This document shows positions 1 to 64,000 of a stretch of DNA of 64,000 nt, one piece after another (position 1 is the stretch's first letter; the number at the start of each line of letters is the position of its first letter). The translations under genes and the position numbers were made by a program. Origin of the DNA: Acinetobacter phage At2; the sequence record PQ656108.1, one strand, 5' to 3'. The notes under the pieces are model-generated. The model saw only the letters and a program-made list of their open reading frames with translations, had not been told where the DNA came from and searched no databases.

Positions 1-102
1 TGCGGTAGTAGGGCTATCTATTTCTTAACTCTCAACACTTAGTACCCCTCCCCCTATGTTCACTCTGAAAAAGGATTCTTACTTGCTACGCTTTAAGTTG
101 GA

Positions 103-393
103 ATGATTAATCAACCTATAGGAGTATATTCCATGTCTATCAAACAACAAGTTCAACCATCTATGTTTGGTATGTTAACTGCTACTGTTACCAATGGTCT
201 CGGTATGGTTAACAACGCATTCATTGCTGGTGAGCGTATGACTTATATCGCTGCATCTAAAGCTAGCAACTTAGCAGAGATCAGTGATACAGCCGATACA
301 TTGAAGATGCTAGAAGCAAAGAAAGCATTGAAAGAAGCATGTGATAAAGCAGGCGTTAAGTTCAATGAGAAAGGTGAGATGGTATTTGAATAA
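103..393 (+). CDS. hypothetical small protein (96 aa)
   Basis: Intact ORF with RBS-like GGAG upstream; no recognisable motif. Confidence 0.45.
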   Translation: MINQPIGVYSMSIKQQVQPSMFGMLTATVTNGLGMVNNAFIAGERMTYIAASKASNLAEISDTADTLKMLEAKKALKEACDKAGVKFNEKGEMVFE

Positions 394-594
394 ACCAATA
401 GAGTAAGTACTTCGTGTGCTTACTCTTATCTTTAGGAGTAAGCAATGGATAACTTATACGAGTGGATCTTCATTGGTGTTTTAATCATGTTAATCATGTA
501 TATCGTAATAGATATGATGGAGTAATAAAATGAACTCACATGTAATATTGTACTATTCAATCCTTGGTAAACCTTGGATGGGATGGGAAGAAAA

Positions 595-630
595 AGACCT
601 ACCTTTCTAAGGTAGGTCTTTAGTTCTTAT
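595..630 (+). terminator. rho-independent terminator
   Basis: 9-bp stem AGACCTACC/GGTAGGTCT with 7-nt loop followed by T-rich run. Confidence 0.6.
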
Positions 631-656
631 TACACATTACACTTTACACATTACAC
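630..656. repeat. 13-nt direct repeat TTACACATTACAC x2 separated by 1 nt
   Basis: Seen directly in the ORF-free region 600-1000. Confidence 0.7.
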
Positions 657-816
657 ACTGGACAGTAAGGTGCGCCTAGCAGTGGCAAACTATTTGACAG
701 AACTAAATATTCTGTGAATCACCACTTAATCTATATCCCTTATATATACAGACTTTTAGATTATCCTTTAATTCCTAAATATTAGTGTACTACTTACCCT
801 TTCAGGCTAATGTACT

Positions 817-833
817 AGTGTACTCCGTACACT
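817..833. promoter_or_regulatory. perfect 7-bp stem / 3-nt loop hairpin (AGTGTAC-TCC-GTACACT; bottom-strand loop GGA), candidate N4-type vRNAP early promoter hairpin
   Basis: Perfect inverted repeat in an ORF-free leader. N4 vRNAP promoters are 5-7 bp stem / 3-nt purine-loop hairpins (established knowledge); assignment here is inference. Confidence 0.35.
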
Positions 834-1001
834 TTTAATGACCACAGTGTTTAGTATGATTGTACTCATTGCTACGCTAGAACTGGGAGGAATAACAGGG
901 AGAAGTGTCAAAGCAGTGTGTTAGCACGCATTACTCTCTCTGTTTTGAATTACCTCTACCTTACCTCTTACATCCACTCAACCTAAATTGGACTAAACAC
1001 T

Positions 1002-1364
1002 ATGATCTCTCGTCACAACACTGAACTTAACATTGTTATTAACTTTGCCATTGCTAACAATGCATATACTCGTGCATCTATCATTGATGTTATCCGTCAC
1101 TCTCATTCACCTGAATTAGTACAAGCATTAGACTGCTGTATTGATGAAGGTACACTCGATACAGGCGTACAATACTTTATAGATAATCCTCATATCTACC
1201 CTGAAGCACAGGTTGAGAACAACATTCACAACCACCATGTATGCCAACATAAAGCAATGCTTGTCTATATGTATGGTAATAAACAATACCTACCTTTAGT
1301 ACCACCAAGTGTATTAAATGAACCATCTATTACATCAGATGACTGCTCACTACTAATTCTTTAA
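1002..1364 (+). CDS. hypothetical protein (120 aa)
   Basis: ORF in an early-gene run; no motif recognised. Confidence 0.45.
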   Translation: MISRHNTELNIVINFAIANNAYTRASIIDVIRHSHSPELVQALDCCIDEGTLDTGVQYFIDNPHIYPEAQVENNIHNHHVCQHKAMLVYMYGNKQYLPLVPPSVLNEPSITSDDCSLLIL

Positions 1365-1377
1365 TAGGACTATCACC

Positions 1378-1653
1378 ATGCCTAAGATACATCTACGTGA
1401 CTTCCATACCTCACAAACATCTAATGATATCGCCATTGATATGTATTGGGATCTTGTTAACTACAAACTACTCAATCTTCACAATGGTTATCATCCTAAT
1501 GATGCTGAATGGGTTAAAGCTCAAATAGTTAAAGATGCAGAAGCAGCCTTATCTATATGTGAAATAACACTCACATACTATCCAGACAACCGCTTAGTTA
1601 AGCACTATCTTGCACAATTCCGTTGCATCATCAAAGACATGGCAGCTCAATAA
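1378..1653 (+). CDS. hypothetical protein (91 aa)
   Basis: ORF packed 13 nt after the previous stop. Confidence 0.45.
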   Translation: MPKIHLRDFHTSQTSNDIAIDMYWDLVNYKLLNLHNGYHPNDAEWVKAQIVKDAEAALSICEITLTYYPDNRLVKHYLAQFRCIIKDMAAQ

Positions 1654-1841
1654 GAGCTGCTTGGAGACTAAACATGTTCACTATTATTACCTGTATCGTA
1701 CTAGCAATACTCATTGCTATATCTATGTACCTAGACACATTACCTCAAACTCAACGTGTAATTAACATTCAATGTTGGGTAGATGCTATTGCAGGACTAT
1801 GTGCAATCATTGCACTCATACTATGGGTACTAGGAGCTTAA
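1623..1841 (+). CDS. small membrane protein (72 aa, two hydrophobic helices)
   Basis: Hydrophobic segments ILAILIAISMY and IAGLCAIIALILWVL. Confidence 0.4.
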   Translation: MHHQRHGSSIRAAWRLNMFTIITCIVLAILIAISMYLDTLPQTQRVINIQCWVDAIAGLCAIIALILWVLGA

Positions 1842-1845
1842 ACCA

Positions 1846-2006
1846 TGCTTAAAGTATTAATACTGTTAGTTATTCTAACAATCACTTATGTCTTTACTCG
1901 TGGTATCTACCGTGAGTATAAACGTGGTTATCCTGAAGTAATCATACCTGCTCTATTCTGCTACGTAGCTTTAGCTATCGTATCTGTATATGTAATACGT
2001 TTGTGA
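1846..2006 (+). CDS. small membrane protein (53 aa, below track cutoff)
   Basis: ATG at 1846, hydrophobic LKVLILLVILTITYVF, packed directly after the previous gene. Confidence 0.3.
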
Positions 2007-2014
2007 GGTACATC

Positions 2015-2194
2015 AATGAACCCTTTTCATAACAAAATCATCAAGATAACTACATGCCCATCATGTAGTAAAACTACCCAACAGGTACGTCCTACTTCAT
2101 TGCCTCACTCTTATTTCATAGAGAAAGGCGCTACGCTTGGAGAAGGTAACTTACCTGTTATCACCCTAAACAAACCATGTATCCCTAACTGTTA
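2015..2194 (+). CDS. small Cys-containing protein (about 59 aa; CPSC...CIPNC)
   Basis: ORF read by eye, below the track cutoff; two Cys pairs suggest a zinc ribbon. Confidence 0.3.
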
Positions 2195-2380
2195 AGAGAC
2201 TTAGACATGATCTTTCATCCATACTTATCTAACTTAGTTAATCAAGACATTTATGTAATGCGTAATGGCGCTATCTACTTGCGTCACGCAGGATGCCAAT
2301 ATCATGTGGGTAATGTAGGAACAACTTCAATGTTGGAACTACATGACAACGTAGAGCAATATGTATAAGGACTATTCACC

Positions 2381-2770
2381 ATGCCAACACGTAATCAACT
2401 TCATAAAATCCTAGTAGATATCACTGATAGCCCATACGCTCAGTGCATACCTCTAGGTAAGCCTAATTACTCAAACCATGAAGCAAATCAGATTCAATTA
2501 CAAACACTTATATCATTCCACTCACTTCTGTTAGTGGATTATGTACTGTGTAAATTGAATGCTTCACCAACCAATATCAACATCAATACCCTTTACGATT
2601 ATCTTCGTGATGGGTACCAACAACGTACTGAACCACAACCATATCAGAAGGGTACATTCATGCGTATGTTCAACAAAACCAAAGGTAGAACTACCATTGG
2701 TCGTGTACAAGCAATCAGCTTATTACTCGAATGCATCAAGGAGGCATACGATGTCACAGTGGTTGATTAA
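2381..2770 (+). CDS. hypothetical protein (129 aa)
   Basis: ORF; preferred over the overlapping frame 2559-2924. Confidence 0.45.
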   Translation: MPTRNQLHKILVDITDSPYAQCIPLGKPNYSNHEANQIQLQTLISFHSLLLVDYVLCKLNASPTNININTLYDYLRDGYQQRTEPQPYQKGTFMRMFNKTKGRTTIGRVQAISLLLECIKEAYDVTVVD

Positions 2771-2924
2771 GGTAAGTATTGTACTAGGTCTTGTATGGGC
2801 TATTAGCCTGTACAAGATGTTCACCTCACCACCAAACAGCATTAATGAAGTTAAATGGCTATGCTTAGCCTTGGCTTGTCCTTGTGTAGCTGTCTTAGGT
2901 TTATTGTCGGAATTAGCTCAATGA
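2751..2924 (+). CDS. small membrane protein (internal start of track ORF 2559-2924)
   Basis: ATG at 2751 overlaps the previous stop; hydrophobic stretches. Confidence 0.3.
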   Translation: MSQWLIKVSIVLGLVWAISLYKMFTSPPNSINEVKWLCLALACPCVAVLGLLSELAQ

Positions 2925-3142
2925 ATACTATCCTAGCTTTCATCTTGCTATGTGTTTATACGTATGTATGTGGCCTACGTGATGTAGGCTCAACTACATT
3001 TAAACTATTAGTTTTAATCATTATTATCTTAATTGGTATGCCATGAAACTATATACATTCGCTCTACATATACATGAGATCATGTCACTCGTCATGATCT
3101 TAATCTCAATCATTACAGCAACTTACTTGGTAGGACAACACA

Positions 3143-3397
3143 ATGGAAGAAAAAAGTGAATTAGATGTAGCCTTGGAGTACATCGCAGATTACCCAGAGA
3201 TCACAGAAACACTTAACGATGAAGAGTTTGCAACATTCTTTGCTCACCCTTCTGAAGTTATTAAAGAGTACAAACGTAACATTGAGTTCTTGAAAACATC
3301 CTTTGGGTTCACCGAAGAAATGATCCAAGAGAACTGTGTTGCCTTCCTAAATGATGCTTGTGCACACGTACAAGACCTACACTCTAAAGAGAGCTAA
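3143..3397 (+). CDS. hypothetical acidic protein (84 aa)
   Basis: ORF. Confidence 0.45.
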   Translation: MEEKSELDVALEYIADYPEITETLNDEEFATFFAHPSEVIKEYKRNIEFLKTSFGFTEEMIQENCVAFLNDACAHVQDLHSKES

Positions 3398-3399
3398 AA

Positions 3400-3849
3400 A
3401 TGTCTATTTTTGCTAATAAGACCTCAAGGCTAATGGGTGGTATTAACTACCCTTCTAATCCTAAAATTACTTACCATTGGGATAAAGCTACAGGCTTTAC
3501 TGATGGGGGTGAACTACTAGGAATGGTTTCTGCAATCCATAGTGGTGCTGTAGACAACCCTGATTGGGATCATGATCCTATTAAGATTGCTAATGACATT
3601 AGACATCTTAGTATTAATCAACAGGATATTATCCTTACCCACTTCATGATATTTAATGTGATTATGCATAATACTTTTGAATCTGAAAAACATTTAAAAG
3701 TTTCTAAAAGCTATAAGCGTTTAATATCAATCCTGTCTACGCTTAATATGCTCTACCCACTGCAATATAATATGCCAGAGGGATTATCTAAGCGTGATAA
3801 GAACATTATGTTGTTCGTTAATTCGTATTATATAAAGCCATCTCGGTAG
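3400..3849 (+). CDS. hypothetical protein (149 aa)
   Basis: ORF starting 3 nt after the previous stop. Confidence 0.45.
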   Translation: MSIFANKTSRLMGGINYPSNPKITYHWDKATGFTDGGELLGMVSAIHSGAVDNPDWDHDPIKIANDIRHLSINQQDIILTHFMIFNVIMHNTFESEKHLKVSKSYKRLISILSTLNMLYPLQYNMPEGLSKRDKNIMLFVNSYYIKPSR

Positions 3850-3931
3850 TATTTGTTTTACGTGAATTCACTGTTTAAGGCGCTACGCTTTAAAATGGCA
3901 ATAATGCCAATCTTCTTCAAGGAATATAATC

Positions 3932-4231
3932 ATGGCTTTCGTTACCCCTGATCAATCAAATTCAAACCAAGCTCCTGCAAACAACAGCAAAGAGCAGGTT
4001 AAGAAAACCCCTATTGCGTATTTAAACTTGTACATGCCATTACGTAATGGTCATCGTATTAAGCTTGTACCAAGTGCTTACAATAACTTGTATGCAGAGA
4101 ATCCTGATGATGTTGCATTAGTTGAACTGATTAAATCAGGTAAAGTTACTGCTGAACATCTTGCATCTCGCATTCAAATTGAAATTGCATTAGCACGTGA
4201 TAAATCAGAACCATTAGATTTCGATATCTAA
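3932..4231 (+). CDS. hypothetical protein (99 aa)
   Basis: ORF followed by a terminator. Confidence 0.45.
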   Translation: MAFVTPDQSNSNQAPANNSKEQVKKTPIAYLNLYMPLRNGHRIKLVPSAYNNLYAENPDDVALVELIKSGKVTAEHLASRIQIEIALARDKSEPLDFDI

Positions 4232-4244
4232 TAGTAATCACATA

Positions 4245-4272
4245 AGACCTAACCTTCGGGTTAGGTTTTTTA
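4245..4272 (+). terminator. rho-independent terminator
   Basis: AGACCTAACC-ttcg-GGTTAGGT followed by TTTTTT. Confidence 0.65.
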
Positions 4273-4287
4273 ATTTAAGCGGTTTAT

Positions 4288-4488
4288 ATGCAAACACGCA
4301 TTAAAGAAGTTACATGGGAAGACTTCCTATGTGGGCTTAAGAGCACTGTTATAAGTGTTCGTACATGCCCTACGTGTAACTACATGATTATATCGGCTAT
4401 ACAGGTTGAACCTGTAGATGAATCATTTAAACCAATACTACTAGCATCACAACTACGTCCTCAACAACCTTGTCACCACTGTAATTAG
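4288..4488 (+). CDS. small zinc-ribbon-like protein (CPTC ... CHHC)
   Basis: Two Cys pairs; immediately upstream of the RNAP II genes. Confidence 0.4.
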   Translation: MQTRIKEVTWEDFLCGLKSTVISVRTCPTCNYMIISAIQVEPVDESFKPILLASQLRPQQPCHHCN

Positions 4489-4499
4489 GAACAATCACC

Positions 4500-5486
4500 A
4501 TGCCACTATCTAAAGATGAATTACTTGAAACCCAAATCAAAGTAGAAGAGCACTTCTCACGTAAGGGTATTAAACAAGCTGTACTTGATTATATGGACAC
4601 CATTCCTGAATGTACTGTTCGTATTGATCAAGGTGCTGAATTGCTACGTATGTGGTGTGAATCAGAGTCTGCCTATGCTAGTAAGCAAACACGTAAAGAT
4701 CATATCTCTCAGATGGATCTACGTGAGCTTACAGTAGAGGTATTCGTTAAGATTGCATCACTTACCAGTGAAACCACGCTGAATAACCTAGCTAGTCAAA
4801 TGGCTCCTATGCTTGGCTTTGCAGACACTCGTGTAGGCATTCAAGCCTGTGCAGAGGTTATAGCTGTACTATGTGAAACCAACTTCTTCAATCTACAGAA
4901 GTACCATATCAATTCATCTATTTATGTGAAGTCTAACTTTGCATTGCCAGATGATCTGATTGAGTACATTGAACGTGCTTGTTATTTACCACCAATGATT
5001 GTGAAACCAAAGACTCTACGTAATAACCGTAGTAGTGCTTACCTTACCAGTAAGGGTGAATCACTTATCTTAGGAGGAGGTCATAACCATCATAATGATC
5101 CTATTGCTCTGGATGTATTGAATATCATGAACCGCTATGAGCTAACACTCAGTGAATTCATTTTAGATAACGTCCCAGAAGAGCCTACGTTCGATTTAGA
5201 GAGCGTTGAGGTTAAGCCTGATAAACCTATGACGGATATTGAATACAAGCGTGCTGTGGAGCAACAGCGTAAGAATTGGGAGCGTCATCTAGCACAATCA
5301 GCTTACTTCTATAAGCATATTCGAGCTAATGACAATCACATGTATATCACTAACAAATATGACAAGCGAGGTCGTATCTACTCACAGGGTTATCACATTA
5401 ACCCACAAGGCACTAGCTATAAGAAAGCTAGTGTTGAGTTGTACCACAAGGAGCTTGTTCAAGTACCAGAAGGATTCTTCTCATGA
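4500..5486 (+). CDS. phage RNA polymerase II, N-terminal-domain subunit (N4 gp15-like) (putative)
   Basis: 328-aa ORF directly upstream of the catalytic T7-like RNAP half; assignment rests on the split-RNAP arrangement of N4-like phages. Confidence 0.5.
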   Translation: MPLSKDELLETQIKVEEHFSRKGIKQAVLDYMDTIPECTVRIDQGAELLRMWCESESAYASKQTRKDHISQMDLRELTVEVFVKIASLTSETTLNNLASQMAPMLGFADTRVGIQACAEVIAVLCETNFFNLQKYHINSSIYVKSNFALPDDLIEYIERACYLPPMIVKPKTLRNNRSSAYLTSKGESLILGGGHNHHNDPIALDVLNIMNRYELTLSEFILDNVPEEPTFDLESVEVKPDKPMTDIEYKRAVEQQRKNWERHLAQSAYFYKHIRANDNHMYITNKYDKRGRIYSQGYHINPQGTSYKKASVELYHKELVQVPEGFFS

Positions 5487-5761
5487 GCAAGACGTTAGTA
5501 ATTAAAACCCCTAACCTTACTTGGTCAGAGTTGAGTGCTGTATTTAACCGAGCATCCCCTTACCACACAGGTAACTTAGTTGAGAGGCCTTGGTGTGAAT
5601 ACGTCATGGTCACACCTACTGGAGTTTATTACCTACCTCATCAACCAGTATTTGAAACAGCTGATTCTGTTATCTGGATAGATGAATCTAGTTGGGCAGA
5701 AGTAACGCTGCTTACAGATAAACTTTCTTTAACACAACTTATTGAATACTTTTCTAATTAA
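5483..5761 (+). CDS. hypothetical protein (92 aa)
   Basis: ORF between the two RNAP subunit genes; start overlaps the previous stop. Confidence 0.4.
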   Translation: MSKTLVIKTPNLTWSELSAVFNRASPYHTGNLVERPWCEYVMVTPTGVYYLPHQPVFETADSVIWIDESSWAEVTLLTDKLSLTQLIEYFSN

Positions 5762-5784
5762 TCATTCTTGTCGGGAGAATTACC

Positions 5785-7050
5785 ATGTTCAAATCATACT
5801 CACCAATCGAATACCTTTGCATTGATATCGCTAACTGTGTTGGCTCTCAAGGTGACTTTAAAGGTGATAAAGAGCTATTTGAAGCTCGTATCCAATGGGT
5901 TAAAGATAACTTCGATAACCTAGAATCATTTATTGATGTTGCTGATGATAAACCTCAGTACATCAAAGCTGTACATGCTCTACGTGAAACCATGTTAGGT
6001 CAACCTACAGGTCACTTGGTAGCTCTTGATGCTACATGCTCAGGGATTCAGATTATGTCTGCAATCACTGGCTGTATTAAAGGAGCTGATGCCACTGGTT
6101 TAGTTACTGATAAGCGTGCAGATGCTTATACCGATGTAACACGTGAAATGAACTCAATCCTTAAACTGAAAGGTTTGGCTAACATTGAGGTACCACGTCC
6201 AGATGTTAAGCGTGCAGTAATGACATGTGGTTATGGCTCAACACTGGTACCTAAAGAAGTGTTTGGTGAGGGTGTCTTATTAGAGACCTTCTATCAAGCA
6301 GCTTCAGCTATTGCACCTGCTGCATTCGAGTTAATGCAAGATCTATTGAATACATGGCAACCAGACGCACTAGCTCACTCGTGGGTTATGCCTGATAACT
6401 TCCATGTAAACATTAAGGTTATGCAATCTAAAGAAACTCGTATTGAAGTAGATGAACTTGGTCACTCTACATTCACAACCTATGTGAAGGTAAACCAAGG
6501 ATCTAAGCAAGGACTAGCTAACGTAGCAAACATCATTCACTCTATTGATGGTTACTTACTACGTACTCTAATTCGCCGTGCTAGCTTCAATCAACGTAAG
6601 GTTAATGAAGCCCTTGGTTTCTATATCCTTGAGCTTAAAGCTCGTGAGAAAGGCAAACCAGTAACACCAACACTAGTTGATGAAGACTTACAGAATATGA
6701 TCAATATCTATGAATACTCAGGGATGTTGGACGTATCTATCATTGATTACATTAACGATAGCAATATCGGTAAGGTATCTAATGAGTTGTTAGCTAAGCT
6801 AGTTGCTGTACTTACTGAAATGGGTAGACGTGGTTCATCACCAGTATTAACTGTACATGATGCATTCCGTTCTCACCCTAACCATTGTGATACTGTTCGA
6901 TACTGGTACAAAGAGATCATGGCAGAGCTTGCTGAATCTAACATCCTACAATTCATTGTGTCTCAGGTTGTTGGTAAGGCTGTGACTTATCGTAAGAAGT
7001 CTACTAAGCTTCCTGAAATGATCCGTAACTCGAATTATGGCATATGCTAG
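5785..7050 (+). CDS. phage RNA polymerase II catalytic subunit (T7-like single-subunit RNAP, C-terminal half; N4 gp16-like)
   Basis: LVALDATCSGIQIMSA matches the T7 RNAP DxSCSGIQH motif; LTVHDAF matches motif C (HD). Confidence 0.8.
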   Translation: MFKSYSPIEYLCIDIANCVGSQGDFKGDKELFEARIQWVKDNFDNLESFIDVADDKPQYIKAVHALRETMLGQPTGHLVALDATCSGIQIMSAITGCIKGADATGLVTDKRADAYTDVTREMNSILKLKGLANIEVPRPDVKRAVMTCGYGSTLVPKEVFGEGVLLETFYQAASAIAPAAFELMQDLLNTWQPDALAHSWVMPDNFHVNIKVMQSKETRIEVDELGHSTFTTYVKVNQGSKQGLANVANIIHSIDGYLLRTLIRRASFNQRKVNEALGFYILELKAREKGKPVTPTLVDEDLQNMINIYEYSGMLDVSIIDYINDSNIGKVSNELLAKLVAVLTEMGRRGSSPVLTVHDAFRSHPNHCDTVRYWYKEIMAELAESNILQFIVSQVVGKAVTYRKKSTKLPEMIRNSNYGIC

Positions 7051-7082
7051 CAACTACTTATCAATGATGTACCTAAGCATTT

Positions 7083-7112
7083 AAGCACCCTTCGGGGTGC
7101 TTATTTGATTTT
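7083..7112 (+). terminator. rho-independent terminator
   Basis: AAGCACCC-ttcg-GGGTGCTT followed by a T-rich run. Confidence 0.65.
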
Positions 7113-7133
7113 AGCTTATACTTTGGAGTAACT

Positions 7134-7427
7134 ATGTATAGCAAGACTAATATAAATATTTTAATACCTTTACAGGCTGATGTAGACAGTTTAGTACGAG
7201 GTGGTGTTAATGCTTCCATGCATGTAAGGTCTCGTAATCCTACCTCAGAAGAATGTGTTGTTTATTGTGTGATGTCTAATAAGCTATACATGGTATACAA
7301 AATGGATCCCTGTAACAAAAATGTCTCTTCAGAGACAGTAAGACAGCTTACTACATTAGAAAGTGTAGAAGAGCGCTTAGTGCTTGCAGGTGCCTTAGGA
7401 CTTAAACGAGGGCCAGATTATGGTTAG
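7134..7427 (+). CDS. small protein, weak member of the C-terminal-motif family
   Basis: C-terminus VRQLTTLESVEERLVLAGAL resembles the family motif but lacks the Pro. Confidence 0.4.
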   Translation: MYSKTNINILIPLQADVDSLVRGGVNASMHVRSRNPTSEECVVYCVMSNKLYMVYKMDPCNKNVSSETVRQLTTLESVEERLVLAGALGLKRGPDYG

Positions 7428-7698
7428 GTTAACTGAACAGCAAGTTAAATTACTTAGACGTATTTTGCCATCTATAACACTATCAGACACAGTTTATAAA
7501 AACTTAGAGCATCCTACGTTAATTACATATGTGGGTAACTATGTTTGGAGTTTTCATAGCAACCGTATTGTGTACCTTACGTATACCAACTCAGCACACA
7601 GACCACAAGTTACTGATGAAGAATTAACAATGCTAACTCTAATTCCTGATGCGGAAGCCAAGCGTGAGTACTTAAAAGCATTGGTAATGGAGCGATAA
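7420..7698 (+). CDS. C-terminal-motif family protein (92 aa)
   Basis: C-terminus DEELTMLTLIPDAEAKREYLKAL; clear paralog of 7703-7981 (MVxLTxQQ start, VW, SNxIVYL). Confidence 0.55.
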   Translation: MVRLTEQQVKLLRRILPSITLSDTVYKNLEHPTLITYVGNYVWSFHSNRIVYLTYTNSAHRPQVTDEELTMLTLIPDAEAKREYLKALVMER

Positions 7699-7702
7699 AC
7701 TA

Positions 7703-7981
7703 ATGGTTAAACTAACCCGACAGCAAATGTCACTGTTACTGAAACACGCACCTACTATAGGTGTATCTGGTATAGCTAGTAAATACTTTGCTTACCCTAT
7801 AGAAGATACGTTAGGTCGTAATTTCGTCTGGCACTATAAAAGTAATGCCATTGTTTATTTATCAGATGCTTCTTCAGTCACTGCTATAAGCATCTCAGAT
7901 GATGATCTTCTCGCTATGGTTTTATTACCTAGTGAAGAAGCTAAAGATTCATACTTTGCACACATTTTAATGAGTACTTGA
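7703..7981 (+). CDS. C-terminal-motif family protein (92 aa)
   Basis: C-terminus DDDLLAMVLLPSEEAKDSYFAHIL; paralog of 7420-7698. Confidence 0.55.
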   Translation: MVKLTRQQMSLLLKHAPTIGVSGIASKYFAYPIEDTLGRNFVWHYKSNAIVYLSDASSVTAISISDDDLLAMVLLPSEEAKDSYFAHILMST

Positions 7982-7982
7982 T

Positions 7983-8279
7983 ATGTATGACATCGTATTA
8001 TCCCTTGAACAAGCAAAGAAACTGCACAATGATGGTGTAGTTTTAGCTTCAGGTTCAGTACATAGAGTGTTTAATGGGGATGTTGAAATTTCCCCTGCTA
8101 AGCGTCTCGTATGGGACTTAACAGACAACTGGCTTTACTGTATGCACAGAGACTACGAATACATGATTGAGGTGCCAGAGCATCTAATAAATGAATTAGT
8201 TGTTATTGCTGATACACAAGCCAGAATTACTTTTTTCAACATATTGCTGAAATCGGGAGAGATTCATGAAGCAATGTAA
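7983..8279 (+). CDS. C-terminal-motif family protein (variant, 98 aa)
   Basis: C-terminus LINELVVIADTQARITFFNILL. Confidence 0.45.
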   Translation: MYDIVLSLEQAKKLHNDGVVLASGSVHRVFNGDVEISPAKRLVWDLTDNWLYCMHRDYEYMIEVPEHLINELVVIADTQARITFFNILLKSGEIHEAM

Positions 8280-8598
8280 AACATTTAGTTTAAAACCAAC
8301 ACCAGAATTAATTGAGTGGCTTAATTCCGACTTAGCTAAGCAATTTATACGTGGGCAGGACTATTTAAACACGAGTACGTATGTAAGATTTACTTTAAGT
8401 AAAACCCTCAAATTTAACCAGTGGGTACCAATAATCCAATGTGCCCATTCGTCTATACAGCAAGGGCCATTACTAGATCTTGATCATGTAAAAGCACTTA
8501 CCTTGCTTCCTCCTGAAGCTTGGCATGAATATCTTAAACACCTTAAGAAGGAGTATTACGATGGAAATAAGGGTAAAAAAGGCAGAGCTAGTGGCTGA
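8266..8598 (+). CDS. C-terminal-motif family protein (110 aa)
   Basis: DLDHVKALTLLPPEAWHEYLKHL. Confidence 0.5.
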   Translation: MKQCKTFSLKPTPELIEWLNSDLAKQFIRGQDYLNTSTYVRFTLSKTLKFNQWVPIIQCAHSSIQQGPLLDLDHVKALTLLPPEAWHEYLKHLKKEYYDGNKGKKGRASG

Positions 8599-8818
8599 GT
8601 TTTTAACTGCACATGGGTGGACTTATGGTGGTGATTGTATTTACTCTATAGACCCTGATATTTATACCATAGAGATACCCACTAAACGTTATATGTCAGG
8701 AACAGCCTACCCTACTCTTTATTACGTACCTTACGATATTTTTAAAGAATTTACTGTTCTATACACAGCATCTTATGAAGCTGCTATTCAATACTTACAG
8801 GAGTACTTTAATGATTGA
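8561..8818 (+). CDS. C-terminal-motif family protein (variant); start moved to an internal Met
   Basis: C-terminus EFTVLYTASYEAAIQYLQEY; track start 8525 would overlap the previous gene by 74 nt. Confidence 0.4.
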   Translation: MEIRVKKAELVAEFLTAHGWTYGGDCIYSIDPDIYTIEIPTKRYMSGTAYPTLYYVPYDIFKEFTVLYTASYEAAIQYLQEYFND

Positions 8819-9101
8819 TCCTAAAGATCCAATTAGACGTGGCTTCTTAGCTACGCCTGAGACAGAACAGTTACTACTGAGTGCAGGTTTTACTCGCTTA
8901 GACCAAGACAGTTACGACAGTATACGTAGTCGTATGGAACCTCAATACATAGCTGTATGGGTTCAAAATAACTCAAAACATTTTCTATTCGCTCGTCTTA
9001 TATATGGCGGTAGTGTTCCAAGGCCTGCTCATGAACTTAAAGAGTATCTTTTAGTTAGAGAAGCTTCTAGGGAGGCAGGCCTTGAGTTTTTAAAATCATA
9101 A
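8811..9101 (+). CDS. C-terminal-motif family protein (variant)
   Basis: HELKEYLLVREASREAGLEFL; start adjusted from 8775. Confidence 0.4.
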   Translation: MIDPKDPIRRGFLATPETEQLLLSAGFTRLDQDSYDSIRSRMEPQYIAVWVQNNSKHFLFARLIYGGSVPRPAHELKEYLLVREASREAGLEFLKS

Positions 9102-9111
9102 GGAAACCAAC

Positions 9112-9396
9112 ATGGTTGTCTATCACACAGTTGTACATCAAACCAGACAGAATGAAGCTGTCCAGTGCTTAGCTAAAACATTCGCAGGATCAAGTTTAGA
9201 GATTGAAAGATCTACCTTTCCCTTAGGCAGATTACATCTATACATATTTGTTAGTGTTAATATGAAAATTATTAAGTCTCGCTTTACTGTTGAAGAGTTA
9301 AATGTAGGGCCTAATGTCATTGAAATAGCTGCTATGCAAGACATTCCTACCATCCCTGTAATGCATCCTGCTATACAAGCTAGTATGGGAGAGTAG
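9112..9396 (+). CDS. hypothetical small protein (94 aa)
   Basis: ORF in the tandem array; motif weak. Confidence 0.4.
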   Translation: MVVYHTVVHQTRQNEAVQCLAKTFAGSSLEIERSTFPLGRLHLYIFVSVNMKIIKSRFTVEELNVGPNVIEIAAMQDIPTIPVMHPAIQASMGE

Positions 9397-9397
9397 T

Positions 9398-9643
9398 ATG
9401 GAACTTTGGCTTACAGCGCATAACTCAGAAAAGAATTTCAATCTCGTAAGGGGTATGCAATTACGTATAGCTGATAGAACAGGCTTAGAGCACTTCCCTT
9501 TCATAGTATTAGACTTTAATAAAAGGTTAGCCTTCTTTTCTCGTATGCCTGAAGGTAAACATATATCAACAAATACACTTCAAGAAATTGCGGTATTGCC
9601 TAGTAAAAGGGCGATATATATCTACATGTCACAACAGGACTAA
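9398..9643 (+). CDS. C-terminal-motif family protein (81 aa)
   Basis: TLQEIAVLPSKRAIYIYM. Confidence 0.45.
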   Translation: MELWLTAHNSEKNFNLVRGMQLRIADRTGLEHFPFIVLDFNKRLAFFSRMPEGKHISTNTLQEIAVLPSKRAIYIYMSQQD

Positions 9644-9708
9644 ACGAGCTTCGCTCGTTGTTGTGGTTGAGTCCTCAATCATTAATCAAACCTATAGGAA
9701 TGACAATT

Positions 9709-10311
9709 ATGTCTCTAATCAATGTAAATCCAAAGCCTGCTTGTGAAATGGTTAACGTAAACTACCTTGGCGGTACAATGGATATTCCTGCCCATCATAG
9801 CTGGGTAGGTGCTGCAAAGATCACAGTATGTGGTGTACGTGCGTATGCTCTACTTTCTTTTGCTGAACGCCCTGCAGTAACTGCAAATGGATCATTTGAT
9901 TTGTCAACAGGTACTAATGACTTCTGCGTACTACAAGAAGTTGGTTTAATGCCTACAGGCGAGCAAACTCTTCGTAAAGTGAACAACCTCACTTCAGATG
10001 ACATTCTACAAGCAAACGTAGAAGAGCTTACTTATAAAGTACGTTCAATCTTAGAAGATGAAACCACGTCTGTAGATGAAAAACTTGCTGATTTGTTATG
10101 CACCTCACACGGAGTATTCCCTGATTTCATGGCACATCAAGTTCCTACAGCATTAGCTGCTGCAGAAGAAGAAATTGAAGCAGAATCTAAATCAGAAGCT
10201 GCACCTGAAATTGCTGAAGTTGCTCTAGGTGATTTGCCTCCAGAAGTTAAACACTTCGTAGAAGCTCTAAGTGCTCAAGGCGCTACCGTACGTGTACATC
10301 GTGTTGGTTAA
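9709..10311 (+). CDS. hypothetical protein with acidic C-terminal tail
   Basis: ORF 9658-10311; start moved to ATG 9709, which has an AGGA RBS. Confidence 0.45.
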   Translation: MSLINVNPKPACEMVNVNYLGGTMDIPAHHSWVGAAKITVCGVRAYALLSFAERPAVTANGSFDLSTGTNDFCVLQEVGLMPTGEQTLRKVNNLTSDDILQANVEELTYKVRSILEDETTSVDEKLADLLCTSHGVFPDFMAHQVPTALAAAEEEIEAESKSEAAPEIAEVALGDLPPEVKHFVEALSAQGATVRVHRVG

Positions 10312-10326
10312 TAGCCTTTAATGAAT

Positions 10327-10352
10327 AGCCCCTCACGGGGCTTTTCTTTTTA
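10327..10352 (+). terminator. rho-independent terminator
   Basis: AGCCCC-tcac-GGGGCT followed by TTTCTTTTT. Confidence 0.6.
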
Positions 10353-10404
10353 TACACAACAGATTACTAGGCATGGTGATCTGTTCTTTATAGGAAGACA
10401 GTCA

Positions 10405-10674
10405 ATGCGTAATAGGCCTTTTCAAATTTATGTGACAGAAACCACGCATAAAGAGTTTTTACTTAAGCTCTTACAGAAGCAGGCTAACCATAACGTGCAT
10501 TACATGCATGATTACTTTTTACTTACACGTGATCTTCAATTCTTATCTTCTAGGCCTTGGCCTGTAAGAGATCCTACAGCATTCACGTTAATTGATTTTA
10601 CAAATGCTTTGTATGAAGAGCTTATGGTTCTGCCTAGTGAACAGTCTCAAATTGTTTATTTGTTTGGTGTTTGA
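10405..10674 (+). CDS. C-terminal-motif family protein
   Basis: ALYEELMVLPSEQSQIVYLFGV; start moved downstream of the terminator (track start 10321 lies in the hairpin). Confidence 0.45.
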   Translation: MRNRPFQIYVTETTHKEFLLKLLQKQANHNVHYMHDYFLLTRDLQFLSSRPWPVRDPTAFTLIDFTNALYEELMVLPSEQSQIVYLFGV

Positions 10675-10736
10675 CGCTCTTCGAGCGTTGTGTTGGTTTG
10701 GAACCATCCATCAACAATCAAACAAAGGTATAGAAC

Positions 10737-10940
10737 ATGTTCTCATCAAACTTTTCAGATCGCTTTAAGAAGGCCATGTCAGGCTTTCAAAAAGCACATG
10801 ACGATTTAACAGCATTACGTGCAGACGTTAATGTTGAAACCAGTAAAACAGAAGAGCACTTAGCTAAATTGAAAGAAGCATCAAAGCAGATTGATACTTC
10901 TCTTAGCAATCTTGCTCCTTTTGTTAAGACAGAACAGTAA
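10737..10940 (+). CDS. small helical/coiled-coil protein (67 aa)
   Basis: ORF with charged helical composition. Confidence 0.4.
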   Translation: MFSSNFSDRFKKAMSGFQKAHDDLTALRADVNVETSKTEEHLAKLKEASKQIDTSLSNLAPFVKTEQ

Positions 10941-11002
10941 TGCCACCCGACACATTACTAAGTATGTCCTAGTTAGAGTTCTAGTCAAAAACTCACTTAC
11001 AC

Positions 11003-11077
11003 ACGCCATTAGCTCAGTTGGATAGTAGCAATCTCCTCCTAAGAGATAGGTCACAGGTTCGAGTCCTGTATGGCGTA
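11003..11077 (+). tRNA. tRNA-Arg (anticodon CCT; CCU in RNA)
   Basis: Cloverleaf read by eye: 7-bp acceptor ACGCCAT/ATGGCGT; anticodon stem ATCTC/GAGAT with loop CTCCTAA; T-arm ACAGG-TTCGAGT-CCTGT; discriminator A and encoded CCA. Confidence 0.75.
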
Positions 11078-11094
11078 CCACATTTGAGGTCACT

Positions 11095-11451
11095 ATGAAC
11101 GTGTACATTGAATTAACCAGAGAAAATCTGGAGTTCTGTAAGAAGCAACTCAAACCTGTCTGGGCAGATGGTTTAACTGTAGAAAGGGCTAATGAAATAT
11201 TCGTTGAACTTAATTCCATGTCTTATGGTGCAGTTAGGGCAACTAGGTCTCAGCGCACCCGTACAGTAGTAGAGCTAGAACACTTAAAAGAACTGGCTTT
11301 ATTACCTTGCAAGGAATCACGTAAAGCTTACTTAAAACACGTAGGTAAAGTTATTACTTATAACCTGCATGAACAGAATGGTGAGTGGTGCCGTGTGATT
11401 AAAGAATCAGTACCCTATGCGGAGTTTTATCCAGATGAATCTGTACATTAA
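11095..11451 (+). CDS. C-terminal-motif family protein (118 aa, motif followed by an extension)
   Basis: ELEHLKELALLPCKESRKAYLKHV. Confidence 0.5.
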   Translation: MNVYIELTRENLEFCKKQLKPVWADGLTVERANEIFVELNSMSYGAVRATRSQRTRTVVELEHLKELALLPCKESRKAYLKHVGKVITYNLHEQNGEWCRVIKESVPYAEFYPDESVH

Positions 11452-11719
11452 AAACACTGTTGAAAATCAACAATTAGTTTCTAAGCTACTTGAGCCTAGT
11501 GATTATGTCCAACTTTTTGATAGTAGTAATGATTACATCATCATTAATATTCCTCAGTTAACGTATGAGTTCTACACTCCTACTTATCAGTACACCGCTA
11601 AGATAGTAAATACGTGTGACATTGAAGTTATACGTGAGCTTACGTTAATGCCTTCTATTGAAGCTGTTATTACGTATGCTTATCACCATGCTGTGTTAAA
11701 GCCAATAGGTGATATATGA
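11435..11719 (+). CDS. C-terminal-motif family protein
   Basis: VIRELTLMPSIEAVITYAYHH; start adjusted from 11417. Confidence 0.45.
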   Translation: MNLYIKNTVENQQLVSKLLEPSDYVQLFDSSNDYIIINIPQLTYEFYTPTYQYTAKIVNTCDIEVIRELTLMPSIEAVITYAYHHAVLKPIGDI

Positions 11720-12009
11720 GTCAGCTTGTCTATGTGCGTGCTTACTGTACGCCTGAATTAATTGAACTTGCAAAGAAACATGACTCTACTCCAAAAGCTG
11801 CTTTTAATGTGCCTGAATCACATTGGCACCACATAAGACTACGCCTTAATGACATGTCACTATTAGTGTCATTTTATGAGGTTCAGCACGAAACCATATA
11901 TGTCCCTGCACATATTATGTTGGCTTTATTCGAGTTACCTACTCATGCTGAGAGGTTAGAACTTATTAAAATATTTGGTGTTACTAAAGAGGGTTCACTA
12001 CCCTACTGA
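11716..12009 (+). CDS. C-terminal-motif family protein (97 aa)
   Basis: IMLALFELPTHAERLELIKIF. Confidence 0.45.
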   Translation: MSQLVYVRAYCTPELIELAKKHDSTPKAAFNVPESHWHHIRLRLNDMSLLVSFYEVQHETIYVPAHIMLALFELPTHAERLELIKIFGVTKEGSLPY

Positions 12010-12209
12010 ACAATCTTAGGATTGTTTAGGCGAACTGTCTTGCTATCTAGCCTATCCTTGAAGCGGGTAGTACCTAGGTGTTACATAGTGGCTGCAACTA
12101 CTCAGTGGGGAGTATTAGCTCTAATCTTGCAGGATTATCTAGCTCCCTTAGACAGTTCACCTAAGCAATTCTGCTTAATCCCCGAATGACAAACCAAAGG
12201 AATTACTCC

Positions 12210-12815
12210 ATGTCTCATATTCAAGTTGAACAAGCAAACCGTGTATTAACACAAACAACAGCACAATTACAAAAAGCATCTGCAAGCCTAGCTGCTTCTA
12301 TTGAAGCTCAGGTACAAGATCTTCAACACAATGCAAACAAACTTGCATCACAAGAAGATCAAATTGCTGCTAACGACAAACGCATTGATGCTGAAGTACG
12401 TGAAGCTTCTGCTGAAATTGCATTACGTGTAAAAGAAAACTCTTCTGCCGTATTGACTGAATTATTGGCTGATCGCCAGTTAGTTGCATTACCTCATGCA
12501 GAAGTAGTGGCACTTGAAAACCGTGCTACACAAGCAGAAGCAGAAGCAGAAGCTAAAGTAAATGCTGCTGTTAAAGCTGCTGTTAATAGTGCAAACACAC
12601 GTCATGAGCAAGATATGCTTGCTGTTGCTTCAAAGCATAAAGTTGAAATTGCTCAACTTACTGCAAATGCAAAATCTGATGAAAGCACTATTGAAATGCT
12701 TCGTGCTCAAGTGGACTCACTTCAAGAGACTATTGCTGCAAACCGTGACGCTGAAACTAAGCGTATGGAAGCATTGTCTCGTCCTGCTGTAAATGTAACT
12801 ACATCAGGTAAGTAA
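12210..12815 (+). CDS. Ala/Gln/Glu-rich coiled-coil protein
   Basis: Long helical heptad-like sequence including AEAEAEAKVNAAVKAAV; start uncertain (track 12186). Confidence 0.5.
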   Translation: MSHIQVEQANRVLTQTTAQLQKASASLAASIEAQVQDLQHNANKLASQEDQIAANDKRIDAEVREASAEIALRVKENSSAVLTELLADRQLVALPHAEVVALENRATQAEAEAEAKVNAAVKAAVNSANTRHEQDMLAVASKHKVEIAQLTANAKSDESTIEMLRAQVDSLQETIAANRDAETKRMEALSRPAVNVTTSGK

Positions 12816-12868
12816 CAAGTTTTAGCAACTGAGCTATCAACTCAGTAAAGACTAAACCAAGGAGACAA

Positions 12869-13162
12869 ATGATGGTTAACTTCTACGGTCTCAATCTAAC
12901 AGTGGTTGATAAGCAAAAGCTTATTCAACTATTAGATGAAGCAGGTTGTCGCTATATAAGTGTGGATGAGCTTAGGGGTGATCTTCGATCACTTCTAGTT
13001 AGCACATCCAAACGTGGCATGACAGATGGGAAATATTCCCCAGACTACTTGCATTGGACTTCTGCCCATAATGCAGCATTAGAGGTACTACCTCTTGAAG
13101 CAAGGCTAGAGTACTTTGAAGCCGAGTGTTTAAGTCATTTACAGACCCAACTCAGCCCTTGA
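12869..13162 (+). CDS. C-terminal-motif family protein (97 aa)
   Basis: SAHNAALEVLPLEARLEYFEAE. Confidence 0.5.
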   Translation: MMVNFYGLNLTVVDKQKLIQLLDEAGCRYISVDELRGDLRSLLVSTSKRGMTDGKYSPDYLHWTSAHNAALEVLPLEARLEYFEAECLSHLQTQLSP

Positions 13163-13203
13163 GGGCACTTGGTTTAGTTGAGCTAATTTAAGGGAGAATC
13201 CCT

Positions 13204-13458
13204 ATGCAATTTTACATAATGATGGCAATTGTCACCTTCATTATTTTGGTGATTCGTACTCACATTGTAAGACGTAAAGAAGGAATGGATCCTTATAAGA
13301 TGGAAGGCTTTGTAGCCTACTATGCGTTATTAGCAATAGCATCTTGCTTATGGATCCTGACATGGCCTTGTCTAATCATCTACGGTGTAATTGAATTAAT
13401 TACTTATCTATTAGATAAGTCAGTACTCCGTAAATACCTTAAAAAGGAAAAACCATAA
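13204..13458 (+). CDS. small membrane protein (84 aa, two TM)
   Basis: Hydrophobic helices MAIVTFIILVI and ALLAIASCLWILTWPCLIIYGVI. Confidence 0.45.
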   Translation: MQFYIMMAIVTFIILVIRTHIVRRKEGMDPYKMEGFVAYYALLAIASCLWILTWPCLIIYGVIELITYLLDKSVLRKYLKKEKP

Positions 13459-14276
13459 TGTTTAAGTCATTACGTGGCGTTGCACTAGCTATCTGTGCTG
13501 CCATTGCCTTTGCAGGTTGTTCACCTGTAGTTAAAGTTAGTGATGCCGAAGTAGGTATCCGTGAAACCTTCTCAGGTGAAATTAAAGACAAAGTCTTAGA
13601 GCAAGGCTTCCACCAAAAGGTTGTTGGTAATGTTATCAAGGTATCTAAACGTAACTTGGTACTTACAGTTAAAACCAACCCGATTACTGTAGAAAAAGTT
13701 CCTATGTCGCAGTTTGTGACTAAGATCAACTACGGTATTAATCCTGCAATGGCTGCTGTTGCCTATAAGACAGAAAAGTCTCAGAACTTAGATGTTGATG
13801 GTGAAGTGCTGCTGCTAGGTAAGTATGTAAGTGATATCACTGATGCTGCTGTACAGACTGCTGTAAGCAAGTACAAAGCCTTAGAGGTGAATGATCACCG
13901 TACTGAACTTGAAGCTGCCATTAAATCTGAACTAAACAAGCGTCTTAAGCTTGGTGGTAAAGATGTGTATGTCACAGTCAATGAAGTAAATATCTTGGCA
14001 GTGAAACCACACGAATCAATCATTGCTTCATCTTTGGCAATTGTTAACTCTCAGAACGCTTTGAAAACTAAGCAGAATGAGCTTGAAACAGCCAAGGTAG
14101 AAACAGAAGTAAAACGTGTCTTAGCAGAGAATGCCTCTGAAAAGTACATTGATTTACAACGTGCAGAAGCTGAAATGTTGAAATCACAGGCCCTATTAGA
14201 AGCTGCTAAGAAAGGTACATTAAACACTATGGTTATTGTTCCTGAAAAGTTCAGCGCATTGGGTGCCGTTAAGTAA
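13458..14276 (+). CDS. lipoprotein with SPFH/band-7-like domain (putative)
   Basis: Signal peptide plus lipobox FAGC; C-terminal Ala/Glu-rich helix (LQRAEAEMLKSQALLEAAKKG) typical of prohibitin/HflKC-like proteins; family call is a motif-level inference. Confidence 0.5.
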   Translation: MFKSLRGVALAICAAIAFAGCSPVVKVSDAEVGIRETFSGEIKDKVLEQGFHQKVVGNVIKVSKRNLVLTVKTNPITVEKVPMSQFVTKINYGINPAMAAVAYKTEKSQNLDVDGEVLLLGKYVSDITDAAVQTAVSKYKALEVNDHRTELEAAIKSELNKRLKLGGKDVYVTVNEVNILAVKPHESIIASSLAIVNSQNALKTKQNELETAKVETEVKRVLAENASEKYIDLQRAEAEMLKSQALLEAAKKGTLNTMVIVPEKFSALGAVK

Positions 14277-14535
14277 TTGGTGTATTGTGAGTAAATTCCA
14301 CATTAGGGCTGCAACAGCCTATAAAGTAATTAATGAATTAGGTTTTAGACCTGACAGGTTTACTTTACCACCTACACCAGAAAGTAATTCTCTTTATGGT
14401 GTAAATTTTAAGTTACGTACTGTGTTTTATATGACTCGGTCAGATAAACCAAGACGCAATCTTTCATTTGAAGAGATACGTGAGTTATCAATATTACCTA
14501 TTGAAGCTCATGATGTTTGGATTGAAAATCTTTGA
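14236..14535 (+). CDS. C-terminal-motif family protein (start uncertain)
   Basis: C-terminus SFEEIRELSILPIEAHDVWIENL. Confidence 0.4.
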   Translation: MFLKSSAHWVPLSNWCIVSKFHIRAATAYKVINELGFRPDRFTLPPTPESNSLYGVNFKLRTVFYMTRSDKPRRNLSFEEIRELSILPIEAHDVWIENL

Positions 14536-14556
14536 ACCCTTCGGGTTCTTTTGCGG
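14534..14556 (+). terminator. rho-independent terminator
   Basis: GAACCC-ttcg-GGTTC followed by TTTTG. Confidence 0.6.
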
Positions 14557-14585
14557 TTTGTCTCTTTGGAGACAGACCCACTATG

Positions 14586-14655
14586 GTGTGTGTAGCACGG
14601 TCTGGTAGTGCATCAGTCATGAAGAAGGTCGTAGGTTCGAATCCTACCACACATC
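14586..14655 (+). ncRNA. degenerate tRNA-like element (possible tRNA pseudogene)
   Basis: Acceptor GTGTGTG/CACACAT, D-arm GCAC-GGTCTGGTA-GTGC and perfect T-arm GTAGG-TTCGAAT-CCTAC. Only 18 nt lie between the D- and T-arms, so no canonical 17-nt anticodon arm plus variable loop fits. Confidence 0.35.
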
Positions 14656-14662
14656 CGCGATG

Positions 14663-14737
14663 GTCGAGGTAGCTCAGTAGGTAGAGCAGTGGACGATAAT
14701 CCAAAGGTCGCAGGTTCGATTCCTAGCCCTGACCCCA
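14663..14737 (+). ncRNA. tRNA-like element with non-canonical anticodon loop and mismatched T-stem (possible tRNA pseudogene or atypical tRNA)
   Basis: Acceptor GTCGAGG/CCCTGAC (one A.C mismatch) plus encoded CCA; canonical D-arm GCTC-AGTAGGTA-GAGC; anticodon region forms only a 4-bp stem with a 6-nt loop CGATAA; T-stem has two mismatches. Confidence 0.35.
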
Positions 14738-15480
14738 AACATTATTGGGCATGAAGAAACATCTTACTTACAGGTTCATCAGCAGCCTGTTACGGGTACT
14801 ATGTAGTCCCGTCTTGTCCACCAAATATTAAAGAATTAAACCAAGGCCAATAACACGGCTCCCTTACTCTGCAGGTTAGGGATAACAAGTTGAGGTATGG
14901 TAAGTGATTACGTATAGCTTCCCCTTGGTTTGATGGGCAGTGAGCTTAAAGCCACTGTCTCCTATGGCGAGACCCAACAATATTATGGTTGGTGAGCTTC
15001 TACCACCTATGGTCTAAATAGGTCAATAAGACTAACAGTGCAATGCTAGTGATTACGGAGTAGATCTTCCGAAAGCTAGTAACACTGTTATTGCTCTTAT
15101 TGGGTTGCAAACATGACAACTCAGAACATATCAGTGGTGAGGTTAAATCTCCTGTGACCCATGTAAATATGACTGCATAGAGGCTTTAATACTGGTTTAG
15201 CCTGGAAGGAAGAGGGTAGCTCCCGACTTACCTATAACCATACTAGAGATTCGTCATCTCTGGGTGTTTGCAACGCCAATAAGAGTACCTCTGCCCCGAC
15301 TTGTGGCATTAGCTTCCTGCTGTATGACAGGTGACCTCCAAAGCTAGTATCTTCCTTTAGTGTTTACCTCATAGGCACTAAATAGAGACGTAACGAGTAA
15401 GCCAAGGGCAATCACCCTGAATGCCATGTTTTCCCTATGGTGGCGATCAAGGGAACCAAATTAACCTTTAACCTCTTTTA
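14738..15480 (+). ncRNA. candidate large structured non-coding RNA (about 750 nt, ORF-free)
   Basis: No ORF of 60 aa or more on either strand; lies between tRNA-like elements and a strong terminator; long-range complementary segments (GTTGCAAACA near 15105 and TGTTTGCAAC near 15265). Confidence 0.35.
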
Positions 15481-15517
15481 CCCTACATCTTCCCCAAGGA
15501 TGTAGGGTATTTTTTTA
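15481..15517 (+). terminator. rho-independent terminator
   Basis: CCCTACATC-ttccccaag-GATGTAGGG followed by TATTTTTTT. Confidence 0.7.
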
Positions 15518-15533
15518 ACCCAAGGAACAAAAC

Positions 15534-15845
15534 ATGGATATTGCAAATTTAGTGCTTGAATTAGCTAAACCCGAGCATCTCATCTACATAAATGTTTTAG
15601 GTGTAATCACTACACTGAAACATGATTGTATTGATGGTTACGTAGGGTTAGACGCATCAGGTGAACTGTACTATTACGATAAAAAACCTATGCCTTGGGC
15701 AGATTATGGTTGGAGTCGTGGAATAGGTGGTGAATCACGCTTACTATTAAACCTCAGACAGTTTATTAATATAAATGAGGGTGAATTCCCTTATCAAAAT
15801 GTATGTTTCCCTGTCAGGGAAATACTTATAAAGGCACCAGTATGA
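15534..15845 (+). CDS. hypothetical protein, paralog A of a duplicated pair
   Basis: MDIANLVLELAKPEHLIYINVLGV... resembles the N-terminus of the next gene. Confidence 0.5.
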   Translation: MDIANLVLELAKPEHLIYINVLGVITTLKHDCIDGYVGLDASGELYYYDKKPMPWADYGWSRGIGGESRLLLNLRQFININEGEFPYQNVCFPVREILIKAPV

Positions 15846-16165
15846 ACATCCCTGAAATAGCTCTTGAGCTTTCCAACCCTAACTCAGTGGGTTATGTAAA
15901 TTATCTAGGCTTAATCTTACCTATTCCTATGGACTATATGGCAGAAGGTTATATAGCTACTGATCAGTCTGGACAGACTTATGTATATAACTTTGAGCCT
16001 TATTTAGATTCAGATAAACAGTGGTCGCCTTCATTTATAAACAACCCTATGGCTAAGATACAACACGTTACTGACTTAAGGGGATTCTTAGGACAGTTCT
16101 GTTCTATAGATGCTAGTGAGCTGTGTATTAAACTTTCTGAAATTCAGGTTAATCCTATCTATTGA
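15842..16165 (+). CDS. hypothetical protein, paralog B of a duplicated pair
   Basis: MNIPEIALELSNPNSVGYVNYLGL...; start adjusted from track 15803. Confidence 0.5.
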   Translation: MNIPEIALELSNPNSVGYVNYLGLILPIPMDYMAEGYIATDQSGQTYVYNFEPYLDSDKQWSPSFINNPMAKIQHVTDLRGFLGQFCSIDASELCIKLSEIQVNPIY

Positions 16166-16201
16166 CAGGGCTTCGCCCTGTTGAGTGGTTGGGTTCCCAA
16201 C
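16166..16201. promoter_or_regulatory. two tandem short hairpins (CAGGGC-ttc-GCCCTG and GTTGG-gttc-CCAAC)
   Basis: Perfect short inverted repeats, the first with a 3-nt loop, just upstream of the HTH gene; possible hairpin promoters or processing sites. Confidence 0.3.
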
Positions 16202-16270
16202 TAAACAGATGGCTTAAGGAATAGAAGTATTCCTAAGCCATTTACCATTAATTACTTTTAAGGAATTCTT

Positions 16271-16564
16271 ATGAAATCCCGTAAACCACTTACACCTTCC
16301 GAAGCTGTAGTTGTTGTCGCTGAATGGCAGCGTCCTAAAGGTGAACGCCCTACTCAGGAAGATTTAGCACTCCGCTTCAATGTTGCTCCTGTAACTATTC
16401 GCCGTGCTTTAGCCGAAGCAGGTCTTATGGAACTGAAAGGCTATAAGACAGAAAAGGAAACTGCAATCATTGAGTTCCTTAAATCTCAAGGTCTTAACGA
16501 TTTAGATGCTTTACGCAAATTCATTGTTAAGGCACGGAATAAACAACGTGGCAAACAAAATTAA
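16271..16564 (+). CDS. putative HTH DNA-binding protein (97 aa)
   Basis: LALRFNVAPVTIRRALAEAGL resembles a helix-turn-helix. Confidence 0.45.
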   Translation: MKSRKPLTPSEAVVVVAEWQRPKGERPTQEDLALRFNVAPVTIRRALAEAGLMELKGYKTEKETAIIEFLKSQGLNDLDALRKFIVKARNKQRGKQN

Positions 16565-16745
16565 GCCAGAGTTCATACCTGTATATCCTGTATCGGACTC
16601 TTTAGATGACGCATGGGAACACATGCGTTCCCAATTACCAATTGATTCAATCAATGACTTAAAAAGTCTTGTATCCCAATACCACAACACGCTCATAGCT
16701 GAGCTAACTGAACTGGAAAAAGAAAATGGAAACCACATTAAATAA
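16506..16745 (+). CDS. hypothetical small protein (start uncertain)
   Basis: ORF overlapping the previous gene end; the true start may be downstream. Confidence 0.35.
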   Translation: MLYANSLLRHGINNVANKIKPEFIPVYPVSDSLDDAWEHMRSQLPIDSINDLKSLVSQYHNTLIAELTELEKENGNHIK

Positions 16746-17748
16746 AGCTGCTGACCTTATTACTAGCTTCATCTTAGCAGACATCCCTGTAAACCTTATT
16801 GGTTCACCAGGTGTAGGTAAATCCGACATTATCAAACAAGTAGCTGACAAGCTTAACCTTAAAGTTATTGACTTCCGTTTGTCTACTGCTGACCCAACTG
16901 ACTTAACTGGTTTACCATTCGTTGAAGATGGTCGTAGCGTATTCTTACCAAACGTAGCGTTCCCTATCGAAAAAGATGTGGTACCAGAAGGCTATACAGG
17001 TTGGTTACTGTTCCTTGACGAAATCTCGAACGCACCTATGGCTGTTCAAGCTGCTGCCTATAAACTGATCCTAGATCGTGAAGTAGGTTTGCACAACTTA
17101 CATCCAGAAGTGAAGATCGTATCTGCAGGTAACAAAATGACTGATGGTGCTGCTGTAACTGGTGAAATGTCTACGGCATTGAAATCACGTATGGCTCACA
17201 TCAATATCATTCATAGCCTTGAAGTCTGGTTAGACTGGGCAATGGCTGCAGGTGTTCACCACTCGATCACTTCTTACTTGAAGTTCAGTATCAAAGACTT
17301 CTACCGCTTTGATCCTAAAGATAAAGCTGACACCTTCCCTTGTCCTCGTACATGGGCAATGGCTGACAAGCTTGTACAATCATTAGGCACAAACAGTCCT
17401 TTGTTACGTGATGCATTAAGTGCCACTATCTCTGATGGTGTAGCAACTAACTACATCAACTTCTGTAAGAACTTCGCAAACCTTCCTACATTTGCAGACA
17501 TTGTTAAAGATCCTGAAAATGCTGAAGTGCCTCGTGAATTATCTTCATGCTTTGCAATCTCAGGTTCTATCGGTTCACAAACTGATATCACTACTGTAGA
17601 TCAAGTGATGAAGTACATTGACCGTATGCCTATGGAATTCCAACTGTGTACTTTTAACGACTTCGTTAAACGTAACCCAGGTCTTGCAGCAAACACATCT
17701 GTACGTGGCTGGTTACGTAAAAACGCACCTCATTTAACTTCTGATTAA
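16726..17748 (+). CDS. MoxR-like AAA+ ATPase
   Basis: Walker A GSPGVGKSD, Walker B LLFLDEISNA, sensor ALKSRMAHI; arrangement resembles the MoxR family. Confidence 0.75.
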   Translation: METTLNKAADLITSFILADIPVNLIGSPGVGKSDIIKQVADKLNLKVIDFRLSTADPTDLTGLPFVEDGRSVFLPNVAFPIEKDVVPEGYTGWLLFLDEISNAPMAVQAAAYKLILDREVGLHNLHPEVKIVSAGNKMTDGAAVTGEMSTALKSRMAHINIIHSLEVWLDWAMAAGVHHSITSYLKFSIKDFYRFDPKDKADTFPCPRTWAMADKLVQSLGTNSPLLRDALSATISDGVATNYINFCKNFANLPTFADIVKDPENAEVPRELSSCFAISGSIGSQTDITTVDQVMKYIDRMPMEFQLCTFNDFVKRNPGLAANTSVRGWLRKNAPHLTSD

Positions 17749-17754
17749 TAGTTA

Positions 17755-17778
17755 GGGAGCTTCGGCTCCCTTCTCATT
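17755..17778 (+). terminator. hairpin terminator-like element
   Basis: GGGAGC-ttcg-GCTCCC followed by TTCTCATT. Confidence 0.45.
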
Positions 17779-17792
17779 CGTAAGGAAATCGT

Positions 17793-18197
17793 ATGCTGTA
17801 CAACGTAACTCAGATATGTAATGGCTATTTGGCTACTCCTTTTAATAGTAACCACTTACGTAATTTTGCATACCCTGATGATTTACATGATGATCACGCT
17901 AGTGGTTGGCCTGAATATTCATTATGGCAATCAGAAGTATATCCGCCCCTGCTAAACACTTTAGCTGATATGGGTATCCCGTTCATCTGGGAGTTTGTAC
18001 TCACAGAGGACTTCTCATATTTTGCGTACAATTTCCCTACGGATGACAAACCAAACAACCTAGTCCATTACAAGACTGGTAAGCGTAAGCGTGCTCCCCA
18101 TCTAACTAAAAAGATGAAAGCAGAGCTTGAAATCATTAACGCAGCTAACACGCTGCTCTACGAATTAGGAATAAAAAATGGCTCGAATAATGCCTGA
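17793..18197 (+). CDS. hypothetical protein (134 aa)
   Basis: ORF between the AAA+ and vWA genes. Confidence 0.45.
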   Translation: MLYNVTQICNGYLATPFNSNHLRNFAYPDDLHDDHASGWPEYSLWQSEVYPPLLNTLADMGIPFIWEFVLTEDFSYFAYNFPTDDKPNNLVHYKTGKRKRAPHLTKKMKAELEIINAANTLLYELGIKNGSNNA

Positions 18198-19401
18198 ACC
18201 TGCTAATGCAGTTGAAGCTTTATCTAAAGCTCGTATTAAACTTATGCGTAAGCCTGACTGTGCGTTCTTCTCCACACTTATCTTACAAAGTCCTGTTTAC
18301 TGGGTTACTAAAGATGAAGTTGATACTGCTGCTACAGATGGTAAAAACATCTTCATCAATCCTGAATTCTTCCTGAGTTTAGATCCAGAAGAACGTATCT
18401 TCATCATGCTCCATGAAATCATGCACAACGTGTATCAACACAGTATTCGCTGTGGTTTCCGTAAGCATGGGACTTGGAACAAAGCAGGTGACTACGTAAT
18501 CAATGATGAATTGATTCAACGTAACTTCAAGATGCCTAAAGGTGGCTTGCATGATGTTGGTTATCGTGATTGGTCTGCCGATGAAGTCTATTTAGACTTA
18601 CTCGACAAAGAAGACAAAGGCGATAGTGGTCAACAAAACCCTTGGCCTGATTTACAACCTCCTACTCCACAAGGTGGCGGTAGTAGTGATGGTGATGGTA
18701 GTGGACAAGGAAACCAACCACAAGGTATTGGTGGCATTCCACAGCCTTCAGAAGAAGAGATTGTGTCTCATAACACTGATCTACTCTCGTCTGCTACACA
18801 GATGTCTAAGATGAAGAATGACAAAGCAGGTACAGTACCAGGCTCTCTGGAACGTACCCTGGAAGATCTTCTACATCCTAAGTTACCTTGGTATGAGATC
18901 TTGTCTAAATTCTTATTCTCTATGAACAAGAATGACTACTCTTGGCGTAGGCCAAACCGTAGGCTACTTCCTATGGGTATCTTAATGCCATCACTCTACA
19001 GTGAAGGTGTTGGTCGTATCGACTTCGCTATTGATACCTCAGGCTCTGTAAGCAATGAAGACTTTAACCGCTTCATGTCAGAGATTGGTTACGTGTTCCA
19101 ACGCTTTAATCCTCAAGAAATTGGGGTAATGCAGTTTGACCATATCCTTCAAGGTAATGATCGTGTATGTACACCTGCAGACTTCTTAAACCTTCAGTTT
19201 AAAGGTGGCGGTGGTACACGTATTGAACCTGTACTTGAAGTATTCAAGTCTAACGAAGCAAAGGCTTTAATCATCCTTACAGATGGTTATCTATCTCAGA
19301 CTCCTGAGATGGATCCTAATAAGCCTGTTGTATGGTGTATTTACGACAATCCACGCTTTAAGCCTGCATTCGGTACCGCAATCCACTTTGATAAGGACTA
19401 A
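18178..19401 (+). CDS. von Willebrand factor A (vWA) domain protein, partner of the MoxR-like ATPase
   Basis: MIDAS DTSGSVS and downstream TDGY; Gly/Gln-rich linker; a metal-chelating HExxH-like segment LHEIMHNVYQH. Confidence 0.7.
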   Translation: MARIMPEPANAVEALSKARIKLMRKPDCAFFSTLILQSPVYWVTKDEVDTAATDGKNIFINPEFFLSLDPEERIFIMLHEIMHNVYQHSIRCGFRKHGTWNKAGDYVINDELIQRNFKMPKGGLHDVGYRDWSADEVYLDLLDKEDKGDSGQQNPWPDLQPPTPQGGGSSDGDGSGQGNQPQGIGGIPQPSEEEIVSHNTDLLSSATQMSKMKNDKAGTVPGSLERTLEDLLHPKLPWYEILSKFLFSMNKNDYSWRRPNRRLLPMGILMPSLYSEGVGRIDFAIDTSGSVSNEDFNRFMSEIGYVFQRFNPQEIGVMQFDHILQGNDRVCTPADFLNLQFKGGGGTRIEPVLEVFKSNEAKALIILTDGYLSQTPEMDPNKPVVWCIYDNPRFKPAFGTAIHFDKD

Positions 19402-19404
19402 ACC

Positions 19405-19602
19405 GTGCCACTCAAATTAGTACTATTTATTGATGGTGAGCCTACCTATGAAGAATACCCCTATCCTTTAGAGGCAGGGGTACAAATCACTGATCCTGAG
19501 GAAGTTTACAGACGTATGTATGCTTACTCTAAAAGTGATAATCCTAATAGAGACACGCCACCATTCACACACGAATACAAAATTTTGTGGAGCGATGTAT
19601 GA
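19405..19602 (+). CDS. hypothetical small protein
   Basis: ORF. Confidence 0.4.
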   Translation: MPLKLVLFIDGEPTYEEYPYPLEAGVQITDPEEVYRRMYAYSKSDNPNRDTPPFTHEYKILWSDV

Positions 19603-19907
19603 CACCAATCAAGGAAATTAAGCCTACCAACATTCAAGCCTTTGATGCTATCTCAGGACAGGTTATCAGCCTGTCTTGGGGTATCAGGCATAACTTACAT
19701 AAGTTTGCTCGTGCTCGTGTGCATGAGCTTCATGTGTTTGATTACGACAAAGTAAGTATCATCCAACACAAACCACCTAAGTTAAAAGGTACCACCAAAC
19801 TCTACGAAAGTAAGTTTGATGTAATCCTTTCCTCAGGTAAAAAGATCAAACATTCGGTATGTGGTATCTCACTAACTAAAGATAATTACGTACCTCACAT
19901 TACTTAA
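19587..19907 (+). CDS. hypothetical protein (106 aa)
   Basis: ORF. Confidence 0.4.
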   Translation: MERCMTPIKEIKPTNIQAFDAISGQVISLSWGIRHNLHKFARARVHELHVFDYDKVSIIQHKPPKLKGTTKLYESKFDVILSSGKKIKHSVCGISLTKDNYVPHIT

Positions 19908-19919
19908 AAGGAGCCTCTC

Positions 19920-20126
19920 ATGGAGACTCATTTAACACATTTGCCTATCAAGGCTTATGAATTGATTAAGGAAGATGGACTGTTAGTTCTACAGACAGTA
20001 GGACACTCAGACACCATCATTATTTATTCAAGTCTCCCTGTAGAGGAGATTGAAAAATTCACCTCACACGTTAAACAACCTTTCACATTAATCAAAGCGG
20101 GCTTAGCCCCACTGGAACTAAAATGA
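19920..20126 (+). CDS. hypothetical small protein
   Basis: ORF. Confidence 0.4.
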   Translation: METHLTHLPIKAYELIKEDGLLVLQTVGHSDTIIIYSSLPVEEIEKFTSHVKQPFTLIKAGLAPLELK

Positions 20127-21346
20127 CTCAATATCTTCAACAACCTGGCATGATCACTATCGCACCTGACTTTACAGGTGTTGCATTAGACAAAGTACCT
20201 GCAGGTTATTACCGCATTGGCTTTAACCGTGAGCATGGTTTCTTCTACTTATCAGAAGTAGAACCTCTACAAGTAGCTGATAAAATCTATGGCAACTTAC
20301 TAGAACATCTTCCACGTATTGAAGCTGCATTTGCTGCAAGCACTGGTAAACCAATTAGTGTAATGCTTGAAGGCCTTAAAGGTTCTGGTAAGTCTTTACT
20401 TATGAAGACCTTGGCTAAACGCTTTGTTGAAAACGAAGACGGTATTGTCTTGATGTGTAATGCACCATTTACTGGCGATGGTTACTTTGAGTTCTTACAA
20501 AAGATCACTCAAAAGAAAATCGTATTAATGGATGAGTTCGACAAAGTCTACAAAGAGAAAGATGATCGTAATAACATCCTAACTTTGTTAGATGGTAACT
20601 TCGCATCTCATACGTTATTCGTATTGACAATGAACCAAGACATCTCATCAGGTGCATTTGAATTCTTCCACAACCGCCCAGGTCGTGTGATGATCAACGT
20701 AAAATTCAAAGGTGTACCTGAAGAAGCTATTCGTGAATACGCTGAAGATCACTTAGATGATCAAGACAAGTTACCTGAGCTTATGCAGTTTGTTAAACGC
20801 TTCACAGACTTCAACATGGATATGTTGAGTAAGTTAGTGGCAGAAGTTAACTACGCTACGGACAAGAATCTTGAACAGATCTCTGAATACCTGAACGTAA
20901 AACCAGACTTAACATTAGATGATGTGTTCTTCAAAGCACGTTACTTACGTAATGGCGTTGACGTAACTAAACACATTCATGGTGACACAACAGACTACGA
21001 AATCAAAAAGATTTTACGTGCTTTGAATAATCCTGCAGAGTCTGAACGTGCTTTAAACCTAATGTTACGTGGTTCACAGTACTGCAATAAGACTACAGGA
21101 CAAGAGTGGGATCGTGTTAAAGATCCTCACGAGACAGACATTATTTCTGGTCAGTTCATTCAAGTAGGTCGTGGTAAACGAGAGTTTATTCAGACTTTTG
21201 ATGAGTACTTGTATGCCTCTGATATTAAAAAGTCTCAAGATCCTAAGTCGGGTGAAATTACTCTTAAGTGTAACTCTGATGAGAACACTAATTGGGTAAT
21301 CACCTTGGTACCAGAAGTACTTAAGCGTTATAAATACGCATTCTAA
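20123..21346 (+). CDS. P-loop ATPase (AAA-like)
   Basis: Walker A GLKGSGKS and Walker B IVLMDEFD. Confidence 0.6.
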   Translation: MTQYLQQPGMITIAPDFTGVALDKVPAGYYRIGFNREHGFFYLSEVEPLQVADKIYGNLLEHLPRIEAAFAASTGKPISVMLEGLKGSGKSLLMKTLAKRFVENEDGIVLMCNAPFTGDGYFEFLQKITQKKIVLMDEFDKVYKEKDDRNNILTLLDGNFASHTLFVLTMNQDISSGAFEFFHNRPGRVMINVKFKGVPEEAIREYAEDHLDDQDKLPELMQFVKRFTDFNMDMLSKLVAEVNYATDKNLEQISEYLNVKPDLTLDDVFFKARYLRNGVDVTKHIHGDTTDYEIKKILRALNNPAESERALNLMLRGSQYCNKTTGQEWDRVKDPHETDIISGQFIQVGRGKREFIQTFDEYLYASDIKKSQDPKSGEITLKCNSDENTNWVITLVPEVLKRYKYAF

Positions 21347-21354
21347 ACACACAA

Positions 21355-21386
21355 ATAGCTAGTCTTCGGACTAGCTATTTTTTATC
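21355..21386 (+). terminator. rho-independent terminator
   Basis: ATAGCTAGTC-ttcg-GACTAGCTAT followed by TTTTT. Confidence 0.7.
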
Positions 21387-21407
21387 AACACTTAGTAGGA
21401 ATCCCTC

Positions 21408-22631
21408 ATGGCAATTACATTAACTGCTGATCAAATGGTAGCGTACAACGCTATGATTACATTACTAACTACTAATCAACAAGAGTTAGTTATCCTAGGT
21501 GGTGCAGGTACAGGTAAGACAACTTTAGTTAATACATTCTTGGCAGAATGGGAAACTCTTACTAATGTGTCTCCTAACCTATTCCCCAAATTAAACTTTG
21601 AACTTACCGCTACAACAAACAAAGCTGCAGATGCTCTAGCTGCTGCTACTGGAAGACCTACACGAACTATTCATAGTGTGCTTGGTTTACGTGTAGTCAG
21701 CCAAGGCTACAATCAGTCTTACTTGGCAGACAACGGTAACATACCCGAGGCAGGCTCTGTATTGATTATTGATGAAAGCTCTTTTATTGATAAAGACTTG
21801 CTCCTCTTAATTCAAACTAAAGCTAGGTATGCTAAGTGTAAAGTTATTTATCTTGGTGATCACTGTCAGCTTAAACCAGTGAACTCAGACACTACTCCTG
21901 TGTTCTCAGCAGGCTTTAAAACCGTAGAATTGAAGCAGATTGTACGACAGGCTGATACTTCACCCATCCAAGCTCTATCACGCAACCTACGTGAATTGGT
22001 GAGCACTGGTACTATGCCTAATGCAGGTGTAGATGGTGTAAACATTCTTCACATGCCACAGGCAGACTTCGAAGAAGCTTTTAAACATGAATGTAAGGTT
22101 AATCCTTCTGTACGTGCACTAACGTGGACTAATAAAGCTGCCAATTACTATAACGAGTTAGCTGCCCTGTCTTTATATGGGGACACTGAATTTAAGGTAG
22201 GTAATTTACTTAACTTAAACAAACAGATATCTTGTCGTGATAAATGGAAGCTTCCTACAGATACCACTATTGAAGTAACATCTGTATCTCCTTGGCATAC
22301 AGACCGTAACGGTATCACGTATCAAACCATTGGTACTACTCATGGAATTGAGCTACGGCATCCTGCCGATTATGGTGATGTAATCGCCATCATTAAAGAA
22401 GCCTATAACAAAGGTAATTTAGAGCAAGCTTACGTCTTGGAAAACAAATACGCTGATTTAAGGCGTATGTACGCATCCACAGTCAACAAAGCACAAGGTA
22501 GTACTTACAGCACAGTATTCATTGATCTAAATGACATTGGTAAATGTCGTGACAGGGATCAGGTAAACCGTATGCTATATGTAGCTGCCAGCCGTGCTAA
22601 AGATAAAATTGTATTCACAGGTGATATATGA
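21408..22631 (+). CDS. SF1 DNA helicase (Dda/RecD-like)
   Basis: Walker A GGAGTGKTT, motif II VLIIDESSF, motif V/VI-like NKAQGSTY. Confidence 0.8.
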   Translation: MAITLTADQMVAYNAMITLLTTNQQELVILGGAGTGKTTLVNTFLAEWETLTNVSPNLFPKLNFELTATTNKAADALAAATGRPTRTIHSVLGLRVVSQGYNQSYLADNGNIPEAGSVLIIDESSFIDKDLLLLIQTKARYAKCKVIYLGDHCQLKPVNSDTTPVFSAGFKTVELKQIVRQADTSPIQALSRNLRELVSTGTMPNAGVDGVNILHMPQADFEEAFKHECKVNPSVRALTWTNKAANYYNELAALSLYGDTEFKVGNLLNLNKQISCRDKWKLPTDTTIEVTSVSPWHTDRNGITYQTIGTTHGIELRHPADYGDVIAIIKEAYNKGNLEQAYVLENKYADLRRMYASTVNKAQGSTYSTVFIDLNDIGKCRDRDQVNRMLYVAASRAKDKIVFTGDI

Positions 22632-23152
22632 CTTCCTACACAATGGGACACGTTATGCACTCCAACAACCGCTTATTACTTCGACTAGAAAGTTATATAT
22701 TTTCTGGTTCAATGGAAGCATGGGAAAAGGTGTGTAACCAGTTCTGTAAACGTCAGGCTGATCTAAATAAAGATCACATTTTGCAGTTTAAGTACGCAGG
22801 TAAGCAGTACAAGTTAAAGGATGATGTTTATGTCCATTATGGTATGAAACAGTTACACCCAGAGCTTTTGCCTGAGTTTGAAGCTTCTTACAACATGTTT
22901 GTTAAGGAGGTTGAAGAAGAGCGCCGCATCTTTACTAACATGCTTTCACACGCCATCCGTATTGCTAAATACGAAGAAGACTTAATTAAACTTCTTCCTC
23001 CAGTTATGCACTCATCAATAACTGAGTCTGGGTTCTTCCAAATGCCTCACAAACCTGAGATGCACCCTGCAGATCAGGAGAAGTTTAGGGAACTCTATGA
23101 GCAATACTTCCACCTTTTTGATGAGAGGAGACTTATCGGTGAAATGTTATGA
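22628..23152 (+). CDS. hypothetical protein (174 aa)
   Basis: ORF whose start and stop overlap the flanking genes. Confidence 0.45.
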   Translation: MTSYTMGHVMHSNNRLLLRLESYIFSGSMEAWEKVCNQFCKRQADLNKDHILQFKYAGKQYKLKDDVYVHYGMKQLHPELLPEFEASYNMFVKEVEEERRIFTNMLSHAIRIAKYEEDLIKLLPPVMHSSITESGFFQMPHKPEMHPADQEKFRELYEQYFHLFDERRLIGEML

Positions 23153-25776
23153 AGACACTTAAGTTTGTTGATGATACACCCAAACCCTTGATTGGTATTC
23201 TGATCAAGGAAACAAGCTTTAAGGAAACCAACCTGATTAAATACTATGTGGAGCCTATGGTAGCCACAGGTATTAAACGTGAAGAAATTGTAGCTTTCAG
23301 CCTTGAGTACACTCAAGGCGGTAAAGCCCCTGCACACTTGATTAAGGATTACATTGACGCATGGTTACAGTCATTCAAAGACGCAGGTGTTAAATACCTG
23401 TTCTGTGCTGACTCTGCCTACTTCAAAGCCTTAACTAAGCAACGTAAAGCAGATGTAAACCTGGGATACGTTTTACCATGTGCAATTCCAGGATTTGAAG
23501 ATATGCAAGTAGTCTACTCGTTAGGCTATGGTGCACTGGTACATAACCCAAACCAACAGGAAAAGATTGATCTGTCTATTGAAGCTGTCTCTACTCACTA
23601 TCATGGTGCGTATGTGGCAATTGGATCAGACATTATTCATGAAGAACGTTATCCCTATTCAATGTCTGCTATTAAAGCAGAGCTTGCTTACCTACATCAG
23701 TTCCCAGAACTAGCTGTGGATATTGAAGCCTTCTCTTTAAACTTAAGAGATGCAGGTTTAGGTACGATAGCTTTTGCTGAATCTAAACATAAAGGTTCAG
23801 CATTCCTCGTGGAATATCAACCAATTGTTCCTGAGGATGGTTACTACGCTGTACGGACAGATGCCCCTAAAGTGAAGAGAATGCTACGGCAATTCTTTGA
23901 ATCTTATAGGGGCAAATTGATCGCACACAACGCTTCGTACGACTTCAAGTGTTTGATTCATTCTTTATGGATGAAACATCCTCTTGATTGGGATGGTATG
24001 TTGCGTGGTTTAGAAGTACTTACCCGTTGCTTTGATGATACCAAGATCATTGCTTACTTGGCTTTAAACAGTACTGCTAAGACTCTGTATGGCCTTAAAG
24101 CTTTAGCCCAACCTTTTGCAGGTAACTGGGCAGAAGATGAAATTAAGGACATTACACGCATACCTCCAGATAAGTTATTACGGTACAACTTAGTAGATGT
24201 ATTATCTACACACTACGTAAAGGAAACCTATTACCCAATCATGGTTGCAGAAGAACAGTTGGATATTTATACCAATCTTATGCTGCCATCTCTGAAAGTA
24301 ATTGTTCAGATTGAATCTCATGGTTTACCTCTAATACCTGAAAGGGTTCAAGAAGTTAAACGTGATCTTCAAGATCGGGTAGATGTTCTTGTGGACATTA
24401 TGGAAACCAATGCTTATGTGTTAGAGGCTACTAACCGTATTCAGGTAGCCACAATGCAAGCTGCTAATGCCAAGCTCAAGAAGAAGGTACATCCTCGTGA
24501 GAAGTTCAATGAACCAATCAACTATAACAGTAATCAGCAACTAGCTATTCTGTTGTATGACGTGATGGAAATGCCTGTCATTGAGTGGACAGACTCAGGT
24601 GAACGTGCAACTGGCGGTGATGTAATTAAAGCTCTCAGGAAGCACACAAAAGACCCTGAGAAGCTTGAAGTAATGGAAGCACTACATAAGTACTCTAAAC
24701 TTGTGAAAGTGCTTACAGGCTTCATACCGACCTTTGAAGACGCATGGGTTAAAGCTGATGGTATGGGCTATCTACATGGTAGCTTTAACATTGGTGGAAC
24801 CAAGTCTGGTAGGCTTAGCTCATCTGATCCTAACTTACAGAACCTGCCTGCAGGTGGTGAATTAGGTAAGTTGATTAAGTCATGCTTTGCAGGGCCTTGG
24901 GGCCATATCTTCTGTGGTGCTGACTTTGCTAGCTTAGAAGATCGTATCTCTGCTTTAACTACCAAAGACCCTAACAAACTGAAAGTTTACACTGACGGTT
25001 ATGATGGTCACTGTCTACGTGCCTATGCATACTTTGGTCATAAGATGCCTGATATTGATCCTAATTCTGTTGAGTCAATTAACAGTATCGAAGAGAAGTA
25101 TCCTAAGGAACGCCAAGACTCTAAAGCTCCTACGTTTGCCCTTACGTATATGGGTACATGGGCTACGCTTGTTAAGAACTGTGGTTTTACAGAAGAAGTA
25201 GCTAAGTCTATTGAAAAGCTATACCACGAACTTTATGAGCACTCAGACAATGTAATTATGAATCGTATTCATGAAGAAGCTGTAAAACTAGGCTATGTAA
25301 AATTAGCCTTTGGATTGAAGCTTCGTACACCATTACTCAAGAAAACCGTATTAGGTAATCGCTACACTACCAGTGAAGCTAAAGCTGAAATGCGTACAGC
25401 AGGTAATGCTATGGGACAATCCTATGGCTTATTAAACAACCGTGCTGTAGTTGAGTTTATGGAAATTGTTTGGAAGTCTAAACATAGGCTTAAGATCATG
25501 CCAGTAGCATTGATTCATGATGCTATTTACTTAGTTATTGAGGATGATTTAGAAGTGATTGAGTTCGCTAATAAACATCTAACTAAATGTATGGAATGGC
25601 AAGACCTAGAAGAGATCTGGCACGATGAAGTTAAACTCGGTGGTGACTTAGATTTGTTCTATCCTCATTGGGGACACGGCATCACCCTACCACGTACTGC
25701 AAACCAAATAGAGCTTGTCACTACAGTTCAGGCTGCAATGGACAAGTATTACGCTAAACTTAAAGAGGCAGCTTAG
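23149..25776 (+). CDS. family A DNA polymerase with 3'-5' exonuclease domain
   Basis: Pol motif A DFASLEDRISAL, motif B RQDSKAPTFALTYMG, motif C LIHDAIYL; N-terminal exo-like DIEAFSL. Confidence 0.85.
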   Translation: MKTLKFVDDTPKPLIGILIKETSFKETNLIKYYVEPMVATGIKREEIVAFSLEYTQGGKAPAHLIKDYIDAWLQSFKDAGVKYLFCADSAYFKALTKQRKADVNLGYVLPCAIPGFEDMQVVYSLGYGALVHNPNQQEKIDLSIEAVSTHYHGAYVAIGSDIIHEERYPYSMSAIKAELAYLHQFPELAVDIEAFSLNLRDAGLGTIAFAESKHKGSAFLVEYQPIVPEDGYYAVRTDAPKVKRMLRQFFESYRGKLIAHNASYDFKCLIHSLWMKHPLDWDGMLRGLEVLTRCFDDTKIIAYLALNSTAKTLYGLKALAQPFAGNWAEDEIKDITRIPPDKLLRYNLVDVLSTHYVKETYYPIMVAEEQLDIYTNLMLPSLKVIVQIESHGLPLIPERVQEVKRDLQDRVDVLVDIMETNAYVLEATNRIQVATMQAANAKLKKKVHPREKFNEPINYNSNQQLAILLYDVMEMPVIEWTDSGERATGGDVIKALRKHTKDPEKLEVMEALHKYSKLVKVLTGFIPTFEDAWVKADGMGYLHGSFNIGGTKSGRLSSSDPNLQNLPAGGELGKLIKSCFAGPWGHIFCGADFASLEDRISALTTKDPNKLKVYTDGYDGHCLRAYAYFGHKMPDIDPNSVESINSIEEKYPKERQDSKAPTFALTYMGTWATLVKNCGFTEEVAKSIEKLYHELYEHSDNVIMNRIHEEAVKLGYVKLAFGLKLRTPLLKKTVLGNRYTTSEAKAEMRTAGNAMGQSYGLLNNRAVVEFMEIVWKSKHRLKIMPVALIHDAIYLVIEDDLEVIEFANKHLTKCMEWQDLEEIWHDEVKLGGDLDLFYPHWGHGITLPRTANQIELVTTVQAAMDKYYAKLKEAA

Positions 25777-25802
25777 GCTGCTTCTATTTTAGGAATGAAA
25801 CC

Positions 25803-26204
25803 ATGAATATTGGTCAAATACTGGAGTCAGGTTATAAACCTGCATACTTTAAGAAGACTCGTATTATTGATTACAAAGTTAGTTCTGAGTATCAAACCCT
25901 TGTGATTGAAACCGCTACGGATGAACGCATACCACTGGCATTAAGCCTAGAGAAACCTGATGAATTAGAGTTTGAAATGGTTGTTACTTTCTCAGAAGAG
26001 ATTGCTCAAGCACTACTGATTACAGGAGTAGCACCACTAGAAAAATGCTATGTTAAGCCTAAGGTCTTCAGACCTTATAATCCTGACTTCAGTGACTTAG
26101 CAGCTAAATTTCAAAGAATGAAGGCTCAAAATGCTATGTATCAGGATAATCTTGGCTCTGGCTCTGGACTTGTAACAGGAATGCTGTCTGCTATGTATAA
26201 ATAA
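25803..26204 (+). CDS. hypothetical protein (133 aa)
   Basis: ORF followed by a bidirectional terminator. Confidence 0.45.
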   Translation: MNIGQILESGYKPAYFKKTRIIDYKVSSEYQTLVIETATDERIPLALSLEKPDELEFEMVVTFSEEIAQALLITGVAPLEKCYVKPKVFRPYNPDFSDLAAKFQRMKAQNAMYQDNLGSGSGLVTGMLSAMYK

Positions 26205-26208
26205 AATA

Positions 26209-26233
26209 GGCTCCCTGCTGGGAGCCTTTTTTT
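26209..26233. terminator. bidirectional rho-independent terminator
   Basis: GGCTCCC-tgct-GGGAGCC with a T-run on the plus strand and an A-run upstream, so it also terminates the minus strand. Confidence 0.65.
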
Positions 26234-26244
26234 GGTGTGTAGTC

Positions 26245-26436
26245 TTAAGGGACTACGGGAGATGTATTAGCTGTAAGCACTACACCTTCACCATCTTTCT
26301 TGTCCTCAGCTACACGAGCCATACCACCATTAAATAGTGGGATAACATCAATCTTGTCTGCCTTCATTTTATCGAAGATAGTTTCAACATTGACCGTAAC
26401 TGCTGTGGTTAAATTACCTTCTGAATCATACGGCAT
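26245..26436 (-). CDS. small protein (63 aa) encoded antisense to the surrounding genes
   Basis: Good RBS AAGGA 8 nt upstream of the minus-strand ATG; terminator immediately downstream. Confidence 0.4.
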   Translation of the reverse strand: MPYDSEGNLTTAVTVNVETIFDKMKADKIDVIPLFNGGMARVAEDKKDGEGVVLTANTSPVVP

Positions 26437-26505
26437 ATTTAATTCCTTAGTTGATTGATTTTAGAAGCCTAGATATTAACACAATTTATTTAAAAGGTAA
26501 CTCAC

Positions 26506-26979
26506 ATGCTCTTATATGATCTGTTGAAACCAAACAAATATGGCACTATGCCTATGTTCGATATATATGGGGTAGGTCATATATTTATGGAAGAAGGTGT
26601 TGCCTACCTTAAATGGAACTATGATAAAGAGTCCTACATTATAGATCCTCAGCAAACAATTGAACAAAGTTACCATACACAAAATATAACAGGCTTCTAT
26701 ATAGAAACTTTTATAAACATGCCTGCGACTACTAGGCAGGGTGATGTAGAACTTAGACTGGTATACCTAAAGGTAGCCACTGCAGAAGAAAGACTTATCA
26801 AAGAAGCGGCTTCTCCAGATGATCCGTATTACTACATGAATAACAATGTGCTGTGGAACATAATCAAACCCCATAAAATACTGGCTAACGGTACTGGATG
26901 GGACTCTTCAGGTAATCCAGTAACATATTATGTTGATGACATACTATATAGGTTGGATTTGCAACAAGAACTTACATAG
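26506..26979 (+). CDS. hypothetical protein (157 aa)
   Basis: ORF. Confidence 0.45.
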   Translation: MLLYDLLKPNKYGTMPMFDIYGVGHIFMEEGVAYLKWNYDKESYIIDPQQTIEQSYHTQNITGFYIETFINMPATTRQGDVELRLVYLKVATAEERLIKEAASPDDPYYYMNNNVLWNIIKPHKILANGTGWDSSGNPVTYYVDDILYRLDLQQELT

Positions 26980-27009
26980 AATACCTCTATTCATATAGGG
27001 GGGCTTTGT

Positions 27010-27315
27010 ATGTACCATGTAGACCCAGATGCAATGTCTTTCATGGTAGCTGTATTAATGTCATGTGTAACGGCATTCGTATCTATCGTAAAGAAAGTTA
27101 TGCGTAAGCGTAAACCACTATCCAAATTGTGGTTATCAAATGAGGTAGCAATGTGTTTACTTGCTTTCTTGTTTGCGTGGGAGATGTACCCACACTTTAA
27201 ACCTGTTTTACCTACATTCATAACTCAAGGTATATTCGTTGCAATATGCGTGCACATGAGTAGTAGATTAATCCAGATCCTTGAAGAAAGAACTATAAGT
27301 TCTTTGTCCAAGTAA
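27010..27315 (+). CDS. membrane protein (101 aa, three hydrophobic segments)
   Basis: Hydrophobic helices. Confidence 0.45.
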   Translation: MYHVDPDAMSFMVAVLMSCVTAFVSIVKKVMRKRKPLSKLWLSNEVAMCLLAFLFAWEMYPHFKPVLPTFITQGIFVAICVHMSSRLIQILEERTISSLSK

Positions 27316-27316
27316 C

Positions 27317-27338
27317 AAACCCCGTAAGGGGTTTTTTA
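27317..27338 (+). terminator. rho-independent terminator
   Basis: AACCCC-gtaa-GGGGTT followed by TTTT. Confidence 0.65.
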
Positions 27339-27351
27339 GTGAGTAAAGACT

Positions 27352-27648
27352 ATGCACAAAATCTCAATAGGTTTATTACGTAACCTACTTAAAAAACGTG
27401 AACAACTTAAACCAATCATTAAGCAGATTATCTTGGCTGATGACTTTATTGTCATTACTAACACTAAAAACAGTTACGCTGTATCAGGTATCACTGAATC
27501 AGAAGCACGTACTGTACACATGTTAGGTTCAGCCATAGGCAGTAATGCTTTAGCAATTAATCAACTTGATCCTAGTACACCACCTGTTGAATACATCAAC
27601 CAGGTAAGTCATTGGGCACACAAAGCTGCAGGGGTAAACCAAGAATGA
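27352..27648 (+). CDS. hypothetical protein (98 aa)
   Basis: ORF. Confidence 0.4.
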   Translation: MHKISIGLLRNLLKKREQLKPIIKQIILADDFIVITNTKNSYAVSGITESEARTVHMLGSAIGSNALAINQLDPSTPPVEYINQVSHWAHKAAGVNQE

Positions 27649-28241
27649 AAATAGTTGGTATTACTGGTAGCCACAGAACAGGTAAAACTTCTTTAAAGGA
27701 GTTGCTTTTGGAAAGGCTACCTAGCTCATACTCTGAAATTAACTTTAGTATTAACCAGTCTTTAACCAGAATTGGAATTGACTCTTCCCGTATGGACTAT
27801 GACTTTGATATTCGCAAAGGTATTCAAACACACCTATTTAATACGTTAGAGCAAGAACTAAAACGCAGGGCTAGTTTTGTACACTTAGCTCGTATGGAAC
27901 ATTCAACAGGAATTATTGACCGTACTCCTATCGACTTAGCTGCTTATGCCACAATTGTTAAACCAATAGGGCAGGAAGAAACTGATTGGGTAAACCAGTA
28001 CATCACTAAGTGTATTGATTTAACTAACCAATACTTCTCTCATCTAGTCCATTGCCCTGTGTTTGCAGGTTTTGTCTCTACACCTAAGTCTGCAGGTGAA
28101 TCATCTCAAACCTATATTGCCGAAGTAATCATGGGCATATTACTTAACCCTGCTTTAAAAGTACCTGTTACTTATTTAAAGCATTCTAACCTTGAACTGC
28201 GTTATGCTGAATTTATAGGAAGCACTTATGAACGTATTTGA
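27612..28241 (+). CDS. P-loop (deoxy)nucleotide kinase-like protein
   Basis: N-terminal Walker A GITGSHRTGKTS; IIDRTPIDLAAYA resembles the DRS/lid region of dNK/dNMP kinases; specificity unknown. Confidence 0.5.
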   Translation: MGTQSCRGKPRMKIVGITGSHRTGKTSLKELLLERLPSSYSEINFSINQSLTRIGIDSSRMDYDFDIRKGIQTHLFNTLEQELKRRASFVHLARMEHSTGIIDRTPIDLAAYATIVKPIGQEETDWVNQYITKCIDLTNQYFSHLVHCPVFAGFVSTPKSAGESSQTYIAEVIMGILLNPALKVPVTYLKHSNLELRYAEFIGSTYERI

Positions 28242-28614
28242 ACTAGGAACTAAGTTTGGCCTTGGTTTCTCTCTTGGTGTATTCCAAGCAATTGCAATAG
28301 CTTTAGTTATTATCTGGACAGCCTCTATGTTAGTAGAGTTTATCTGGACTAAACGTAAGCTACAAAAACACACGATTAAGAAGCTACCAGAACATGTAAA
28401 GCGTATGGAGCTTTCTTACCATCGTGGTGCCAATCTTATTGTGGCTACCGCCACTGTTGTGATAGGTGATAAAAAAGTAACCCGTTTCAAAGCTACGACC
28501 AAACCAAACAAAGAAGCTGTGGAAGTCATAGCTATTAATCTTCAACTCAATCTATTGCGAGAGATCGCAGAGGAACTAGGTAATGGTAACCGCATCAGTT
28601 CTTTTCAAGCTTAA
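28228..28614 (+). CDS. membrane-anchored hypothetical protein
   Basis: N-terminal TM LGVFQAIAIALVIIWTASMLV. Confidence 0.4.
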   Translation: MNVFELGTKFGLGFSLGVFQAIAIALVIIWTASMLVEFIWTKRKLQKHTIKKLPEHVKRMELSYHRGANLIVATATVVIGDKKVTRFKATTKPNKEAVEVIAINLQLNLLREIAEELGNGNRISSFQA

Positions 28615-28930
28615 TGCTGCTCTAAGTAACTTAGCTACTGCTGTTGATAAAGAGCAACAAAGTGCTACTGCTCTATATGTGGAATCTTTATGGCAACAGT
28701 GTGTTGCTTTGAACCCACAGTTAGATACTCACTGTGTTATCCCAAGTCAGGAAGTATTCCTTGAACCTGTAATGGTACATACCCTTGTACGCTTACAGTC
28801 TGCAGTTGCATCTTATGTGAGTGCTACCTTCTTGAATCAAGTACACCCACGTCAGCTTAAGCTTATTAAGTATTATCTTGAGCTTATCTGTGAACAACGT
28901 GATATCAATCACGAACCACTTCTAAAATAA
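28583..28930 (+). CDS. hypothetical protein (115 aa)
   Basis: ORF. Confidence 0.4.
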   Translation: MVTASVLFKLNAALSNLATAVDKEQQSATALYVESLWQQCVALNPQLDTHCVIPSQEVFLEPVMVHTLVRLQSAVASYVSATFLNQVHPRQLKLIKYYLELICEQRDINHEPLLK

Positions 28931-29003
28931 CGCACTCACACCGCAGCTAACGGACGTAGGCTAACGCCTAGTCCTTGCTGCTGTTCGTGCTTAGGAAATT
29001 AAA

Positions 29004-29348
29004 ATGGAAATCTTAATCGCATTATTTGTAGGCCTGATTGTAGGTGTATTTATTACTTACTGTGTAATGTCTACAGCACAACTTAAAGTTGATTTAAACC
29101 CTAACGACTACACCATGCCTGAGATGTTACCTGGTTTGGAAGATGTAGATTTTGAACGTGGTTTTAATATCACTGACAACGTAATCACTATGCACTGGAA
29201 ACACGAAAAGTTTGTACAGAATCGTACTTGGACAGTGAAGACTAAACCAAGTAATGAAGACTTCCAACGTGAGTGGTACAAACAGGAACTAAACTTTTAC
29301 CTTAAAGGTAAACCTTATTTTGAAGAACAGGATAACACCAATGTCTAA
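29004..29348 (+). CDS. membrane-anchored hypothetical protein
   Basis: N-terminal TM ILIALFVGLIVGVFITYCV. Confidence 0.4.
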   Translation: MEILIALFVGLIVGVFITYCVMSTAQLKVDLNPNDYTMPEMLPGLEDVDFERGFNITDNVITMHWKHEKFVQNRTWTVKTKPSNEDFQREWYKQELNFYLKGKPYFEEQDNTNV

Positions 29349-30012
29349 AGAACTCGTATTGGCAATCAATGCCAAAGGCTTAACTAACCTTAACCTAGAT
29401 CCTAAAGGTCTTGTAGAACTTGACCTAGATTGCGACCTTGATGCATTTAACTATGCATTCTTACCTCGCCATACTGCTGATGATAAATCAATTCAAAGCC
29501 TTACATTAGGTATGATGTATCCTCAGATCCTTGGTTACTTCCAAGTAACTGATTCATCAGGCCGTATCTTAACCTACCAACGTAAAGGTAAAGAGAAAGG
29601 TTTATTGGGTAAATGGTCTATCGGTGTAGGTGGACATGTAAGCCAAGAAGATCTGTTAGATGTATTTAACATCACAGGTGAGACTTACCCTACTTTAGCT
29701 ACATTGGTTTATGCAGGTGCATTACGTGAGTTCAAAGAAGAGCTTGGAATTGCTTTAGATAATACTGAAAGTATTAGTGGCCTAGATTCATTCAATGAAT
29801 TAGCAACTCAGTTATTGTATTCATTGGCTGACCCTACTTCTATGTGCCATGTAGGTGTACCAATGACAATTGAAATCAGTGATCATGACAAGGAATCCTT
29901 ACAACTTGATCCTACTGAGTTCAATAACGTAGCTTGGTTGACTCCACAAGAACTTAAAGAATCAAACCTTGAGTTTGAGACTTGGTCTTCAATCTTAGTT
30001 AAGGAAATGTAA
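29320..30012 (+). CDS. NUDIX hydrolase
   Basis: Nudix box GGHVSQEDL...ALREFKEELGI (REx2EExG). Confidence 0.7.
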   Translation: MKNRITPMSKELVLAINAKGLTNLNLDPKGLVELDLDCDLDAFNYAFLPRHTADDKSIQSLTLGMMYPQILGYFQVTDSSGRILTYQRKGKEKGLLGKWSIGVGGHVSQEDLLDVFNITGETYPTLATLVYAGALREFKEELGIALDNTESISGLDSFNELATQLLYSLADPTSMCHVGVPMTIEISDHDKESLQLDPTEFNNVAWLTPQELKESNLEFETWSSILVKEM

Positions 30013-30293
30013 TGAAAGTCTCTGTTGGTGATCTTGTAAAGGTATCTGAAAAAGATGCGTATGTCCCTGATGATCCTTGGACTCACCCTGTACAACTAGG
30101 TATGTTAATAACTAGAATGTTATGGGAAGAAGCCAACGGAGATACTGACTTTATAGGTACGGTTGTTAAAATCAAAACCTCTAAGTGGTTGGGACTAGTT
30201 AAACTAAAACAACCTATCTATATTGTTAAGCTACGTATGCGTTGCCCTTATGACAATATAATCTACACCACAAAATTAAGCCCTCATTCGTGA
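30012..30293 (+). CDS. hypothetical protein (93 aa)
   Basis: ORF ending inside a terminator hairpin. Confidence 0.4.
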   Translation: MKVSVGDLVKVSEKDAYVPDDPWTHPVQLGMLITRMLWEEANGDTDFIGTVVKIKTSKWLGLVKLKQPIYIVKLRMRCPYDNIIYTTKLSPHS

Positions 30294-30309
30294 GGGCTTT
30301 TTTTTTTTA
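30279..30309. terminator. bidirectional terminator between convergent genes
   Basis: AGCCCTCA-ttcg-TGAGGGCT followed by T10; lies between the plus gene ending at 30293 and the minus gene ending at 30307. Confidence 0.7.
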
Positions 30310-30888
30310 TTTAACTGAGATGTCTATACATCTGCCTGATGGAATATCAATCTTGGTTTCAAGATCTACTTCATACTTACCTTGATTAAATATCACGGGA
30401 TGAGTAGTAAGAGTTAAACCAGTAGCATCAAATGTGATATTAGCACCACACAGCACATTACCTAATTCATCTTTAGGTAAGCAGTATTTAAAACCATTTA
30501 GTGCAAATCCTAATGGCCCATTAATACGGTAGTTACCTACACCATTCTTAATGAACCCTGGTTTAACAGTACCATCATGGTCTAGGACAGCACCGTTATA
30601 CACGCTAATTGCCTTAGATCCGAACATTAGTTCATTGTTGGTGTTAACCATTAACCCGAGGTTTAAACGTGCCTGTTGCGCTGTAGTAGCTCCTGTACCG
30701 CCTCTTTCAATTGGTAAGGCATCTTTAAGCCTTACCTCTGATGAACCACCAGTTAACCAATAGAATAATAATGAAGCTGTATGCTCAGCTTTAAGTGCGT
30801 GGATACGAAGTTCATCTCCCTTACCATCTCCTGCAGCTAAACCATACTCAAACCTTTCACGTTCATTCTGGGCTAAGTTAGTTGCCAT
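30307..30888 (-). CDS. small tail-fiber-like protein (193 aa)
   Basis: Contains IERGGTGATTAQQARLNLGL, the GGTGATTA-AR-NLGL signature recurring near the N-termini of many phage tail fibers. Confidence 0.5.
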   Translation of the reverse strand: MATNLAQNERERFEYGLAAGDGKGDELRIHALKAEHTASLLFYWLTGGSSEVRLKDALPIERGGTGATTAQQARLNLGLMVNTNNELMFGSKAISVYNGAVLDHDGTVKPGFIKNGVGNYRINGPLGFALNGFKYCLPKDELGNVLCGANITFDATGLTLTTHPVIFNQGKYEVDLETKIDIPSGRCIDISVK

Positions 30889-31165
30889 GTCCGTTCTCCT
30901 TGTTGTACTCAGAGATTAACTCAAGAATGCTTTTATGCTTGTTATCACAAACACCATAGCGATAGACAGTGTCATGGCTCCATCTAAGAATCGTGCTAGC
31001 TTTACCATCAGTCAGCTCCTCCAGTGGTTGGTTTGGTGCCGCTAAGTTCGATGGCACTATTAGTTTGGGCGATGTAACTATTGAGTGACTGCAGCCCACT
31101 AGTATCAAAACACTCATTGCTGTAGCTAGACATAAGCACAATTTTTTCAACTTCTCTATCAACAT
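30878..31165 (-). CDS. o-spanin (outer-membrane lipoprotein, Rz1-like); starts inside the i-spanin gene
   Basis: Signal peptide MLIEKLKK-LCLCLATAMSVLILVG with lipobox Cys; Pro-rich mature part; different frame overlapping and extending past the i-spanin. Track ORF 30878-31228; the real start is probably the internal Met. Confidence 0.55.
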   Translation of the reverse strand: MLIEKLKKLCLCLATAMSVLILVGCSHSIVTSPKLIVPSNLAAPNQPLEELTDGKASTILRWSHDTVYRYGVCDNKHKSILELISEYNKENGHGN

Positions 31166-31403
31166 AGATCTTTTCCTTTTCTTTAGCAGCCTTTGACTGC
31201 TCATATTGGTCACCAATCTTAGTGGCAATATCTTGTTGTTTAATGATTACTTCTACTTGCTTATCTTTGCTAGTCAGCAAATGATTTTGAAGACTACGTA
31301 GTTGCTCACCCCTATAAACAAGCATAACAGTGAGCACTATAGAAATAAGTAAAAGTAATCCACATAAGTAAGGTGACAACTTCTTATATAGGATTACTAA
31401 CAT
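31008..31403 (-). CDS. i-spanin (Rz-like, N-terminal TM plus coiled coil)
   Basis: N-terminal TM LCGLLLLISIVLTVMLV followed by a charged helical periplasmic domain; directly downstream of the endolysin. Confidence 0.55.
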   Translation of the reverse strand: MLVILYKKLSPYLCGLLLLISIVLTVMLVYRGEQLRSLQNHLLTSKDKQVEVIIKQQDIATKIGDQYEQSKAAKEKEKIYVDREVEKIVLMSSYSNECFDTSGLQSLNSYIAQTNSAIELSGTKPTTGGAD

Positions 31404-31405
31404 AA

Positions 31406-31909
31406 TTAAGCCTCGTTAACTGAGATCTTACCTGCAGGTAGTATAGGCAAATCATAACGGTGTTCGTTAGGAACACTACCTTCACTTACCCAACGATATG
31501 CAGTTACACGTTTAGGATCAAAGTCCTGAATGGTTACAGCATTAGACTGGTTTCCACCTAAGACCTTCAACATACCTTTGGCAGTCTTACCTACCACAAA
31601 GCCTACATGTCCACCACCATCACGAGTAAACGTAACTACACAACCATAAGCAGGTTTAGATAATGGAGTACCTGCTTTCTCCCACTCTTTAGCACGGAAG
31701 AAATCTTTAGGTACCTTATGTGATAACCCTGCTTCTTTGAAGACTTGGGCACAGAATGTACCACACCAAGGCTGACCAATAAGCCATTTACCAGACAGTG
31801 TTTTAGCCCACGCATCAATAGTAGGGTGTTTATTTGTAGCGTTAATCTCAGTTAAACCAAGATAGCTACGAGCAATTTCAATATGTTTCAATTCAGGTTT
31901 AGCACTCAT
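31406..31909 (-). CDS. endolysin, CHAP/NlpC-P60-like peptidoglycan hydrolase
   Basis: Cys motif PWCGTFCAQV and His motif GGGHVGFVVG typical of phage CHAP-like lysins; sits at the head of the spanin pair. Confidence 0.65.
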   Translation of the reverse strand: MSAKPELKHIEIARSYLGLTEINATNKHPTIDAWAKTLSGKWLIGQPWCGTFCAQVFKEAGLSHKVPKDFFRAKEWEKAGTPLSKPAYGCVVTFTRDGGGHVGFVVGKTAKGMLKVLGGNQSNAVTIQDFDPKRVTAYRWVSEGSVPNEHRYDLPILPAGKISVNEA

Positions 31910-31986
31910 GCTAACCTCCTAGTAAGTATGTTTTAGTTGGGGTATTATTACAGACTCTGTTAAATAATCAAACTAGGTATAAAACC

Positions 31987-32196
31987 ATGACTGAAACTGT
32001 ATCTGCTGTAGGCCTTAGTAAAGTAGAAATGAAGTTGTTAAATGACTTCGCAAATATCATCAATGCACGTGAGTATAGTGAGCAAGTTACTATCAAGCGT
32101 CTGCACTTAAACTACGATGAAGCTACTGGATTTAAAATTGACTTACAAGAAGCATCCAACATTGTGCCTATAGAAGAGGTATCTCCTGCTGAATAA
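31987..32196 (+). CDS. small acidic protein (69 aa) on the opposite strand within the minus module
   Basis: ORF divergent from the endolysin, with its own terminator. Confidence 0.4.
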   Translation: MTETVSAVGLSKVEMKLLNDFANIINAREYSEQVTIKRLHLNYDEATGFKIDLQEASNIVPIEEVSPAE

Positions 32197-32210
32197 GCCC
32201 TAAAATAGAT

Positions 32211-32237
32211 AAAGCCCCAATTAAGGGGCTTTATTTT
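32211..32237. terminator. bidirectional terminator
   Basis: AAAGCCCC-aattaa-GGGGCTTT followed by ATTTTTG; read from the other strand it also terminates the minus gene 32248-32505. Confidence 0.65.
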
Positions 32238-32247
32238 TGTCTACTGA

Positions 32248-32505
32248 TTATTCAGCAGCTTTATGAAGTAAGGCGTGTAGATTTTCTACATACTTGCCAA
32301 TCATAGCATCAATAGACTTTAAGCAAACTTTACTATCTTCATAGTGTTCACCTGCTTTTGATTTAAGGTGATGATCAATAGCTACAGCTAACTCTGCAGA
32401 CTGTGCACCAATAAAATCAGTATTGAGGTGAGTAGCACCATGACGTAATGAATGCTCTACCATAGGCTTTGCAACTTCTGTTGCGATTAATGCAAGTGTG
32501 GACAT
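32248..32505 (-). CDS. hypothetical protein (85 aa)
   Basis: ORF. Confidence 0.4.
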   Translation of the reverse strand: MSTLALIATEVAKPMVEHSLRHGATHLNTDFIGAQSAELAVAIDHHLKSKAGEHYEDSKVCLKSIDAMIGKYVENLHALLHKAAE

Positions 32506-32522
32506 AATAAATTCCTTAGCTA

Positions 32523-32545
32523 ATAAGTAAAATAAAACCCCTATG
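32523..32545 (-). terminator. hairpin terminator (minus strand)
   Basis: ACCCC-tatgaa-GGGGT; on the minus strand it is followed by TTTATT just after the stop of 32541-32828. Confidence 0.45.
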
Positions 32546-32828
32546 AAGGGGTCTTACCTTTGTCAGTCATGGACTGTACGTATCGAGCAAACTTAGTCAA
32601 ACCATTAGATAAAGCTTCTGCATCCTCTGGCCTCTCTTTAAGAAAAGAGCTAAACCATTCATCTAGGGTAAGGCTAGGTTTCTCTTTACCTATAGCCATA
32701 GAATACGCTGCTTCAAAATTACCAGTAGTCATTGCATACTGATAAGCCTCTTGGTTTGACATAACAACTTTAATCTTAGCAATGTTGTCATCACTGTAAC
32801 CTTGTTGTTTTAAAATTTGCTCTAACAT
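32541..32828 (-). CDS. hypothetical protein (95 aa)
   Basis: ORF. Confidence 0.4.
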   Translation of the reverse strand: MLEQILKQQGYSDDNIAKIKVVMSNQEAYQYAMTTGNFEAAYSMAIGKEKPSLTLDEWFSSFLKERPEDAEALSNGLTKFARYVQSMTDKGKTPS

Positions 32829-32839
32829 ACTCCAGTACC

Positions 32840-33703
32840 TTACGCTCTTACGTTAGTGTTTGTGTTAGTTGGGTTTGCTTGTTGGAAACCGCCAATGTTA
32901 ATAGCTTGGTTAGTTGCTTGGATATTCTGCAATGCTGCAGCCAAACCGTTAGTCAAGTTATTTAGTACCTGAGCCTGAGCTTGGAACTGTAATTGGTTTT
33001 GGTTTTGTTGGTTTGTCATGTTGATTTCAATTCCGTGACGGTCTTCACTCCTGCGAGCTTCTGCACGTAATTCATTGATTTCATCTTGACGCTCACCTAA
33101 CAAACGCTGCATGTTAGCGTTTTCATACGATGTGATTAAAGCACGAGTCTTTTCACCATCATTCTGAATAACTTGAGCTAACTCAAACTTACCGTTAAGA
33201 ATTGCTGTACCTAATTGATTACCTACTGCAAGAGTAGTTTCACGGTTAGCACTTGCTGCTGCCAAAGCTGTAGCAATAGACTCAGAGATATTTTTATTAA
33301 TACCTGCTTGGCCTTGAATAGCAGTCTGTAAGCCAGTAGCGATGTTTGCATTAATACCTACCGCAGCGTTATTAATACTACCAGTAAGATCTGCAGTTGC
33401 TCCTGCTAGGGCAAGTTGTACTTGGCCTTCTGCTAAAGGAACTGCTGCTTTGATATCACCGAGTCCATTAAGAACTTCGGTATTCATTTGAGTATCAGTT
33501 ACGTTAGCAAGTTGAGCAGATAGGTTAGAAGGAGTTACACAACCTTCAGCTACACCACCACCGCCAAGTAAACCATTACCATTACGTCCTAAGAGTGAAC
33601 CCAACACAAGACCTCCAATAAGTCCACCACCTAAGCCAAGACCCATACCGTCAGAACCTCCACCAGTAGCAACCATAGCAGGCATTGTAGATTGTAAATG
33701 CAT
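32840..33703 (-). CDS. glycine-zipper N-terminal / Gln-Asn-rich coiled-coil protein (287 aa); function unknown, candidate membrane-active lysis or ejection protein
   Basis: N-terminus GGGSDGMGLGLGGGLIGGLVLGSLLG (GxxxG repeats, a single hydrophobic segment); C-terminus QNQNQLQFQAQAQVLNNL is a low-complexity helix. Confidence 0.45.
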   Translation of the reverse strand: MHLQSTMPAMVATGGGSDGMGLGLGGGLIGGLVLGSLLGRNGNGLLGGGGVAEGCVTPSNLSAQLANVTDTQMNTEVLNGLGDIKAAVPLAEGQVQLALAGATADLTGSINNAAVGINANIATGLQTAIQGQAGINKNISESIATALAAASANRETTLAVGNQLGTAILNGKFELAQVIQNDGEKTRALITSYENANMQRLLGERQDEINELRAEARRSEDRHGIEINMTNQQNQNQLQFQAQAQVLNNLTNGLAAALQNIQATNQAINIGGFQQANPTNTNTNVRA

Positions 33704-33786
33704 ATTTAATTCCTTGATTTAATAACTCTTTATCGAGCAGGTGTAGTATATTTCAATGATTTAAATTTAATAGGTGGTTCGATTCC

Positions 33787-33960
33787 ATGTCACAAATCAA
33801 GAAAGCAAAAGAATGTTTTAGATGTCATTATTGCGGTGCTAAAAAAGCTATATGTCCTGTATGTAAAAAACCTTTTTATAAAAGTAGGGAAAACCATGTA
33901 ATATGTAGTACAAGATGTAGGACAAGAAAATATAGAGCAGCTAAAAAGAAAGCCCCTTAG
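33787..33960 (+). CDS. zinc-ribbon micro-protein (57 aa; CFRCHYC ... CPVC ... CSTRC), basic
   Basis: Below the track cutoff; ATG at 33787 with AGGTGG RBS; ends in a hairpin terminator shared with the convergent minus gene. Confidence 0.45.
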   Translation: MSQIKKAKECFRCHYCGAKKAICPVCKKPFYKSRENHVICSTRCRTRKYRAAKKKAP

Positions 33961-33972
33961 CGGGGCTTTGTT
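33951..33972. terminator. bidirectional hairpin terminator
   Basis: AGCCCC-ttag-CGGGGCT between convergent genes. Confidence 0.5.
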
Positions 33973-34807
33973 ACGTGATTAAATGTTTTATACTCCGTAC
34001 ATCAACAATATAAGCTATCTGTGTACCCTGCATTACCCAAGTTTTAATTTCACTAAATCCCCCTCCAAAATTTAATTCATCACCTGTTACTGCCCTAAAA
34101 GTAACTTCAAGATAACCATCCGAACTAATACTAAATATAGCAGCATCGTGTAAAATAATTACTGTACCCGAGCCGTTATACTCCACAAAGTTACCAATAC
34201 GCTTCTGAGAAAATGCAATACCAAAGTCAGTTACATTAGAGGCTTTGACATTACTTTTCCATTTATAAGACCAAGCATCTATAACACCTGCACCATTACC
34301 ATACAACATTTGATTTACTTTATCTTCTGCGGGTAACACGTGAGTAGCTACTACTTTAAGGTTAGGATACATACTACTATAAGTTACATTACCACTAGGA
34401 TCATAACACTCTAAACCTACTCCTGTTGCAGAAGGGTTAGTCACTAAAAGATTAAAGGGGGTAAATATGACCCCAGTAAGTTTTTTATTAAATGTCTCCC
34501 CATACATAGCCGTAAAACCAACAGAGTAATTATTATTACCTTGGTAAGTATGGCTAGAAATTACAGGACATAACCCTACTGGATTAGTATCTCCCCTTGG
34601 AACAGTTACGATTAAGTGTGCTGCATTTGCTGTATACGGTGTAGCATTCACCGTGTTAACTGGCTTACTAACTAACTTACTATACGTATACTGTGGGTAG
34701 TCAGTATCAAACTGTAATACACCTGTTTCGGAGTAGGCCTCCATACCGTATGCCATTAATAATATCCCCATGATATCTCTGCAGCAGCATAAGGAAAAGT
34801 ACCCCAT
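33971..34807 (-). CDS. hypothetical beta-rich protein, possible tail or receptor-binding accessory (start uncertain)
   Basis: 278-aa ORF downstream of the tail fiber; Ser/Thr/Asn/Tyr-rich; overlaps the previous gene in another frame. Confidence 0.45.
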   Translation of the reverse strand: MGYFSLCCCRDIMGILLMAYGMEAYSETGVLQFDTDYPQYTYSKLVSKPVNTVNATPYTANAAHLIVTVPRGDTNPVGLCPVISSHTYQGNNNYSVGFTAMYGETFNKKLTGVIFTPFNLLVTNPSATGVGLECYDPSGNVTYSSMYPNLKVVATHVLPAEDKVNQMLYGNGAGVIDAWSYKWKSNVKASNVTDFGIAFSQKRIGNFVEYNGSGTVIILHDAAIFSISSDGYLEVTFRAVTGDELNFGGGFSEIKTWVMQGTQIAYIVDVRSIKHLIT

Positions 34808-35058
34808 GAAATAGAGTACCTCCTATACTGCCAAGTTAATTGTGAGTTGGATATTGTAGCGTAAGGCAAGTTATCATATACCCCTGCATTTAATCCAACC
34901 ATAAAAAATATAGGTACCCTATCAGCAGGGATATTAATATTTAATGTTCCATCAGTGCCTGCTGTAGTTGTAACCTTGCCCATAATTCTAGGGAACCTAT
35001 CATTAGTATCATTAATAAGTACCCCATTTGCGTCATAAACTTGTAAACCTTGTGGCAT
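34756..35058 (-). CDS. hypothetical protein (100 aa) downstream of the tail fiber
   Basis: ORF 10 nt after the fiber stop. Confidence 0.4.
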   Translation of the reverse strand: MPQGLQVYDANGVLINDTNDRFPRIMGKVTTTAGTDGTLNINIPADRVPIFFMVGLNAGVYDNLPYATISNSQLTWQYRRYSISWGTFPYAAAEISWGYY

Positions 35059-35068
35059 TAGTAACCCC

Positions 35069-38000
35069 TTACCATAATCCTAACCGAACACGTACACGGT
35101 TATTATCATCATAAACTGTAATCAAACTACCTTGCATTACCATACGTGCCTTTAAAGGTTGAGCAGGATCTTTGTATGTTATTAGTGTACCTAAATTAGC
35201 ACTAATAGCACTTAGTTCAGTTACATTCATCTTATCTGCTGTGATAGTTCCTGCTTGAATCCTAGCTGCTGCAATGTATCCTGCATTAATTTTACTAGCA
35301 TCTAAGTTAGCAATCTTAGCGTTATCTACTGCAAGGTTTGCAATCTTAGCATTAGTAATAGCAGCATTGGCAATATGTGCTGTACCAATAGTAGCATTAG
35401 CAATCAGTGCAACATCAATCCATGTACCTGCAGGATAAGTCACACCTCCGATAGTTTGGCTAGAAGTAAGAATCATAAATGGCTTCTTACCATTAGCAGG
35501 TTTACCTACATAGAAGTAATCCGCATTAATACCAATAGCAGAGCTAGTACCAGTATTGATTAAACCAATACCTGAAACCAACCCATTCACATCAAGCTTG
35601 ATAGAGTATTCAGCTTGAATACCATTAATAGACTGACCGTGAATAGCAATGGTAGATGTATGACCATCTACAGTAGTCTGTAACTGAGTTAAGCTATTTG
35701 ATGTAGCAGTAACCTTACCATCAATGTTAGTTACTTGAGTCTGTAAAGTACTAATAGCATTAGCTGAATCTTCTGGTGCAGGTTCCCAACCAACAGGTAT
35801 TGATGACACTGTCATCGTTACGTTGGAGATAGTGAAAGCTCCTCCCGATGTTTGGGTATGGAAAGGGAAAGTTGAAGGAAACTCAGATGCACCGTTAATC
35901 CAAGTTGCAGGTAAAGTGAATTGGTTTTTAATTCTATACTTACCTACTGGTTGGGATGCAGCGTTATTTAACCATACACCACAGTAATGTGTTGCACCTG
36001 CTATGGTGAAACTTGACTCAAACCCAATCCTATTCCTTGAGCCTACACCGACAGGAGAAGTAATATCAATATCAAATGCCATTGAGATTACAGATCCTGG
36101 GAACAGTAACTTAGACATTGCAGCAGTTAATACAGCCTTAGTACCTCCTGTAGCACTATCTAATAAGTAGTTACGTGTATTAATACCCTCAGCTAGTTTA
36201 GCTTCAACACGTGTAGATGCTTCACTTGCTGCAGTAGCTTTACCATCAATTAAACTTACGTTTGTATTTAAAGTATTAATTGCAGAAGTGTGACCTTCTA
36301 CAGTTGGTTTCATCTCATAAGAGCCAGGGAACCAATCATTACCTAGAATAGTTGGGCCTTTAACCAACACTGCCCAATAGACAGTAGCAACTGTACCCTT
36401 ATCCGCAGTAGGTTTATTAATACAGTAGAAGTTAATAACAGGGTCATTCGCACTATTAGCTTTAGTGAATGTAACCTTACGAACAGTTTTAGCTTGGTTA
36501 GTAATACTATCAACTGATTGTTGACCCCCACCAATATAAACAGACAGATTAGAGTTAGTATCTCCAGTACCACGTTGATGTTCACCACACCATAGCAACG
36601 TATATTGCTGTCCTACGACACAAGCCTTATCCAATGCATAAGCTACATGGGGATAAGAAACACCATTGTATGTACCTACCACATTAGAATTAATTGCTAA
36701 GTTGTTTGTAGCATCTGCAGCATTATTCAGAGTAGTTGTTACACCAGTAATTGCACCAGTGTTAGCAGTGATCTGATTACCCTGAGATGTGATTGTACTC
36801 TGCATACTATTGATAGCATTAGTGTTGGCAGTAGTATTAGTCTCTACGTTAGTAACCCTACCAGTTAGGTTAGTTAGATCACTCGTGTTAGAAGTTATCT
36901 TCCCATCCATAGTAGTAATCTGAGCCTGCATACTAGCAACCGCAGTAGCATTAGCTGAAATATTATTAGTTAACTCTTTATTACTTGGTTTCCAAGCAGA
37001 AGCTTTATTACCAACTTCAAATTGAATATCAGATATGCATACATCGTAAGCTGTACTAAACTTACCGCCTATATGCAAGTTAAAACCAGACTTAGTATTA
37101 ACTAAGCTTGATGATCTAAAAGTTAGTGAATACCTCTTAGGTGACATAGTTATTTGAGATGTAGTCATATTAATCTGAGGGTCATTATTACCACCACCAG
37201 TCTGATGTACCAACATCTGTATAAATTGTGCACTAGAAGAGTTTGTATAAGCTAAAAATGAAACAGTATATTCAGTATCAGGGATGAAGGGTACTAAACC
37301 AGTTTGAGAGATACCTTTAAATAACGAAGTATCGGGTGCTATCAGTCTTGCATAACGTTTGCCAGATAGTACCTCAAAGTTACGTGCTGCATTACCCCAA
37401 ACATTCCAATTTGACCAATCAGGTGTAGCAGCAAAATTACCATTAACTAATAAGTTATCACCACCTACAGCCATATTATCAAAGCTAGCTTTTAATGCTG
37501 TTTGAGCTTGGGTGTTAGCTGTAATCAAACCACCTTGATTAGTAACTTCATTCTGTAAGTTTTGTACAGACTGTGTAGATGCCTTAGTAGTAAGGTCATT
37601 CTTTACAACAACCATATCTGCCTTAAGCGTAGTGGTATCAGAAGTAAGCGTAGTAATCTTACCGTCTTGCTCAGTATTCTTAATTTGTAGTTGGTTTACT
37701 GCAGTAGTATTCGTAGTGATGTTGCCTTCTGCAGCAGTCATACGAGTCTTTAAACCAGTGATATCAGCAGTGTTAGTTGTGGTCTTACCATCAATAGTAT
37801 TAACCTTAGTCTCTAAAGTATTGAAGGCAGTAGTATCTACCTTACCACCTAGAGAAGCTTCTACTGTAGATACACGTCCTGCAGTTACCTCATTGGCAGC
37901 AGCAGCAGCTTCTGCCTTCTGAGTAGCACTAGCAGCATTAGTCATAGCTTGTGATGCATCTGCTTGAGCTACAGTAACTCGGGCATCAATAGCAGACAGT

Positions 38001-39115
38001 TGTGCAGCGTTAGCTTCAACCTTACCAGTAGTAACTGTAAGCTCTTCACGGATATTAGCTAAGCTTGTATCGTTAGACAGCTTAAGGTTGTTGATCATCT
38101 CAATAGATGCATTATCACCTTCGATACGCTCAAGAGTCTCTTGAGTTAAACCATCATTAAGTAACTCTACTTGAGCCACACGTGTAGCAGTCTCTTTAGA
38201 TATTTCAAAAACACGAGCATCAGTCTCAGCAACAACAGTTGATGCAATCTCATCTGTCTTACGTACAACCTCAGCAGACAATGCTTGAGATAAGTTAATC
38301 ATCTCAATAGCGGTATCTTGTGCTTGTTGTGCAAGCTTATTATTGATTGAATTAATATCCGTAAGGTTCTGTGCAAGCTTATCGTCTAGCTCTTTGATAA
38401 TAGGGGCTTGAGACAATGCTTCGATAGCCTTATCAATAATGTCTTGCTCTACAGGTAACTTATTTTGTAAGTCTTGAAGGGCTTGATCTAAATCACCATC
38501 AATAACAGTTTGATAGTCTTTGAACTTACCAAGAATCTCTAAGTCCCATTCACGAGCTTGAGACAAGATAGTCCATGCACCCATATTAATCTCACCATTA
38601 TCCATAGTGATCTGAATAGAGTCTGTAGTGATGTCTTGGAGCATGTCTTCATACTTAGCAATACGTTGACTCATTGAGATGTACTTATCATCTAAATCAG
38701 TCTGAACAATACCAATAGCTGTATAGATCTGATGCTCACGATGGTCAAAGCTAGCAACAGCATTACTGATCTTAATATCAAGATCTATGCCTAACTGCTC
38801 ACGTGCTAATTTCTCAGTAGCTATCTCTAAGTCAGTTTTGATTCTGTAGTCTGATAAGGCTTGTGTTAATGCATTAATGGAATTAACATTTATTAGGTCA
38901 CCTTCAGACCTGTGCAATACCTCAGTAGACAGACGTGACTCAGTACCTTGGTTAGCAGTATTTACATCTGCAACCAACTGGTTATTAGCATTATCCCCTG
39001 TAACCCTTGAGATAGTTTCATTCTGTAAACTTTCCCATAGACGCTGATCCTCAGCTACCAATTCATTCTTAGTAACCGTTAATCGTAAGTCTACTTCTTC
39101 AATTGTAGTAGTCAT
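35069..39115 (-). CDS. tail fiber / tail appendage protein (1348 aa)
   Basis: N-terminal long coiled coil, central Thr/Asn-rich repeats (TNTTAVNQLQ, ITANTQAQTAL and similar), C-terminal IANAAITNAKIANLAVDNAKIANLDASKINAGYIAAARIQAGTITADKM repeats typical of phage fibers. Confidence 0.7.
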   Translation of the reverse strand: MTTTIEEVDLRLTVTKNELVAEDQRLWESLQNETISRVTGDNANNQLVADVNTANQGTESRLSTEVLHRSEGDLINVNSINALTQALSDYRIKTDLEIATEKLAREQLGIDLDIKISNAVASFDHREHQIYTAIGIVQTDLDDKYISMSQRIAKYEDMLQDITTDSIQITMDNGEINMGAWTILSQAREWDLEILGKFKDYQTVIDGDLDQALQDLQNKLPVEQDIIDKAIEALSQAPIIKELDDKLAQNLTDINSINNKLAQQAQDTAIEMINLSQALSAEVVRKTDEIASTVVAETDARVFEISKETATRVAQVELLNDGLTQETLERIEGDNASIEMINNLKLSNDTSLANIREELTVTTGKVEANAAQLSAIDARVTVAQADASQAMTNAASATQKAEAAAAANEVTAGRVSTVEASLGGKVDTTAFNTLETKVNTIDGKTTTNTADITGLKTRMTAAEGNITTNTTAVNQLQIKNTEQDGKITTLTSDTTTLKADMVVVKNDLTTKASTQSVQNLQNEVTNQGGLITANTQAQTALKASFDNMAVGGDNLLVNGNFAATPDWSNWNVWGNAARNFEVLSGKRYARLIAPDTSLFKGISQTGLVPFIPDTEYTVSFLAYTNSSSAQFIQMLVHQTGGGNNDPQINMTTSQITMSPKRYSLTFRSSSLVNTKSGFNLHIGGKFSTAYDVCISDIQFEVGNKASAWKPSNKELTNNISANATAVASMQAQITTMDGKITSNTSDLTNLTGRVTNVETNTTANTNAINSMQSTITSQGNQITANTGAITGVTTTLNNAADATNNLAINSNVVGTYNGVSYPHVAYALDKACVVGQQYTLLWCGEHQRGTGDTNSNLSVYIGGGQQSVDSITNQAKTVRKVTFTKANSANDPVINFYCINKPTADKGTVATVYWAVLVKGPTILGNDWFPGSYEMKPTVEGHTSAINTLNTNVSLIDGKATAASEASTRVEAKLAEGINTRNYLLDSATGGTKAVLTAAMSKLLFPGSVISMAFDIDITSPVGVGSRNRIGFESSFTIAGATHYCGVWLNNAASQPVGKYRIKNQFTLPATWINGASEFPSTFPFHTQTSGGAFTISNVTMTVSSIPVGWEPAPEDSANAISTLQTQVTNIDGKVTATSNSLTQLQTTVDGHTSTIAIHGQSINGIQAEYSIKLDVNGLVSGIGLINTGTSSAIGINADYFYVGKPANGKKPFMILTSSQTIGGVTYPAGTWIDVALIANATIGTAHIANAAITNAKIANLAVDNAKIANLDASKINAGYIAAARIQAGTITADKMNVTELSAISANLGTLITYKDPAQPLKARMVMQGSLITVYDDNNRVRVRLGLW

Positions 39116-39212
39116 ATTTGTGATCCTCTTAACTATGCAAGGATTATAAACACTTATTATCTAAATGGCAGTCCCTGCCCTCTCTCGACTTTTAAAACCA
39201 TAGGAAATTAAT

Positions 39213-39851
39213 ATGGCAGTAAACTTAATCAGTATTACCCCTGATGCTGAAAAAACTATGGGCTTCATAGCTCGTGTATCAAACCCTGCAAACCAAGACA
39301 ATGAAAATGTAGCAGGTTTACTTGCTTACTGTATTAAGCACAAACATTGGTCGGTATTCGAGCAAGCACACATCACAATGGAAATTGAAACCACACGTGA
39401 TATTGCTGCACAGATCCTACGTCATCGTAGCTTTACATTCCAAGAGTTCAGTCAGCGATATGCTGCAGTTACTGATATTGCAGAAGCACCTGAGCTACGC
39501 CTACAAGATCATAAGAATCGCCAGAACTCTATTGAGGTTGGTGATGATGACCAAGCTATGCAACATAAGCTTGAACTGTTTCGTATTGATATTAGAAATC
39601 TGTTTCAAGAGATTCATTGTTTATACGAAGACATGTTAAAAGCAGGTGTAGCTAAAGAATGTGCCCGTAAAATCTTACCTTTAAATGTAAAAACTAAGCT
39701 TTACATGACTGGTACAGTACGTGACTGGATTCACTACATTGATTTACGTTCATCCAATGGTACGCAAAAAGAGCACATGATCATTGCCGAACAAGCCCGT
39801 GAAGTCTTTAAAAACAATCTTCCAATTGTTGCTAAAGCACTTAACTGGTAA
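39213..39851 (+). CDS. thyX: FAD-dependent thymidylate synthase ThyX
   Basis: ThyX signature RHRSFTFQEFSQRY (RHR-x7-S) at the expected position. Confidence 0.8.
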   Translation: MAVNLISITPDAEKTMGFIARVSNPANQDNENVAGLLAYCIKHKHWSVFEQAHITMEIETTRDIAAQILRHRSFTFQEFSQRYAAVTDIAEAPELRLQDHKNRQNSIEVGDDDQAMQHKLELFRIDIRNLFQEIHCLYEDMLKAGVAKECARKILPLNVKTKLYMTGTVRDWIHYIDLRSSNGTQKEHMIIAEQAREVFKNNLPIVAKALNW

Positions 39852-39882
39852 TATCTCGGCCCCCTGAATATAGGAATGAAAA

Positions 39883-41874
39883 ATGATCAAACCAAAAAAT
39901 AACCAACCATTAGATAAACGCCTACTATCAGACTTCATTGACTACACCGCAGACAACCACATGATTGCTGCAGGTCGTGAAACAGTTAAAGACCGTTATC
40001 TCATTCAACAAGAGACATCTCCTCAAGATGCTTATATGCGTTGTGCTACAGCATTCGCTTCGGATGTTGAACATGCATTACGTATGTACACCTATTTCAA
40101 GAATCACTGGGCAGGCCCTGCTAGTCCTGTATTAGCAAATGCTCCAGTACGAATTAAGTTCTTTGAAGAGTACGAACGTAACTTTAGCCATGAAGCCTAT
40201 GAGTCTGTATATGGCCCATTACCTATTTCATGCTACACAGGTTATGTACCTGATAGCCGTATAGGTATTGCAGATCACTACATGGAAATGTTGTGGATTG
40301 CATCTAATGGTGGTGGTTATGCAGCAGACTGGTCACCACTACGTCCAGGTGGCGCTGTAACGTCCACAGGCGGAGTTTCTGGTGGACTAGTACCATTTTA
40401 CCATGTGACTGATTCATTGGTCACAGCAGCGCACCAAGGCTCAAATAGACGTGCTGTTTATGGTGGTAACATCCGTTGTGATCACGTAGAAGTAATTGAG
40501 TTCTGTGAATCTCGTAAAATGTCAGGTGATCCTAACAAGCGTAGTCGTAACGTATTCCAAGCCATCAAGATTACAGATGCATTTATGCGCTGTGTTTTGA
40601 AAGACAAGAAGTGGCATCTCAAAGATCACAAAGGTGTAATTAAAGAGACTGTAAAGGCTCGCTACCTTTGGGAACTAATTATGGAATTACCATTTGAAAC
40701 TGGTTGCCCATTCTTAGTATTTGAAGACACTTGCCGTAGGTTCTTACCAGAAGAACAGAAAGCTCTTGGTTTAGACTTTAACAACGTAAACATCTGTACA
40801 GAAATTACATTGGCTAACAATGAAGAGCGTACAGCAGTGTGTTGTTTAAGTTCATTAAATATGGCTACCTACAATGAATGGAAAGGTAACAAGCAATTAG
40901 TTAAGGACATGATTGAATTCCTTGATAACGTACTTGAATACTTCATTCAGAATGCTATTTGGTCATGTACCAAAGACTACGATTGGGATAAATTGAAATC
41001 TACATTACGTAGTTCAATTCAAACAGAAGGTATAGTTATCCCTGAACCTATGCTAGACAAGATCGCTAAGAACCTTGTTGAAGTAAACATCATGGGCTTA
41101 CGTAAAGCAGTATTTTCTGCTAAGTCAGAACGTGCTGTTGGCTTAGGTACTATGGGGTGGGACTCATACTTTAAAGTGTGTGATCTACCTTACGAATCTC
41201 GTGAAGCATTGAACATTACACACAATGCTACTAAATGGATTAAGGAGTGTGCTCTTGAAGCTACTTATGAACTTGGTGCACAGCGTGGTGCGGCTCCCGA
41301 TATGGCAAAATCAGGTAGACGAAACAGTCACTTACTTGCTGATGCTCCAACAGCGACCAACTCTCTCATTTGCGGTGGAGTTACGCCATCCCGTGAACCA
41401 CGCTTCCAGAACATCTACCCACAGCAGACTACGTCAGCAACCTTTGAAATGATTGAACCATACTTGCTAAAAGTACTGGACAGTTACGGAATGAATAATG
41501 CAGCTACCATCAAGTCTATCGTAGACAATGATGGTTCAGTTCAGCATTTAGATTTCCTATCAGATCATGAAAAGAAAGTATTACGTACTGCCTTTGAAGT
41601 AGATCAGATGTGGATTGTAGAACATGTTGCTGCAGCACAGAAGTTTGTGTGCCAAGCAATCTCTACTAACCTCTTCTTCAACCCTGGGGTTAAGAGGCGT
41701 TATGTAAATGCTGTTCACTTCATGATGTGGAAGAAGGGCTGTAAGTCCCGTTACTACGTTCGTACGAAAGCTCTTGCATCAAGTAATGCATTTGCAATCA
41801 CCAATGACATGAAAGATCTGGTTGATTACGACAGGCCAGAACTATTTTCACAATGCTTGAGCTGTGAGGGATAA
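39883..41874 (+). CDS. nrdA: ribonucleotide reductase large (alpha) subunit, no obvious ATP cone
   Basis: Catalytic NICTEI (radical Cys plus Glu); C-terminal redox pair CLSCEG; 663 aa; followed by the beta subunit. Confidence 0.75.
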   Translation: MIKPKNNQPLDKRLLSDFIDYTADNHMIAAGRETVKDRYLIQQETSPQDAYMRCATAFASDVEHALRMYTYFKNHWAGPASPVLANAPVRIKFFEEYERNFSHEAYESVYGPLPISCYTGYVPDSRIGIADHYMEMLWIASNGGGYAADWSPLRPGGAVTSTGGVSGGLVPFYHVTDSLVTAAHQGSNRRAVYGGNIRCDHVEVIEFCESRKMSGDPNKRSRNVFQAIKITDAFMRCVLKDKKWHLKDHKGVIKETVKARYLWELIMELPFETGCPFLVFEDTCRRFLPEEQKALGLDFNNVNICTEITLANNEERTAVCCLSSLNMATYNEWKGNKQLVKDMIEFLDNVLEYFIQNAIWSCTKDYDWDKLKSTLRSSIQTEGIVIPEPMLDKIAKNLVEVNIMGLRKAVFSAKSERAVGLGTMGWDSYFKVCDLPYESREALNITHNATKWIKECALEATYELGAQRGAAPDMAKSGRRNSHLLADAPTATNSLICGGVTPSREPRFQNIYPQQTTSATFEMIEPYLLKVLDSYGMNNAATIKSIVDNDGSVQHLDFLSDHEKKVLRTAFEVDQMWIVEHVAAAQKFVCQAISTNLFFNPGVKRRYVNAVHFMMWKKGCKSRYYVRTKALASSNAFAITNDMKDLVDYDRPELFSQCLSCEG

Positions 41875-41877
41875 ACC

Positions 41878-42924
41878 ATGAGCTTTAATCAATCAAACCA
41901 TGACGCATTAACCCTTACAGATTCACGTGAATACTTTAAGCCTTTCCGTTATCCAGAGTTATATGAGATGGCTGAAACCCATCGTAAGATGAACTGGACT
42001 ATTGAAGAGGTACGTAAGTTAAGCCACGACATCAAAGACTGGAAAGAATTAGATGCAGATGAAAAAGCTGTATACCAATTCTTACTCTTGTACTTTACTC
42101 AAGCAGATGTAGACGTAGCAGGCTCTTACTTTGAGAACCTATCTAAGTGGTACACACAACCTGAGCAACGCTTCTGGCTAGCACAGGTAATCCACCGTGA
42201 AGCTACACACGTACAGTGCTATGACATGCTCCCAGATCAGTTTGGTATTCCTAAAACTGAATACTGTGAAATGTTAGACATTGATGCTGTCTATGACCAA
42301 CGTGAATTCATGATTGGTGTTACACAAGCAAACACTTTTGAAGATCGCCTACTAACTTTGACTAAGCACATCTGTGGTGAAGGTATTGGTATCTACGGTA
42401 TCTTCCTCATGCTTATCAATGCTCAACGCTTTGGTAAGATGACTTGTCTTGGTCAAGAGGTTGTTGCATGGTCAGCACGTGATGAAAACCAACACGTTGA
42501 TGGCCTAACTTGGACAGCTAACACTGAGATCTCAGAGAACCCTTCTGAACTAACTCCCGATCTTATTAATAAGATCGTAGCTATGTTTAAGAACTCTGTA
42601 GAGCGTGGTGTTGCATTAGCCAAGTGTGCATACTCGAAAGGTAGTCTACGTGACTTATCAATTGAGCAAATTGAAGTATTCCTTAAGCAGTTAGCGAATG
42701 CACGTATCAGTCGCTTAAACATTGGTGTAGATACTGTCTACCCTGATGTGTCTAAAGAAGTACTTCCACAGGTTGGTTTATTGTTTGCCAAATCAAGTCT
42801 GGTAAACTTCTTTGAAGCTAGTAACACTAACTACTCTGTAGGTAGCTTAACTGGTGAATGGGAATATCCAGATGGTGATTTCCAAACTGACTATGATATT
42901 GAACAATCAATATTGAATGGTTAA
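41878..42924 (+). CDS. nrdB: ribonucleotide reductase small (beta) subunit
   Basis: 348 aa immediately downstream of alpha; ferritin-like helices with E/H ligand pattern (EATHVQCY, EGIGIYGIF). Confidence 0.65.
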   Translation: MSFNQSNHDALTLTDSREYFKPFRYPELYEMAETHRKMNWTIEEVRKLSHDIKDWKELDADEKAVYQFLLLYFTQADVDVAGSYFENLSKWYTQPEQRFWLAQVIHREATHVQCYDMLPDQFGIPKTEYCEMLDIDAVYDQREFMIGVTQANTFEDRLLTLTKHICGEGIGIYGIFLMLINAQRFGKMTCLGQEVVAWSARDENQHVDGLTWTANTEISENPSELTPDLINKIVAMFKNSVERGVALAKCAYSKGSLRDLSIEQIEVFLKQLANARISRLNIGVDTVYPDVSKEVLPQVGLLFAKSSLVNFFEASNTNYSVGSLTGEWEYPDGDFQTDYDIEQSILNG

Positions 42925-42926
42925 TA

Positions 42927-42952
42927 AAGGGCCACCTTCGGGTGGCTTTTTT
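42927..42952 (+). terminator. rho-independent terminator
   Basis: GGGCCACC-ttcg-GGTGGC followed by TTTTTT. Confidence 0.7.
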
Positions 42953-42971
42953 GCCTCTTAAGGAGAGAGCT

Positions 42972-43097
42972 ATGAAAGTAAAAGATCTTATTGAGTTACT
43001 AGAAGACTGTGACCCTGACGCAGAAATTCTTGTTGATCAGCGATACGTTGAGATAGAAATTCAAGACTCAACTTCATACGTAAACCTGAGTACTTAA
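42972..43097 (+). CDS. small acidic protein (41 aa, below track cutoff)
   Basis: ATG with GGAGAGAG RBS; stop 2 nt before the next gene. Confidence 0.3.
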   Translation: MKVKDLIELLEDCDPDAEILVDQRYVEIEIQDSTSYVNLST

Positions 43098-43098
43098 T

Positions 43099-44079
43099 AT
43101 GACTCAGTATACAAACCAAACCAACTTACCCACACCAATTGCTGTGTGGTTAGCTCACGACACTTATGATCGTGAAGCTGCAGGACTATCTGCAACAGCC
43201 TTACTGAAACCAATACGACAAGTGATTCTGTCTAAGCGAGTACCTCCAGGTGAGGGCTTAGTAGATATCTCTGGTTTAATTAAATCTCGTATAGGTTCAG
43301 CAATCCATGATGCCATTGAGCAAGCATGGCTAAGTGAAAAACTACCTGAAACCCTAGCAAGCCTAGGTATCTCAAGTAAGGTAGCATCACGTGTTGTAGT
43401 AAACCCTGCAGACCAACACTTCACTAAACCAGTGATTCCTATGTACTTGGAACAGCGTACTGCCAAAGATGTATTAGGTGTACGTATCACAGGTAAGTTT
43501 GACTTTATTGCAGATGGACGTGTTCATGATTTTAAAACAACAAGTACATTTGCATATACATCGGGTAACAAAGATGATGACTACATACTACAAGGTAGTA
43601 TTTACCGTTGGCTAAATCCTGATATCATTACGGATGACTTAATGTCAATCATCTTTATCTTTACAGACTGGAACAAGAATCGTTACTTGTCTGCTAGGGA
43701 TACTTACCCACCAAGTCAAATTGTATCCCGTGATTTCAAGCTTCTACCTCTGGACACAGTTCAGAAGTATGTAGAAGAACGAGTAACCAAACTAATTGAA
43801 TGTGAGAACTTACCAGAAGATCAGCTACCGCTATGCACTGACAAAGAGCTATGGCGTAAAGAAGATGTGTTCAAGTATTACAAGAACCCTGCTGCTACTG
43901 GTAAGAGTACAAAGAACTTTGATAACTACTCAGACGCATACATGAAGTTCGTAGAGGACGGAAGTGTAGGCCGTATTGATACTGTCAAAGGGCAAGTTAC
44001 TGCTTGCTTATATTGCTCTGGTTTTACTCTGTGCTCCCAAAAGGATGCACTTATTGAAGCAGGTGAACTTAAACTTTAG
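43099..44079 (+). CDS. PD-(D/E)XK nuclease with C-terminal 4-Cys cluster (Cas4/RecB-like exonuclease)
   Basis: GKFDFIADGRVHDFKTT (D...D-x-K); C...C-x2-C-x5-C (CTDK ... CLYCSGFTLC) as in Cas4/AddB Fe-S nucleases. Confidence 0.6.
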   Translation: MTQYTNQTNLPTPIAVWLAHDTYDREAAGLSATALLKPIRQVILSKRVPPGEGLVDISGLIKSRIGSAIHDAIEQAWLSEKLPETLASLGISSKVASRVVVNPADQHFTKPVIPMYLEQRTAKDVLGVRITGKFDFIADGRVHDFKTTSTFAYTSGNKDDDYILQGSIYRWLNPDIITDDLMSIIFIFTDWNKNRYLSARDTYPPSQIVSRDFKLLPLDTVQKYVEERVTKLIECENLPEDQLPLCTDKELWRKEDVFKYYKNPAATGKSTKNFDNYSDAYMKFVEDGSVGRIDTVKGQVTACLYCSGFTLCSQKDALIEAGELKL

Positions 44080-44087
44080 GAATTGAA

Positions 44088-46244
44088 ATGACTCAATCGC
44101 TTAAACCATTTGATCAGATGAATTATGATCCTGTTACTGAACAGCTTACAGACATTATGTGTGCTAAGACTCAGAACAATGAACGTATGTTCTTCCGTAT
44201 TGCAAACTCATATTATTGGGGTGTTCTGGCTTCCCAGATGCACGCTGTAATTGAAGGTTGGGGTAGCAGTAAACTACCTATCAACATCTATGCAATGAAC
44301 CTATCTCCATCAGGTACTGGTAAGGGTTATTCCACTGGTCTCATGGAAGATAGTGTTATTCAACGCTTCCGTGCTTCATTCATGGAAAACACATTTCCAC
44401 TTGCTGCAGAAAACAATATCCGAAAGCTAGCCAATGAACGTGCTAACCGTAAAGGGACTACATTTGACGATGAGTTCGATAGTCTAGTTAAAGAATTTAA
44501 CTCTATCGGATCACTTTTATTTAGCTTCGACTCGGCTACTGTTCCTGCAGTTAAGCAACTACGTCACAAACTTAATCTTGCTCGTGCAGGTGGTGTAAAC
44601 CTCCAGATTGACGAGATTGGTGCAAACTTGGTTAGCCAAGTGGAAGTAACTAACGCATTCCTTGAACTTTATGATAAAGGCATGATCAAGGACAAACTGG
44701 TGAAGTCTTCTGTTGAGAATACTCGCTACGAACGTATTGAAGGTATTACACCTACCAATATGTTGTTGTTTGGTACTCCAAGTAAATTACTTGATTCAGG
44801 CGTAACTCAACGTCACTTAACAGAAATGTTAGAGATGGGTTATGCAAGGCGTTGTTTCTTTGGATACATTCCAAAGGTTAAAAAGAACGTAACTGCTGAT
44901 GCTACTGACTTAGTAAACCAGATGTTTAACAACACTTCTGATGCTGCATTAGAGCAGTTATCTATTGGTTTAGAACAGTTAGCTGATATTAGCAACATGA
45001 ACAAAGTAGTTCGTATTGAACAACCAGAAGCAGTCTACTTAATGGAATACAAAATCCATTGTGACAAGCGTGCAGCATGTTTGAAAGATCACGAAACCAT
45101 TATGCGCTCAGAGTTAGAGAACCGCTTCTTTAAGGTACTCAAGCTTGCAGGTGCGTATGCATTCCGTGATTACTCACCACACATCACCATTCCACACTTA
45201 GAGGCAGCAATGCGTTTAGCTGAGGACTCTGGTGAGCACTTTGCACGTTTGATGCAACCTGAATACGATTATCAGAAAGTTGCACGATTCTTAGCTGAAT
45301 GTGGTTCTGGCGTAACACTACCTGACCTAGAACAAGCATTACCTTGTTTCCGAGGAAGTAAACAACAGAAAGATCAATTGATTGAGTATGCTGTTGCTTG
45401 GGGATACAAGAACAATATCATCATCAAGAAATTGTATGACGGTAACATCTTGTTCTTACGTGGTGAAACACTTCGTCAAACCAACACAGATGAATTGATC
45501 ATCTCTAGCTCAGACAAGCTGGCGGAAGGGTATCGCAATATCCGTATGCGCTTTGAAGACTTAGTACAGCTAGGTCAACATGATGGCGGTCATTGGGCTA
45601 ACCATCACTTCGATAATGGCCTACGCCGTGAAGACCATACTAAACTTGGTTTTAACATGTTGGTTTTTGATGTGGATGGTACATTGCCATTAGCTACTGC
45701 AATTGAATTGTTGAAAGATTACAAGGCATTCTTCTATACAACTAAACGTCATCAGAATGAAGACAAGTTGGATCGCTACCGTATCATCATGCCTACGAAT
45801 TACGAACTTGAATTAGATCGTGAAGAGTACAAGATGTTTATGGATAACGTCATGGGAGCACTCCCATTTGAAATGGATGAATCTTGTAACCAACGAAACA
45901 AGAAATGGTTATCAGCTAAGAGCGCAGTAACTCATTACAATGATGGCGAACTCTTTGATGTACTTCCGTATATCCCACGTACCACTAAGAACAGTGAACG
46001 TGAAGAGCGTCAGCGTGATCAGAAAGATCTTGATAACTTAGAGCGTTGGATCTTAAACAACACTGGTGATGGTAACCGTAATAAGCAGTTGTATAACTAT
46101 GCAATGGTCTTGTATGAGACTGGCTTACAGTTTACTGAAATTGGTGAAAAGGTTCGCTCATTGAACAATAAGCTTCAAGACAAACTTTCTGATGAAGAGT
46201 TGCAAGCAACTATTCTTAAATCAATTCAATCTAAAAACAAGTAG
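44088..46244 (+). CDS. putative DNA primase / replication initiation protein (718 aa)
   Basis: Large replication-block ORF between the nuclease and the ATPase; contains LVFDVDGT (a DxD motif also compatible with a HAD fold) and GTGKG; assignment mainly by synteny with N4-like phages. Confidence 0.4.
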   Translation: MTQSLKPFDQMNYDPVTEQLTDIMCAKTQNNERMFFRIANSYYWGVLASQMHAVIEGWGSSKLPINIYAMNLSPSGTGKGYSTGLMEDSVIQRFRASFMENTFPLAAENNIRKLANERANRKGTTFDDEFDSLVKEFNSIGSLLFSFDSATVPAVKQLRHKLNLARAGGVNLQIDEIGANLVSQVEVTNAFLELYDKGMIKDKLVKSSVENTRYERIEGITPTNMLLFGTPSKLLDSGVTQRHLTEMLEMGYARRCFFGYIPKVKKNVTADATDLVNQMFNNTSDAALEQLSIGLEQLADISNMNKVVRIEQPEAVYLMEYKIHCDKRAACLKDHETIMRSELENRFFKVLKLAGAYAFRDYSPHITIPHLEAAMRLAEDSGEHFARLMQPEYDYQKVARFLAECGSGVTLPDLEQALPCFRGSKQQKDQLIEYAVAWGYKNNIIIKKLYDGNILFLRGETLRQTNTDELIISSSDKLAEGYRNIRMRFEDLVQLGQHDGGHWANHHFDNGLRREDHTKLGFNMLVFDVDGTLPLATAIELLKDYKAFFYTTKRHQNEDKLDRYRIIMPTNYELELDREEYKMFMDNVMGALPFEMDESCNQRNKKWLSAKSAVTHYNDGELFDVLPYIPRTTKNSEREERQRDQKDLDNLERWILNNTGDGNRNKQLYNYAMVLYETGLQFTEIGEKVRSLNNKLQDKLSDEELQATILKSIQSKNK

Positions 46245-46272
46245 CCGTACTTCGTACGGTTACGTGCTTTCA

Positions 46273-46303
46273 AAGAGAGACACCTAGTCTCTCTTGCTTT
46301 TTG
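46273..46303 (+). terminator. rho-independent terminator
   Basis: AAGAGAGAC-accta-GTCTCTCTT followed by GCTTTTT. Confidence 0.55.
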
Positions 46304-46312
46304 GAGTCAATC

Positions 46313-47056
46313 ATGACAGCAGCGTTACAACAACTTAATGACAACTTAATTCTGATTGGTGGCGTATCAGGTGGTGGTAAATCCGCTAGCCTACGTAACC
46401 TTAAAGATCCAGAGGGCGTACTTTACTTAAACTGTGAAGCAGGTAAGAAATTACCATTCCGTAATAAGTTTAAAAGTATCGTCATCACCCGACCTGAACA
46501 AATCCTTGAAGGGTTTCAGTGGGCTGAAACACAGCCTCAAATCCATACCATTGTTATTGATACAGTCTCATTCTTAATGGACATGTTCGTATCAGTAAAC
46601 ATCATGGGTTCTGCAGATACTCGCGCTCAGTGGCAAGCATACTCAGAATACTTCAAGAACCTTATGCAACAGTACGTTGCTAAATCATCAAAGAACGTAA
46701 TCATGCTTACGCATGTTGCTGAAGATGTTGATGAAGAAAAAGGTATCCGTGTCGAACAAGCAGTTGTCAAAGGCGGTTTAGCTAAAACTGGTATTGAAGC
46801 ATTCTTCTCTCTTAACGTAACTGCACGTGCTGTGCCTGTGAAAGAGTTGGATAAACATCCAAGTGAATATTTGAACATCACAGAAGAAGAACGTGACGTG
46901 GGATATAAACATGTATTCCAAGTACGTAAAACCAAGGAAACTACTGGATCTCGTATTCGTGGCCCTATGGGATTGTTCCCGCCTGGAACTGTGTATATCG
47001 ACAATGACACTCAACTGTTATTGGATGTAGTACATGAGTTCTACAAAGAAGACTAA
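46313..47056 (+). CDS. RecA-like/AAA ATPase (Sak4-like single-strand annealing-associated ATPase, putative)
   Basis: Walker A LILIGGVSGGGKSASL; track start 46301 is TTG, ATG at 46313 preferred. Confidence 0.55.
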   Translation: MTAALQQLNDNLILIGGVSGGGKSASLRNLKDPEGVLYLNCEAGKKLPFRNKFKSIVITRPEQILEGFQWAETQPQIHTIVIDTVSFLMDMFVSVNIMGSADTRAQWQAYSEYFKNLMQQYVAKSSKNVIMLTHVAEDVDEEKGIRVEQAVVKGGLAKTGIEAFFSLNVTARAVPVKELDKHPSEYLNITEEERDVGYKHVFQVRKTKETTGSRIRGPMGLFPPGTVYIDNDTQLLLDVVHEFYKED

Positions 47057-47564
47057 AGCAGAACTTACACAAGAGCTGCTTGCTAAGGTATTAAAGTATG
47101 ACCCTATTTCTGGAACTCTTATTTGGATTTCTAACTTACACAGTAAGTCAGTTGTTCCAAATAGCCGTGCTGGGTATTTAAAAAAGTCAGGCTACCGAGG
47201 CATCTCTTTGTTTGGCGGTACTTACGCTGAACATCATCTTATCTGGTTTATCCATTATGGTTACTGGCCTAAGGGACAGATTGACCATATCAATCAGGTT
47301 AGGGATGACAACCGTATTGCAAATCTCAGGGAAGTGTCCGTAGCTGAGAACGCTAGAAACAGGTCTCGTAATCCTCACTCTAAGTTAGGTGAGCATGGAA
47401 TCTGGTTCAACAAGCGTACGTTTAAATACGTAGCTGAAATCACTTTAAACGGTAAAAAGGTTTACCAAAAATCATTCGATGACATTGATGAAGCAATCAG
47501 TGCTCGAAAAGCTAAATCACTTGAACTAGGCTTCCATCCTAATCATGGAAGCAAACAATCTTAA
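47034..47564 (+). CDS. HNH homing endonuclease with AP2-type DNA-binding domain
   Basis: HHLIWFIHYGYWPKGQIDHINQVRDDNRIANLREVSVAENARN (HNH_3-like) plus a C-terminal AP2-like basic domain; overlaps the previous gene by 23 nt. Confidence 0.7.
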   Translation: MSSTKKTKAELTQELLAKVLKYDPISGTLIWISNLHSKSVVPNSRAGYLKKSGYRGISLFGGTYAEHHLIWFIHYGYWPKGQIDHINQVRDDNRIANLREVSVAENARNRSRNPHSKLGEHGIWFNKRTFKYVAEITLNGKKVYQKSFDDIDEAISARKAKSLELGFHPNHGSKQS

Positions 47565-47575
47565 GGAAACATATT

Positions 47576-48268
47576 ATGTCATTATTCGGTGTACAACCTA
47601 CTGGTACTGTAGAGAAAGAACAAGATTACTCAAAACGCACAGTTGATTCTGGTGCTTATGAAGGCGTTATTAAAATGGCTTTCTTAGGTGCAGCTAAATC
47701 TGGTGCTAAGTTCATTACTCTGCAATTAAAGTTGGATAACGGTAAAGACTACAGTGAAACTGTGTATATCACTAACAAAGAAGGTAAAGTTACTTATACC
47801 AAAGATGGTAAAGAATACTTCCTTCCTGGTTACACTTTATTGAACAACATTGCAATTCTTGCTGCATCTCGTGGCCTATTCGACTTAGAGCCTGACGTAG
47901 AAACTCGTACAGTTAAACTGTATGACTACGATGCGAAAAGAGAAGTGGCAACTGATGTACCTGCAATCATTCCGTTGATTGGTAAAAAGGTATTACTCGC
48001 TATTAGCGAAGAAGAGTACGCTAAAACCAAACTCAATGATGCAACTAAACAGTATGAGCCTACTGGTGAATACGGTATTAAAAACCAAATTGTTAAGGCT
48101 TACTGCCCAGAGACTCGTAAATCTCCTGTAGAGTTACGTGACGACAAAGACGCATCTGCTTTAGACAATTGGTTAAATACTTTCGGTGGCAAACTCAAAA
48201 CTGTTGAACGTACTGCTGCCCCTGCAAATCAAAATGCAAATCCTACTCCTTCTGGTTTATTCGGTTAA
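47576..48268 (+). CDS. hypothetical protein, possible ssDNA-binding protein by synteny
   Basis: 230-aa ORF at the position where N4-like phages encode SSB, upstream of the resolvase; no motif confirmed. Confidence 0.3.
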   Translation: MSLFGVQPTGTVEKEQDYSKRTVDSGAYEGVIKMAFLGAAKSGAKFITLQLKLDNGKDYSETVYITNKEGKVTYTKDGKEYFLPGYTLLNNIAILAASRGLFDLEPDVETRTVKLYDYDAKREVATDVPAIIPLIGKKVLLAISEEEYAKTKLNDATKQYEPTGEYGIKNQIVKAYCPETRKSPVELRDDKDASALDNWLNTFGGKLKTVERTAAPANQNANPTPSGLFG

Positions 48269-48303
48269 TACGTAGGGCTTCGGCCCTACCACTGGAGAGC
48301 TAT

Positions 48304-48528
48304 ATGTCAGCATTAGAAATTGTTGATTATGTCCCTGATAAAACATTAACAGGGTTGCAAAATGCTCTTGCACGTAAAGCTCATTATGAGTCTGAATTGA
48401 TACGTGTAGATGCACACATACAACTAACTGCTCACATTCAACGTGAGAAGTTAGAAACATATATTAATACTAGGAATACTCCTCATGACCGAACAAATCA
48501 AACCCGAACCATCTCAAAAAGACCTTGA
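48304..48528 (+). CDS. hypothetical small protein
   Basis: ORF. Confidence 0.35.
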   Translation: MSALEIVDYVPDKTLTGLQNALARKAHYESELIRVDAHIQLTAHIQREKLETYINTRNTPHDRTNQTRTISKRP

Positions 48529-48817
48529 TGCTATGGGCATCAAACCAGAAGACGTTAAACTCGACTCTGTTGAACAGATGGGCCATATCGTCACTAACTG
48601 GCACTTCCGTGTAGTAGCAGACTTCCACCATAAACTCCGTATGCCAGAAGATGTAGGGATTGATATTCCTACGGGCGAACTGGATGAAAATGGTGAAGAG
48701 ATCATCATTGATGGTAATGAAGACCACAAGCGAGGTTTCTTAACTGGCCTACACTATGCCTTAGAACTTATGGATACATTCCCTATTAAAGGTGTACCAG
48801 AAGATGGCGAAGGTTGA
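48485..48817 (+). CDS. hypothetical acidic protein (110 aa)
   Basis: ORF. Confidence 0.4.
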   Translation: MTEQIKPEPSQKDLDAMGIKPEDVKLDSVEQMGHIVTNWHFRVVADFHHKLRMPEDVGIDIPTGELDENGEEIIIDGNEDHKRGFLTGLHYALELMDTFPIKGVPEDGEG

Positions 48818-48995
48818 TCTACAAGCCAAGCTATTAAATTCATTAAAGGATCATGCTTCTGTAGTTCAAGAAGTAATTAATGATCCTGAATTTGAAAAGC
48901 AACCTACTACTGTAAAGCTTGCCGTAAATATCTATACCCGTACACTGGCCCTTACAGTCAGCAATTGGGAAAAGGTATTTGATGACAAATCTTAA
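48804..48995 (+). CDS. hypothetical small protein
   Basis: ORF; start adjusted from 48792. Confidence 0.35.
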   Translation: MAKVDLQAKLLNSLKDHASVVQEVINDPEFEKQPTTVKLAVNIYTRTLALTVSNWEKVFDDKS

Positions 48996-49557
48996 AATTG
49001 TAGGGTTAGATCCTTCACTACGTAACTGGGGCATTGCTATAGGCAGTGCTCCTTTAGATACAGGTATCCTGTCTATTACAGACCTACGTACGATACACAC
49101 TACCCCACAACCTAAAGGGGGAAATGTAAGAGCATCTACGTGGGATATTCAATCAGCCTTTACATTATTTGAAGGTGTGTATGAAGCCATTAAAGATGCA
49201 GACATTGTCTGTGTTGAGGTACCACCTGGAAGCCAAGATGCAAAGGCTGCATTAGGACGGGGTATCTGTCTAGGGATCCTTGGTTCCCTATTTAGTAATA
49301 AACTGATCTTTGTAACTCCCCAATCCGTGAAGAAGATTATTGGCGATAAGGCAGCAACTAAAGCTGAGTCAGTAGCACTAGCTACCAAAAGGCATCCAGA
49401 AGCTCCTTGGCCTACTCACAGAGGTTCAGTATCTATCACTAAAGCAGAGCACTGTGCAGATGCAGTACATGCAATCTATGCAGCAGCTCAAACCAAGGAA
49501 TTCAACCAATTAATTCAGGAATACAAACATGCAAATCAAGTTCAAGAAACAAATTGA
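48979..49557 (+). CDS. RuvC-like Holliday junction resolvase
   Basis: KIVGLDPSLRNWGIAIG (catalytic Asp, as in RuvC ILGIDPG), IVCVEVPP (catalytic Glu), EHCADAVHAIYAA (H..D motif). Confidence 0.7.
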   Translation: MMTNLKIVGLDPSLRNWGIAIGSAPLDTGILSITDLRTIHTTPQPKGGNVRASTWDIQSAFTLFEGVYEAIKDADIVCVEVPPGSQDAKAALGRGICLGILGSLFSNKLIFVTPQSVKKIIGDKAATKAESVALATKRHPEAPWPTHRGSVSITKAEHCADAVHAIYAAAQTKEFNQLIQEYKHANQVQETN

Positions 49558-49990
49558 TATTGAGCTAGACCGTAATGACTTACTTGAAGCTGTACGTGAT
49601 TTACTTGCCAAACATGGTCAAGTAATTAGCAACCAAGAGCTTGAAGAAGTTAAGTTCATTAATTCACCTCAAACAGGTATTCGTGCAACTCTGAAAGTTA
49701 CTGAAGAGTCTATAAACGAAGACAAACCTCAAGTAGAAATCTCCACTGCTGGTGCTACAGTATCTGCTGTAGAACTAGAACCAGTAAAAGCGGAAGAAAC
49801 AGTATTTGAGCCTGAGCCTCAAGAAGCTCCAGGTGAAGTAGCTACCTCTACTGTAGAAGATGTTGCTCCTGCAGATGCTGCTGTAGACGAAGTAATTGAA
49901 CGTGCTTTCACTCCTGCTCCTGAAACAGAAGAAGAAGATGAAGCTGTTCCTGCAGATGCTGCAGAAGTTAAAAAGTCATTGTTCCACTAA
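49529..49990 (+). CDS. acidic hypothetical protein (153 aa)
   Basis: ORF with a Glu/Asp/Ala/Pro-rich C-terminus. Confidence 0.4.
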   Translation: MQIKFKKQIDIELDRNDLLEAVRDLLAKHGQVISNQELEEVKFINSPQTGIRATLKVTEESINEDKPQVEISTAGATVSAVELEPVKAEETVFEPEPQEAPGEVATSTVEDVAPADAAVDEVIERAFTPAPETEEEDEAVPADAAEVKKSLFH

Positions 49991-50172
49991 TGAAGATCGC
50001 AACCTACCTCATGCTTGGGGTAGTTGCTATTTTTATAATATTCGTAGTTGTTAGTGTTGTTATAGCAGCAGTACAAATATTAATTTTAGTGTTAGCTGTT
50101 TATGCAGCTATGTTTATTATATGGAAAGTAGCTACGTACTTTAGAAGTAGATCCAACAAGCCTCCTTCTTAG
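49990..50172 (+). CDS. small membrane protein (60 aa, two TM)
   Basis: Hydrophobic ORF followed by a terminator. Confidence 0.4.
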   Translation: MKIATYLMLGVVAIFIIFVVVSVVIAAVQILILVLAVYAAMFIIWKVATYFRSRSNKPPS

Positions 50173-50202
50173 GAGGCTATTTTTTGTAATAAGGAAATCA
50201 TT

Positions 50203-50460
50203 ATGCAATCTCGTGGTCGAGAATACCGTATCCGTCAAAAGCAACGTAAACGTGCTGAACAAGCTAAACGAGCAAAAGAAAACGGGTGGAATACTTCACC
50301 TAAAGCTATTGGTATTATGACTAATACCCCAACACCTTGTTCTGCTGAATGCTGTGGTAATGTCCGTAAACACTGTGGAAACAGTAAACACGGTAAAACC
50401 CAACAAGAGCTACAAAGCATTGAATATATGAAAGCTGAACTCAACCCCGAACCTGTATAA
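50203..50460 (+). CDS. small basic Cys-rich protein (85 aa)
   Basis: RIRQKQRKRAEQAKRAK ... CSAECCGNVRKHCGNSKHG. Confidence 0.4.
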   Translation: MQSRGREYRIRQKQRKRAEQAKRAKENGWNTSPKAIGIMTNTPTPCSAECCGNVRKHCGNSKHGKTQQELQSIEYMKAELNPEPV

Positions 50461-50466
50461 AACAAA

Positions 50467-50494
50467 TACCCCTCTTAATTGAGGGGTATTTTTT
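50467..50494. terminator. bidirectional terminator between convergent plus genes and the vRNAP gene
   Basis: TACCCCTC-ttaa-TTGAGGGGTA with a T-run downstream and an A-run upstream. Confidence 0.7.
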
Positions 50495-50495
50495 A

Positions 50496-53400
50496 TTAGA
50501 ACATACCAGTCATCATCTTGATTGGTAATGGCTCATCCAATGCACTTGGTAAGCCTAAAGCTCCACCACGCATAGGGTTACCCATGTTAAACCAAATCAA
50601 AGGATCAATACCAGCTTCTAAGTTAGTGAAGCTATTAATGAACACTGCTTGGGCCATAGCTGTAGCAGGACGCTTCTTAAGCAACTGGAACAATGCTTTC
50701 TGAATACGGATATTATATTTAGTAAACATAACAATACCCATATCGTTTAAGTACTGTAAGCCACGTGCTGTAGGTACGTCATAGTTCACAAAGTTATCAG
50801 AAGCAATCTGAATAGCATCTTCATGACTAAGCTTCTCTTTAGCCTTCTGAGTGTAGTACTTGTACATTACATACTTAGAACTAAAGTCAGAGAACTGGGT
50901 AGCGTTATTCAAGAACTTATACAAAGGAGTATCTGGAGATACAAATGCCCACTTAGCTGCAGTCTTAACAGATTTAGGTACACCACTTGTTAAGTTATCT
51001 ACCTTCTCCTGTAACCTGCTCTTATAAGAATAATGATCTGTAGATGGATCAACATCCTCAACAATAGTAGGCATCATACCTTCTTCAATAAACCCTGCTA
51101 ATGGGTTACGGCTAATAGAGTGCTCAAGAGCTAATGCCTCTTGTTCTAGCTTATTAAAGTCACCTACACCTGCACGTTGGTTCTGACGAATAGCCATTAA
51201 ACGTGCCATAGACTTACGATAAGCTAAACCAGAACGAATAGCTAACATACTGTCCTTAACAATATCAGTAGGACTTACACCATGAGCCATCAATAACATT
51301 GCGTTAGACATTGTATTTGCAAGCATGGTTTTAACGTTACGAATAACAATAATGTCCTTCATAAGGGATACACCTTCCTGCCAAGCCCTCTCAAACCTTA
51401 CCCCTTTCAACTTAGCGTTGTTACCAAATAACTCTACCATCGTACCTGTATAAATCTTCTCAAACATAGACTTAGCTTCATCCATCTTATCGAAGGCTTG
51501 GTTAAGCGAGTACTTACGATATCCAAACATAGTAAGTAAAACATCGTTACGTACTAGCATTCCATCTTTACCCCAAACACTTGTAATGTGTTGACGTGTA
51601 TCTTCTGGCAATAATGCCCAGATCTCACGTAAACCATAATCAGTAGAGTTAGGGCCTACAGTTACATACGCACGAGGATTACTTGCAAAGTTAGCCTTGT
51701 AGTCTTCGTACGCAGCATCTACAACATCATTGTTCTGATGCGGTACAGTAACCTTGTTAAAGTTGGTTGCAGCGTATGCACCTAGTAACTCAGCAAAGTC
51801 ATTATTACGTTCAAGCAACGTATCACGGTTCTTACCAGACATTTCATAACTGAAACCAATCACCTTACCTTGAGTATCGTAGTTAGGTACCATGTAGACA
51901 TTCTTGTCTGACATAGGGTTATAGTTCTTATCTGTAGGAACTGCACGACTTACTTTATTGATAGTTGCAGCTAACTCCTTACCTTCCATAAATACCTGAG
52001 TACCTTTACGGTTAGTAGATACGACCTCAATAGCACCAGATACTAAACGCTGAATGTTAGCTTCTTCTGTCATGAATAAGCGGTTAGTGTTTGTACGTGG
52101 ATCAGTTAAGTCTTTACCCAACACACGCACTTCTTTGTAGTACTGTTGCTTCAAGATCTGTGCTTCTGCATCACTACCTGCAATACGAATATCACGGTTA
52201 GGGTTAGTAATTTCAGGCATATAACCTTTAGTTACTGATACAGAGTTATCAGCAAACAGAGTATCTTTAGCTACCTTAGCAAGCTCTTTATGGAACTTAA
52301 TAGATGTATCAATACCATTGGTTTTGTTCTTTAACTCACGGTTGAATACACGAATTAATAAATTCTTAGTAGCGTTGTCTGTGTAGTTAATTGCATACAA
52401 TGAAGCTAACTTATCTGCTAATGCAATACGTGGATCATTCTCAGGCACCAATTCATTATTGAAACCAGAAACAACAAGACGAGCATTCTTAGCTAACCCA
52501 GGGGAAGCCTTACCTGTGATCATATATTTAGCCAACTGCTTAGCACGGTTAGCAATTACTTGATCATTTAATACAGATTCAATAGAGGCAATCTCTTTAT
52601 TATTGAATGACTTGTCAGCATACAACTTAGCAATCTCTTTAGTAGAGTATTGATCTGTTAATGCACCTAAGTCAGCACGTAACATAGTAGTGATTGCTGT
52701 CTTGTCATCTTTAGTTAAGTATTGACCATTTTCTTCAAACGTAGACATCACGTTCTTAGAAGTAGTATCACGCAGGTTCTCTTTAGTCTGGTTATTCAAC
52801 TTAGTAATACGAAGCATACGCTCAACTGCATTCTTAGTACCATCATTGTTAGCAGCTTCATTAATGATCTCACCAAATAATCCTAACTTTTGGTTAGGGT
52901 TATCCATAGTAGCCATCTCTTTAACTACATCCAGAGTAGTCCACAAATCACCTTTAGCAGATAAACGTGTTACGTTTGAAGCAAGACGTACAGCAGTAAA
53001 ACGAGACTTAGCTAATGCATCTTTTTCAGCAAGACTTACCAACCTATCACGTACTTTCTGAGATACACCATCAGTATAGTCAGTAAGCTTTTCCATCTGA
53101 GCCTCTAACTTACTTACAGCAAACTCACGGTTCTTAGCATCAATACGAGCAAGCTCTTTAGACAATAACTCTAGCTTAGAGTTTACTGCTTGGCCCTTAC
53201 GAGAGTTAGTCATCAAACCAAACACAAAATCTAACACCTTATTTACAGCTTCAACAATTCGCTCATAGTTAGTGTCTGGTTTAGTATCCACACCCGATAC
53301 AGCAAAGCCTAATAAACTATTTAATTGTTGAGAGCCTAAAGCCATAGCAGTAAAACGAGCTAATGGTTCAGGGTTATCACGACCTAATTTAAATAGGAAG

Positions 53401-56400
53401 TCATACATATCCTGAGCAGCTTGTTTATCATCAATATCTGCAGTAGCCCAGTCACCTTCATGAAAGCTTTCTGGCTTAAGTTTTGCTTTAGCAGAACGAT
53501 ATGCCTTGTCCATCTCTGCATACACTTGAGTCATAGTCTTATCACGCATACCTGCAACTAAAGCAGTATATAAAGATTCAACTGCAAAAGACTCTTGATC
53601 AGTCATACGGAAACCTGCAGTAACAGCAGTCTCAGTAGTCATAGCATTACCTTGGTTGATGTAATCATCCCAAGCTTGTTCAGGAGACCAGTTACCATCT
53701 TTAGTTAAGAAGGTATCATCTAAACCACGATAAATAGTGTCAGATACTGTACGCATTAACTCAGACAACCTAGCTTTAAAAGCAGGATCTAAATTAGAGT
53801 TTAATGCTTCAAACACTTGCTGAGATGAGTAAGTATCTACTGTATCCCTTGCTTGTTGAGGTGCACCAAAGATAGTTGCTGTAGGCGTAGTATTAGCATC
53901 AGTACGTCCTAATAACTCCGTAGTATCAATGATTAGTGCTTCTAGTGCTGTTGCATCTTTAGCTGAATACTTACGTCCTGTGAAGCTCTCAAGCACACCT
54001 AGGATGTTCTCTACGAATGAACGTAAAGCTGTGATGATACGATCTTTACCACGTGCTGCTTTAGGAGCCATAGTACGATCTAAGTAATCAACAAACTCAG
54101 GGTATGAGAAACCAGTAGCAATAAACTCTTCTACGTTCTTTACACCATACTTAATTACATCACTGGCATTAGGATCAGCTTCCACCTGAGATTTGATGTG
54201 TTCATACAAGGCATCAATCTTATCTAGTGATTCCTTCGCCTTAGCGTGCGTTTTAGGATCCTTACGTACTTGGGCAATAGAATCTACCGTGATAGCGTGA
54301 ACAAGCTCATGCACGAGCATCTGTGCACGAATAGGACTATCGCTACGTAATATGTTGATCTGAGGGTTACCATCTTTGCCAGTAGTAAACCAAGCAGGAT
54401 TATTATTATCCATAGCTTCTTTCACACCATTAGCATTCTCAGGAGCATCAAGATCAGAGAAGTAATTCACTTCTAAACCTTCAGGCATACGCTCAGTGAT
54501 AAGATCAAGCATGGCATCATAGAACTGAGAGAACTTACCTTTGTTACCTTCTGAGTTATGGAACTGCTTAAGTTCAGCTTGAAGCATTGGAACTAGGTCT
54601 GAACCTTTCATAGTACCGTCTTGGTCTAAGTAATCTTGAATAGTTGTTGGCTCAGGTTTTGAACTCAACACTTCGTAGATAGCATTAGCTTGTGCCATGT
54701 CCTTCTTGTAGTCTTTACGTAATTTATCTACAGCATCAACAATCTGTTTACGCTTAGCATTAGTCATTACGAAGTGACCACCTTCTGTACCGTATTGGTT
54801 CACGTTTACCCAAGACTTCATATTATCTAATTTAGCAAGATCACGTTCATAAGCACGTTTAACCATTCCAGGTAAGATACCTAACTCTTCTACAGCAGTA
54901 TCAATAGCTTGTTTATTTGCTTTGTAGAATGTCTTATCGTCAATCAACTTTTGTAATGGGTTCATTAAAGCACGTACAAACTCACGGTTAACATGAGTAG
55001 TCATTAAACCATCTACAAAGGCTTCATTCTGGATCTTAGCCATCTCTTTACCTTGACCTACCTGTGAAGCGTTAGCATCATGATAGTTCTGTACTGGCAT
55101 AGCACCTAGAGCACTGTGAGCAATGAAGGCATCAATAGATTGAATGATTAAAGCTAAACCAGATACACCAGGATCTTTAACTACATCACGTTTAGCGTAC
55201 GCACGTACAGAGAATCCCTTACCTTGTTTAGAGTCCCAAGTACCTACAAAGTTAAACTGTTGTTCAGACATCTTAGTACCATCCCATGCAGTATCTAACT
55301 TCATGAGTGGGATAGAAGATTGCTTACTGTTAGTAGAGTTATTACCCATACCTGAAACTACAGAAGGGGTATAACGAGCAATAGACTTAAGTACTTTCTT
55401 TTCTTGCTGTGAAGATAAACCTTCTTGGCGATTACCTTTAGCATCAGTAATAACGTCAGTAGTGTCTTTCATAGCTTCTTCTAAAGCAGCTTTACGAATT
55501 AACTCATATACCTTAAACCCTGCAACTGCTTGTGCAGTCAAAGTATCACGTACCTCTTGGAAGTCTTTCATAGCAGTCTCAAGAGTGTTCTTAATAGCTT
55601 TACCATGTTGAATAGCAGACACATCTAATAAGGCTTTCTCTTGCTCTGCAGTAAGCATGAATTCCATGATATTACCTTGTGGTACCACTCTAGGTACTGA
55701 ACCAAGGAATGAGTTGTGGTAATCAATTACAGCATTAACAGCATCAACTAAGTTCTGAGCAGCAGCCATATCATTAGTTTTACCTGCCTTCTCTAAACCA
55801 GTATAGAAAGCATTAAGTACTTCACGACCATTGGCACGAATAATAGAAGCATTACCAGCACCATAGTTTGAAGTAGTAGTAATTGGCTTAGCACCTTTAC
55901 GTTTACCAAATGCAGGGTAGATAACACCTAGTGCATTAGCAGAAGCCAAGGCTTTAGGCTTGATATTAGGATCAGCTTTATATTCAGCCCACATCTGTTG
56001 CATGACTCCACCAAGCTGTTCATAGATATCTTCTTTACCTTGCTCTTTGTTAGTAGGTACGTTGGTTTTAGCCTTATTGGTAAATACACCACCTGCCTCT
56101 AACATATCAGCATCAGCAGTACCTAAAGCCACGTTAGTAATAACTGGCCCGTTAGTTACACCATCAGATTCAAATGCAATATCAGTAGTGAATGTACGAG
56201 CACCATCACGCTCAGCAATGTAGTGTTGAGCTAATGCTTGTAATGCACGTACAGACATTGGCCCCATACCAAACTCTTTAACTACACGTTCGATGTTAGC
56301 GATATCTTCTTTAGTACTCTTGGTTTCAATAATTGAAGCCATAGATTCAATACCTGCTTGTACGTAGTCACGTTGCAAGTATTCTTGGAACTTAGGTAAG

Positions 56401-59400
56401 AAAGATGCAGATGACATTTTATCTACTGTCTGGATACCTAATACATCAGATGCACCTTCTGCAGACATTGCTACAGCTTGTAAGAACTCACCATATTTAG
56501 TGGTAGTACCATCAGCATTATGAGTAGGTTCACCTACACCAACTTCTGTGATATGCGCAGACATACCCGCTACAGCACGATGAACTTTGTTAGCCTGTAA
56601 GTTAAATGCAGCATCATAACCGCTACGTTGGTTAGTCCAAATAGTGTGTTCAAAGAAGAACTCTTTAGAGTCATCTCCCAAGTTAGCACGCTGTTCAGCA
56701 ATCAAATCAAGACTACGCTCTAACGCTTGGTTAGCTGCTTCTTGACCTTCCCAGAACCTTTTGTGCATACCATCAAATGAACCATCTTCATTCTGTTTAA
56801 CGTAACCAAACAGTGTTTTAAGATCATCACGAGAAACCTTGTCCATAAATTGCATAGCAGTAGCAGACATCTTGTAGCCATTCTTTTGAGACTTCTCATA
56901 TACATCTTTAGCAAAGCTAGGAATAGCAGAACCCATACGGTTAAACGTATTAGGAGTACTGGTTACTGGCTCAGTAGAAGGTAGTTTGTTATAGCTAGGC
57001 ATATCAAATAGTTTAGATACGATACCGCTAGAACCTTTACTTGATTTAATGATTTGCTCTACACGTTTGTTAGGCTGTACACCATCATCAGTCTTAGGAC
57101 GAATAAATGAGATTGTAGACTTATCAGCTACAGCAGAGTCTTCATTTACAGAGTCTTCATTAGTTGCCATCAAGTCATCACGGGCAGCATCAAATTCAGC
57201 ACGAGGCATTTCAGTACGCTCAATATAACCATTCTGGTTTAGAGCTACTAAAGCCAAGGTACCAACTGCCATTTCTAGTTTAGCCTTACGTGCAGGATCC
57301 ACATCAGATACTGTTTTAAGTCCTAATGCTGCAACTGCCTTTTGACCAATACTAGCTGCCACTGCAGATTGGTGTTCACCCACTGTACGGAACTTAGAGT
57401 AGATATCTTGAGGAATATCTTCCACGTTTGAAACCAATAACAATGAAGCTACTTCACGTTCTGTATTAAGGGTCTTAGATCCATTTTCACCTAACCAAGT
57501 AAACATAGCAGCAGAGATAGCTGTCTTAGTGTTCTCTGGTAATTGACCATCTTCTAATAAGAATTGGTTAAAGTCTTGGTAGCGGAAGTCAGCATAGTCA
57601 TTACCTTTAGCTGTAGTACCTTTACGCTCACGAATTAAACCATCCAACTTAGATGACATAAAGTTAGAGAACTTAACAAAGTCATTTACTGTCTTGCTTT
57701 GAGTGTCAGTGATATATAAACCAGTAATCTCAGATACAGCAGTTTTATTATCACTACGGTTTAAAGTAGTAGTAATGAAGTTAGCTGTCTTATTTAAGAT
57801 GGTGTCTTTCTTATTGAAACCATCTACAACTAAGTTACGTTTGTTAGGTGCCTTAGCTCTTTCAGCAGTACGTGCAGCATTCTTATCAGCAGTCTCAGCA
57901 GAGTTAATATCTTGAGGTTCAGCTTCTTGCTTAGTCTCTTGTACTACTGTCTCATTAGGTTGAGTATCTGTACTTACATCTTGGTTTGCTGTGATTGCTT
58001 TGTCTGTGCTTGTCTGAACTTCCGTTGCTACGTCTTCGCTTACGCTACGACTTGCAACACGTTCAGCCTGCGCTACTTCACCTTCAACACTTCGCTGTTC
58101 GGTATTAGTTGTGGTTGGGGTTCCTTCTTGGGCAGGTTGTACTTCTGCCTGTGTTGTTCCCGTTCCAGGTGTAGCTGTTGTAGTGCCAGGTCGTGTTTGA
58201 GTATTGCGTGGATCTTCGACTCTTCTTGCGCTTTGGAAGTCATAATTGTCTCTCGCTTCTTGATTAAAAGAATCCATAGCATCATCAAAACTCATAGGAG
58301 CAGTTGGAGCTACAGATGGTTGTGAAGTTGGTTCTTGTAACTTAGACATCTCAAGCATAGCATTTTGAGTAGCAGTAATAGCTTGAGCTTCTGCTTGCAT
58401 ATACTCATTCATTTTAGTTACAGCTTCAATCTGTTTAGGTGAGCGAATAGTAATAGCACCATTCTCACGAGCAGCAGAACGAGATAACCAATCTCCTGTA
58501 TTGATTTCCCATGTACCTGCTTCGGTACGTACTACTTGTGTTGGTTGACCAGACATAGCTAATTGTAGGCCTTGTGCAACTACCTCTGCTTTCTGTACAT
58601 GTGATTGTTGGAATGCACCAATCTCACGTAACAAATTAGACTGTTGTACAGCATTACCAGTTTTAACAGCACGAGAGTATTGCTCTAAGTATTGAGGAGT
58701 AGAGCGATAGTTAGCATCAAACTTTTTACCTACTACTTGTTGGTTTACAGCATCAATATCTTTAACAGCATTCTGAGCAGCCACAGCTTCACTTAAAGCA
58801 CGTAAAGCTACCTTAGATGCTTCAGATATCTGAGGATCATTGATAGCAGCATTAATCTGTTCAGGGGTATATGAAGTTGGTGCACCGAAGATCTTCTGTT
58901 CAGTGGTTTGACTTGAAGGAGTACCACCAAGAATACCTGAGTATTTCTCATGCATAGTACGTGCTTCATCTACTAGAGTAGTGGCATGAGTAATAGCATC
59001 ATCTAATGCTTTCTCTTTACCTACGTACTGTTCTACGCTTGCATACTGTTCTTTTAAACCATCAACAATAGATGTGATCTGTTCAGCTTTAGCAGGATCA
59101 GTTTCAGCAAATCGAGCAATAGCAGCTTCACCATTGGCAATATTATTACGTAGTACATCAATACCTTTAAGGGTATCCCTTGCAGACTCTAAACCAGATA
59201 AATGAGTTTCAGCATCCATCATTACGGTATCTACACGCTCACGTACAGCAGCAATTTCTTCTGGAGAAGACTGTGGAGTAACAGCTTTAGCTTCACGGAT
59301 GATTGCAGCAGTAGGGTTGTAATCTGGAGAAGTAGGGTTAGCTAGATCAGCAGTATCGGTATCAGAAAGCTCTGGAGCATTCTCAACCATACGCTCACGT

Positions 59401-60524
59401 ATACGCTCTTGTTGACGTACAGCAGCATTAGTAATGGCAGATAACGCAGCATCAGCTAGTGATGATTTAGCATTGATCCCTGCACCCATTCCTGCACCTG
59501 CAAGAGTACCTAATACTAAGTCTTGGTTTAATCCTTGAATAGCATCTTTACCAGATGAAATGTTAGAGATTACGTTCTCTAAAGAAGACTGTGCTGCTTC
59601 TTCTGCTGCTTCTGTTGCAGTACCCACAGCAAGTGATGTCATACCTTTAGAAGGAGTACGACCCATGCCACTAGCTACTTGATCAATATCAGAACCACCA
59701 AAGCGGTTAGCTACACGTTGACCTGCTAAACCTACACCACCGCCTAATACACCAATACCTAAAGCACCTAATGCTTGTTCAGCAGTAGTATAGCCTTGAG
59801 CATTACGATCCATATTAGCTTGAGCTTGACCTGCCATAACGGTACCTTCACCGATAGCACCTGCCATACCTCGTGCACCTAATGCACCTGCACCACGACC
59901 AATAGCACCACCTGCTAATAAAGATGGTACAGATTCAACAATAGTATTTGCTACTAAAGAAGGATTATCTAAAGCATAGCCAAGTGTTTGACCTAAGCTA
60001 GATAAGTTATCACCTAGGGACTTTTGAGTACTCATCCCAGGGATAGCAGCTAGTTCTTGAGCTTGTTGTAAACCTGCAGCAGAAGCTTGTTGTCCTATAA
60101 TGTTCTTAGCATCAGCAAAGCGTACACCTGCATCATCCAATGCTTTAGTAAACCTACCACCTTGAACTTCCCAGTTTACTTCTGGGGCTAAACCAATAGC
60201 AGCAAGAGCTTGTTGTGAGAGTTGTTGTGTTGATTGCAAACCAGTATCTAATAAGTCAACGATACCTGCACCTGCTTGAGGAACACCTACAATACCTTTA
60301 CCTAATGCTACACCTGCATCTTGTGCATACTCACCAAGTGATCTGTAAGTCTCTTGTTGCATAGGTGTATTCACCAGTTGCTGTGCAGCTAGTGTAGGAT
60401 CTGGAGCAATATAGTTATTCGCATAAGCAGTGTTAGCAATGTTTGTAGTTGATACCTTAGGGGCAAGTGATGCACTTACCCTGTCTAATGCAGCAGCTAC
60501 TTGTAATGATTTATATGATGCCAT
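50496..60524 (-). CDS. giant virion RNA polymerase (vRNAP, 3342 aa), N4 gp50-like
   Basis: Single 10-kb ORF on the late strand, a size only consistent with N4-type virion RNAPs; central region has T7-like RNAP-type motifs (FESDGVTNGP; HDANAS); long Ala/Gly/Gln-rich N-terminal domain. Confidence 0.8.
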   Translation of the reverse strand: MASYKSLQVAAALDRVSASLAPKVSTTNIANTAYANNYIAPDPTLAAQQLVNTPMQQETYRSLGEYAQDAGVALGKGIVGVPQAGAGIVDLLDTGLQSTQQLSQQALAAIGLAPEVNWEVQGGRFTKALDDAGVRFADAKNIIGQQASAAGLQQAQELAAIPGMSTQKSLGDNLSSLGQTLGYALDNPSLVANTIVESVPSLLAGGAIGRGAGALGARGMAGAIGEGTVMAGQAQANMDRNAQGYTTAEQALGALGIGVLGGGVGLAGQRVANRFGGSDIDQVASGMGRTPSKGMTSLAVGTATEAAEEAAQSSLENVISNISSGKDAIQGLNQDLVLGTLAGAGMGAGINAKSSLADAALSAITNAAVRQQERIRERMVENAPELSDTDTADLANPTSPDYNPTAAIIREAKAVTPQSSPEEIAAVRERVDTVMMDAETHLSGLESARDTLKGIDVLRNNIANGEAAIARFAETDPAKAEQITSIVDGLKEQYASVEQYVGKEKALDDAITHATTLVDEARTMHEKYSGILGGTPSSQTTEQKIFGAPTSYTPEQINAAINDPQISEASKVALRALSEAVAAQNAVKDIDAVNQQVVGKKFDANYRSTPQYLEQYSRAVKTGNAVQQSNLLREIGAFQQSHVQKAEVVAQGLQLAMSGQPTQVVRTEAGTWEINTGDWLSRSAARENGAITIRSPKQIEAVTKMNEYMQAEAQAITATQNAMLEMSKLQEPTSQPSVAPTAPMSFDDAMDSFNQEARDNYDFQSARRVEDPRNTQTRPGTTTATPGTGTTQAEVQPAQEGTPTTTNTEQRSVEGEVAQAERVASRSVSEDVATEVQTSTDKAITANQDVSTDTQPNETVVQETKQEAEPQDINSAETADKNAARTAERAKAPNKRNLVVDGFNKKDTILNKTANFITTTLNRSDNKTAVSEITGLYITDTQSKTVNDFVKFSNFMSSKLDGLIRERKGTTAKGNDYADFRYQDFNQFLLEDGQLPENTKTAISAAMFTWLGENGSKTLNTEREVASLLLVSNVEDIPQDIYSKFRTVGEHQSAVAASIGQKAVAALGLKTVSDVDPARKAKLEMAVGTLALVALNQNGYIERTEMPRAEFDAARDDLMATNEDSVNEDSAVADKSTISFIRPKTDDGVQPNKRVEQIIKSSKGSSGIVSKLFDMPSYNKLPSTEPVTSTPNTFNRMGSAIPSFAKDVYEKSQKNGYKMSATAMQFMDKVSRDDLKTLFGYVKQNEDGSFDGMHKRFWEGQEAANQALERSLDLIAEQRANLGDDSKEFFFEHTIWTNQRSGYDAAFNLQANKVHRAVAGMSAHITEVGVGEPTHNADGTTTKYGEFLQAVAMSAEGASDVLGIQTVDKMSSASFLPKFQEYLQRDYVQAGIESMASIIETKSTKEDIANIERVVKEFGMGPMSVRALQALAQHYIAERDGARTFTTDIAFESDGVTNGPVITNVALGTADADMLEAGGVFTNKAKTNVPTNKEQGKEDIYEQLGGVMQQMWAEYKADPNIKPKALASANALGVIYPAFGKRKGAKPITTTSNYGAGNASIIRANGREVLNAFYTGLEKAGKTNDMAAAQNLVDAVNAVIDYHNSFLGSVPRVVPQGNIMEFMLTAEQEKALLDVSAIQHGKAIKNTLETAMKDFQEVRDTLTAQAVAGFKVYELIRKAALEEAMKDTTDVITDAKGNRQEGLSSQQEKKVLKSIARYTPSVVSGMGNNSTNSKQSSIPLMKLDTAWDGTKMSEQQFNFVGTWDSKQGKGFSVRAYAKRDVVKDPGVSGLALIIQSIDAFIAHSALGAMPVQNYHDANASQVGQGKEMAKIQNEAFVDGLMTTHVNREFVRALMNPLQKLIDDKTFYKANKQAIDTAVEELGILPGMVKRAYERDLAKLDNMKSWVNVNQYGTEGGHFVMTNAKRKQIVDAVDKLRKDYKKDMAQANAIYEVLSSKPEPTTIQDYLDQDGTMKGSDLVPMLQAELKQFHNSEGNKGKFSQFYDAMLDLITERMPEGLEVNYFSDLDAPENANGVKEAMDNNNPAWFTTGKDGNPQINILRSDSPIRAQMLVHELVHAITVDSIAQVRKDPKTHAKAKESLDKIDALYEHIKSQVEADPNASDVIKYGVKNVEEFIATGFSYPEFVDYLDRTMAPKAARGKDRIITALRSFVENILGVLESFTGRKYSAKDATALEALIIDTTELLGRTDANTTPTATIFGAPQQARDTVDTYSSQQVFEALNSNLDPAFKARLSELMRTVSDTIYRGLDDTFLTKDGNWSPEQAWDDYINQGNAMTTETAVTAGFRMTDQESFAVESLYTALVAGMRDKTMTQVYAEMDKAYRSAKAKLKPESFHEGDWATADIDDKQAAQDMYDFLFKLGRDNPEPLARFTAMALGSQQLNSLLGFAVSGVDTKPDTNYERIVEAVNKVLDFVFGLMTNSRKGQAVNSKLELLSKELARIDAKNREFAVSKLEAQMEKLTDYTDGVSQKVRDRLVSLAEKDALAKSRFTAVRLASNVTRLSAKGDLWTTLDVVKEMATMDNPNQKLGLFGEIINEAANNDGTKNAVERMLRITKLNNQTKENLRDTTSKNVMSTFEENGQYLTKDDKTAITTMLRADLGALTDQYSTKEIAKLYADKSFNNKEIASIESVLNDQVIANRAKQLAKYMITGKASPGLAKNARLVVSGFNNELVPENDPRIALADKLASLYAINYTDNATKNLLIRVFNRELKNKTNGIDTSIKFHKELAKVAKDTLFADNSVSVTKGYMPEITNPNRDIRIAGSDAEAQILKQQYYKEVRVLGKDLTDPRTNTNRLFMTEEANIQRLVSGAIEVVSTNRKGTQVFMEGKELAATINKVSRAVPTDKNYNPMSDKNVYMVPNYDTQGKVIGFSYEMSGKNRDTLLERNNDFAELLGAYAATNFNKVTVPHQNNDVVDAAYEDYKANFASNPRAYVTVGPNSTDYGLREIWALLPEDTRQHITSVWGKDGMLVRNDVLLTMFGYRKYSLNQAFDKMDEAKSMFEKIYTGTMVELFGNNAKLKGVRFERAWQEGVSLMKDIIVIRNVKTMLANTMSNAMLLMAHGVSPTDIVKDSMLAIRSGLAYRKSMARLMAIRQNQRAGVGDFNKLEQEALALEHSISRNPLAGFIEEGMMPTIVEDVDPSTDHYSYKSRLQEKVDNLTSGVPKSVKTAAKWAFVSPDTPLYKFLNNATQFSDFSSKYVMYKYYTQKAKEKLSHEDAIQIASDNFVNYDVPTARGLQYLNDMGIVMFTKYNIRIQKALFQLLKKRPATAMAQAVFINSFTNLEAGIDPLIWFNMGNPMRGGALGLPSALDEPLPIKMMTGMF

Positions 60525-60546
60525 GTTAAGTCCTTAAATAAGAAAA

Positions 60547-60564
60547 GCACGTAATTATACGTGC
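60547..60564 (-). terminator. hairpin terminator (minus strand) upstream of the vRNAP gene
   Basis: GCACGTA-atta-TACGTGC; on the minus strand it is followed by TTTTCTT. Confidence 0.5.
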
Positions 60565-60589
60565 CTATCCTACCAGAACCTAAAAAGAA

Positions 60590-62299
60590 TTACTTCTTCT
60601 TCTTGCCATACATCTGTTCATAGAGTGTAGGGTTAATTAATTTAAGTGCTTGTTTCCTGTCTGGAGGTGTAGCACCTGAATCTTGATACTTACGCTGTAA
60701 AGCAGTAATAGCACTGTTAAGAGCAGCATCTTGACTTGCTTTAAAGGTAGCGGTCTGATTCTTAATATATTCCTTAGCCCTGTTATCAATAAAATTTTTA
60801 ACAGACTGGTTAGGAACATATTCATTCAGTGCGGTACTGTTTACAAAATTATATGTACCTTCAAGGATATTAACCTTAGCTTCCTCAGGCAAAGAAGACC
60901 ATACCTTATTATTTTTAGCCATAGCCACAATATCATTTGATTTCGTAATAATAGGGTTAAGTCCACCTTTGGTAAAAGAAAACTCTTTCTTACCTGCTAA
61001 CCAAGCATCAACACCTTTTGAACCACCTGCTATAGAGCCTTTCTGTTGACTGGCTGCCTTACTAGAGTTGTATGCAGCAGTGGCTTTATCAATAGCAGTG
61101 TTATAGGCACTACGCACTTCTGTTAATGCTTGAGGAGTAATACCCTTTACAGCAGCAGAAGCTTGAGTAGTAGTACTACCTTTAGAACCACCTAGAACCT
61201 TAGGAACATAGTCACGTGTTTCTTTAGGCAACTTAGACAACCAATTAGCACCACCTTTCTTAATGGCATCTTGTACTGCCCCAGGCCCTGCATTATATGC
61301 AGCTACAGCTTGTTCAGTAGTAAAGTTATGCGCCTTAGCAATACGTTGAATATATTGGTTTGCCCATGCTACTTGTTGATCTGGAGTAGTAGTCTGTAAG
61401 TTAATAGGTTGCATACCATAGCCAGGCTTTGCTGCAGTAGCAGGCATAATCTGAGCAATACCCAAAGCACCTTTAGGAGATCGAGTAAGATTACCTTTAC
61501 TGTCAGTATGTCTAAAACCTGATTCAGTACGTACGATATTACCCATCAGATCACTAATACCCATAAAGGCTTCTAACTTTGTAGGGTTAGCTACAGTAGT
61601 CACATTACCATTAGCATCAATGGTTTGTGTTGTAGTACCTGCCTCAGGCATCAAAGCATTTACAGCATTGATATTGGCATTCTGCTGTTGTAAACCAAAT
61701 GACTTATTCCACTGATCCTGTTGGATTAAATCCTGTTGAACCTTGTAGTTATAGTCACGATCATTAACACCCTTACGATAGTTAAAGTCACGGGTATCCC
61801 TTAAGTCACCAACCATCTGCTGTGCTTGCTGTGAAAGGTCTACACCTTGAATAGCATTAAATGCAGCTAACTGTTCAGGAGTAGCATTAGCCTGTTGAAG
61901 CCTAGAAGCATATAAAGCATTTAACTGAGGTATTGCAGCCTGTGCAGCTTGAGCATTCTGTAAATTAATATTCTGAAGATCACGGGCAGCTAAAGTAGAC
62001 CCACGAGTATCAATAGCATTCCGTACCGCACTTTGATCATAACCACGCCCATACTGCTGTTGCAGTGCTTGGACTGCGTTCATTGCGTTAGGTAAGTCTG
62101 CTGAGGTCTGAGCACGCATAAGCGTATTCAGAATCTCATCAGTATTACGTTGTTTAAGAGCATCTGCATAATCACCTACAGCTTGGCCCATAGCGGCAAT
62201 CCCCGCATTAACTTGTTGATTGCCTTGGGTAAGTGAAGCAATGTTAGCAGCCTGATCTAAGGGACGAATAAACTCCCAATCATACTGAGATCTTGCCAT
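60590..62299 (-). CDS. virion-associated protein with lytic transglycosylase (SLT) domain
   Basis: TESGF ... GALGIAQIMPATA (catalytic E-S plus the GLMQ-IMP-AT-like motif of family 1 SLT); encoded directly upstream of vRNAP like the N4 ejection proteins. Confidence 0.6.
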   Translation of the reverse strand: MARSQYDWEFIRPLDQAANIASLTQGNQQVNAGIAAMGQAVGDYADALKQRNTDEILNTLMRAQTSADLPNAMNAVQALQQQYGRGYDQSAVRNAIDTRGSTLAARDLQNINLQNAQAAQAAIPQLNALYASRLQQANATPEQLAAFNAIQGVDLSQQAQQMVGDLRDTRDFNYRKGVNDRDYNYKVQQDLIQQDQWNKSFGLQQQNANINAVNALMPEAGTTTQTIDANGNVTTVANPTKLEAFMGISDLMGNIVRTESGFRHTDSKGNLTRSPKGALGIAQIMPATAAKPGYGMQPINLQTTTPDQQVAWANQYIQRIAKAHNFTTEQAVAAYNAGPGAVQDAIKKGGANWLSKLPKETRDYVPKVLGGSKGSTTTQASAAVKGITPQALTEVRSAYNTAIDKATAAYNSSKAASQQKGSIAGGSKGVDAWLAGKKEFSFTKGGLNPIITKSNDIVAMAKNNKVWSSLPEEAKVNILEGTYNFVNSTALNEYVPNQSVKNFIDNRAKEYIKNQTATFKASQDAALNSAITALQRKYQDSGATPPDRKQALKLINPTLYEQMYGKKKK

Positions 62300-62793
62300 T
62301 ATTTAACTCCGTACTTCTTCATGTAATCAGATACAGATTCATAGGCAACTGGGTTAGAAGCTACACGTGCACGTTGACGGTCTTCTAAGTTACGGTTGAT
62401 ATTCTGTTTAGATAGGTTCATCTGTTCACGGAATTGATTAGCCTGTTGGTTCATGTTTTCACGTACAAGCTTATTCTGTTGGAATCCTTGCCATGCACCA
62501 ATACCACCAGTAATTAAACCAATACCAGATTTAAGTAAGTCTGAGTTATTAGATAACCAGTTGTTGGTACCACTTATCCAGTTACTTCCTGCAGGATAGT
62601 TACCAATCTCAGTACCCATAGCAGAGCCTACAGATTGATATGTAGGGTTATTACCGAGAGCATTATAGTTACCACCGAAGTCTAAACTTGGTAGTGAATA
62701 GCCTGTTGTAGTGTTAGGCGCAATGCCACCTAGCCCACCAGGTTGACCTAGTTGAAGGCCAGGAGTGTTATAGTTCAGGAACGGATAATTCAT
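62299..62793 (-). CDS. hypothetical virion protein (164 aa, Gly/Asn-rich N-terminus)
   Basis: ORF; stop overlaps the next gene start. Confidence 0.45.
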   Translation of the reverse strand: MNYPFLNYNTPGLQLGQPGGLGGIAPNTTTGYSLPSLDFGGNYNALGNNPTYQSVGSAMGTEIGNYPAGSNWISGTNNWLSNNSDLLKSGIGLITGGIGAWQGFQQNKLVRENMNQQANQFREQMNLSKQNINRNLEDRQRARVASNPVAYESVSDYMKKYGVK

Positions 62794-63940
62794 CAGTTCT
62801 CTCCTTAATTCTGTTTAAGATAGTTTCCCGTGTAGGTAACGTAAGTGACTCTGACACGTTGTTTTCTAGGATGTAGTATATAGCAGTTCCTACGTTAGAT
62901 ACATGAACACTTCTTGAGTAGTAATCTTCTACTGGTTCACCCATACGAACACCAATATTCAAAGGAGGTTCAAACATCAGTAAGGTAGAGTCTCCTGCTA
63001 CACCTAATTCCTCATACTTCTGTTTAAGTGCTTTCTGTTCAGCAGATAGTTCTGCAAACAAAGATGTGTATTGTTTGATGGTTTCCTTAAGCTGTAAAGC
63101 AAAGCCTTGAGCTGACATAGAGAAAGCTTGGGTAGCAATAGTTAGTAGCTGAGCTGCTGTCACACCTGCCATAGCTACATCTTTAATAGCACCATAAGCA
63201 CCAAACACTGCAGCTACTACAGCAGCTACAGCAGCAACAATACCTACATCCACACCCATATTAACCAATAGTTTTACGGCTAGCTGTAGTACTAGCCCAA
63301 TGGCAATAGCTTGAGCTACTGCTACTGCTGCAGCAACAATATAAGCAGATAGTGGAGCACCTGCACCTACAGTAACCACAGAGATAATAATAGCAATTAC
63401 AATCATAATGGCTTGGAAGATACCAGTCTGATACCACTTCTTCTTAATAACCTTTACCGTATTAATAATGATATGCATAGACTTAGTGTAGAGTTCTTCT
63501 AACTGCTTATTATTGAATTCATGGTTTAAGCTGATATCAATAGGTATCATCAAGTTAGCTGAGTCACCCGAGGCAGTAGTGTTATAACCACCAATTACAT
63601 GTTCAGAGCAAGCTAAACCATACACTCTAATCTCACGGTATACGTTGGGTGCAATCTGTTTCCTATAGAAATGGTGGACAATAGAAGACATAGGCCTAAA
63701 CACACTTCCAGGTCTGCCAGTGAATACATACTCTTTTCTCATACCAGAAGCTACTGATCCTACCTTACCGATAGAGCCTTGTATATCCATGAAACCAATA
63801 GAAGTAAATGCTACTGTCTGAGTGTACTCTTCATCCTTAATAACAATAGATTGTCCTTCTTTAGAGCCATAAGACAACATCTCTAATTTAAGGTCACTAA
63901 AGCTACTGTTAGCAAACTTCTGAGGAATACGACCATACAA
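62768..63940 (-). CDS. multi-TM membrane/virion protein (390 aa)
   Basis: Several Ala/Val/Ile-rich TM segments (IMIVIAIIISVVTVGAGAPLSAYIVAAAVAVAQAIAIGLVL ...). Confidence 0.5.
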   Translation of the reverse strand: MYGRIPQKFANSSFSDLKLEMLSYGSKEGQSIVIKDEEYTQTVAFTSIGFMDIQGSIGKVGSVASGMRKEYVFTGRPGSVFRPMSSIVHHFYRKQIAPNVYREIRVYGLACSEHVIGGYNTTASGDSANLMIPIDISLNHEFNNKQLEELYTKSMHIIINTVKVIKKKWYQTGIFQAIMIVIAIIISVVTVGAGAPLSAYIVAAAVAVAQAIAIGLVLQLAVKLLVNMGVDVGIVAAVAAVVAAVFGAYGAIKDVAMAGVTAAQLLTIATQAFSMSAQGFALQLKETIKQYTSLFAELSAEQKALKQKYEELGVAGDSTLLMFEPPLNIGVRMGEPVEDYYSRSVHVSNVGTAIYYILENNVSESLTLPTRETILNRIKERTDELSVPEL

Positions 63941-64000
63941 GTCAAGGAAGTACTCATATAAATACTCCTGTACTAATGGATCTTCTGTATTGGCAGGTAC

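What the first reader, a model, noticed from the sequence alone, without database searches (positions are those of the whole stretch)
14557..15530. Terminator-bounded, ORF-free ~1-kb unit: two degenerate tRNA-like elements followed by a ~750-nt candidate structured RNA
A strong terminator (14534-14556) closes the upstream genes, and the next protein gene starts at 15534 after a second strong terminator (15481-15517). In between there is no ORF of 60 aa or more on either strand, in a genome that is otherwise packed gene to gene. The unit begins with two tRNA-shaped elements that have good acceptor, D and T arms but aberrant anticodon regions: 18 nt instead of about 22 between the D and T arms in the first, and a 6-nt loop with a 4-bp stem in the second. 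Both share the variable loop AGGTC with the bona fide tRNA-Arg at 11003. The downstream 750 nt contain long-range complementary 10-mers (GTTGCAAACA near 15105 and TGTTTGCAAC near 15265) and several local hairpins. Large ornate ncRNAs of phages (GOLLD and ROOL classes) are typically 500-800 nt and characteristically sit next to tRNA genes; a group I intron or its remnant is another way to get such a region. In any case this is likely a highly expressed non-coding locus, not junk.
Basis: partly seen in the sequence, partly recalled or inferred. Interest (0 to 1): 0.75.

Follow-up and report, generated by a model that had tools for sequence, protein, structure and literature searches.

The report
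New large structured phage RNA
An Acinetobacter N4-like phage carries a roughly 680-base RNA gene with an elaborate, evolutionarily maintained fold next to the remains of a tRNA gene cluster; it matches no described RNA family and most resembles the mysterious giant phage RNAs GOLLD and ROOL.

Summary
Window 14557-15530 has no conserved ORF. It starts with two tRNA-like elements that pass the Rfam tRNA threshold, but ARAGORN rejects both. It ends in a strong intrinsic terminator.

It is not one unit. The tRNA-likes are what is left of a 4-12 gene tRNA array found at this locus in related Acinetobacter Schitoviridae. The real novelty is a 683-nt RNA at 14834-15516.

I recovered 15 distinct homologues: phages XC38 and nACB1 plus sewage-metagenome contigs. 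They are only 54-91% identical in the pairs measured, yet they keep the same helices through compensatory changes:
- a closing helix P1;
- a hairpin whose loop carries the invariant palindrome CUGCAG (15 of 15);
- a three-way junction;
- an H-type pseudoknot.

G·U outnumbers A·C 28 to 8, which points to an RNA read from the + strand. No codon periodicity or conserved ORF was found.

No Rfam 15 family matches, including GOLLD, ROOL and the introns. This looks like a new class of large ornate phage RNA. Its function is unknown and its expression is untested.

The parts
14534..14552 (+). Intrinsic-terminator-like hairpin (GAACCC-TTC-GGGTTC followed by TTTT). It closes the upstream genes and overlaps the stop codon of the ORF at 14236-14535.
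   Evidence: Not listed by the scan because it has only 4 T.
14555..14578 (+). 10-bp hairpin GGUUUGUCUC-UUUG-GAGACAGACC, followed by CACTATGG, directly upstream of the first tRNA-like element. Its role is unknown; it may be a 5' stabiliser or a promoter-associated element.
   Evidence: the 52-nt stretch 14534-14585, which holds terminator 1 and this hairpin, has z = -5.8. L026 has a covarying hairpin GGUUUGGUC-UUCG-GACUGAACC and the same CCACTATGG.
14586..14655 (+). tRNA-like element 1. The acceptor (7 bp), D and T arms are intact. The anticodon arm is cut down to a 3-bp stem with a 4-nt loop. No CCA is encoded. It was found only in this phage.
   Evidence: Rfam tRNA 43.6 bits; not called by ARAGORN; fold; absent from L026.
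14663..14737 (+). tRNA-like element 2. The D arm is good and the anticodon loop CGAUAA has 6 nt. The T stem is weak, the acceptor stem has an A-C mismatch, and CCA is encoded. It is conserved in the closest relative.
   Evidence: Rfam tRNA 38.0 bits; not called by ARAGORN. The L026 counterpart (within L026 2924-3018; folded as 2937-3013) keeps the 6-nt loop, while the anticodon stem changes UGG/CCA to CGC/GCG and acceptor pairs 2 and 4 change on both sides or improve. The nearest array relatives are tRNA-Met(CAU)-type genes.
14739..14833 (+). Spacer that is not conserved in the relatives. Other phages have ORFs, a terminator or other sequence here. It contains no terminator.
14834..15516 (+). 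The large structured RNA as a whole: 5' domain, variable hairpins, long helix enclosing a central domain, 3' domain with pseudoknot, and terminator.
   Evidence: nhmmer homology to 14 other phage sequences; covariation; MFE -223.4 kcal/mol, z = -6.6; no Rfam match.
14834..14935 (+). Universal 5' domain, present in all 15 homologues. It contains: closing helix P1 (14835-14846 with 14923-14934); hairpin Pa (14861-14867 with 14875-14881) with loop UCUGCAG (14868-14874); motif GAGGUAUGGUAAG (14892-14904); GNRA-tetraloop hairpin (14900-14911, loop GUGA); motif AUAGCUUCCCC (14914-24).
   Evidence: A6: 90.8% paired, 10 of 16 pairs changed on both sides, 0/500 shuffles. CTGCAG is invariant in 15/15. 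Duplex tests for P1 and Pa: 0/20000 each. nhmmer hits only this site in the window.
14936..15022 (+). Variable hairpin region: 14936-14959 GGCAGUG/CACUGUC; 14974-14992 CCAAC/GUUGG inside GAGAC...UGAGC; 15006-15022 CCUAU/AUAGG. Hairpins are gained, lost or replaced between homologues.
   Evidence: Sequence comparison (for example CCAAC/GUUGG against CCAG/CUGG, CCUG/CAGG and CUGAC/GUCAG). This was read by eye and not scored formally.
15023..15103 (+). Extended hairpin domain. Segment X (15023-15032) pairs with X' (15094-15103) to form helix Pb. Inside it lies helix Pc (15034-15040 with 15083-15089), whose loop starts with CAAUG. X' is also one strand of the long helix, so the two pairings exclude each other.
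   Evidence: each homologue folds this way. Pc cognate versus non-cognate test 0/20000; Pb 36/20000.
15094..15285 (+). Long helix LH: 15094-15113 pairs with 15265-15274 and 15276-15285, giving 20 bp with one conserved bulged purine (G15275).
   Evidence: A5: 99.3% paired, 13/20 pairs changed on both sides, 0/500 shuffles, slid controls 34-51%. Also.
15114..15264 (+). Central domain, absent in L013, L021 and L024. Helices include CAUAU/AUAUG (from 15127), a hairpin with the conserved loop UUUAAUACUGGUUUA (15182-15202), and hairpin AGAGAU-UCGUC-AUCUCU (15245-15261).
   Evidence: Alignment. Covariation was read by eye (for example GGCU/AGCC against GCCU/AGGC and GGG/CCC; CAG...CUG against CUG...CAG in L010). 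Not scored formally.
15286..15470 (+). 3' domain. It contains: anchor GUGGCAU (15303-09); helix He (15310-15315 with 15341-15346); hairpin Hf (15316-15331); single-stranded GACCUCC (15333-39) and AUCUUCCUU (15349-57); helix Hg (15356-15362 with 15376-15382); motif UAGAG-AC-GUAAC (15383-94); hairpin Hh (15405-08 with 15415-18); an H-type pseudoknot made of PK1 (15423-27 with 15437-41) and PK2 (15431-36 with 15450-55).
   Evidence: CM R1 finds it in 13 sequences at 106-138 bits; 18 of 25 pairs changed on both sides, 0/500 shuffles; PK1 93.5% paired. He and Hg 0/20000, PK1 151/20000, PK2 411/20000. Pair tables.
15479..15516 (+). Intrinsic terminator that ends the RNA: 13-bp stem and T7. The stem covaries between homologues. 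The loop motif UUCCCCAAG is shared by at least six of the full-length homologues and is unique in the window.

Best explanation
**Shown.** Window 14834-15516 encodes, on the + strand, a 683-nt non-coding RNA with a conserved multi-domain fold.
- Helix P1 closes a universal 5' domain. That domain holds a hairpin displaying the invariant palindromic loop CUGCAG, and a GNRA-tetraloop hairpin.
- A 20-bp long-range helix with a conserved bulged purine encloses an optional central domain.
- The 3' domain has a three-way junction, conserved pyrimidine-rich single strands, an H-type pseudoknot and an intrinsic terminator.
- It is one member of a previously undescribed RNA family confined, as far as sampled, to one clade of Acinetobacter N4-like phages (Exceevirus XC38, nACB1 and sewage-metagenome relatives).
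- In that clade it always lies downstream of the SPFH gene, and of the tRNA array where the phage has one, and immediately before the operon that contains the MoxR-type ATPase gene.
- The two tRNA-like elements at 14586-14737 are the decayed remnant of that array. The second is still under structural selection.

**Inferred.**
- The RNA is transcribed rightward with its neighbours and ended by its own terminator.
- Where tRNAs or tRNA-likes precede it without an intervening terminator, as in this window, its 5' end is probably released by tRNA-processing nucleases.
- It acts in trans as a stable folded RNA scaffold during infection, like GOLLD and ROOL.
- The invariant self-complementary loop probably mediates a symmetric kissing-loop self-association.
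- The segment X' can pair with either X or X2, so the RNA may have two alternative conformations.

Its molecular target is unknown.
For: **Homology**
- 15 distinct sequences carry the element.
- All are phage or phage-like contigs. None of the 41 pattern hits in bacterial and archaeal genomes is real, and there is none in plasmids.

**Covariation on tool-made alignments**
- Long helix: 99.3% paired, 13/20 pairs with changes on both sides, 0/500 shuffles, slid controls 34-51%.
- P1 and Pa: 90.8% paired, 10/16 pairs, 0/500.
- 3' domain including pseudoknot stem PK1: 18/25 pairs, 0/500, although three rows are mis-registered.

**Cognate versus non-cognate strand test**
- P1, Pa, LH, He, Hg and Pc each give 0/20000. 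Pb gives 36, PK1 151 and PK2 411 out of 20000.

**Strand**
- G·U cells 28 against A·C cells 8. z = -6.6 on the + strand against -4.3 on the - strand.

**Non-coding**
- The longest + strand ORF is 29 aa, and no ORF is conserved in position.
- Mismatches show no 3-nt periodicity (p 0.26-0.99), and most indels are not multiples of 3.

**Modularity, typical of large RNAs**
- The central domain is absent in L013, L021 and L024. The 3' domain is absent in L024 and L025. The 5' domain is present in all.

**Other**
- CTGCAG is invariant in the loop of 15/15 sequences while the stem varies.
- The terminator was found by the scan.
- The tRNA arrays of relatives are shown.
- The tl2 compensatory changes are shown.
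Against: - There is no expression data. The promoter and the 5' end are not identified. The upstream motif TTAAAGAATTAAACC is not a repeated promoter-like motif in the window.
- The sample is small and phylogenetically narrow: 15 sequences from one phage clade. The shuffle controls do not fully remove relatedness.
- Several helices (central domain, variable hairpins, Hf, Hh) rest on inspection by eye only.
- The MAFFT and CM alignment of the 3' domain mis-registers the XC38-type rows.
- The kissing-loop idea rests only on invariance and palindromy. An invariant loop could equally bind a protein.
- The X/X'/X2 exclusivity could reflect a co-transcriptional folding intermediate and not a functional switch.
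- The terminator lies 17 nt before the next start codon, so a cis-regulatory role is not excluded.
Confidence: 0.85

Rival explanations
1. It is a very long cis-acting leader or attenuator. The structured RNA would sense some signal (for example a tRNA or a metabolite) and control read-through of its terminator into the downstream operon (15534 onward, including the MoxR-type ATPase gene). The X/X'/X2 alternative pairing would be the switch.
For: - The terminator ends 17 nt before the next start codon in the window. It is similarly close in XC38, nACB1, L010 and L019.
- Two mutually exclusive, conserved pairings exist.
- The tRNA genes are adjacent.
Against: - Neither alternative pairing involves the terminator hairpin. 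I found no conserved antiterminator complementary to a terminator strand; the one candidate, CCCUA/UAGGG in the window, is not conserved in XC38.
- Apart from the ornate HMP-PP (thiS) class, known riboswitches and T-boxes are several-fold smaller (own knowledge).
- Whole domains can be lost while the terminator stays (L024, L025). That is hard to reconcile with a single sensor.
Confidence: 0.1
2. It is a highly diverged member of the GOLLD or ROOL family, too far from the Rfam seeds to score.
For: - The genomic kind is the same: phage-encoded, 0.4-0.8 kb, next to a tRNA island, many helices and a pseudoknot. PMC12286853 describes both families as 'often near tRNA islands'.
Against: - No match to RF01998 or RF03087 even at E<=10 on a 1.3-kb search with relaxed filters, nor at E<=1 in six other homologues.
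- The domain logic is the opposite of GOLLD. GOLLD has a universal 3' region and a variable 5' region. Here the 5' domain is universal and the 3' domain is dispensable.
Confidence: 0.04
3. It is a remnant or active form of a self-splicing intron (group I or II) or another known ribozyme that once interrupted a tRNA gene of the array.
For: - The neighbourhood is rich in mobile elements. An HNH ORF splits a tRNA-Pro-like gene in L010.
- A group-I-like signal scores 36.8 bits elsewhere in L019.
- The tRNA-likes have broken anticodon arms.
Against: - No intron or ribozyme model matches the element in any homologue.
- The RNA follows the tRNA-likes and does not interrupt them.
- It ends in its own terminator.
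- XC38 has it with no tRNA nearby.
- Its position is fixed and its sequence is vertically conserved, unlike a mobile intron.
Confidence: 0.03
4. It is not an RNA gene at all. It would be a DNA-level element (origin, packaging or protein-binding region) or decaying pseudogene material.
For: - The stretch just upstream (14739-14833) does look like decayed sequence.
- In XC38 and L010 the 5' strand of P1 overlaps the end of an ORF.
Against: - Compensatory double changes occur in more than 40 base pairs.
- G·U exceeds A·C by 28 to 8, which only makes sense for one transcribed strand.
- The element has a dedicated intrinsic terminator.
- There is no codon periodicity.
Confidence: 0.02

Closest known systems
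GOLLD RNA (Rfam RF01998)
   Same: It is phage-encoded and large (many members exceed 800 nt). It is multi-domain and 'ornate', often lies next to tRNA islands, has one universal and one variable half, and its function is unknown (PMC12286853).
   Different: - No CM similarity.
- Here the universal half is the 5' domain, not the 3' region.
- This RNA is smaller (320-830 nt) and confined to Acinetobacter Schitoviridae.
- Oligomeric state is untested.
ROOL RNA (Rfam RF03087)
   Same: It has multiple pseudoknots and no known protein partner, and forms a homo-oligomer held partly by kissing loops. The invariant palindromic CUGCAG loop here would suit such a contact.
   Different: - No CM similarity.
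- The helices and conserved motifs are different.
- Self-association here is only inferred.
OLE RNA
   Same: It is a large, highly conserved structured RNA. It forms a homodimer through a symmetric kissing loop whose palindrome covaries.
   Different: - OLE is bacterial (Bacillota), membrane-associated and bound by proteins.
- No CM match here.
Phage tRNA arrays and tRNA-like processing punctuation (for example the stable RNAs of the T4 tRNA region; MALAT1 mascRNA)
   Same: tRNA or tRNA-like structures are encoded in tandem with another stable RNA, so tRNA-processing nucleases can define that RNA's ends. This comparison rests on my own knowledge and was not tested here.
   Different: - Processing is unproven here.
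- In nACB1 and L010 a terminator separates the array from the RNA.
- XC38 has no adjacent tRNA.

Membership tests
GOLLD (RF01998) | Scores at or above the Rfam covariance-model threshold | tested here: not met
   No hit at E<=10 in window 14400-15700. None at E<=1 in six homologous loci. None at gathering score in the whole window.
GOLLD (RF01998) | Universally conserved 3' region with a less conserved 5' region (PMC12286853) | tested here: not met
   Here the 5' domain is in 15/15 sequences. The 3' domain is missing in L024 and L025, and the central domain in L013, L021 and L024.
GOLLD / ROOL | Encoded in phages or prophages, often beside tRNA islands | tested here: met
   13 of the 15 loci carry at least one ARAGORN-called tRNA gene between the SPFH gene and the RNA: 4-12 genes in eight array-bearing loci, 1 in L030, and two tRNA-like remnants in the window (one in L026); L039 and L077 were not scanned. 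XC38 is the exception.
GOLLD / ROOL | Forms a closed homo-oligomeric RNA cage | not testable with these tools
   There is only an indirect hint: the invariant palindromic loop CUGCAG.
ROOL (RF03087) | Scores at or above the Rfam covariance-model threshold | tested here: not met
   no hit.
Group I intron (RF00028) / group II intron | Covariance-model match to the catalytic core, and interruption of a host gene | tested here: not met
   No hit over the element. The RNA follows the tRNA-likes without splitting them, and has its own terminator.
tmRNA, RNase P RNA, 6S, HEARO, OLE, raiA and all other Rfam 15 families | Covariance-model match | tested here: not met
   ARAGORN finds no tmRNA.
tRNA (RF00005), for elements 14586-14655 and 14663-14734 | Covariance-model score at or above gathering (29 bits) | tested here: met
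   43.6 and 38.0 bits.
tRNA (RF00005), for elements 14586-14655 and 14663-14734 | Canonical anticodon arm (5-bp stem, 7-nt loop with U33) that allows an anticodon to be assigned | tested here: not met
   ARAGORN calls neither. Element 1 has 9 nt in place of 13, with a 3-bp stem and 4-nt loop. Element 2 has a 6-nt loop, CGAUAA.
tRNA (RF00005), for elements 14586-14655 and 14663-14734 | Structure maintained by selection (compensatory changes in a relative) | tested here: inconclusive
   Element 2 against L026: the anticodon and acceptor stems change compensatorily, and the odd 6-nt loop and weak T stem are kept. This is only one comparison. Element 1 has no counterpart.
Rho-independent terminator | G+C-rich hairpin followed by a U run | tested here: met
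   15479-15509 plus T7. The stems covary across homologues.

The most novel reading that the evidence does not exclude
This would be the founding member of a third class of giant 'ornate' phage RNAs linked to tRNA islands, after GOLLD and ROOL. It would be the first in Gram-negative N4-like lytic phages that can be grown in the laboratory (XC38, nACB1). The RNA would self-assemble through its invariant palindromic CUGCAG loop. It would toggle between two folds by exchanging X' between X and X2. It would display anti-Shine-Dalgarno-like strands (CACCUCC, AUCUUCCUU) and act on the host translation or tRNA machinery during infection.
Probability: 0.25. Interest if true: 0.85.

Novelty: new variant of a known kind. 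Interest (0 to 1): 0.75.

Why it matters
Large RNAs with elaborate conserved folds are rare, and nearly all that have been understood perform fundamental chemistry or assembly. Two such classes are known in phages, GOLLD and ROOL. Both sit beside tRNA islands and form RNA-only cages, and their function is still unknown.

A third, structurally unrelated class in the same genomic setting would suggest that the link between phage tRNA islands and giant RNAs is functional and not accidental.

This class also occurs in isolated lytic phages of a tractable Gram-negative host. Deletion mutants, RNA-seq and cryo-EM are therefore directly feasible, which could make the long-standing question of what these RNAs do experimentally accessible.

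Its natural domain-deletion variants (about 320, 430, 520 and 620 nt up to 830 nt) amount to a ready-made dissection series.

Tried and rejected
- **Rfam.** I ran the gathering threshold on the whole window, then E<=10 on 14400-15700, then E<=1 on six homologous loci. Only tRNAs and noise came back. A weak YrlA hit (27 bits against a gathering score of 69) merely spans the two adjacent tRNA-likes.
- **blastn of the element against GenBank phages.** It found only tRNA matches and a 48-nt block in XC38. Homology became visible only through synteny.
- **Two motif scans of IMG/VR.** They returned XC38 itself plus chance hits.
- **A 20-base gapped pattern.** It gave 60 metagenome and 41 genome hits. 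Only L039, L064, L065 and L077 were real.
- **Relatives L011 and L012** (SPFH protein 59-63% identical), **phage Presley and E. coli phage N4.** None has the element, by nhmmer or CM.
- **CM R1 built on the MAFFT alignment.** Realignment reproduced the seed registers and did not correct the XC38-type rows. I therefore scored helices on anchor-defined gapless strands and with a cognate versus non-cognate duplex test.
- **Candidate tertiary pairings.** I checked GAGG (5' domain) with CCUC (junction); AUCUUCCUU with AAGGAAGA in the central domain; the terminator loop CCCCAAGG with the P1 3' strand; and the Pa loop with ACUGCA in the central domain. Each works in some sequences but does not covary, so I dropped all four.
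- **The upstream motif TTAAAGAATTAAACC as a repeated promoter.** It is not repeated.
- **Coding.** No conserved ORF and no codon periodicity.
- **Plasmids.** No match.
Full report
**What the window is**

The window comes from an N4-like (Schitoviridae) phage. It has a 3342-aa virion RNA polymerase ORF at 50496-60524. Its nearest GenBank relatives are the Acinetobacter phages VB_ApiP_XC38 (Exceevirus) and nACB1.

**Checking the observation**

- Region 14557-15530 has no + strand ORF longer than 29 aa lying wholly inside it. One 68-aa TTG ORF lies on the minus strand over the tRNA-likes.
- The upstream terminator-like hairpin is at 14534-14548 and is followed by TTTT. A second, very stable hairpin lies at 14555-14578.
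- The downstream terminator is a 13-bp stem at 15479-15509 followed by T7.
- The Rfam tRNA model scores 43.6 bits at 14586-14655 and 38.0 bits at 14663-14734, against a gathering score of 29. ARAGORN reports only the tRNA-Arg at 11003.
- The two complementary 10-mers are at 15104-15113 and 15265-15274.

**What the tRNA-likes are**

In relatives, the SPFH/Band-7 gene (window 13458-14276) is followed by an array of bona fide tRNA genes:
- 4 in nACB1;
- 5 in L010, L018 and L019;
- 7-12 in L013, L021, L022, L024 and L025.

The window's phage has only two degenerate copies at this place. Its closest sampled relative, L026 (SPFH DNA 94% identical), has only one.

That one is the counterpart of element 2. 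It keeps the abnormal 6-nt loop CGAUAA, the weak T stem and the encoded CCA. Its anticodon stem has changed from UGG/CCA to CGC/GCG, and acceptor pairs have changed U-A to A-U and G·U to A-U. Element 2 therefore looks structurally constrained, but it is not a normal decoder. Element 1 is unique to the window.

The elements are best read as remnants of the array. They may be retained as folded punctuation for processing; that is inference.

**Finding the RNA family**

blastn of the 750 nt found almost nothing. Synteny showed that nACB1 has an unannotated 750-nt gap after its tRNAs, and XC38 a 667-nt gap. Both share short blocks with the window.

Using the SPFH protein as an anchor and one motif scan, I collected 15 distinct homologues. 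All lie on phage genomes or phage-like contigs of about 72-80 kb, or on fragments of such contigs.

The element was not found in:
- bacterial and archaeal genomes;
- plasmids;
- more distant Acinetobacter N4-like phages (L011, L012, Presley) or E. coli phage N4.

**Structure**

The conserved RNA starts at about 14834, not right after the tRNA-likes.

- *P1.* Helix P1 (14835-14846 with 14923-14934) closes a 5' domain present in all 15 sequences. Its sequence is replaced wholesale in nACB1 (UGGUUGUUGAUG/CAUCACAACCA) and in XC38 (GAGCAAG/CUUGCUC) while pairing is kept.
- *Pa.* Hairpin Pa has a highly variable stem and an invariant loop YCUGCAG.
- *Scores for P1 and Pa.* On alignment A6, P1 and Pa are 90.8% paired. 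10 of 16 pairs show changes on both sides. 0 of 500 shuffles do as well, and slid controls give 23-53%.
It is 99.3% paired over 14 sequences. 13 of 20 pairs changed on both sides, with up to four pair types per position. 0 of 500 shuffles do as well, and slid controls give 34-51%.
- *Central domain.* The long helix encloses this domain. Three homologues replace it with a short loop.
- *3' domain.* CM R1 scores it at 106-138 bits in 13 sequences. It contains helices He and Hg, where every one of the first 4-5 pairs is canonical in all 13 sequences with 2-4 pair types at the variable positions. It also contains an H-type pseudoknot whose two stems both vary compensatorily. On the tool alignment, 18 of 25 pairs change on both sides and 0 of 500 shuffles do as well, even with three rows mis-registered.
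- *Register-independent test.* I compared the duplex energy of each sequence's own two strands with that of mismatched partners. The result was 0/20000 permutations for P1, Pa, LH, He, Hg and Pc. It was 36, 151 and 411 out of 20000 for Pb, PK1 and PK2.
- *Single-sequence fold.* The MFE fold of the window RNA recovers P1, Pa, LH, He, Hg and the terminator, at -223.4 kcal/mol and z = -6.6.

**RNA, not protein or DNA**

- G·U cells outnumber A·C cells 28 to 8 in the scored helices. This assigns the structure to the + strand transcript.
- The RNA ends in an intrinsic terminator whose stem covaries and whose loop motif UUCCCCAAG is unique in the window.
- No ORF is conserved.
- Substitutions show no codon periodicity, and most indels are not multiples of three.

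**Unusual features**

1. The CUGCAG loop is a perfect 6-nt palindrome. It is invariant in 15/15 sequences, and I found no conserved intramolecular partner in the minimal 318-nt variant L025. That is the signature of a symmetric kissing loop, as seen in OLE and GOLLD, but invariance gives no covariation proof.
2. X' (15094-15103) can pair either with X (15023-15032), extending the covarying hairpin Pc, or with X2 (15276-15285), extending the long helix. Substitutions in X (UCAAU, UCAGU, CUGAU) all preserve pairing with AUUGG, and X2 covaries as well (for example AUUAG/CUAAU in L077). Both pairings therefore look selected. This could be a switch, a folding intermediate or an intermolecular contact.
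3. Conserved single strands (C/U)ACCUCC and AUCUUCCUU resemble the 3' end of 16S rRNA. This is my own observation and is untested.

**Comparison with known families**

No Rfam 15 model matches, and full-text searches found no description of such an RNA in N4-like or Acinetobacter phages.

In kind it is closest to GOLLD and ROOL: phage-borne, beside tRNA islands, large, pseudoknotted and of unknown function. It fails their membership test, and its domain logic is the reverse of GOLLD's.

The rival readings are not favoured:
- *Cis-acting leader.* Neither alternative pairing touches the terminator.
- *Diverged GOLLD or ROOL.* There is no CM signal in seven loci.
- *Intron remnant.* There is no model hit, the locus is fixed and the RNA has its own terminator.
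- *DNA element or junk.* This is contradicted by strand-specific covariation.

**Verdict**

This is a real and, as far as these resources show, undescribed class of large ornate phage RNA. The two decayed tRNA-like genes are a neighbouring remnant and not part of it. Function and expression remain to be shown.

Noticed in passing
L013 6053-6124; L024 7312-7386; L001 (XC38) 2639-2735: The tRNA arrays of related phages contain tRNA genes with non-standard anticodon loops. ARAGORN reports 4-nt 'atat', 2-nt 'at' and 4-nt 'agta' anticodons. Together with the window's 6-nt-loop element, this clade seems to keep odd tRNA-like genes.
   Followed up: no
L019 1021-1338 (+): A Rfam group I intron match at 36.8 bits (gathering score 50, E 9e-6) lies among the N4-type RNA polymerase II ORFs of this relative. 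It may be an intron in the RNAP gene.
   Followed up: no
L026 about 3085-3170; also L021 and L013 just upstream of their RNA: A small ORF is conserved at the protein level (...VSPYKIDGP(S/G)xCPTxxGxxYMYE...) between the tRNA array and the large RNA. It is absent from the window, where 14739-14833 is unrelated sequence.
   Followed up: partly
L135 (E. coli phage N4, EF056009) 32112-33632: N4 has an unannotated 1.5-kb gap holding four tRNA matches (32451-33127), followed by about 500 nt with no annotated gene. It has no similarity to the RNA studied here and no Rfam match.
   Followed up: partly
L010 7190-7760: A 151-aa HNH-type endonuclease ORF (7276-7731) sits inside the tRNA array, flanked by tRNA-Pro-like half sequences. 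This suggests a homing endonuclease insertion into a tRNA gene.
   Followed up: no
window 14555-14578: A very stable 10-bp hairpin lies immediately after the upstream terminator and before the first tRNA-like, followed by CACTATGG. L026 has a covarying hairpin and the same CCACTATGG. nACB1 and L010 have UUCG-loop hairpins at comparable spots. The function is unknown.
   Followed up: partly
window, whole: The hexamer CTGCAG occurs 50 times against 20.7 expected from shuffles (0 of 100 shuffles reach 50). The palindrome is over-represented across the phage genome, not avoided.
   Followed up: no
window 15333-15339 and 15349-15357: The conserved unpaired strands GACCUCC (CACCUCC in L018 and L021) and AUCUUCCUU resemble the anti-Shine-Dalgarno 3' end of 16S rRNA (GAUCACCUCCUUA).
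   Followed up: no
L002 (nACB1) 14000-17815: The DNA polymerase gene of nACB1 is annotated in pieces that are separated by an HNH homing endonuclease gene.
   Followed up: no

Follow-up and report, generated by a model that had tools for sequence, protein, structure and literature searches.

A conserved reverse-strand fiber and lysis island with a nested accessory cassette in Acinetobacter phage At2

Genes and transcription units of the island

The sequence analyzed was a 64,000-nucleotide stretch of Acinetobacter phage At2 (PQ656108.1), referred to here as the window. A 3342-aa ORF on the minus strand (50496-60524) belongs to the virion RNA polymerase family phrog_2206 (E 0, 1742 bits), and this giant gene assigns the phage to the Schitoviridae (N4-like phages). 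From 50.5 kb onward, the virion RNA polymerase gene and the later ORFs of the window occupy the minus strand. A separate minus-strand island of fiber and lysis genes is located at 30.3-39.2 kb, where two plus-strand genes and terminator hairpins divide it into three units. This arrangement, including the coordinates and strands of every ORF in the island, agrees exactly with that given in an earlier sequence-only reading of the DNA.

The fiber unit (unit A) consists of minus-strand genes for a 1348-aa tail fiber (35069-39115) and for fiber-accessory proteins of 100 aa (34756-35058; phrog_2427) and 278 aa (33971-34807; phrog_4062). The unit would start in the divergent intergenic region upstream of the fiber gene at 39.1-39.2 kb (39116-39212) and end at a hairpin at 33949-33969. 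The fiber matched tail-protein PHROGs (E 5e-128); its N- and C-terminal parts are conserved and the central part, which holds a CBM_4_9 domain, is variable. The 100-aa protein shares 69% identity with nACB1_038 of the related phage nACB1. The 278-aa protein is 47% identical to nACB1_039 and has no counterpart in another relative, XC38.

The lysis unit (unit C) would start at 31.9 kb and end at a hairpin at 30278-30299. Unit B, which encodes proteins of 287, 95 and 85 aa, is positioned between the two. The plus-strand genes specify a 69-aa acidic protein (31987-32196) and a 57-aa Cys-rich basic protein (33787-33960). Orthologues of the former occupy the same slot and orientation in nACB1 (nACB1_040), XC38 (gp38), the phage Presley (Presley_57) and two uncultured contigs, L005 (a 65-aa gene) and L007 (a 61-aa gene), and the six sequences align over their full length with 25-47% identity and no frameshifts. 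Database searches with the 69-aa protein otherwise retrieved near-identical proteins only, and it appears specific to the clade. The 57-aa protein possesses six Cys residues that are invariant among 16 aligned homologues from diverse contigs, together with a basic RxRKxRR tail seen across the alignment. That the two ORFs are not genes, and that the hairpins which each of them abuts are all that matters as insulators of the minus-strand units, might be suggested by their short length and by the lack of curated family matches. However, this proposal is already contradicted by the conservation at the protein level and is barely credible. Instead, the micro-genes are real, as had been assumed in the sequence-only reading.

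Stable hairpins were found at each of the three unit boundaries, with free energies of -14 to -18 kcal/mol and z-scores of -2.8 to -6.2. The hairpin AAGCCCTCA-TTCG-TGAGGGCTT, which with its T-run spans 30278-30309, marks where the plus-strand NUDIX block and the island converge. Its folding energy is -16.1 kcal/mol on the plus strand (z -6.2) and -14.6 kcal/mol on the minus strand (z -5.2). On the plus strand the stem-loop is followed by a tail of U11, and on the minus strand the tail is weaker. The second hairpin, ATAAAGCCCC-AATTAA-GGGGCTTTAT (32209-32234), ends the 69-aa gene and is better as a terminator on the plus strand. The third, AAAGCCCC-TTAGC-GGGGCTTT (33949-33969), is the minus-strand terminator of the fiber unit and has a good U-run on that strand only. 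Thus, the terminators that had been proposed were recovered, but the bidirectionality attributed to them is uneven. The terminator scan yielded 16 terminator-like sites compared to 6.0 ± 2.9 in shuffled sequences.

The promoter scan produced fewer sites overall than the shuffles (21 versus 32), and no middle-promoter motif was found. The highest-scoring sigma-70-like site of the scanned region, CTGCCA-17-TATAAT (39171-39143), is situated in the divergent region upstream of the fiber gene. A consensus match, TTGATT-16-AATAAT with a TG element (31971-31944), lies in the divergent region that precedes the lysis unit (31910-31986), and a further sigma-70-like site (33793-33764) is present between the 287-aa and 57-aa genes. 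In transcriptomic studies of phage LUZ7, all Crick-strand genes were strictly late even when positioned amid forward genes, antisense middle transcripts traversed Crick-strand genes, and bidirectional terminators were detected (PMC9163698). By analogy with this phage, the independent, late regulation envisaged previously for the island is plausible: units A and C would be read late by the host RNA polymerase from weak sigma-70-like promoters, and earlier, forward middle-stage transcripts would run antisense through them. The timing and promoters suggested for the units of the At2 phage are modeled on LUZ7 and N4.

Lysis functions and conservation of the island

The lysis unit encodes, on the minus strand, a 167-aa endolysin (31406-31909), a 131-aa Rz-like i-spanin (31008-31403), an o-spanin and, as its last product, a 193-aa protein (30307-30888). 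The endolysin scored above the curated cut-offs for both PF05257 (CHAP; 29.9 bits, cut-off 26) and TIGR02594 (114.3 bits, cut-off 70.55), and the catalytic residues Cys49 (PWCG) and His101 (GGHVGF) can be recognized in its sequence. By these scores and residues, the protein is a predicted peptidoglycan hydrolase of the CHAP/TIGR02594 type. The i-spanin matched phrog_1152 (E 4.4e-13), has an N-terminal transmembrane (TM) segment, and is 34-42% identical to those of relatives. The o-spanin frame extends over 30878-31228, but its start is most likely the internal ATG at 31165, inside the i-spanin gene, which gives a probable gene of 95 codons (30878-31165) whose product bears the lipobox LVGC and is 46-47% identical to unannotated frames in nACB1 and XC38. 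The family match, TM segment, lipobox and overlapping coordinates mark the pair as a predicted two-component spanin of the overlapped type. The 193-aa protein contains a tail-fiber C-terminal domain (phrog_1836, E 7.5e-12) and is found at the matching position in nACB1 (nACB1_044), XC38 (gp42), Presley (Presley_54), L005 and L007 with 34-42% identity. The CHAP-like endolysin, the overlapped spanins and a second small fiber-like protein had each been recognized from the sequence at the outset.

The same reading had noted the lack of a holin next to the endolysin. A hydropathy scan of all ORFs of at least 35 aa within 30.3-39.2 kb revealed hydrophobic segments in the spanins and the 287-aa protein only, and no small protein with two or three TM segments. 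Thus, no canonical holin, with one to three TM segments and located within the lysis cluster, adjoins the endolysin. Nevertheless, the suggestion of lysis without a holin is weakened by a 101-aa membrane protein that is encoded outside the island on the plus strand (27010-27315), 4 kb upstream and in the opposite orientation, with its own hairpin (27319-27336). This protein matched the family phrog_6854, labeled 'holin' (E 8.9e-24), and has three hydrophobic segments. Orthologues were retrieved from 123 phage records, almost all of them N4-like, and in the relatives examined the gene has a conserved position. The holin assigned in the nACB1 paper is gp51, likewise outside the island of that phage; the orthologue identified in this analysis is located just upstream of the AAA ATPase gene. 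Pectobacterium phage CB1 specifies both a phrog_6854 family member and a separate canonical holin inside the island. The 101-aa protein is the best holin candidate, the phrog_6854 holin label being one derived from annotation. As the endolysin possesses neither a signal nor a SAR segment, self-export is not expected, and the enzyme would be cytoplasmic and need a holin.

A reverse island between NUDIX-side genes and thymidylate synthase/RNR genes is present also in the Acinetobacter phages nACB1, XC38 and Presley; the thymidylate synthase gene adjoins the island in these three phages and in CB1. In uncultured contigs L005/L006 and L007 (partial) the reverse island directly adjoins NUDIX-side genes, equivalent islands were identified in Pseudomonas phage LUZ7 and in CB1, and such an island is described in words in the genome paper for phage Possum (PMC9569702). 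The relatives share the order of fiber, accessory, plus-strand micro-gene, endolysin, spanin and ~193-aa genes, and this reverse block of fiber and lysis genes is embedded within forward replication genes beside thymidylate synthase/RNR. The sequence-only reading had viewed the whole 8.8 kb as a possibly horizontally exchangeable host-range and lysis cassette that works without a holin. Its boundaries at terminators and its lack of an internal holin accord with that view, as does the greater divergence of its proteins from those of relatives than is seen in the flanks: identity is 33-57% for the fiber, with the endolysin replaced, compared to 70% for ThyX and 77-80% for RNR. However, the block has an identical position and orientation in seven related genomes from several genera, its GC content is normal, tetranucleotide usage deviates over the fiber gene only, no repeats flank the 8.8-kb block, and no recombinase ORF was found among those in the island. 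The conserved holin-family gene 4 kb away and an endolysin that is unlikely to export itself further count against this view, which is largely refuted by the synteny and is very improbable. The comparisons of gene order and composition that the sequence-only reading had proposed turned out against mobility, the arrangement being the conserved one among relatives. As judged from these comparisons, the island is an ancestral feature of the Schitoviridae with an ordinary N4-like layout.

Exchange instead appears to act below the scale of the island, at the slot for the endolysin, in the middle of the fiber and at the nested four-gene cassette described below. No homologue of the window endolysin was detected in nACB1, XC38 or Presley, and the slot is filled across the clade by three unrelated enzymes, a CHAP peptidase, a PF11860 muramidase and an Amidase_3 protein. 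An N-terminal hydrophobic segment was not found in any of the endolysins of the clade. Such natural endolysin swaps in syntenic Acinetobacter N4-like phages are ready-made for engineering endolysins against Acinetobacter.

A nested four-gene cassette

The 1.7-kb cassette (32248-33960) comprises unit B and the plus-strand gene for the 57-aa Cys-rich protein. Unit B encodes, on the minus strand, the 287-aa protein (32840-33703), the 95-aa protein (32541-32828) and the 85-aa protein (32248-32505), the last of which has homologues in contigs L005, L007, L008 and L023. The 287-aa and 57-aa genes are separated by a divergent 83-bp region (33704-33786) that contains direct repeats of TATTAAAT in addition to its sigma-70-like site. 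A gene of the Cys-rich family was present in 24 of 62 loci, nearly always head-to-head on the opposite strand and ending 19-170 nt upstream. Where it was lacking, the slot was taken by an unrelated small basic protein or by a LuxR/GerE helix-turn-helix protein (Pfam E ~1e-18). A 95-aa-family gene lay directly downstream of the 287-aa-family gene in 16 of the 62 loci. The 57-aa protein is a putative regulator and the head-to-head partner of the 287-aa gene.

The cassette is absent from nACB1 and Presley, and a remnant was detected in XC38, in which 33 N-terminal residues of the 95-aa protein are matched by a short stretch that overlaps the start of gp37 (E 1.7e-6). Contig L007 carries all four genes and L005/L006 three of them. 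A siphophage-like contig, L008, also has all four, with an HNH gene inserted. Hairpins of the form AAGCCCC-N-GGGGCTT occur only twice in the 64-kb window, where they bracket the cassette as the hairpins at 32209-32234 and 33949-33969. L007 likewise has two around its cassette, and the empty site in nACB1 and Presley has one. The segment is moron-like in its presence or absence among relatives, its occurrence on unrelated backbones and its terminator-bounded ends, and it would lie outside the ancestral island, having been acquired or lost at the terminator downstream of the 69-aa gene. Instead of marking past recombination, the hairpin in common might simply represent a terminator type that is frequent in these phages, and the 33-residue match in XC38 is as compatible with an ancestral cassette that was later lost as with an insertion.

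The 287-aa protein possesses a Gly-zipper hydrophobic segment at approximately residues 20-38 and an N/T-rich conserved C-terminus, and was modeled as a single helix of ~210 residues and ~31 nm. More than 950 homologues were retrieved, but the protein had no match in Pfam, PHROGs, NCBIfam, PADLOC or PDB sequences. Genes of the family usually stand head-to-head with a small gene whose product appears to bind DNA. The family is almost absent from cultured phages, with PhiPLPE gp38 as the sole match, and no member was detected among 185,579 reference genomes of bacteria and archaea. None of the cassette proteins matched the anti-phage defense profiles of PADLOC at E values up to 0.1.

One possibility is that the 287-aa protein is an optional virion fiber or whisker formed by a trimeric coiled coil, with the 95-aa protein as its chaperone or adaptor. 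A single modeled helix of 210 residues is typical of fibrous coiled coils, PhiPLPE gp38 is annotated as a putative tail fiber and sits amid structural genes, genes of the family follow tail-fiber genes in several loci, and optional decoration genes such as Presley_47 and the head-fiber gene of L005 are common in these phages. Against this, structural genes are not usually arranged head-to-head with genes for small putative DNA-binding proteins, which here come from three unrelated families, and at its N-terminus the protein has a hydrophobic Gly-zipper and not a known virion-attachment domain. In addition, the note 'confirmed by MS' is attached to PhiPLPE gp34 and gp35 but not to gp38. A virion fiber is an unlikely identity for the protein.

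Less likely still is that the 287-aa protein is a holin or a factor that times lysis, built like T4 holin T from a single N-terminal TM segment and a large soluble part, and that unit B belongs to the lysis system. The protein is the sole non-spanin product of the island with a hydrophobic segment, unit B directly precedes the endolysin unit in the window as in L005 and L007, the modeled ~31-nm helix could cross the periplasm, and the absence of the family from the reference genomes fits a role in the lytic cycle. Yet nACB1, XC38 and Presley lack the protein and their endolysins are cytoplasmic too, in other phages its gene lies not beside lysis genes but beside those for portal, tail-fiber or thymidylate synthase proteins, and the Gly-rich segment is moderately hydrophobic (KD 1.75) and of low confidence in the model.

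The preferred reading is that the cassette would set a small putative DNA-binding regulator head-to-head with a coiled-coil protein of ~30 nm, anchored in the membrane, and its small partner, and that its most likely site of action is the cell envelope in the course of the lytic cycle, with a part in lysis timing or exclusion. The envelope role is argued from architecture, since no known family was matched and the model shows a single helix. A broader and more tentative proposal, which is perhaps possible but far from established, is that the 57-aa, 287-aa and 95-aa genes are one instance of a widespread undescribed cassette in which interchangeable regulators (Zn-ribbon, RHH-like or LuxR-type) control a membrane-anchored, periplasm-spanning effector that acts on the envelope in lytic infection, and which moves among podo-, sipho- and myophages through recombination at terminator hairpins. 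If correct, the effector might, for instance, set the time of lysis, exclude competing phages or mask receptors on lysing cells. The 287-aa family and its paired small putative regulator are a concrete and testable instance of phage dark matter, without a solved structure. Considered as a whole, the locus is probably best explained as a conserved late-strand adsorption and lysis island that contains a nested accessory cassette and is served by a holin candidate encoded elsewhere.

Comparison with known systems

The 287-aa protein resembles T4 holin T, TolA and i-spanins in that an N-terminal hydrophobic segment is followed by a helix whose modeled length of ~31 nm would suffice to span a Gram-negative periplasm. 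However, it has no sequence similarity to these proteins; the likeness is architectural and the topology is predicted. The spanins correspond to the overlapped Rz/Rz1 type, as the i-spanin has an N-terminal TM segment and the gene for the o-spanin lipoprotein starts inside the i-spanin gene and ends beyond it, although the records of nACB1, XC38 and Presley leave the o-spanin frame without annotation.

A phage moron is an autonomous accessory unit of promoter, gene and terminator, and classical morons are mostly known from temperate phages. The cassette is similar in being placed between two core units, bounded by terminator hairpins and equipped with its own divergent intergenic region, and in being present or absent among close relatives and shared with phages of other morphotypes. 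It differs in having four genes, including a head-to-head putative regulator, and in its occurrence in apparently virulent phages and not in reference bacterial genomes.

The closest comparison is with the blocks of other Schitoviridae (Presley_54-60, XC38 gp34-42, nACB1_036-044, LUZ7 gp52-59, CB1 gp57-62 and that of Possum), which are alike in place, orientation and gene order, and in which the fiber termini, spanins, 193-aa protein and 69-aa plus-strand gene are orthologous to those of the window. The Presley record includes a terminator after the plus-strand micro-gene, at the position of the 32.2-kb hairpin of the window, and a second within the fiber unit. The window island differs in its CHAP/TIGR02594 endolysin in place of a PF11860 muramidase or Amidase_3 enzyme, in the extra 1.7-kb four-gene cassette, in a shorter fiber (1348 aa compared to 2133-2489 aa) and, in comparison with CB1, in having no internal holin. 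Two earlier ideas, that of a mobile cassette and that of lysis without a holin, are corrected by the analysis, and the island is that of one more Acinetobacter schitovirus with the standard reverse fiber and lysis layout of the family.

Gene content and conservation of the island

The window was assigned to the N4-like phages because a 3342-aa ORF on the minus strand (50496-60524) matched the virion RNA polymerase family phrog_2206 (E 0). Every coordinate in the ORF map of the sequence-only reading was reproduced by a mechanical ORF list. The plus strand is used throughout the region up to 30.3 kb, except for minus-strand ORFs at 14498-14704 and 26245-26436, and across all of 39.2-50.5 kb. Within the minus-strand island (30307-39212), the endolysin is a CHAP/TIGR02594 enzyme that exceeded both curated cut-offs, and the 131-aa ORF encodes an Rz-like i-spanin, inside the gene of which the reading frame of an o-spanin with the lipobox LVGC opens. 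The tail fiber is the 1348-aa ORF, which possesses a CBM_4_9 domain, and the 193-aa ORF carries a tail-fiber C-terminal domain. A database search with the 69-aa protein encoded on the plus strand (31987-32196) retrieved near-identical sequences only. The o-spanin frame is kept at 43-47% identity in the records of the Acinetobacter phages nACB1 (2513-2785 in locus L001), XC38 (2560-2904 in L002) and Presley (20595-20837 in L012), yet is unannotated; the tiny ORFs nACB1_043 and XC38 gp41 are annotated in its place.

The sequence-only reading proposed that the island as a whole is a mobile cassette. The closest deposited relatives at the DNA level are nACB1 and XC38, and the similarity of the window to any deposited phage record does not go beyond short stretches with a DNA identity of 80-85%. 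A 75,823-bp Logan assembly contig encodes proteins identical to the 287-aa and 69-aa ORFs of the window (P0001 and P0121). A synteny comparison located the same minus-strand island in nACB1, XC38 and Presley between the NUDIX/phosphoesterase side and the thymidylate synthase/RNR genes, with a shared order of ~193-aa fiber-like protein, spanins, endolysin, plus-strand ~70-aa gene, fiber-accessory genes and giant fiber, and orthology of the island genes was confirmed at the protein level. The same layout is found in two uncultured N4-like contigs that were reached via the 287-aa protein, and an equivalent reverse block is present in Pseudomonas phage LUZ7 and Pectobacterium phage CB1. The GC content of the island is unremarkable and the lysis part gave no foreign signal in either GC or tetranucleotide distance, the latter being raised only over 34.5-39 kb, which corresponds to the repetitive fiber gene. 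Flanking repeats were not found around the 8.8-kb block. Thus, with position and order conserved in relatives, normal GC content and no flanking repeats detected, the mobile-cassette interpretation fails and the arrangement is instead the conserved ancestral state. A 69-nt unit is present four times in diverged form between 35706 and 37844 in the fiber gene, at 62-71% identity with the reference copy and at a spacing of 525-885 nt. These copies match a '...TT.GKIT.N...' coiled-coil motif that recurs in the protein, and they probably account for the raised tetranucleotide distance in this gene.

Elsewhere in the window, a phage-encoded tRNA-Arg (anticodon CCT) is located in the early/middle region (11003-11080, plus strand). 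Neither strand of an 829-nt stretch (14705-15533) has an ORF of at least 45 aa in a greedy gene call; the stretch terminates in a hairpin plus T-run (...CCCTACATCTTCCCCAAGGATGTAGGGTATTTTTTT) and may encode a non-coding RNA or serve as an origin-type element. The minus-strand ORF at 26245-26436 is a lone 63-aa frame within the plus-strand block that matched neither PHROG nor Pfam families and that ends at a bidirectional hairpin (26208-26227), a design (26208-26436) that mirrors the island micro-genes. In relatives, an opposite-strand decoration-type gene immediately precedes either the holin-family gene or the NUDIX-side block, namely Ig-like Presley_47 and, in the uncultured relatives L005 and L007, genes with Phage_head_fibr and Big_2 domains, respectively.

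Endolysin slot, tail fiber and holin

Exchange within the clade affects smaller parts of the island, namely the endolysin slot, the tail fiber and a nested cassette. The endolysin slot is occupied by the CHAP/TIGR02594 enzyme in the window, by a PF11860 muramidase in L005 and also, according to the publications and annotated records, in nACB1 and XC38, and by an Amidase_3 enzyme in Presley and L007, and the adjacent spanins are orthologous in every case. Of the tail fiber, only the two ends are clearly conserved, the C-terminal one over 230-280 residues.

Hydropathy analysis bore out that the island encodes no small multi-TM protein. However, the further suggestion that lysis is holin-less does not hold, as a conserved holin-family candidate lies outside the island at 27010-27315 on the plus strand. 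The 101-aa product has three hydrophobic segments and matched phrog_6854 "holin" (E 9e-24), and the gene possesses its own hairpin. In nACB1, XC38, Presley, LUZ7 and CB1, an orthologue is encoded upstream of the island among the forward genes, and matches of the phrog_6854 type are present in 123 phage records, nearly all of which are N4-like. A holin (gp51) is named apart from the endolysin and spanin in the paper on nACB1 (PMC10057805). An N-terminal hydrophobic segment is missing from all three endolysin types of the clade, and a holin therefore is needed; hydropathy profiles of every endolysin in the clade excluded the SAR or signal-peptide type. The 287-aa protein likewise was rejected as the universal holin of the clade because three relatives do not have the gene. 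The 101-aa protein is the only conserved holin candidate, although its label is not validated because CB1 has a phrog_6854-family protein plus a separate canonical holin inside its island. The holin label on this family may be over-propagated across the Schitoviridae. In the CB1 RefSeq record two different proteins, gp51 and gp59, are both labelled 'holin': the phrog_6854-family protein is encoded in the forward block and the canonical one between the endolysin and spanin genes.

Distribution and possible role of the nested cassette

A cassette nested in the island (32248-33960) comprises minus-strand genes for the 287-, 95- and 85-aa proteins and a plus-strand gene for a 57-aa Cys-rich protein. 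These genes are missing from nACB1 and Presley. The XC38 record matched the N-terminal 33 residues of the 95-aa protein only (4084-4182 in L002; 48% identity, E 1.7e-6) in a stretch that overlaps the start of gp37 and that looks like a cassette remnant; the gp37 product name 'flagellar attachment zone protein 1' probably is spurious. L007 has all four genes and the relative represented by L005/L006 has three (57, 287 and 85 aa). All four also are present in a 45-kb siphophage-like contig with tail-tube and tape-measure genes (L008), in which an HNH/AP2 homing-endonuclease gene (7919-8419) is inserted between the 275-aa and 99-aa genes of the cassette. AAGCCCC-N-GGGGCTT hairpins occur twice in the 64 kb, only at the flanks of the cassette, and L007 similarly has one at each cassette flank. 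The empty site in cassette-free nACB1 and Presley has a single such hairpin, and the hairpin at the 3' end of the Cys-rich gene recurs in L005 and in an unrelated 41-kb contig (L018). These numbers and positions fit, but do not prove, gain or loss of the cassette by recombination at the terminator.

The 287-aa protein has >950 homologues with no family assignment, and searches of Pfam, PHROGs, NCBIfam and PADLOC with the 287-, 95- and 85-aa proteins gave nothing above noise. A PDB sequence search with the 287-family profile retrieved composition-driven noise only (lectin, prion). The family conserves a Gly-zipper segment at the N-terminus, a Q/N-rich stretch, the motifs LGDIKA-VPLAE-QVQLALAG and DGEKTRALI, and a C-terminal NPTNTNTNVRA. 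AlphaFold2 modeled residues 58-268 as a single helix (pTM 0.26) with pLDDT >90 over approximately residues 90-215, and this model thus indicates that the protein may be an oligomeric coiled coil of ~30 nm. A serious rival explanation is that this protein forms a virion whisker or fiber. Nevertheless, an envelope-acting accessory role for the cassette, in lysis timing or exclusion, is favored because of the hydrophobic N-terminus, periplasm-long helix, regulated expression and restriction to the lytic cycle. A search for the family in 185,579 bacterial and archaeal reference genomes recovered no relatives and the gene therefore is not a common prophage gene. As its neighbors also vary (portal, tail fiber and thymidylate synthase genes), the family has the character of a moron carried by phages that are apparently virulent.

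Among 62 loci with the 287 family that were examined, a 57-aa-protein homologue is present in 24, almost always on the opposite strand with its end 19-170 nt upstream, and a 95-aa-family gene is directly downstream in 16. Six invariant Cys residues and a basic tail (RxRKxRR) characterize the 57-aa family. The only matches of the 57-aa protein in Pfam, PHROGs, NCBIfam and PADLOC were to zinc fingers and below threshold, and comparison of the family profile with PDB sequences gave CxxCGKxF zinc-finger motifs only. Where this homologue is missing, the same slot, head-to-head with the 287-family gene, can be filled by a basic 60-70-aa protein with the motif ARLT..QARKARRIG.GN.SEGIR (e.g., PhiPLPE gp37) or, at other loci, by a LuxR/GerE HTH protein (Pfam E about 1e-18). 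The basic family (L003, L017, L022, L025, L041, L042, L044, L053 and L068), whose motif extends to ARLT..QARKARRIG.GN.SEGIR..I, has no Pfam match and looks like a putative ribbon-helix-helix-type DNA binder. The occupation of one slot by three unrelated small proteins, one of them from a bona fide DNA-binding regulator family, argues for the cassette as a candidate regulator-effector pair. Overall, the island was described correctly, but is an ordinary, already published genome feature whose headline interpretations were wrong; the island itself is of low interest, and the cassette within it offers a moderate lead.

Boundary hairpins and transcription

The strongest hairpins of the region are those at the three unit boundaries, as the sequence-only reading had placed them, whereas the bidirectional termination that it ascribed to them applies only in part because the U-tracts are uneven. 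Termination of the minus-strand fiber unit seems to be the main role of the hairpin at 33949-33969, and termination of the plus-strand 69-aa gene that of the hairpin at 32209-32234. In a promoter scan, every divergent intergenic region gave a sigma-70-like consensus match. The best match in the entire scanned region (CTGCCA-17-TATAAT, likewise a consensus match only) is directly upstream of the fiber gene. As these sites are consensus matches, the scan overall gave fewer sites than in shuffles, and a k-mer search for a middle-promoter motif upstream of plus-strand genes yielded AT-rich words only, the timing of transcription is inferred from LUZ7. ONT-cappable-seq of that phage showed that Crick-strand genes are all strictly late, even among forward genes, that antisense middle transcripts traverse these genes, and that convergent genes are separated by bidirectional terminators (PMC9163698). 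By analogy, the three minus-strand units in the window would be late units that are read by host RNA polymerase.
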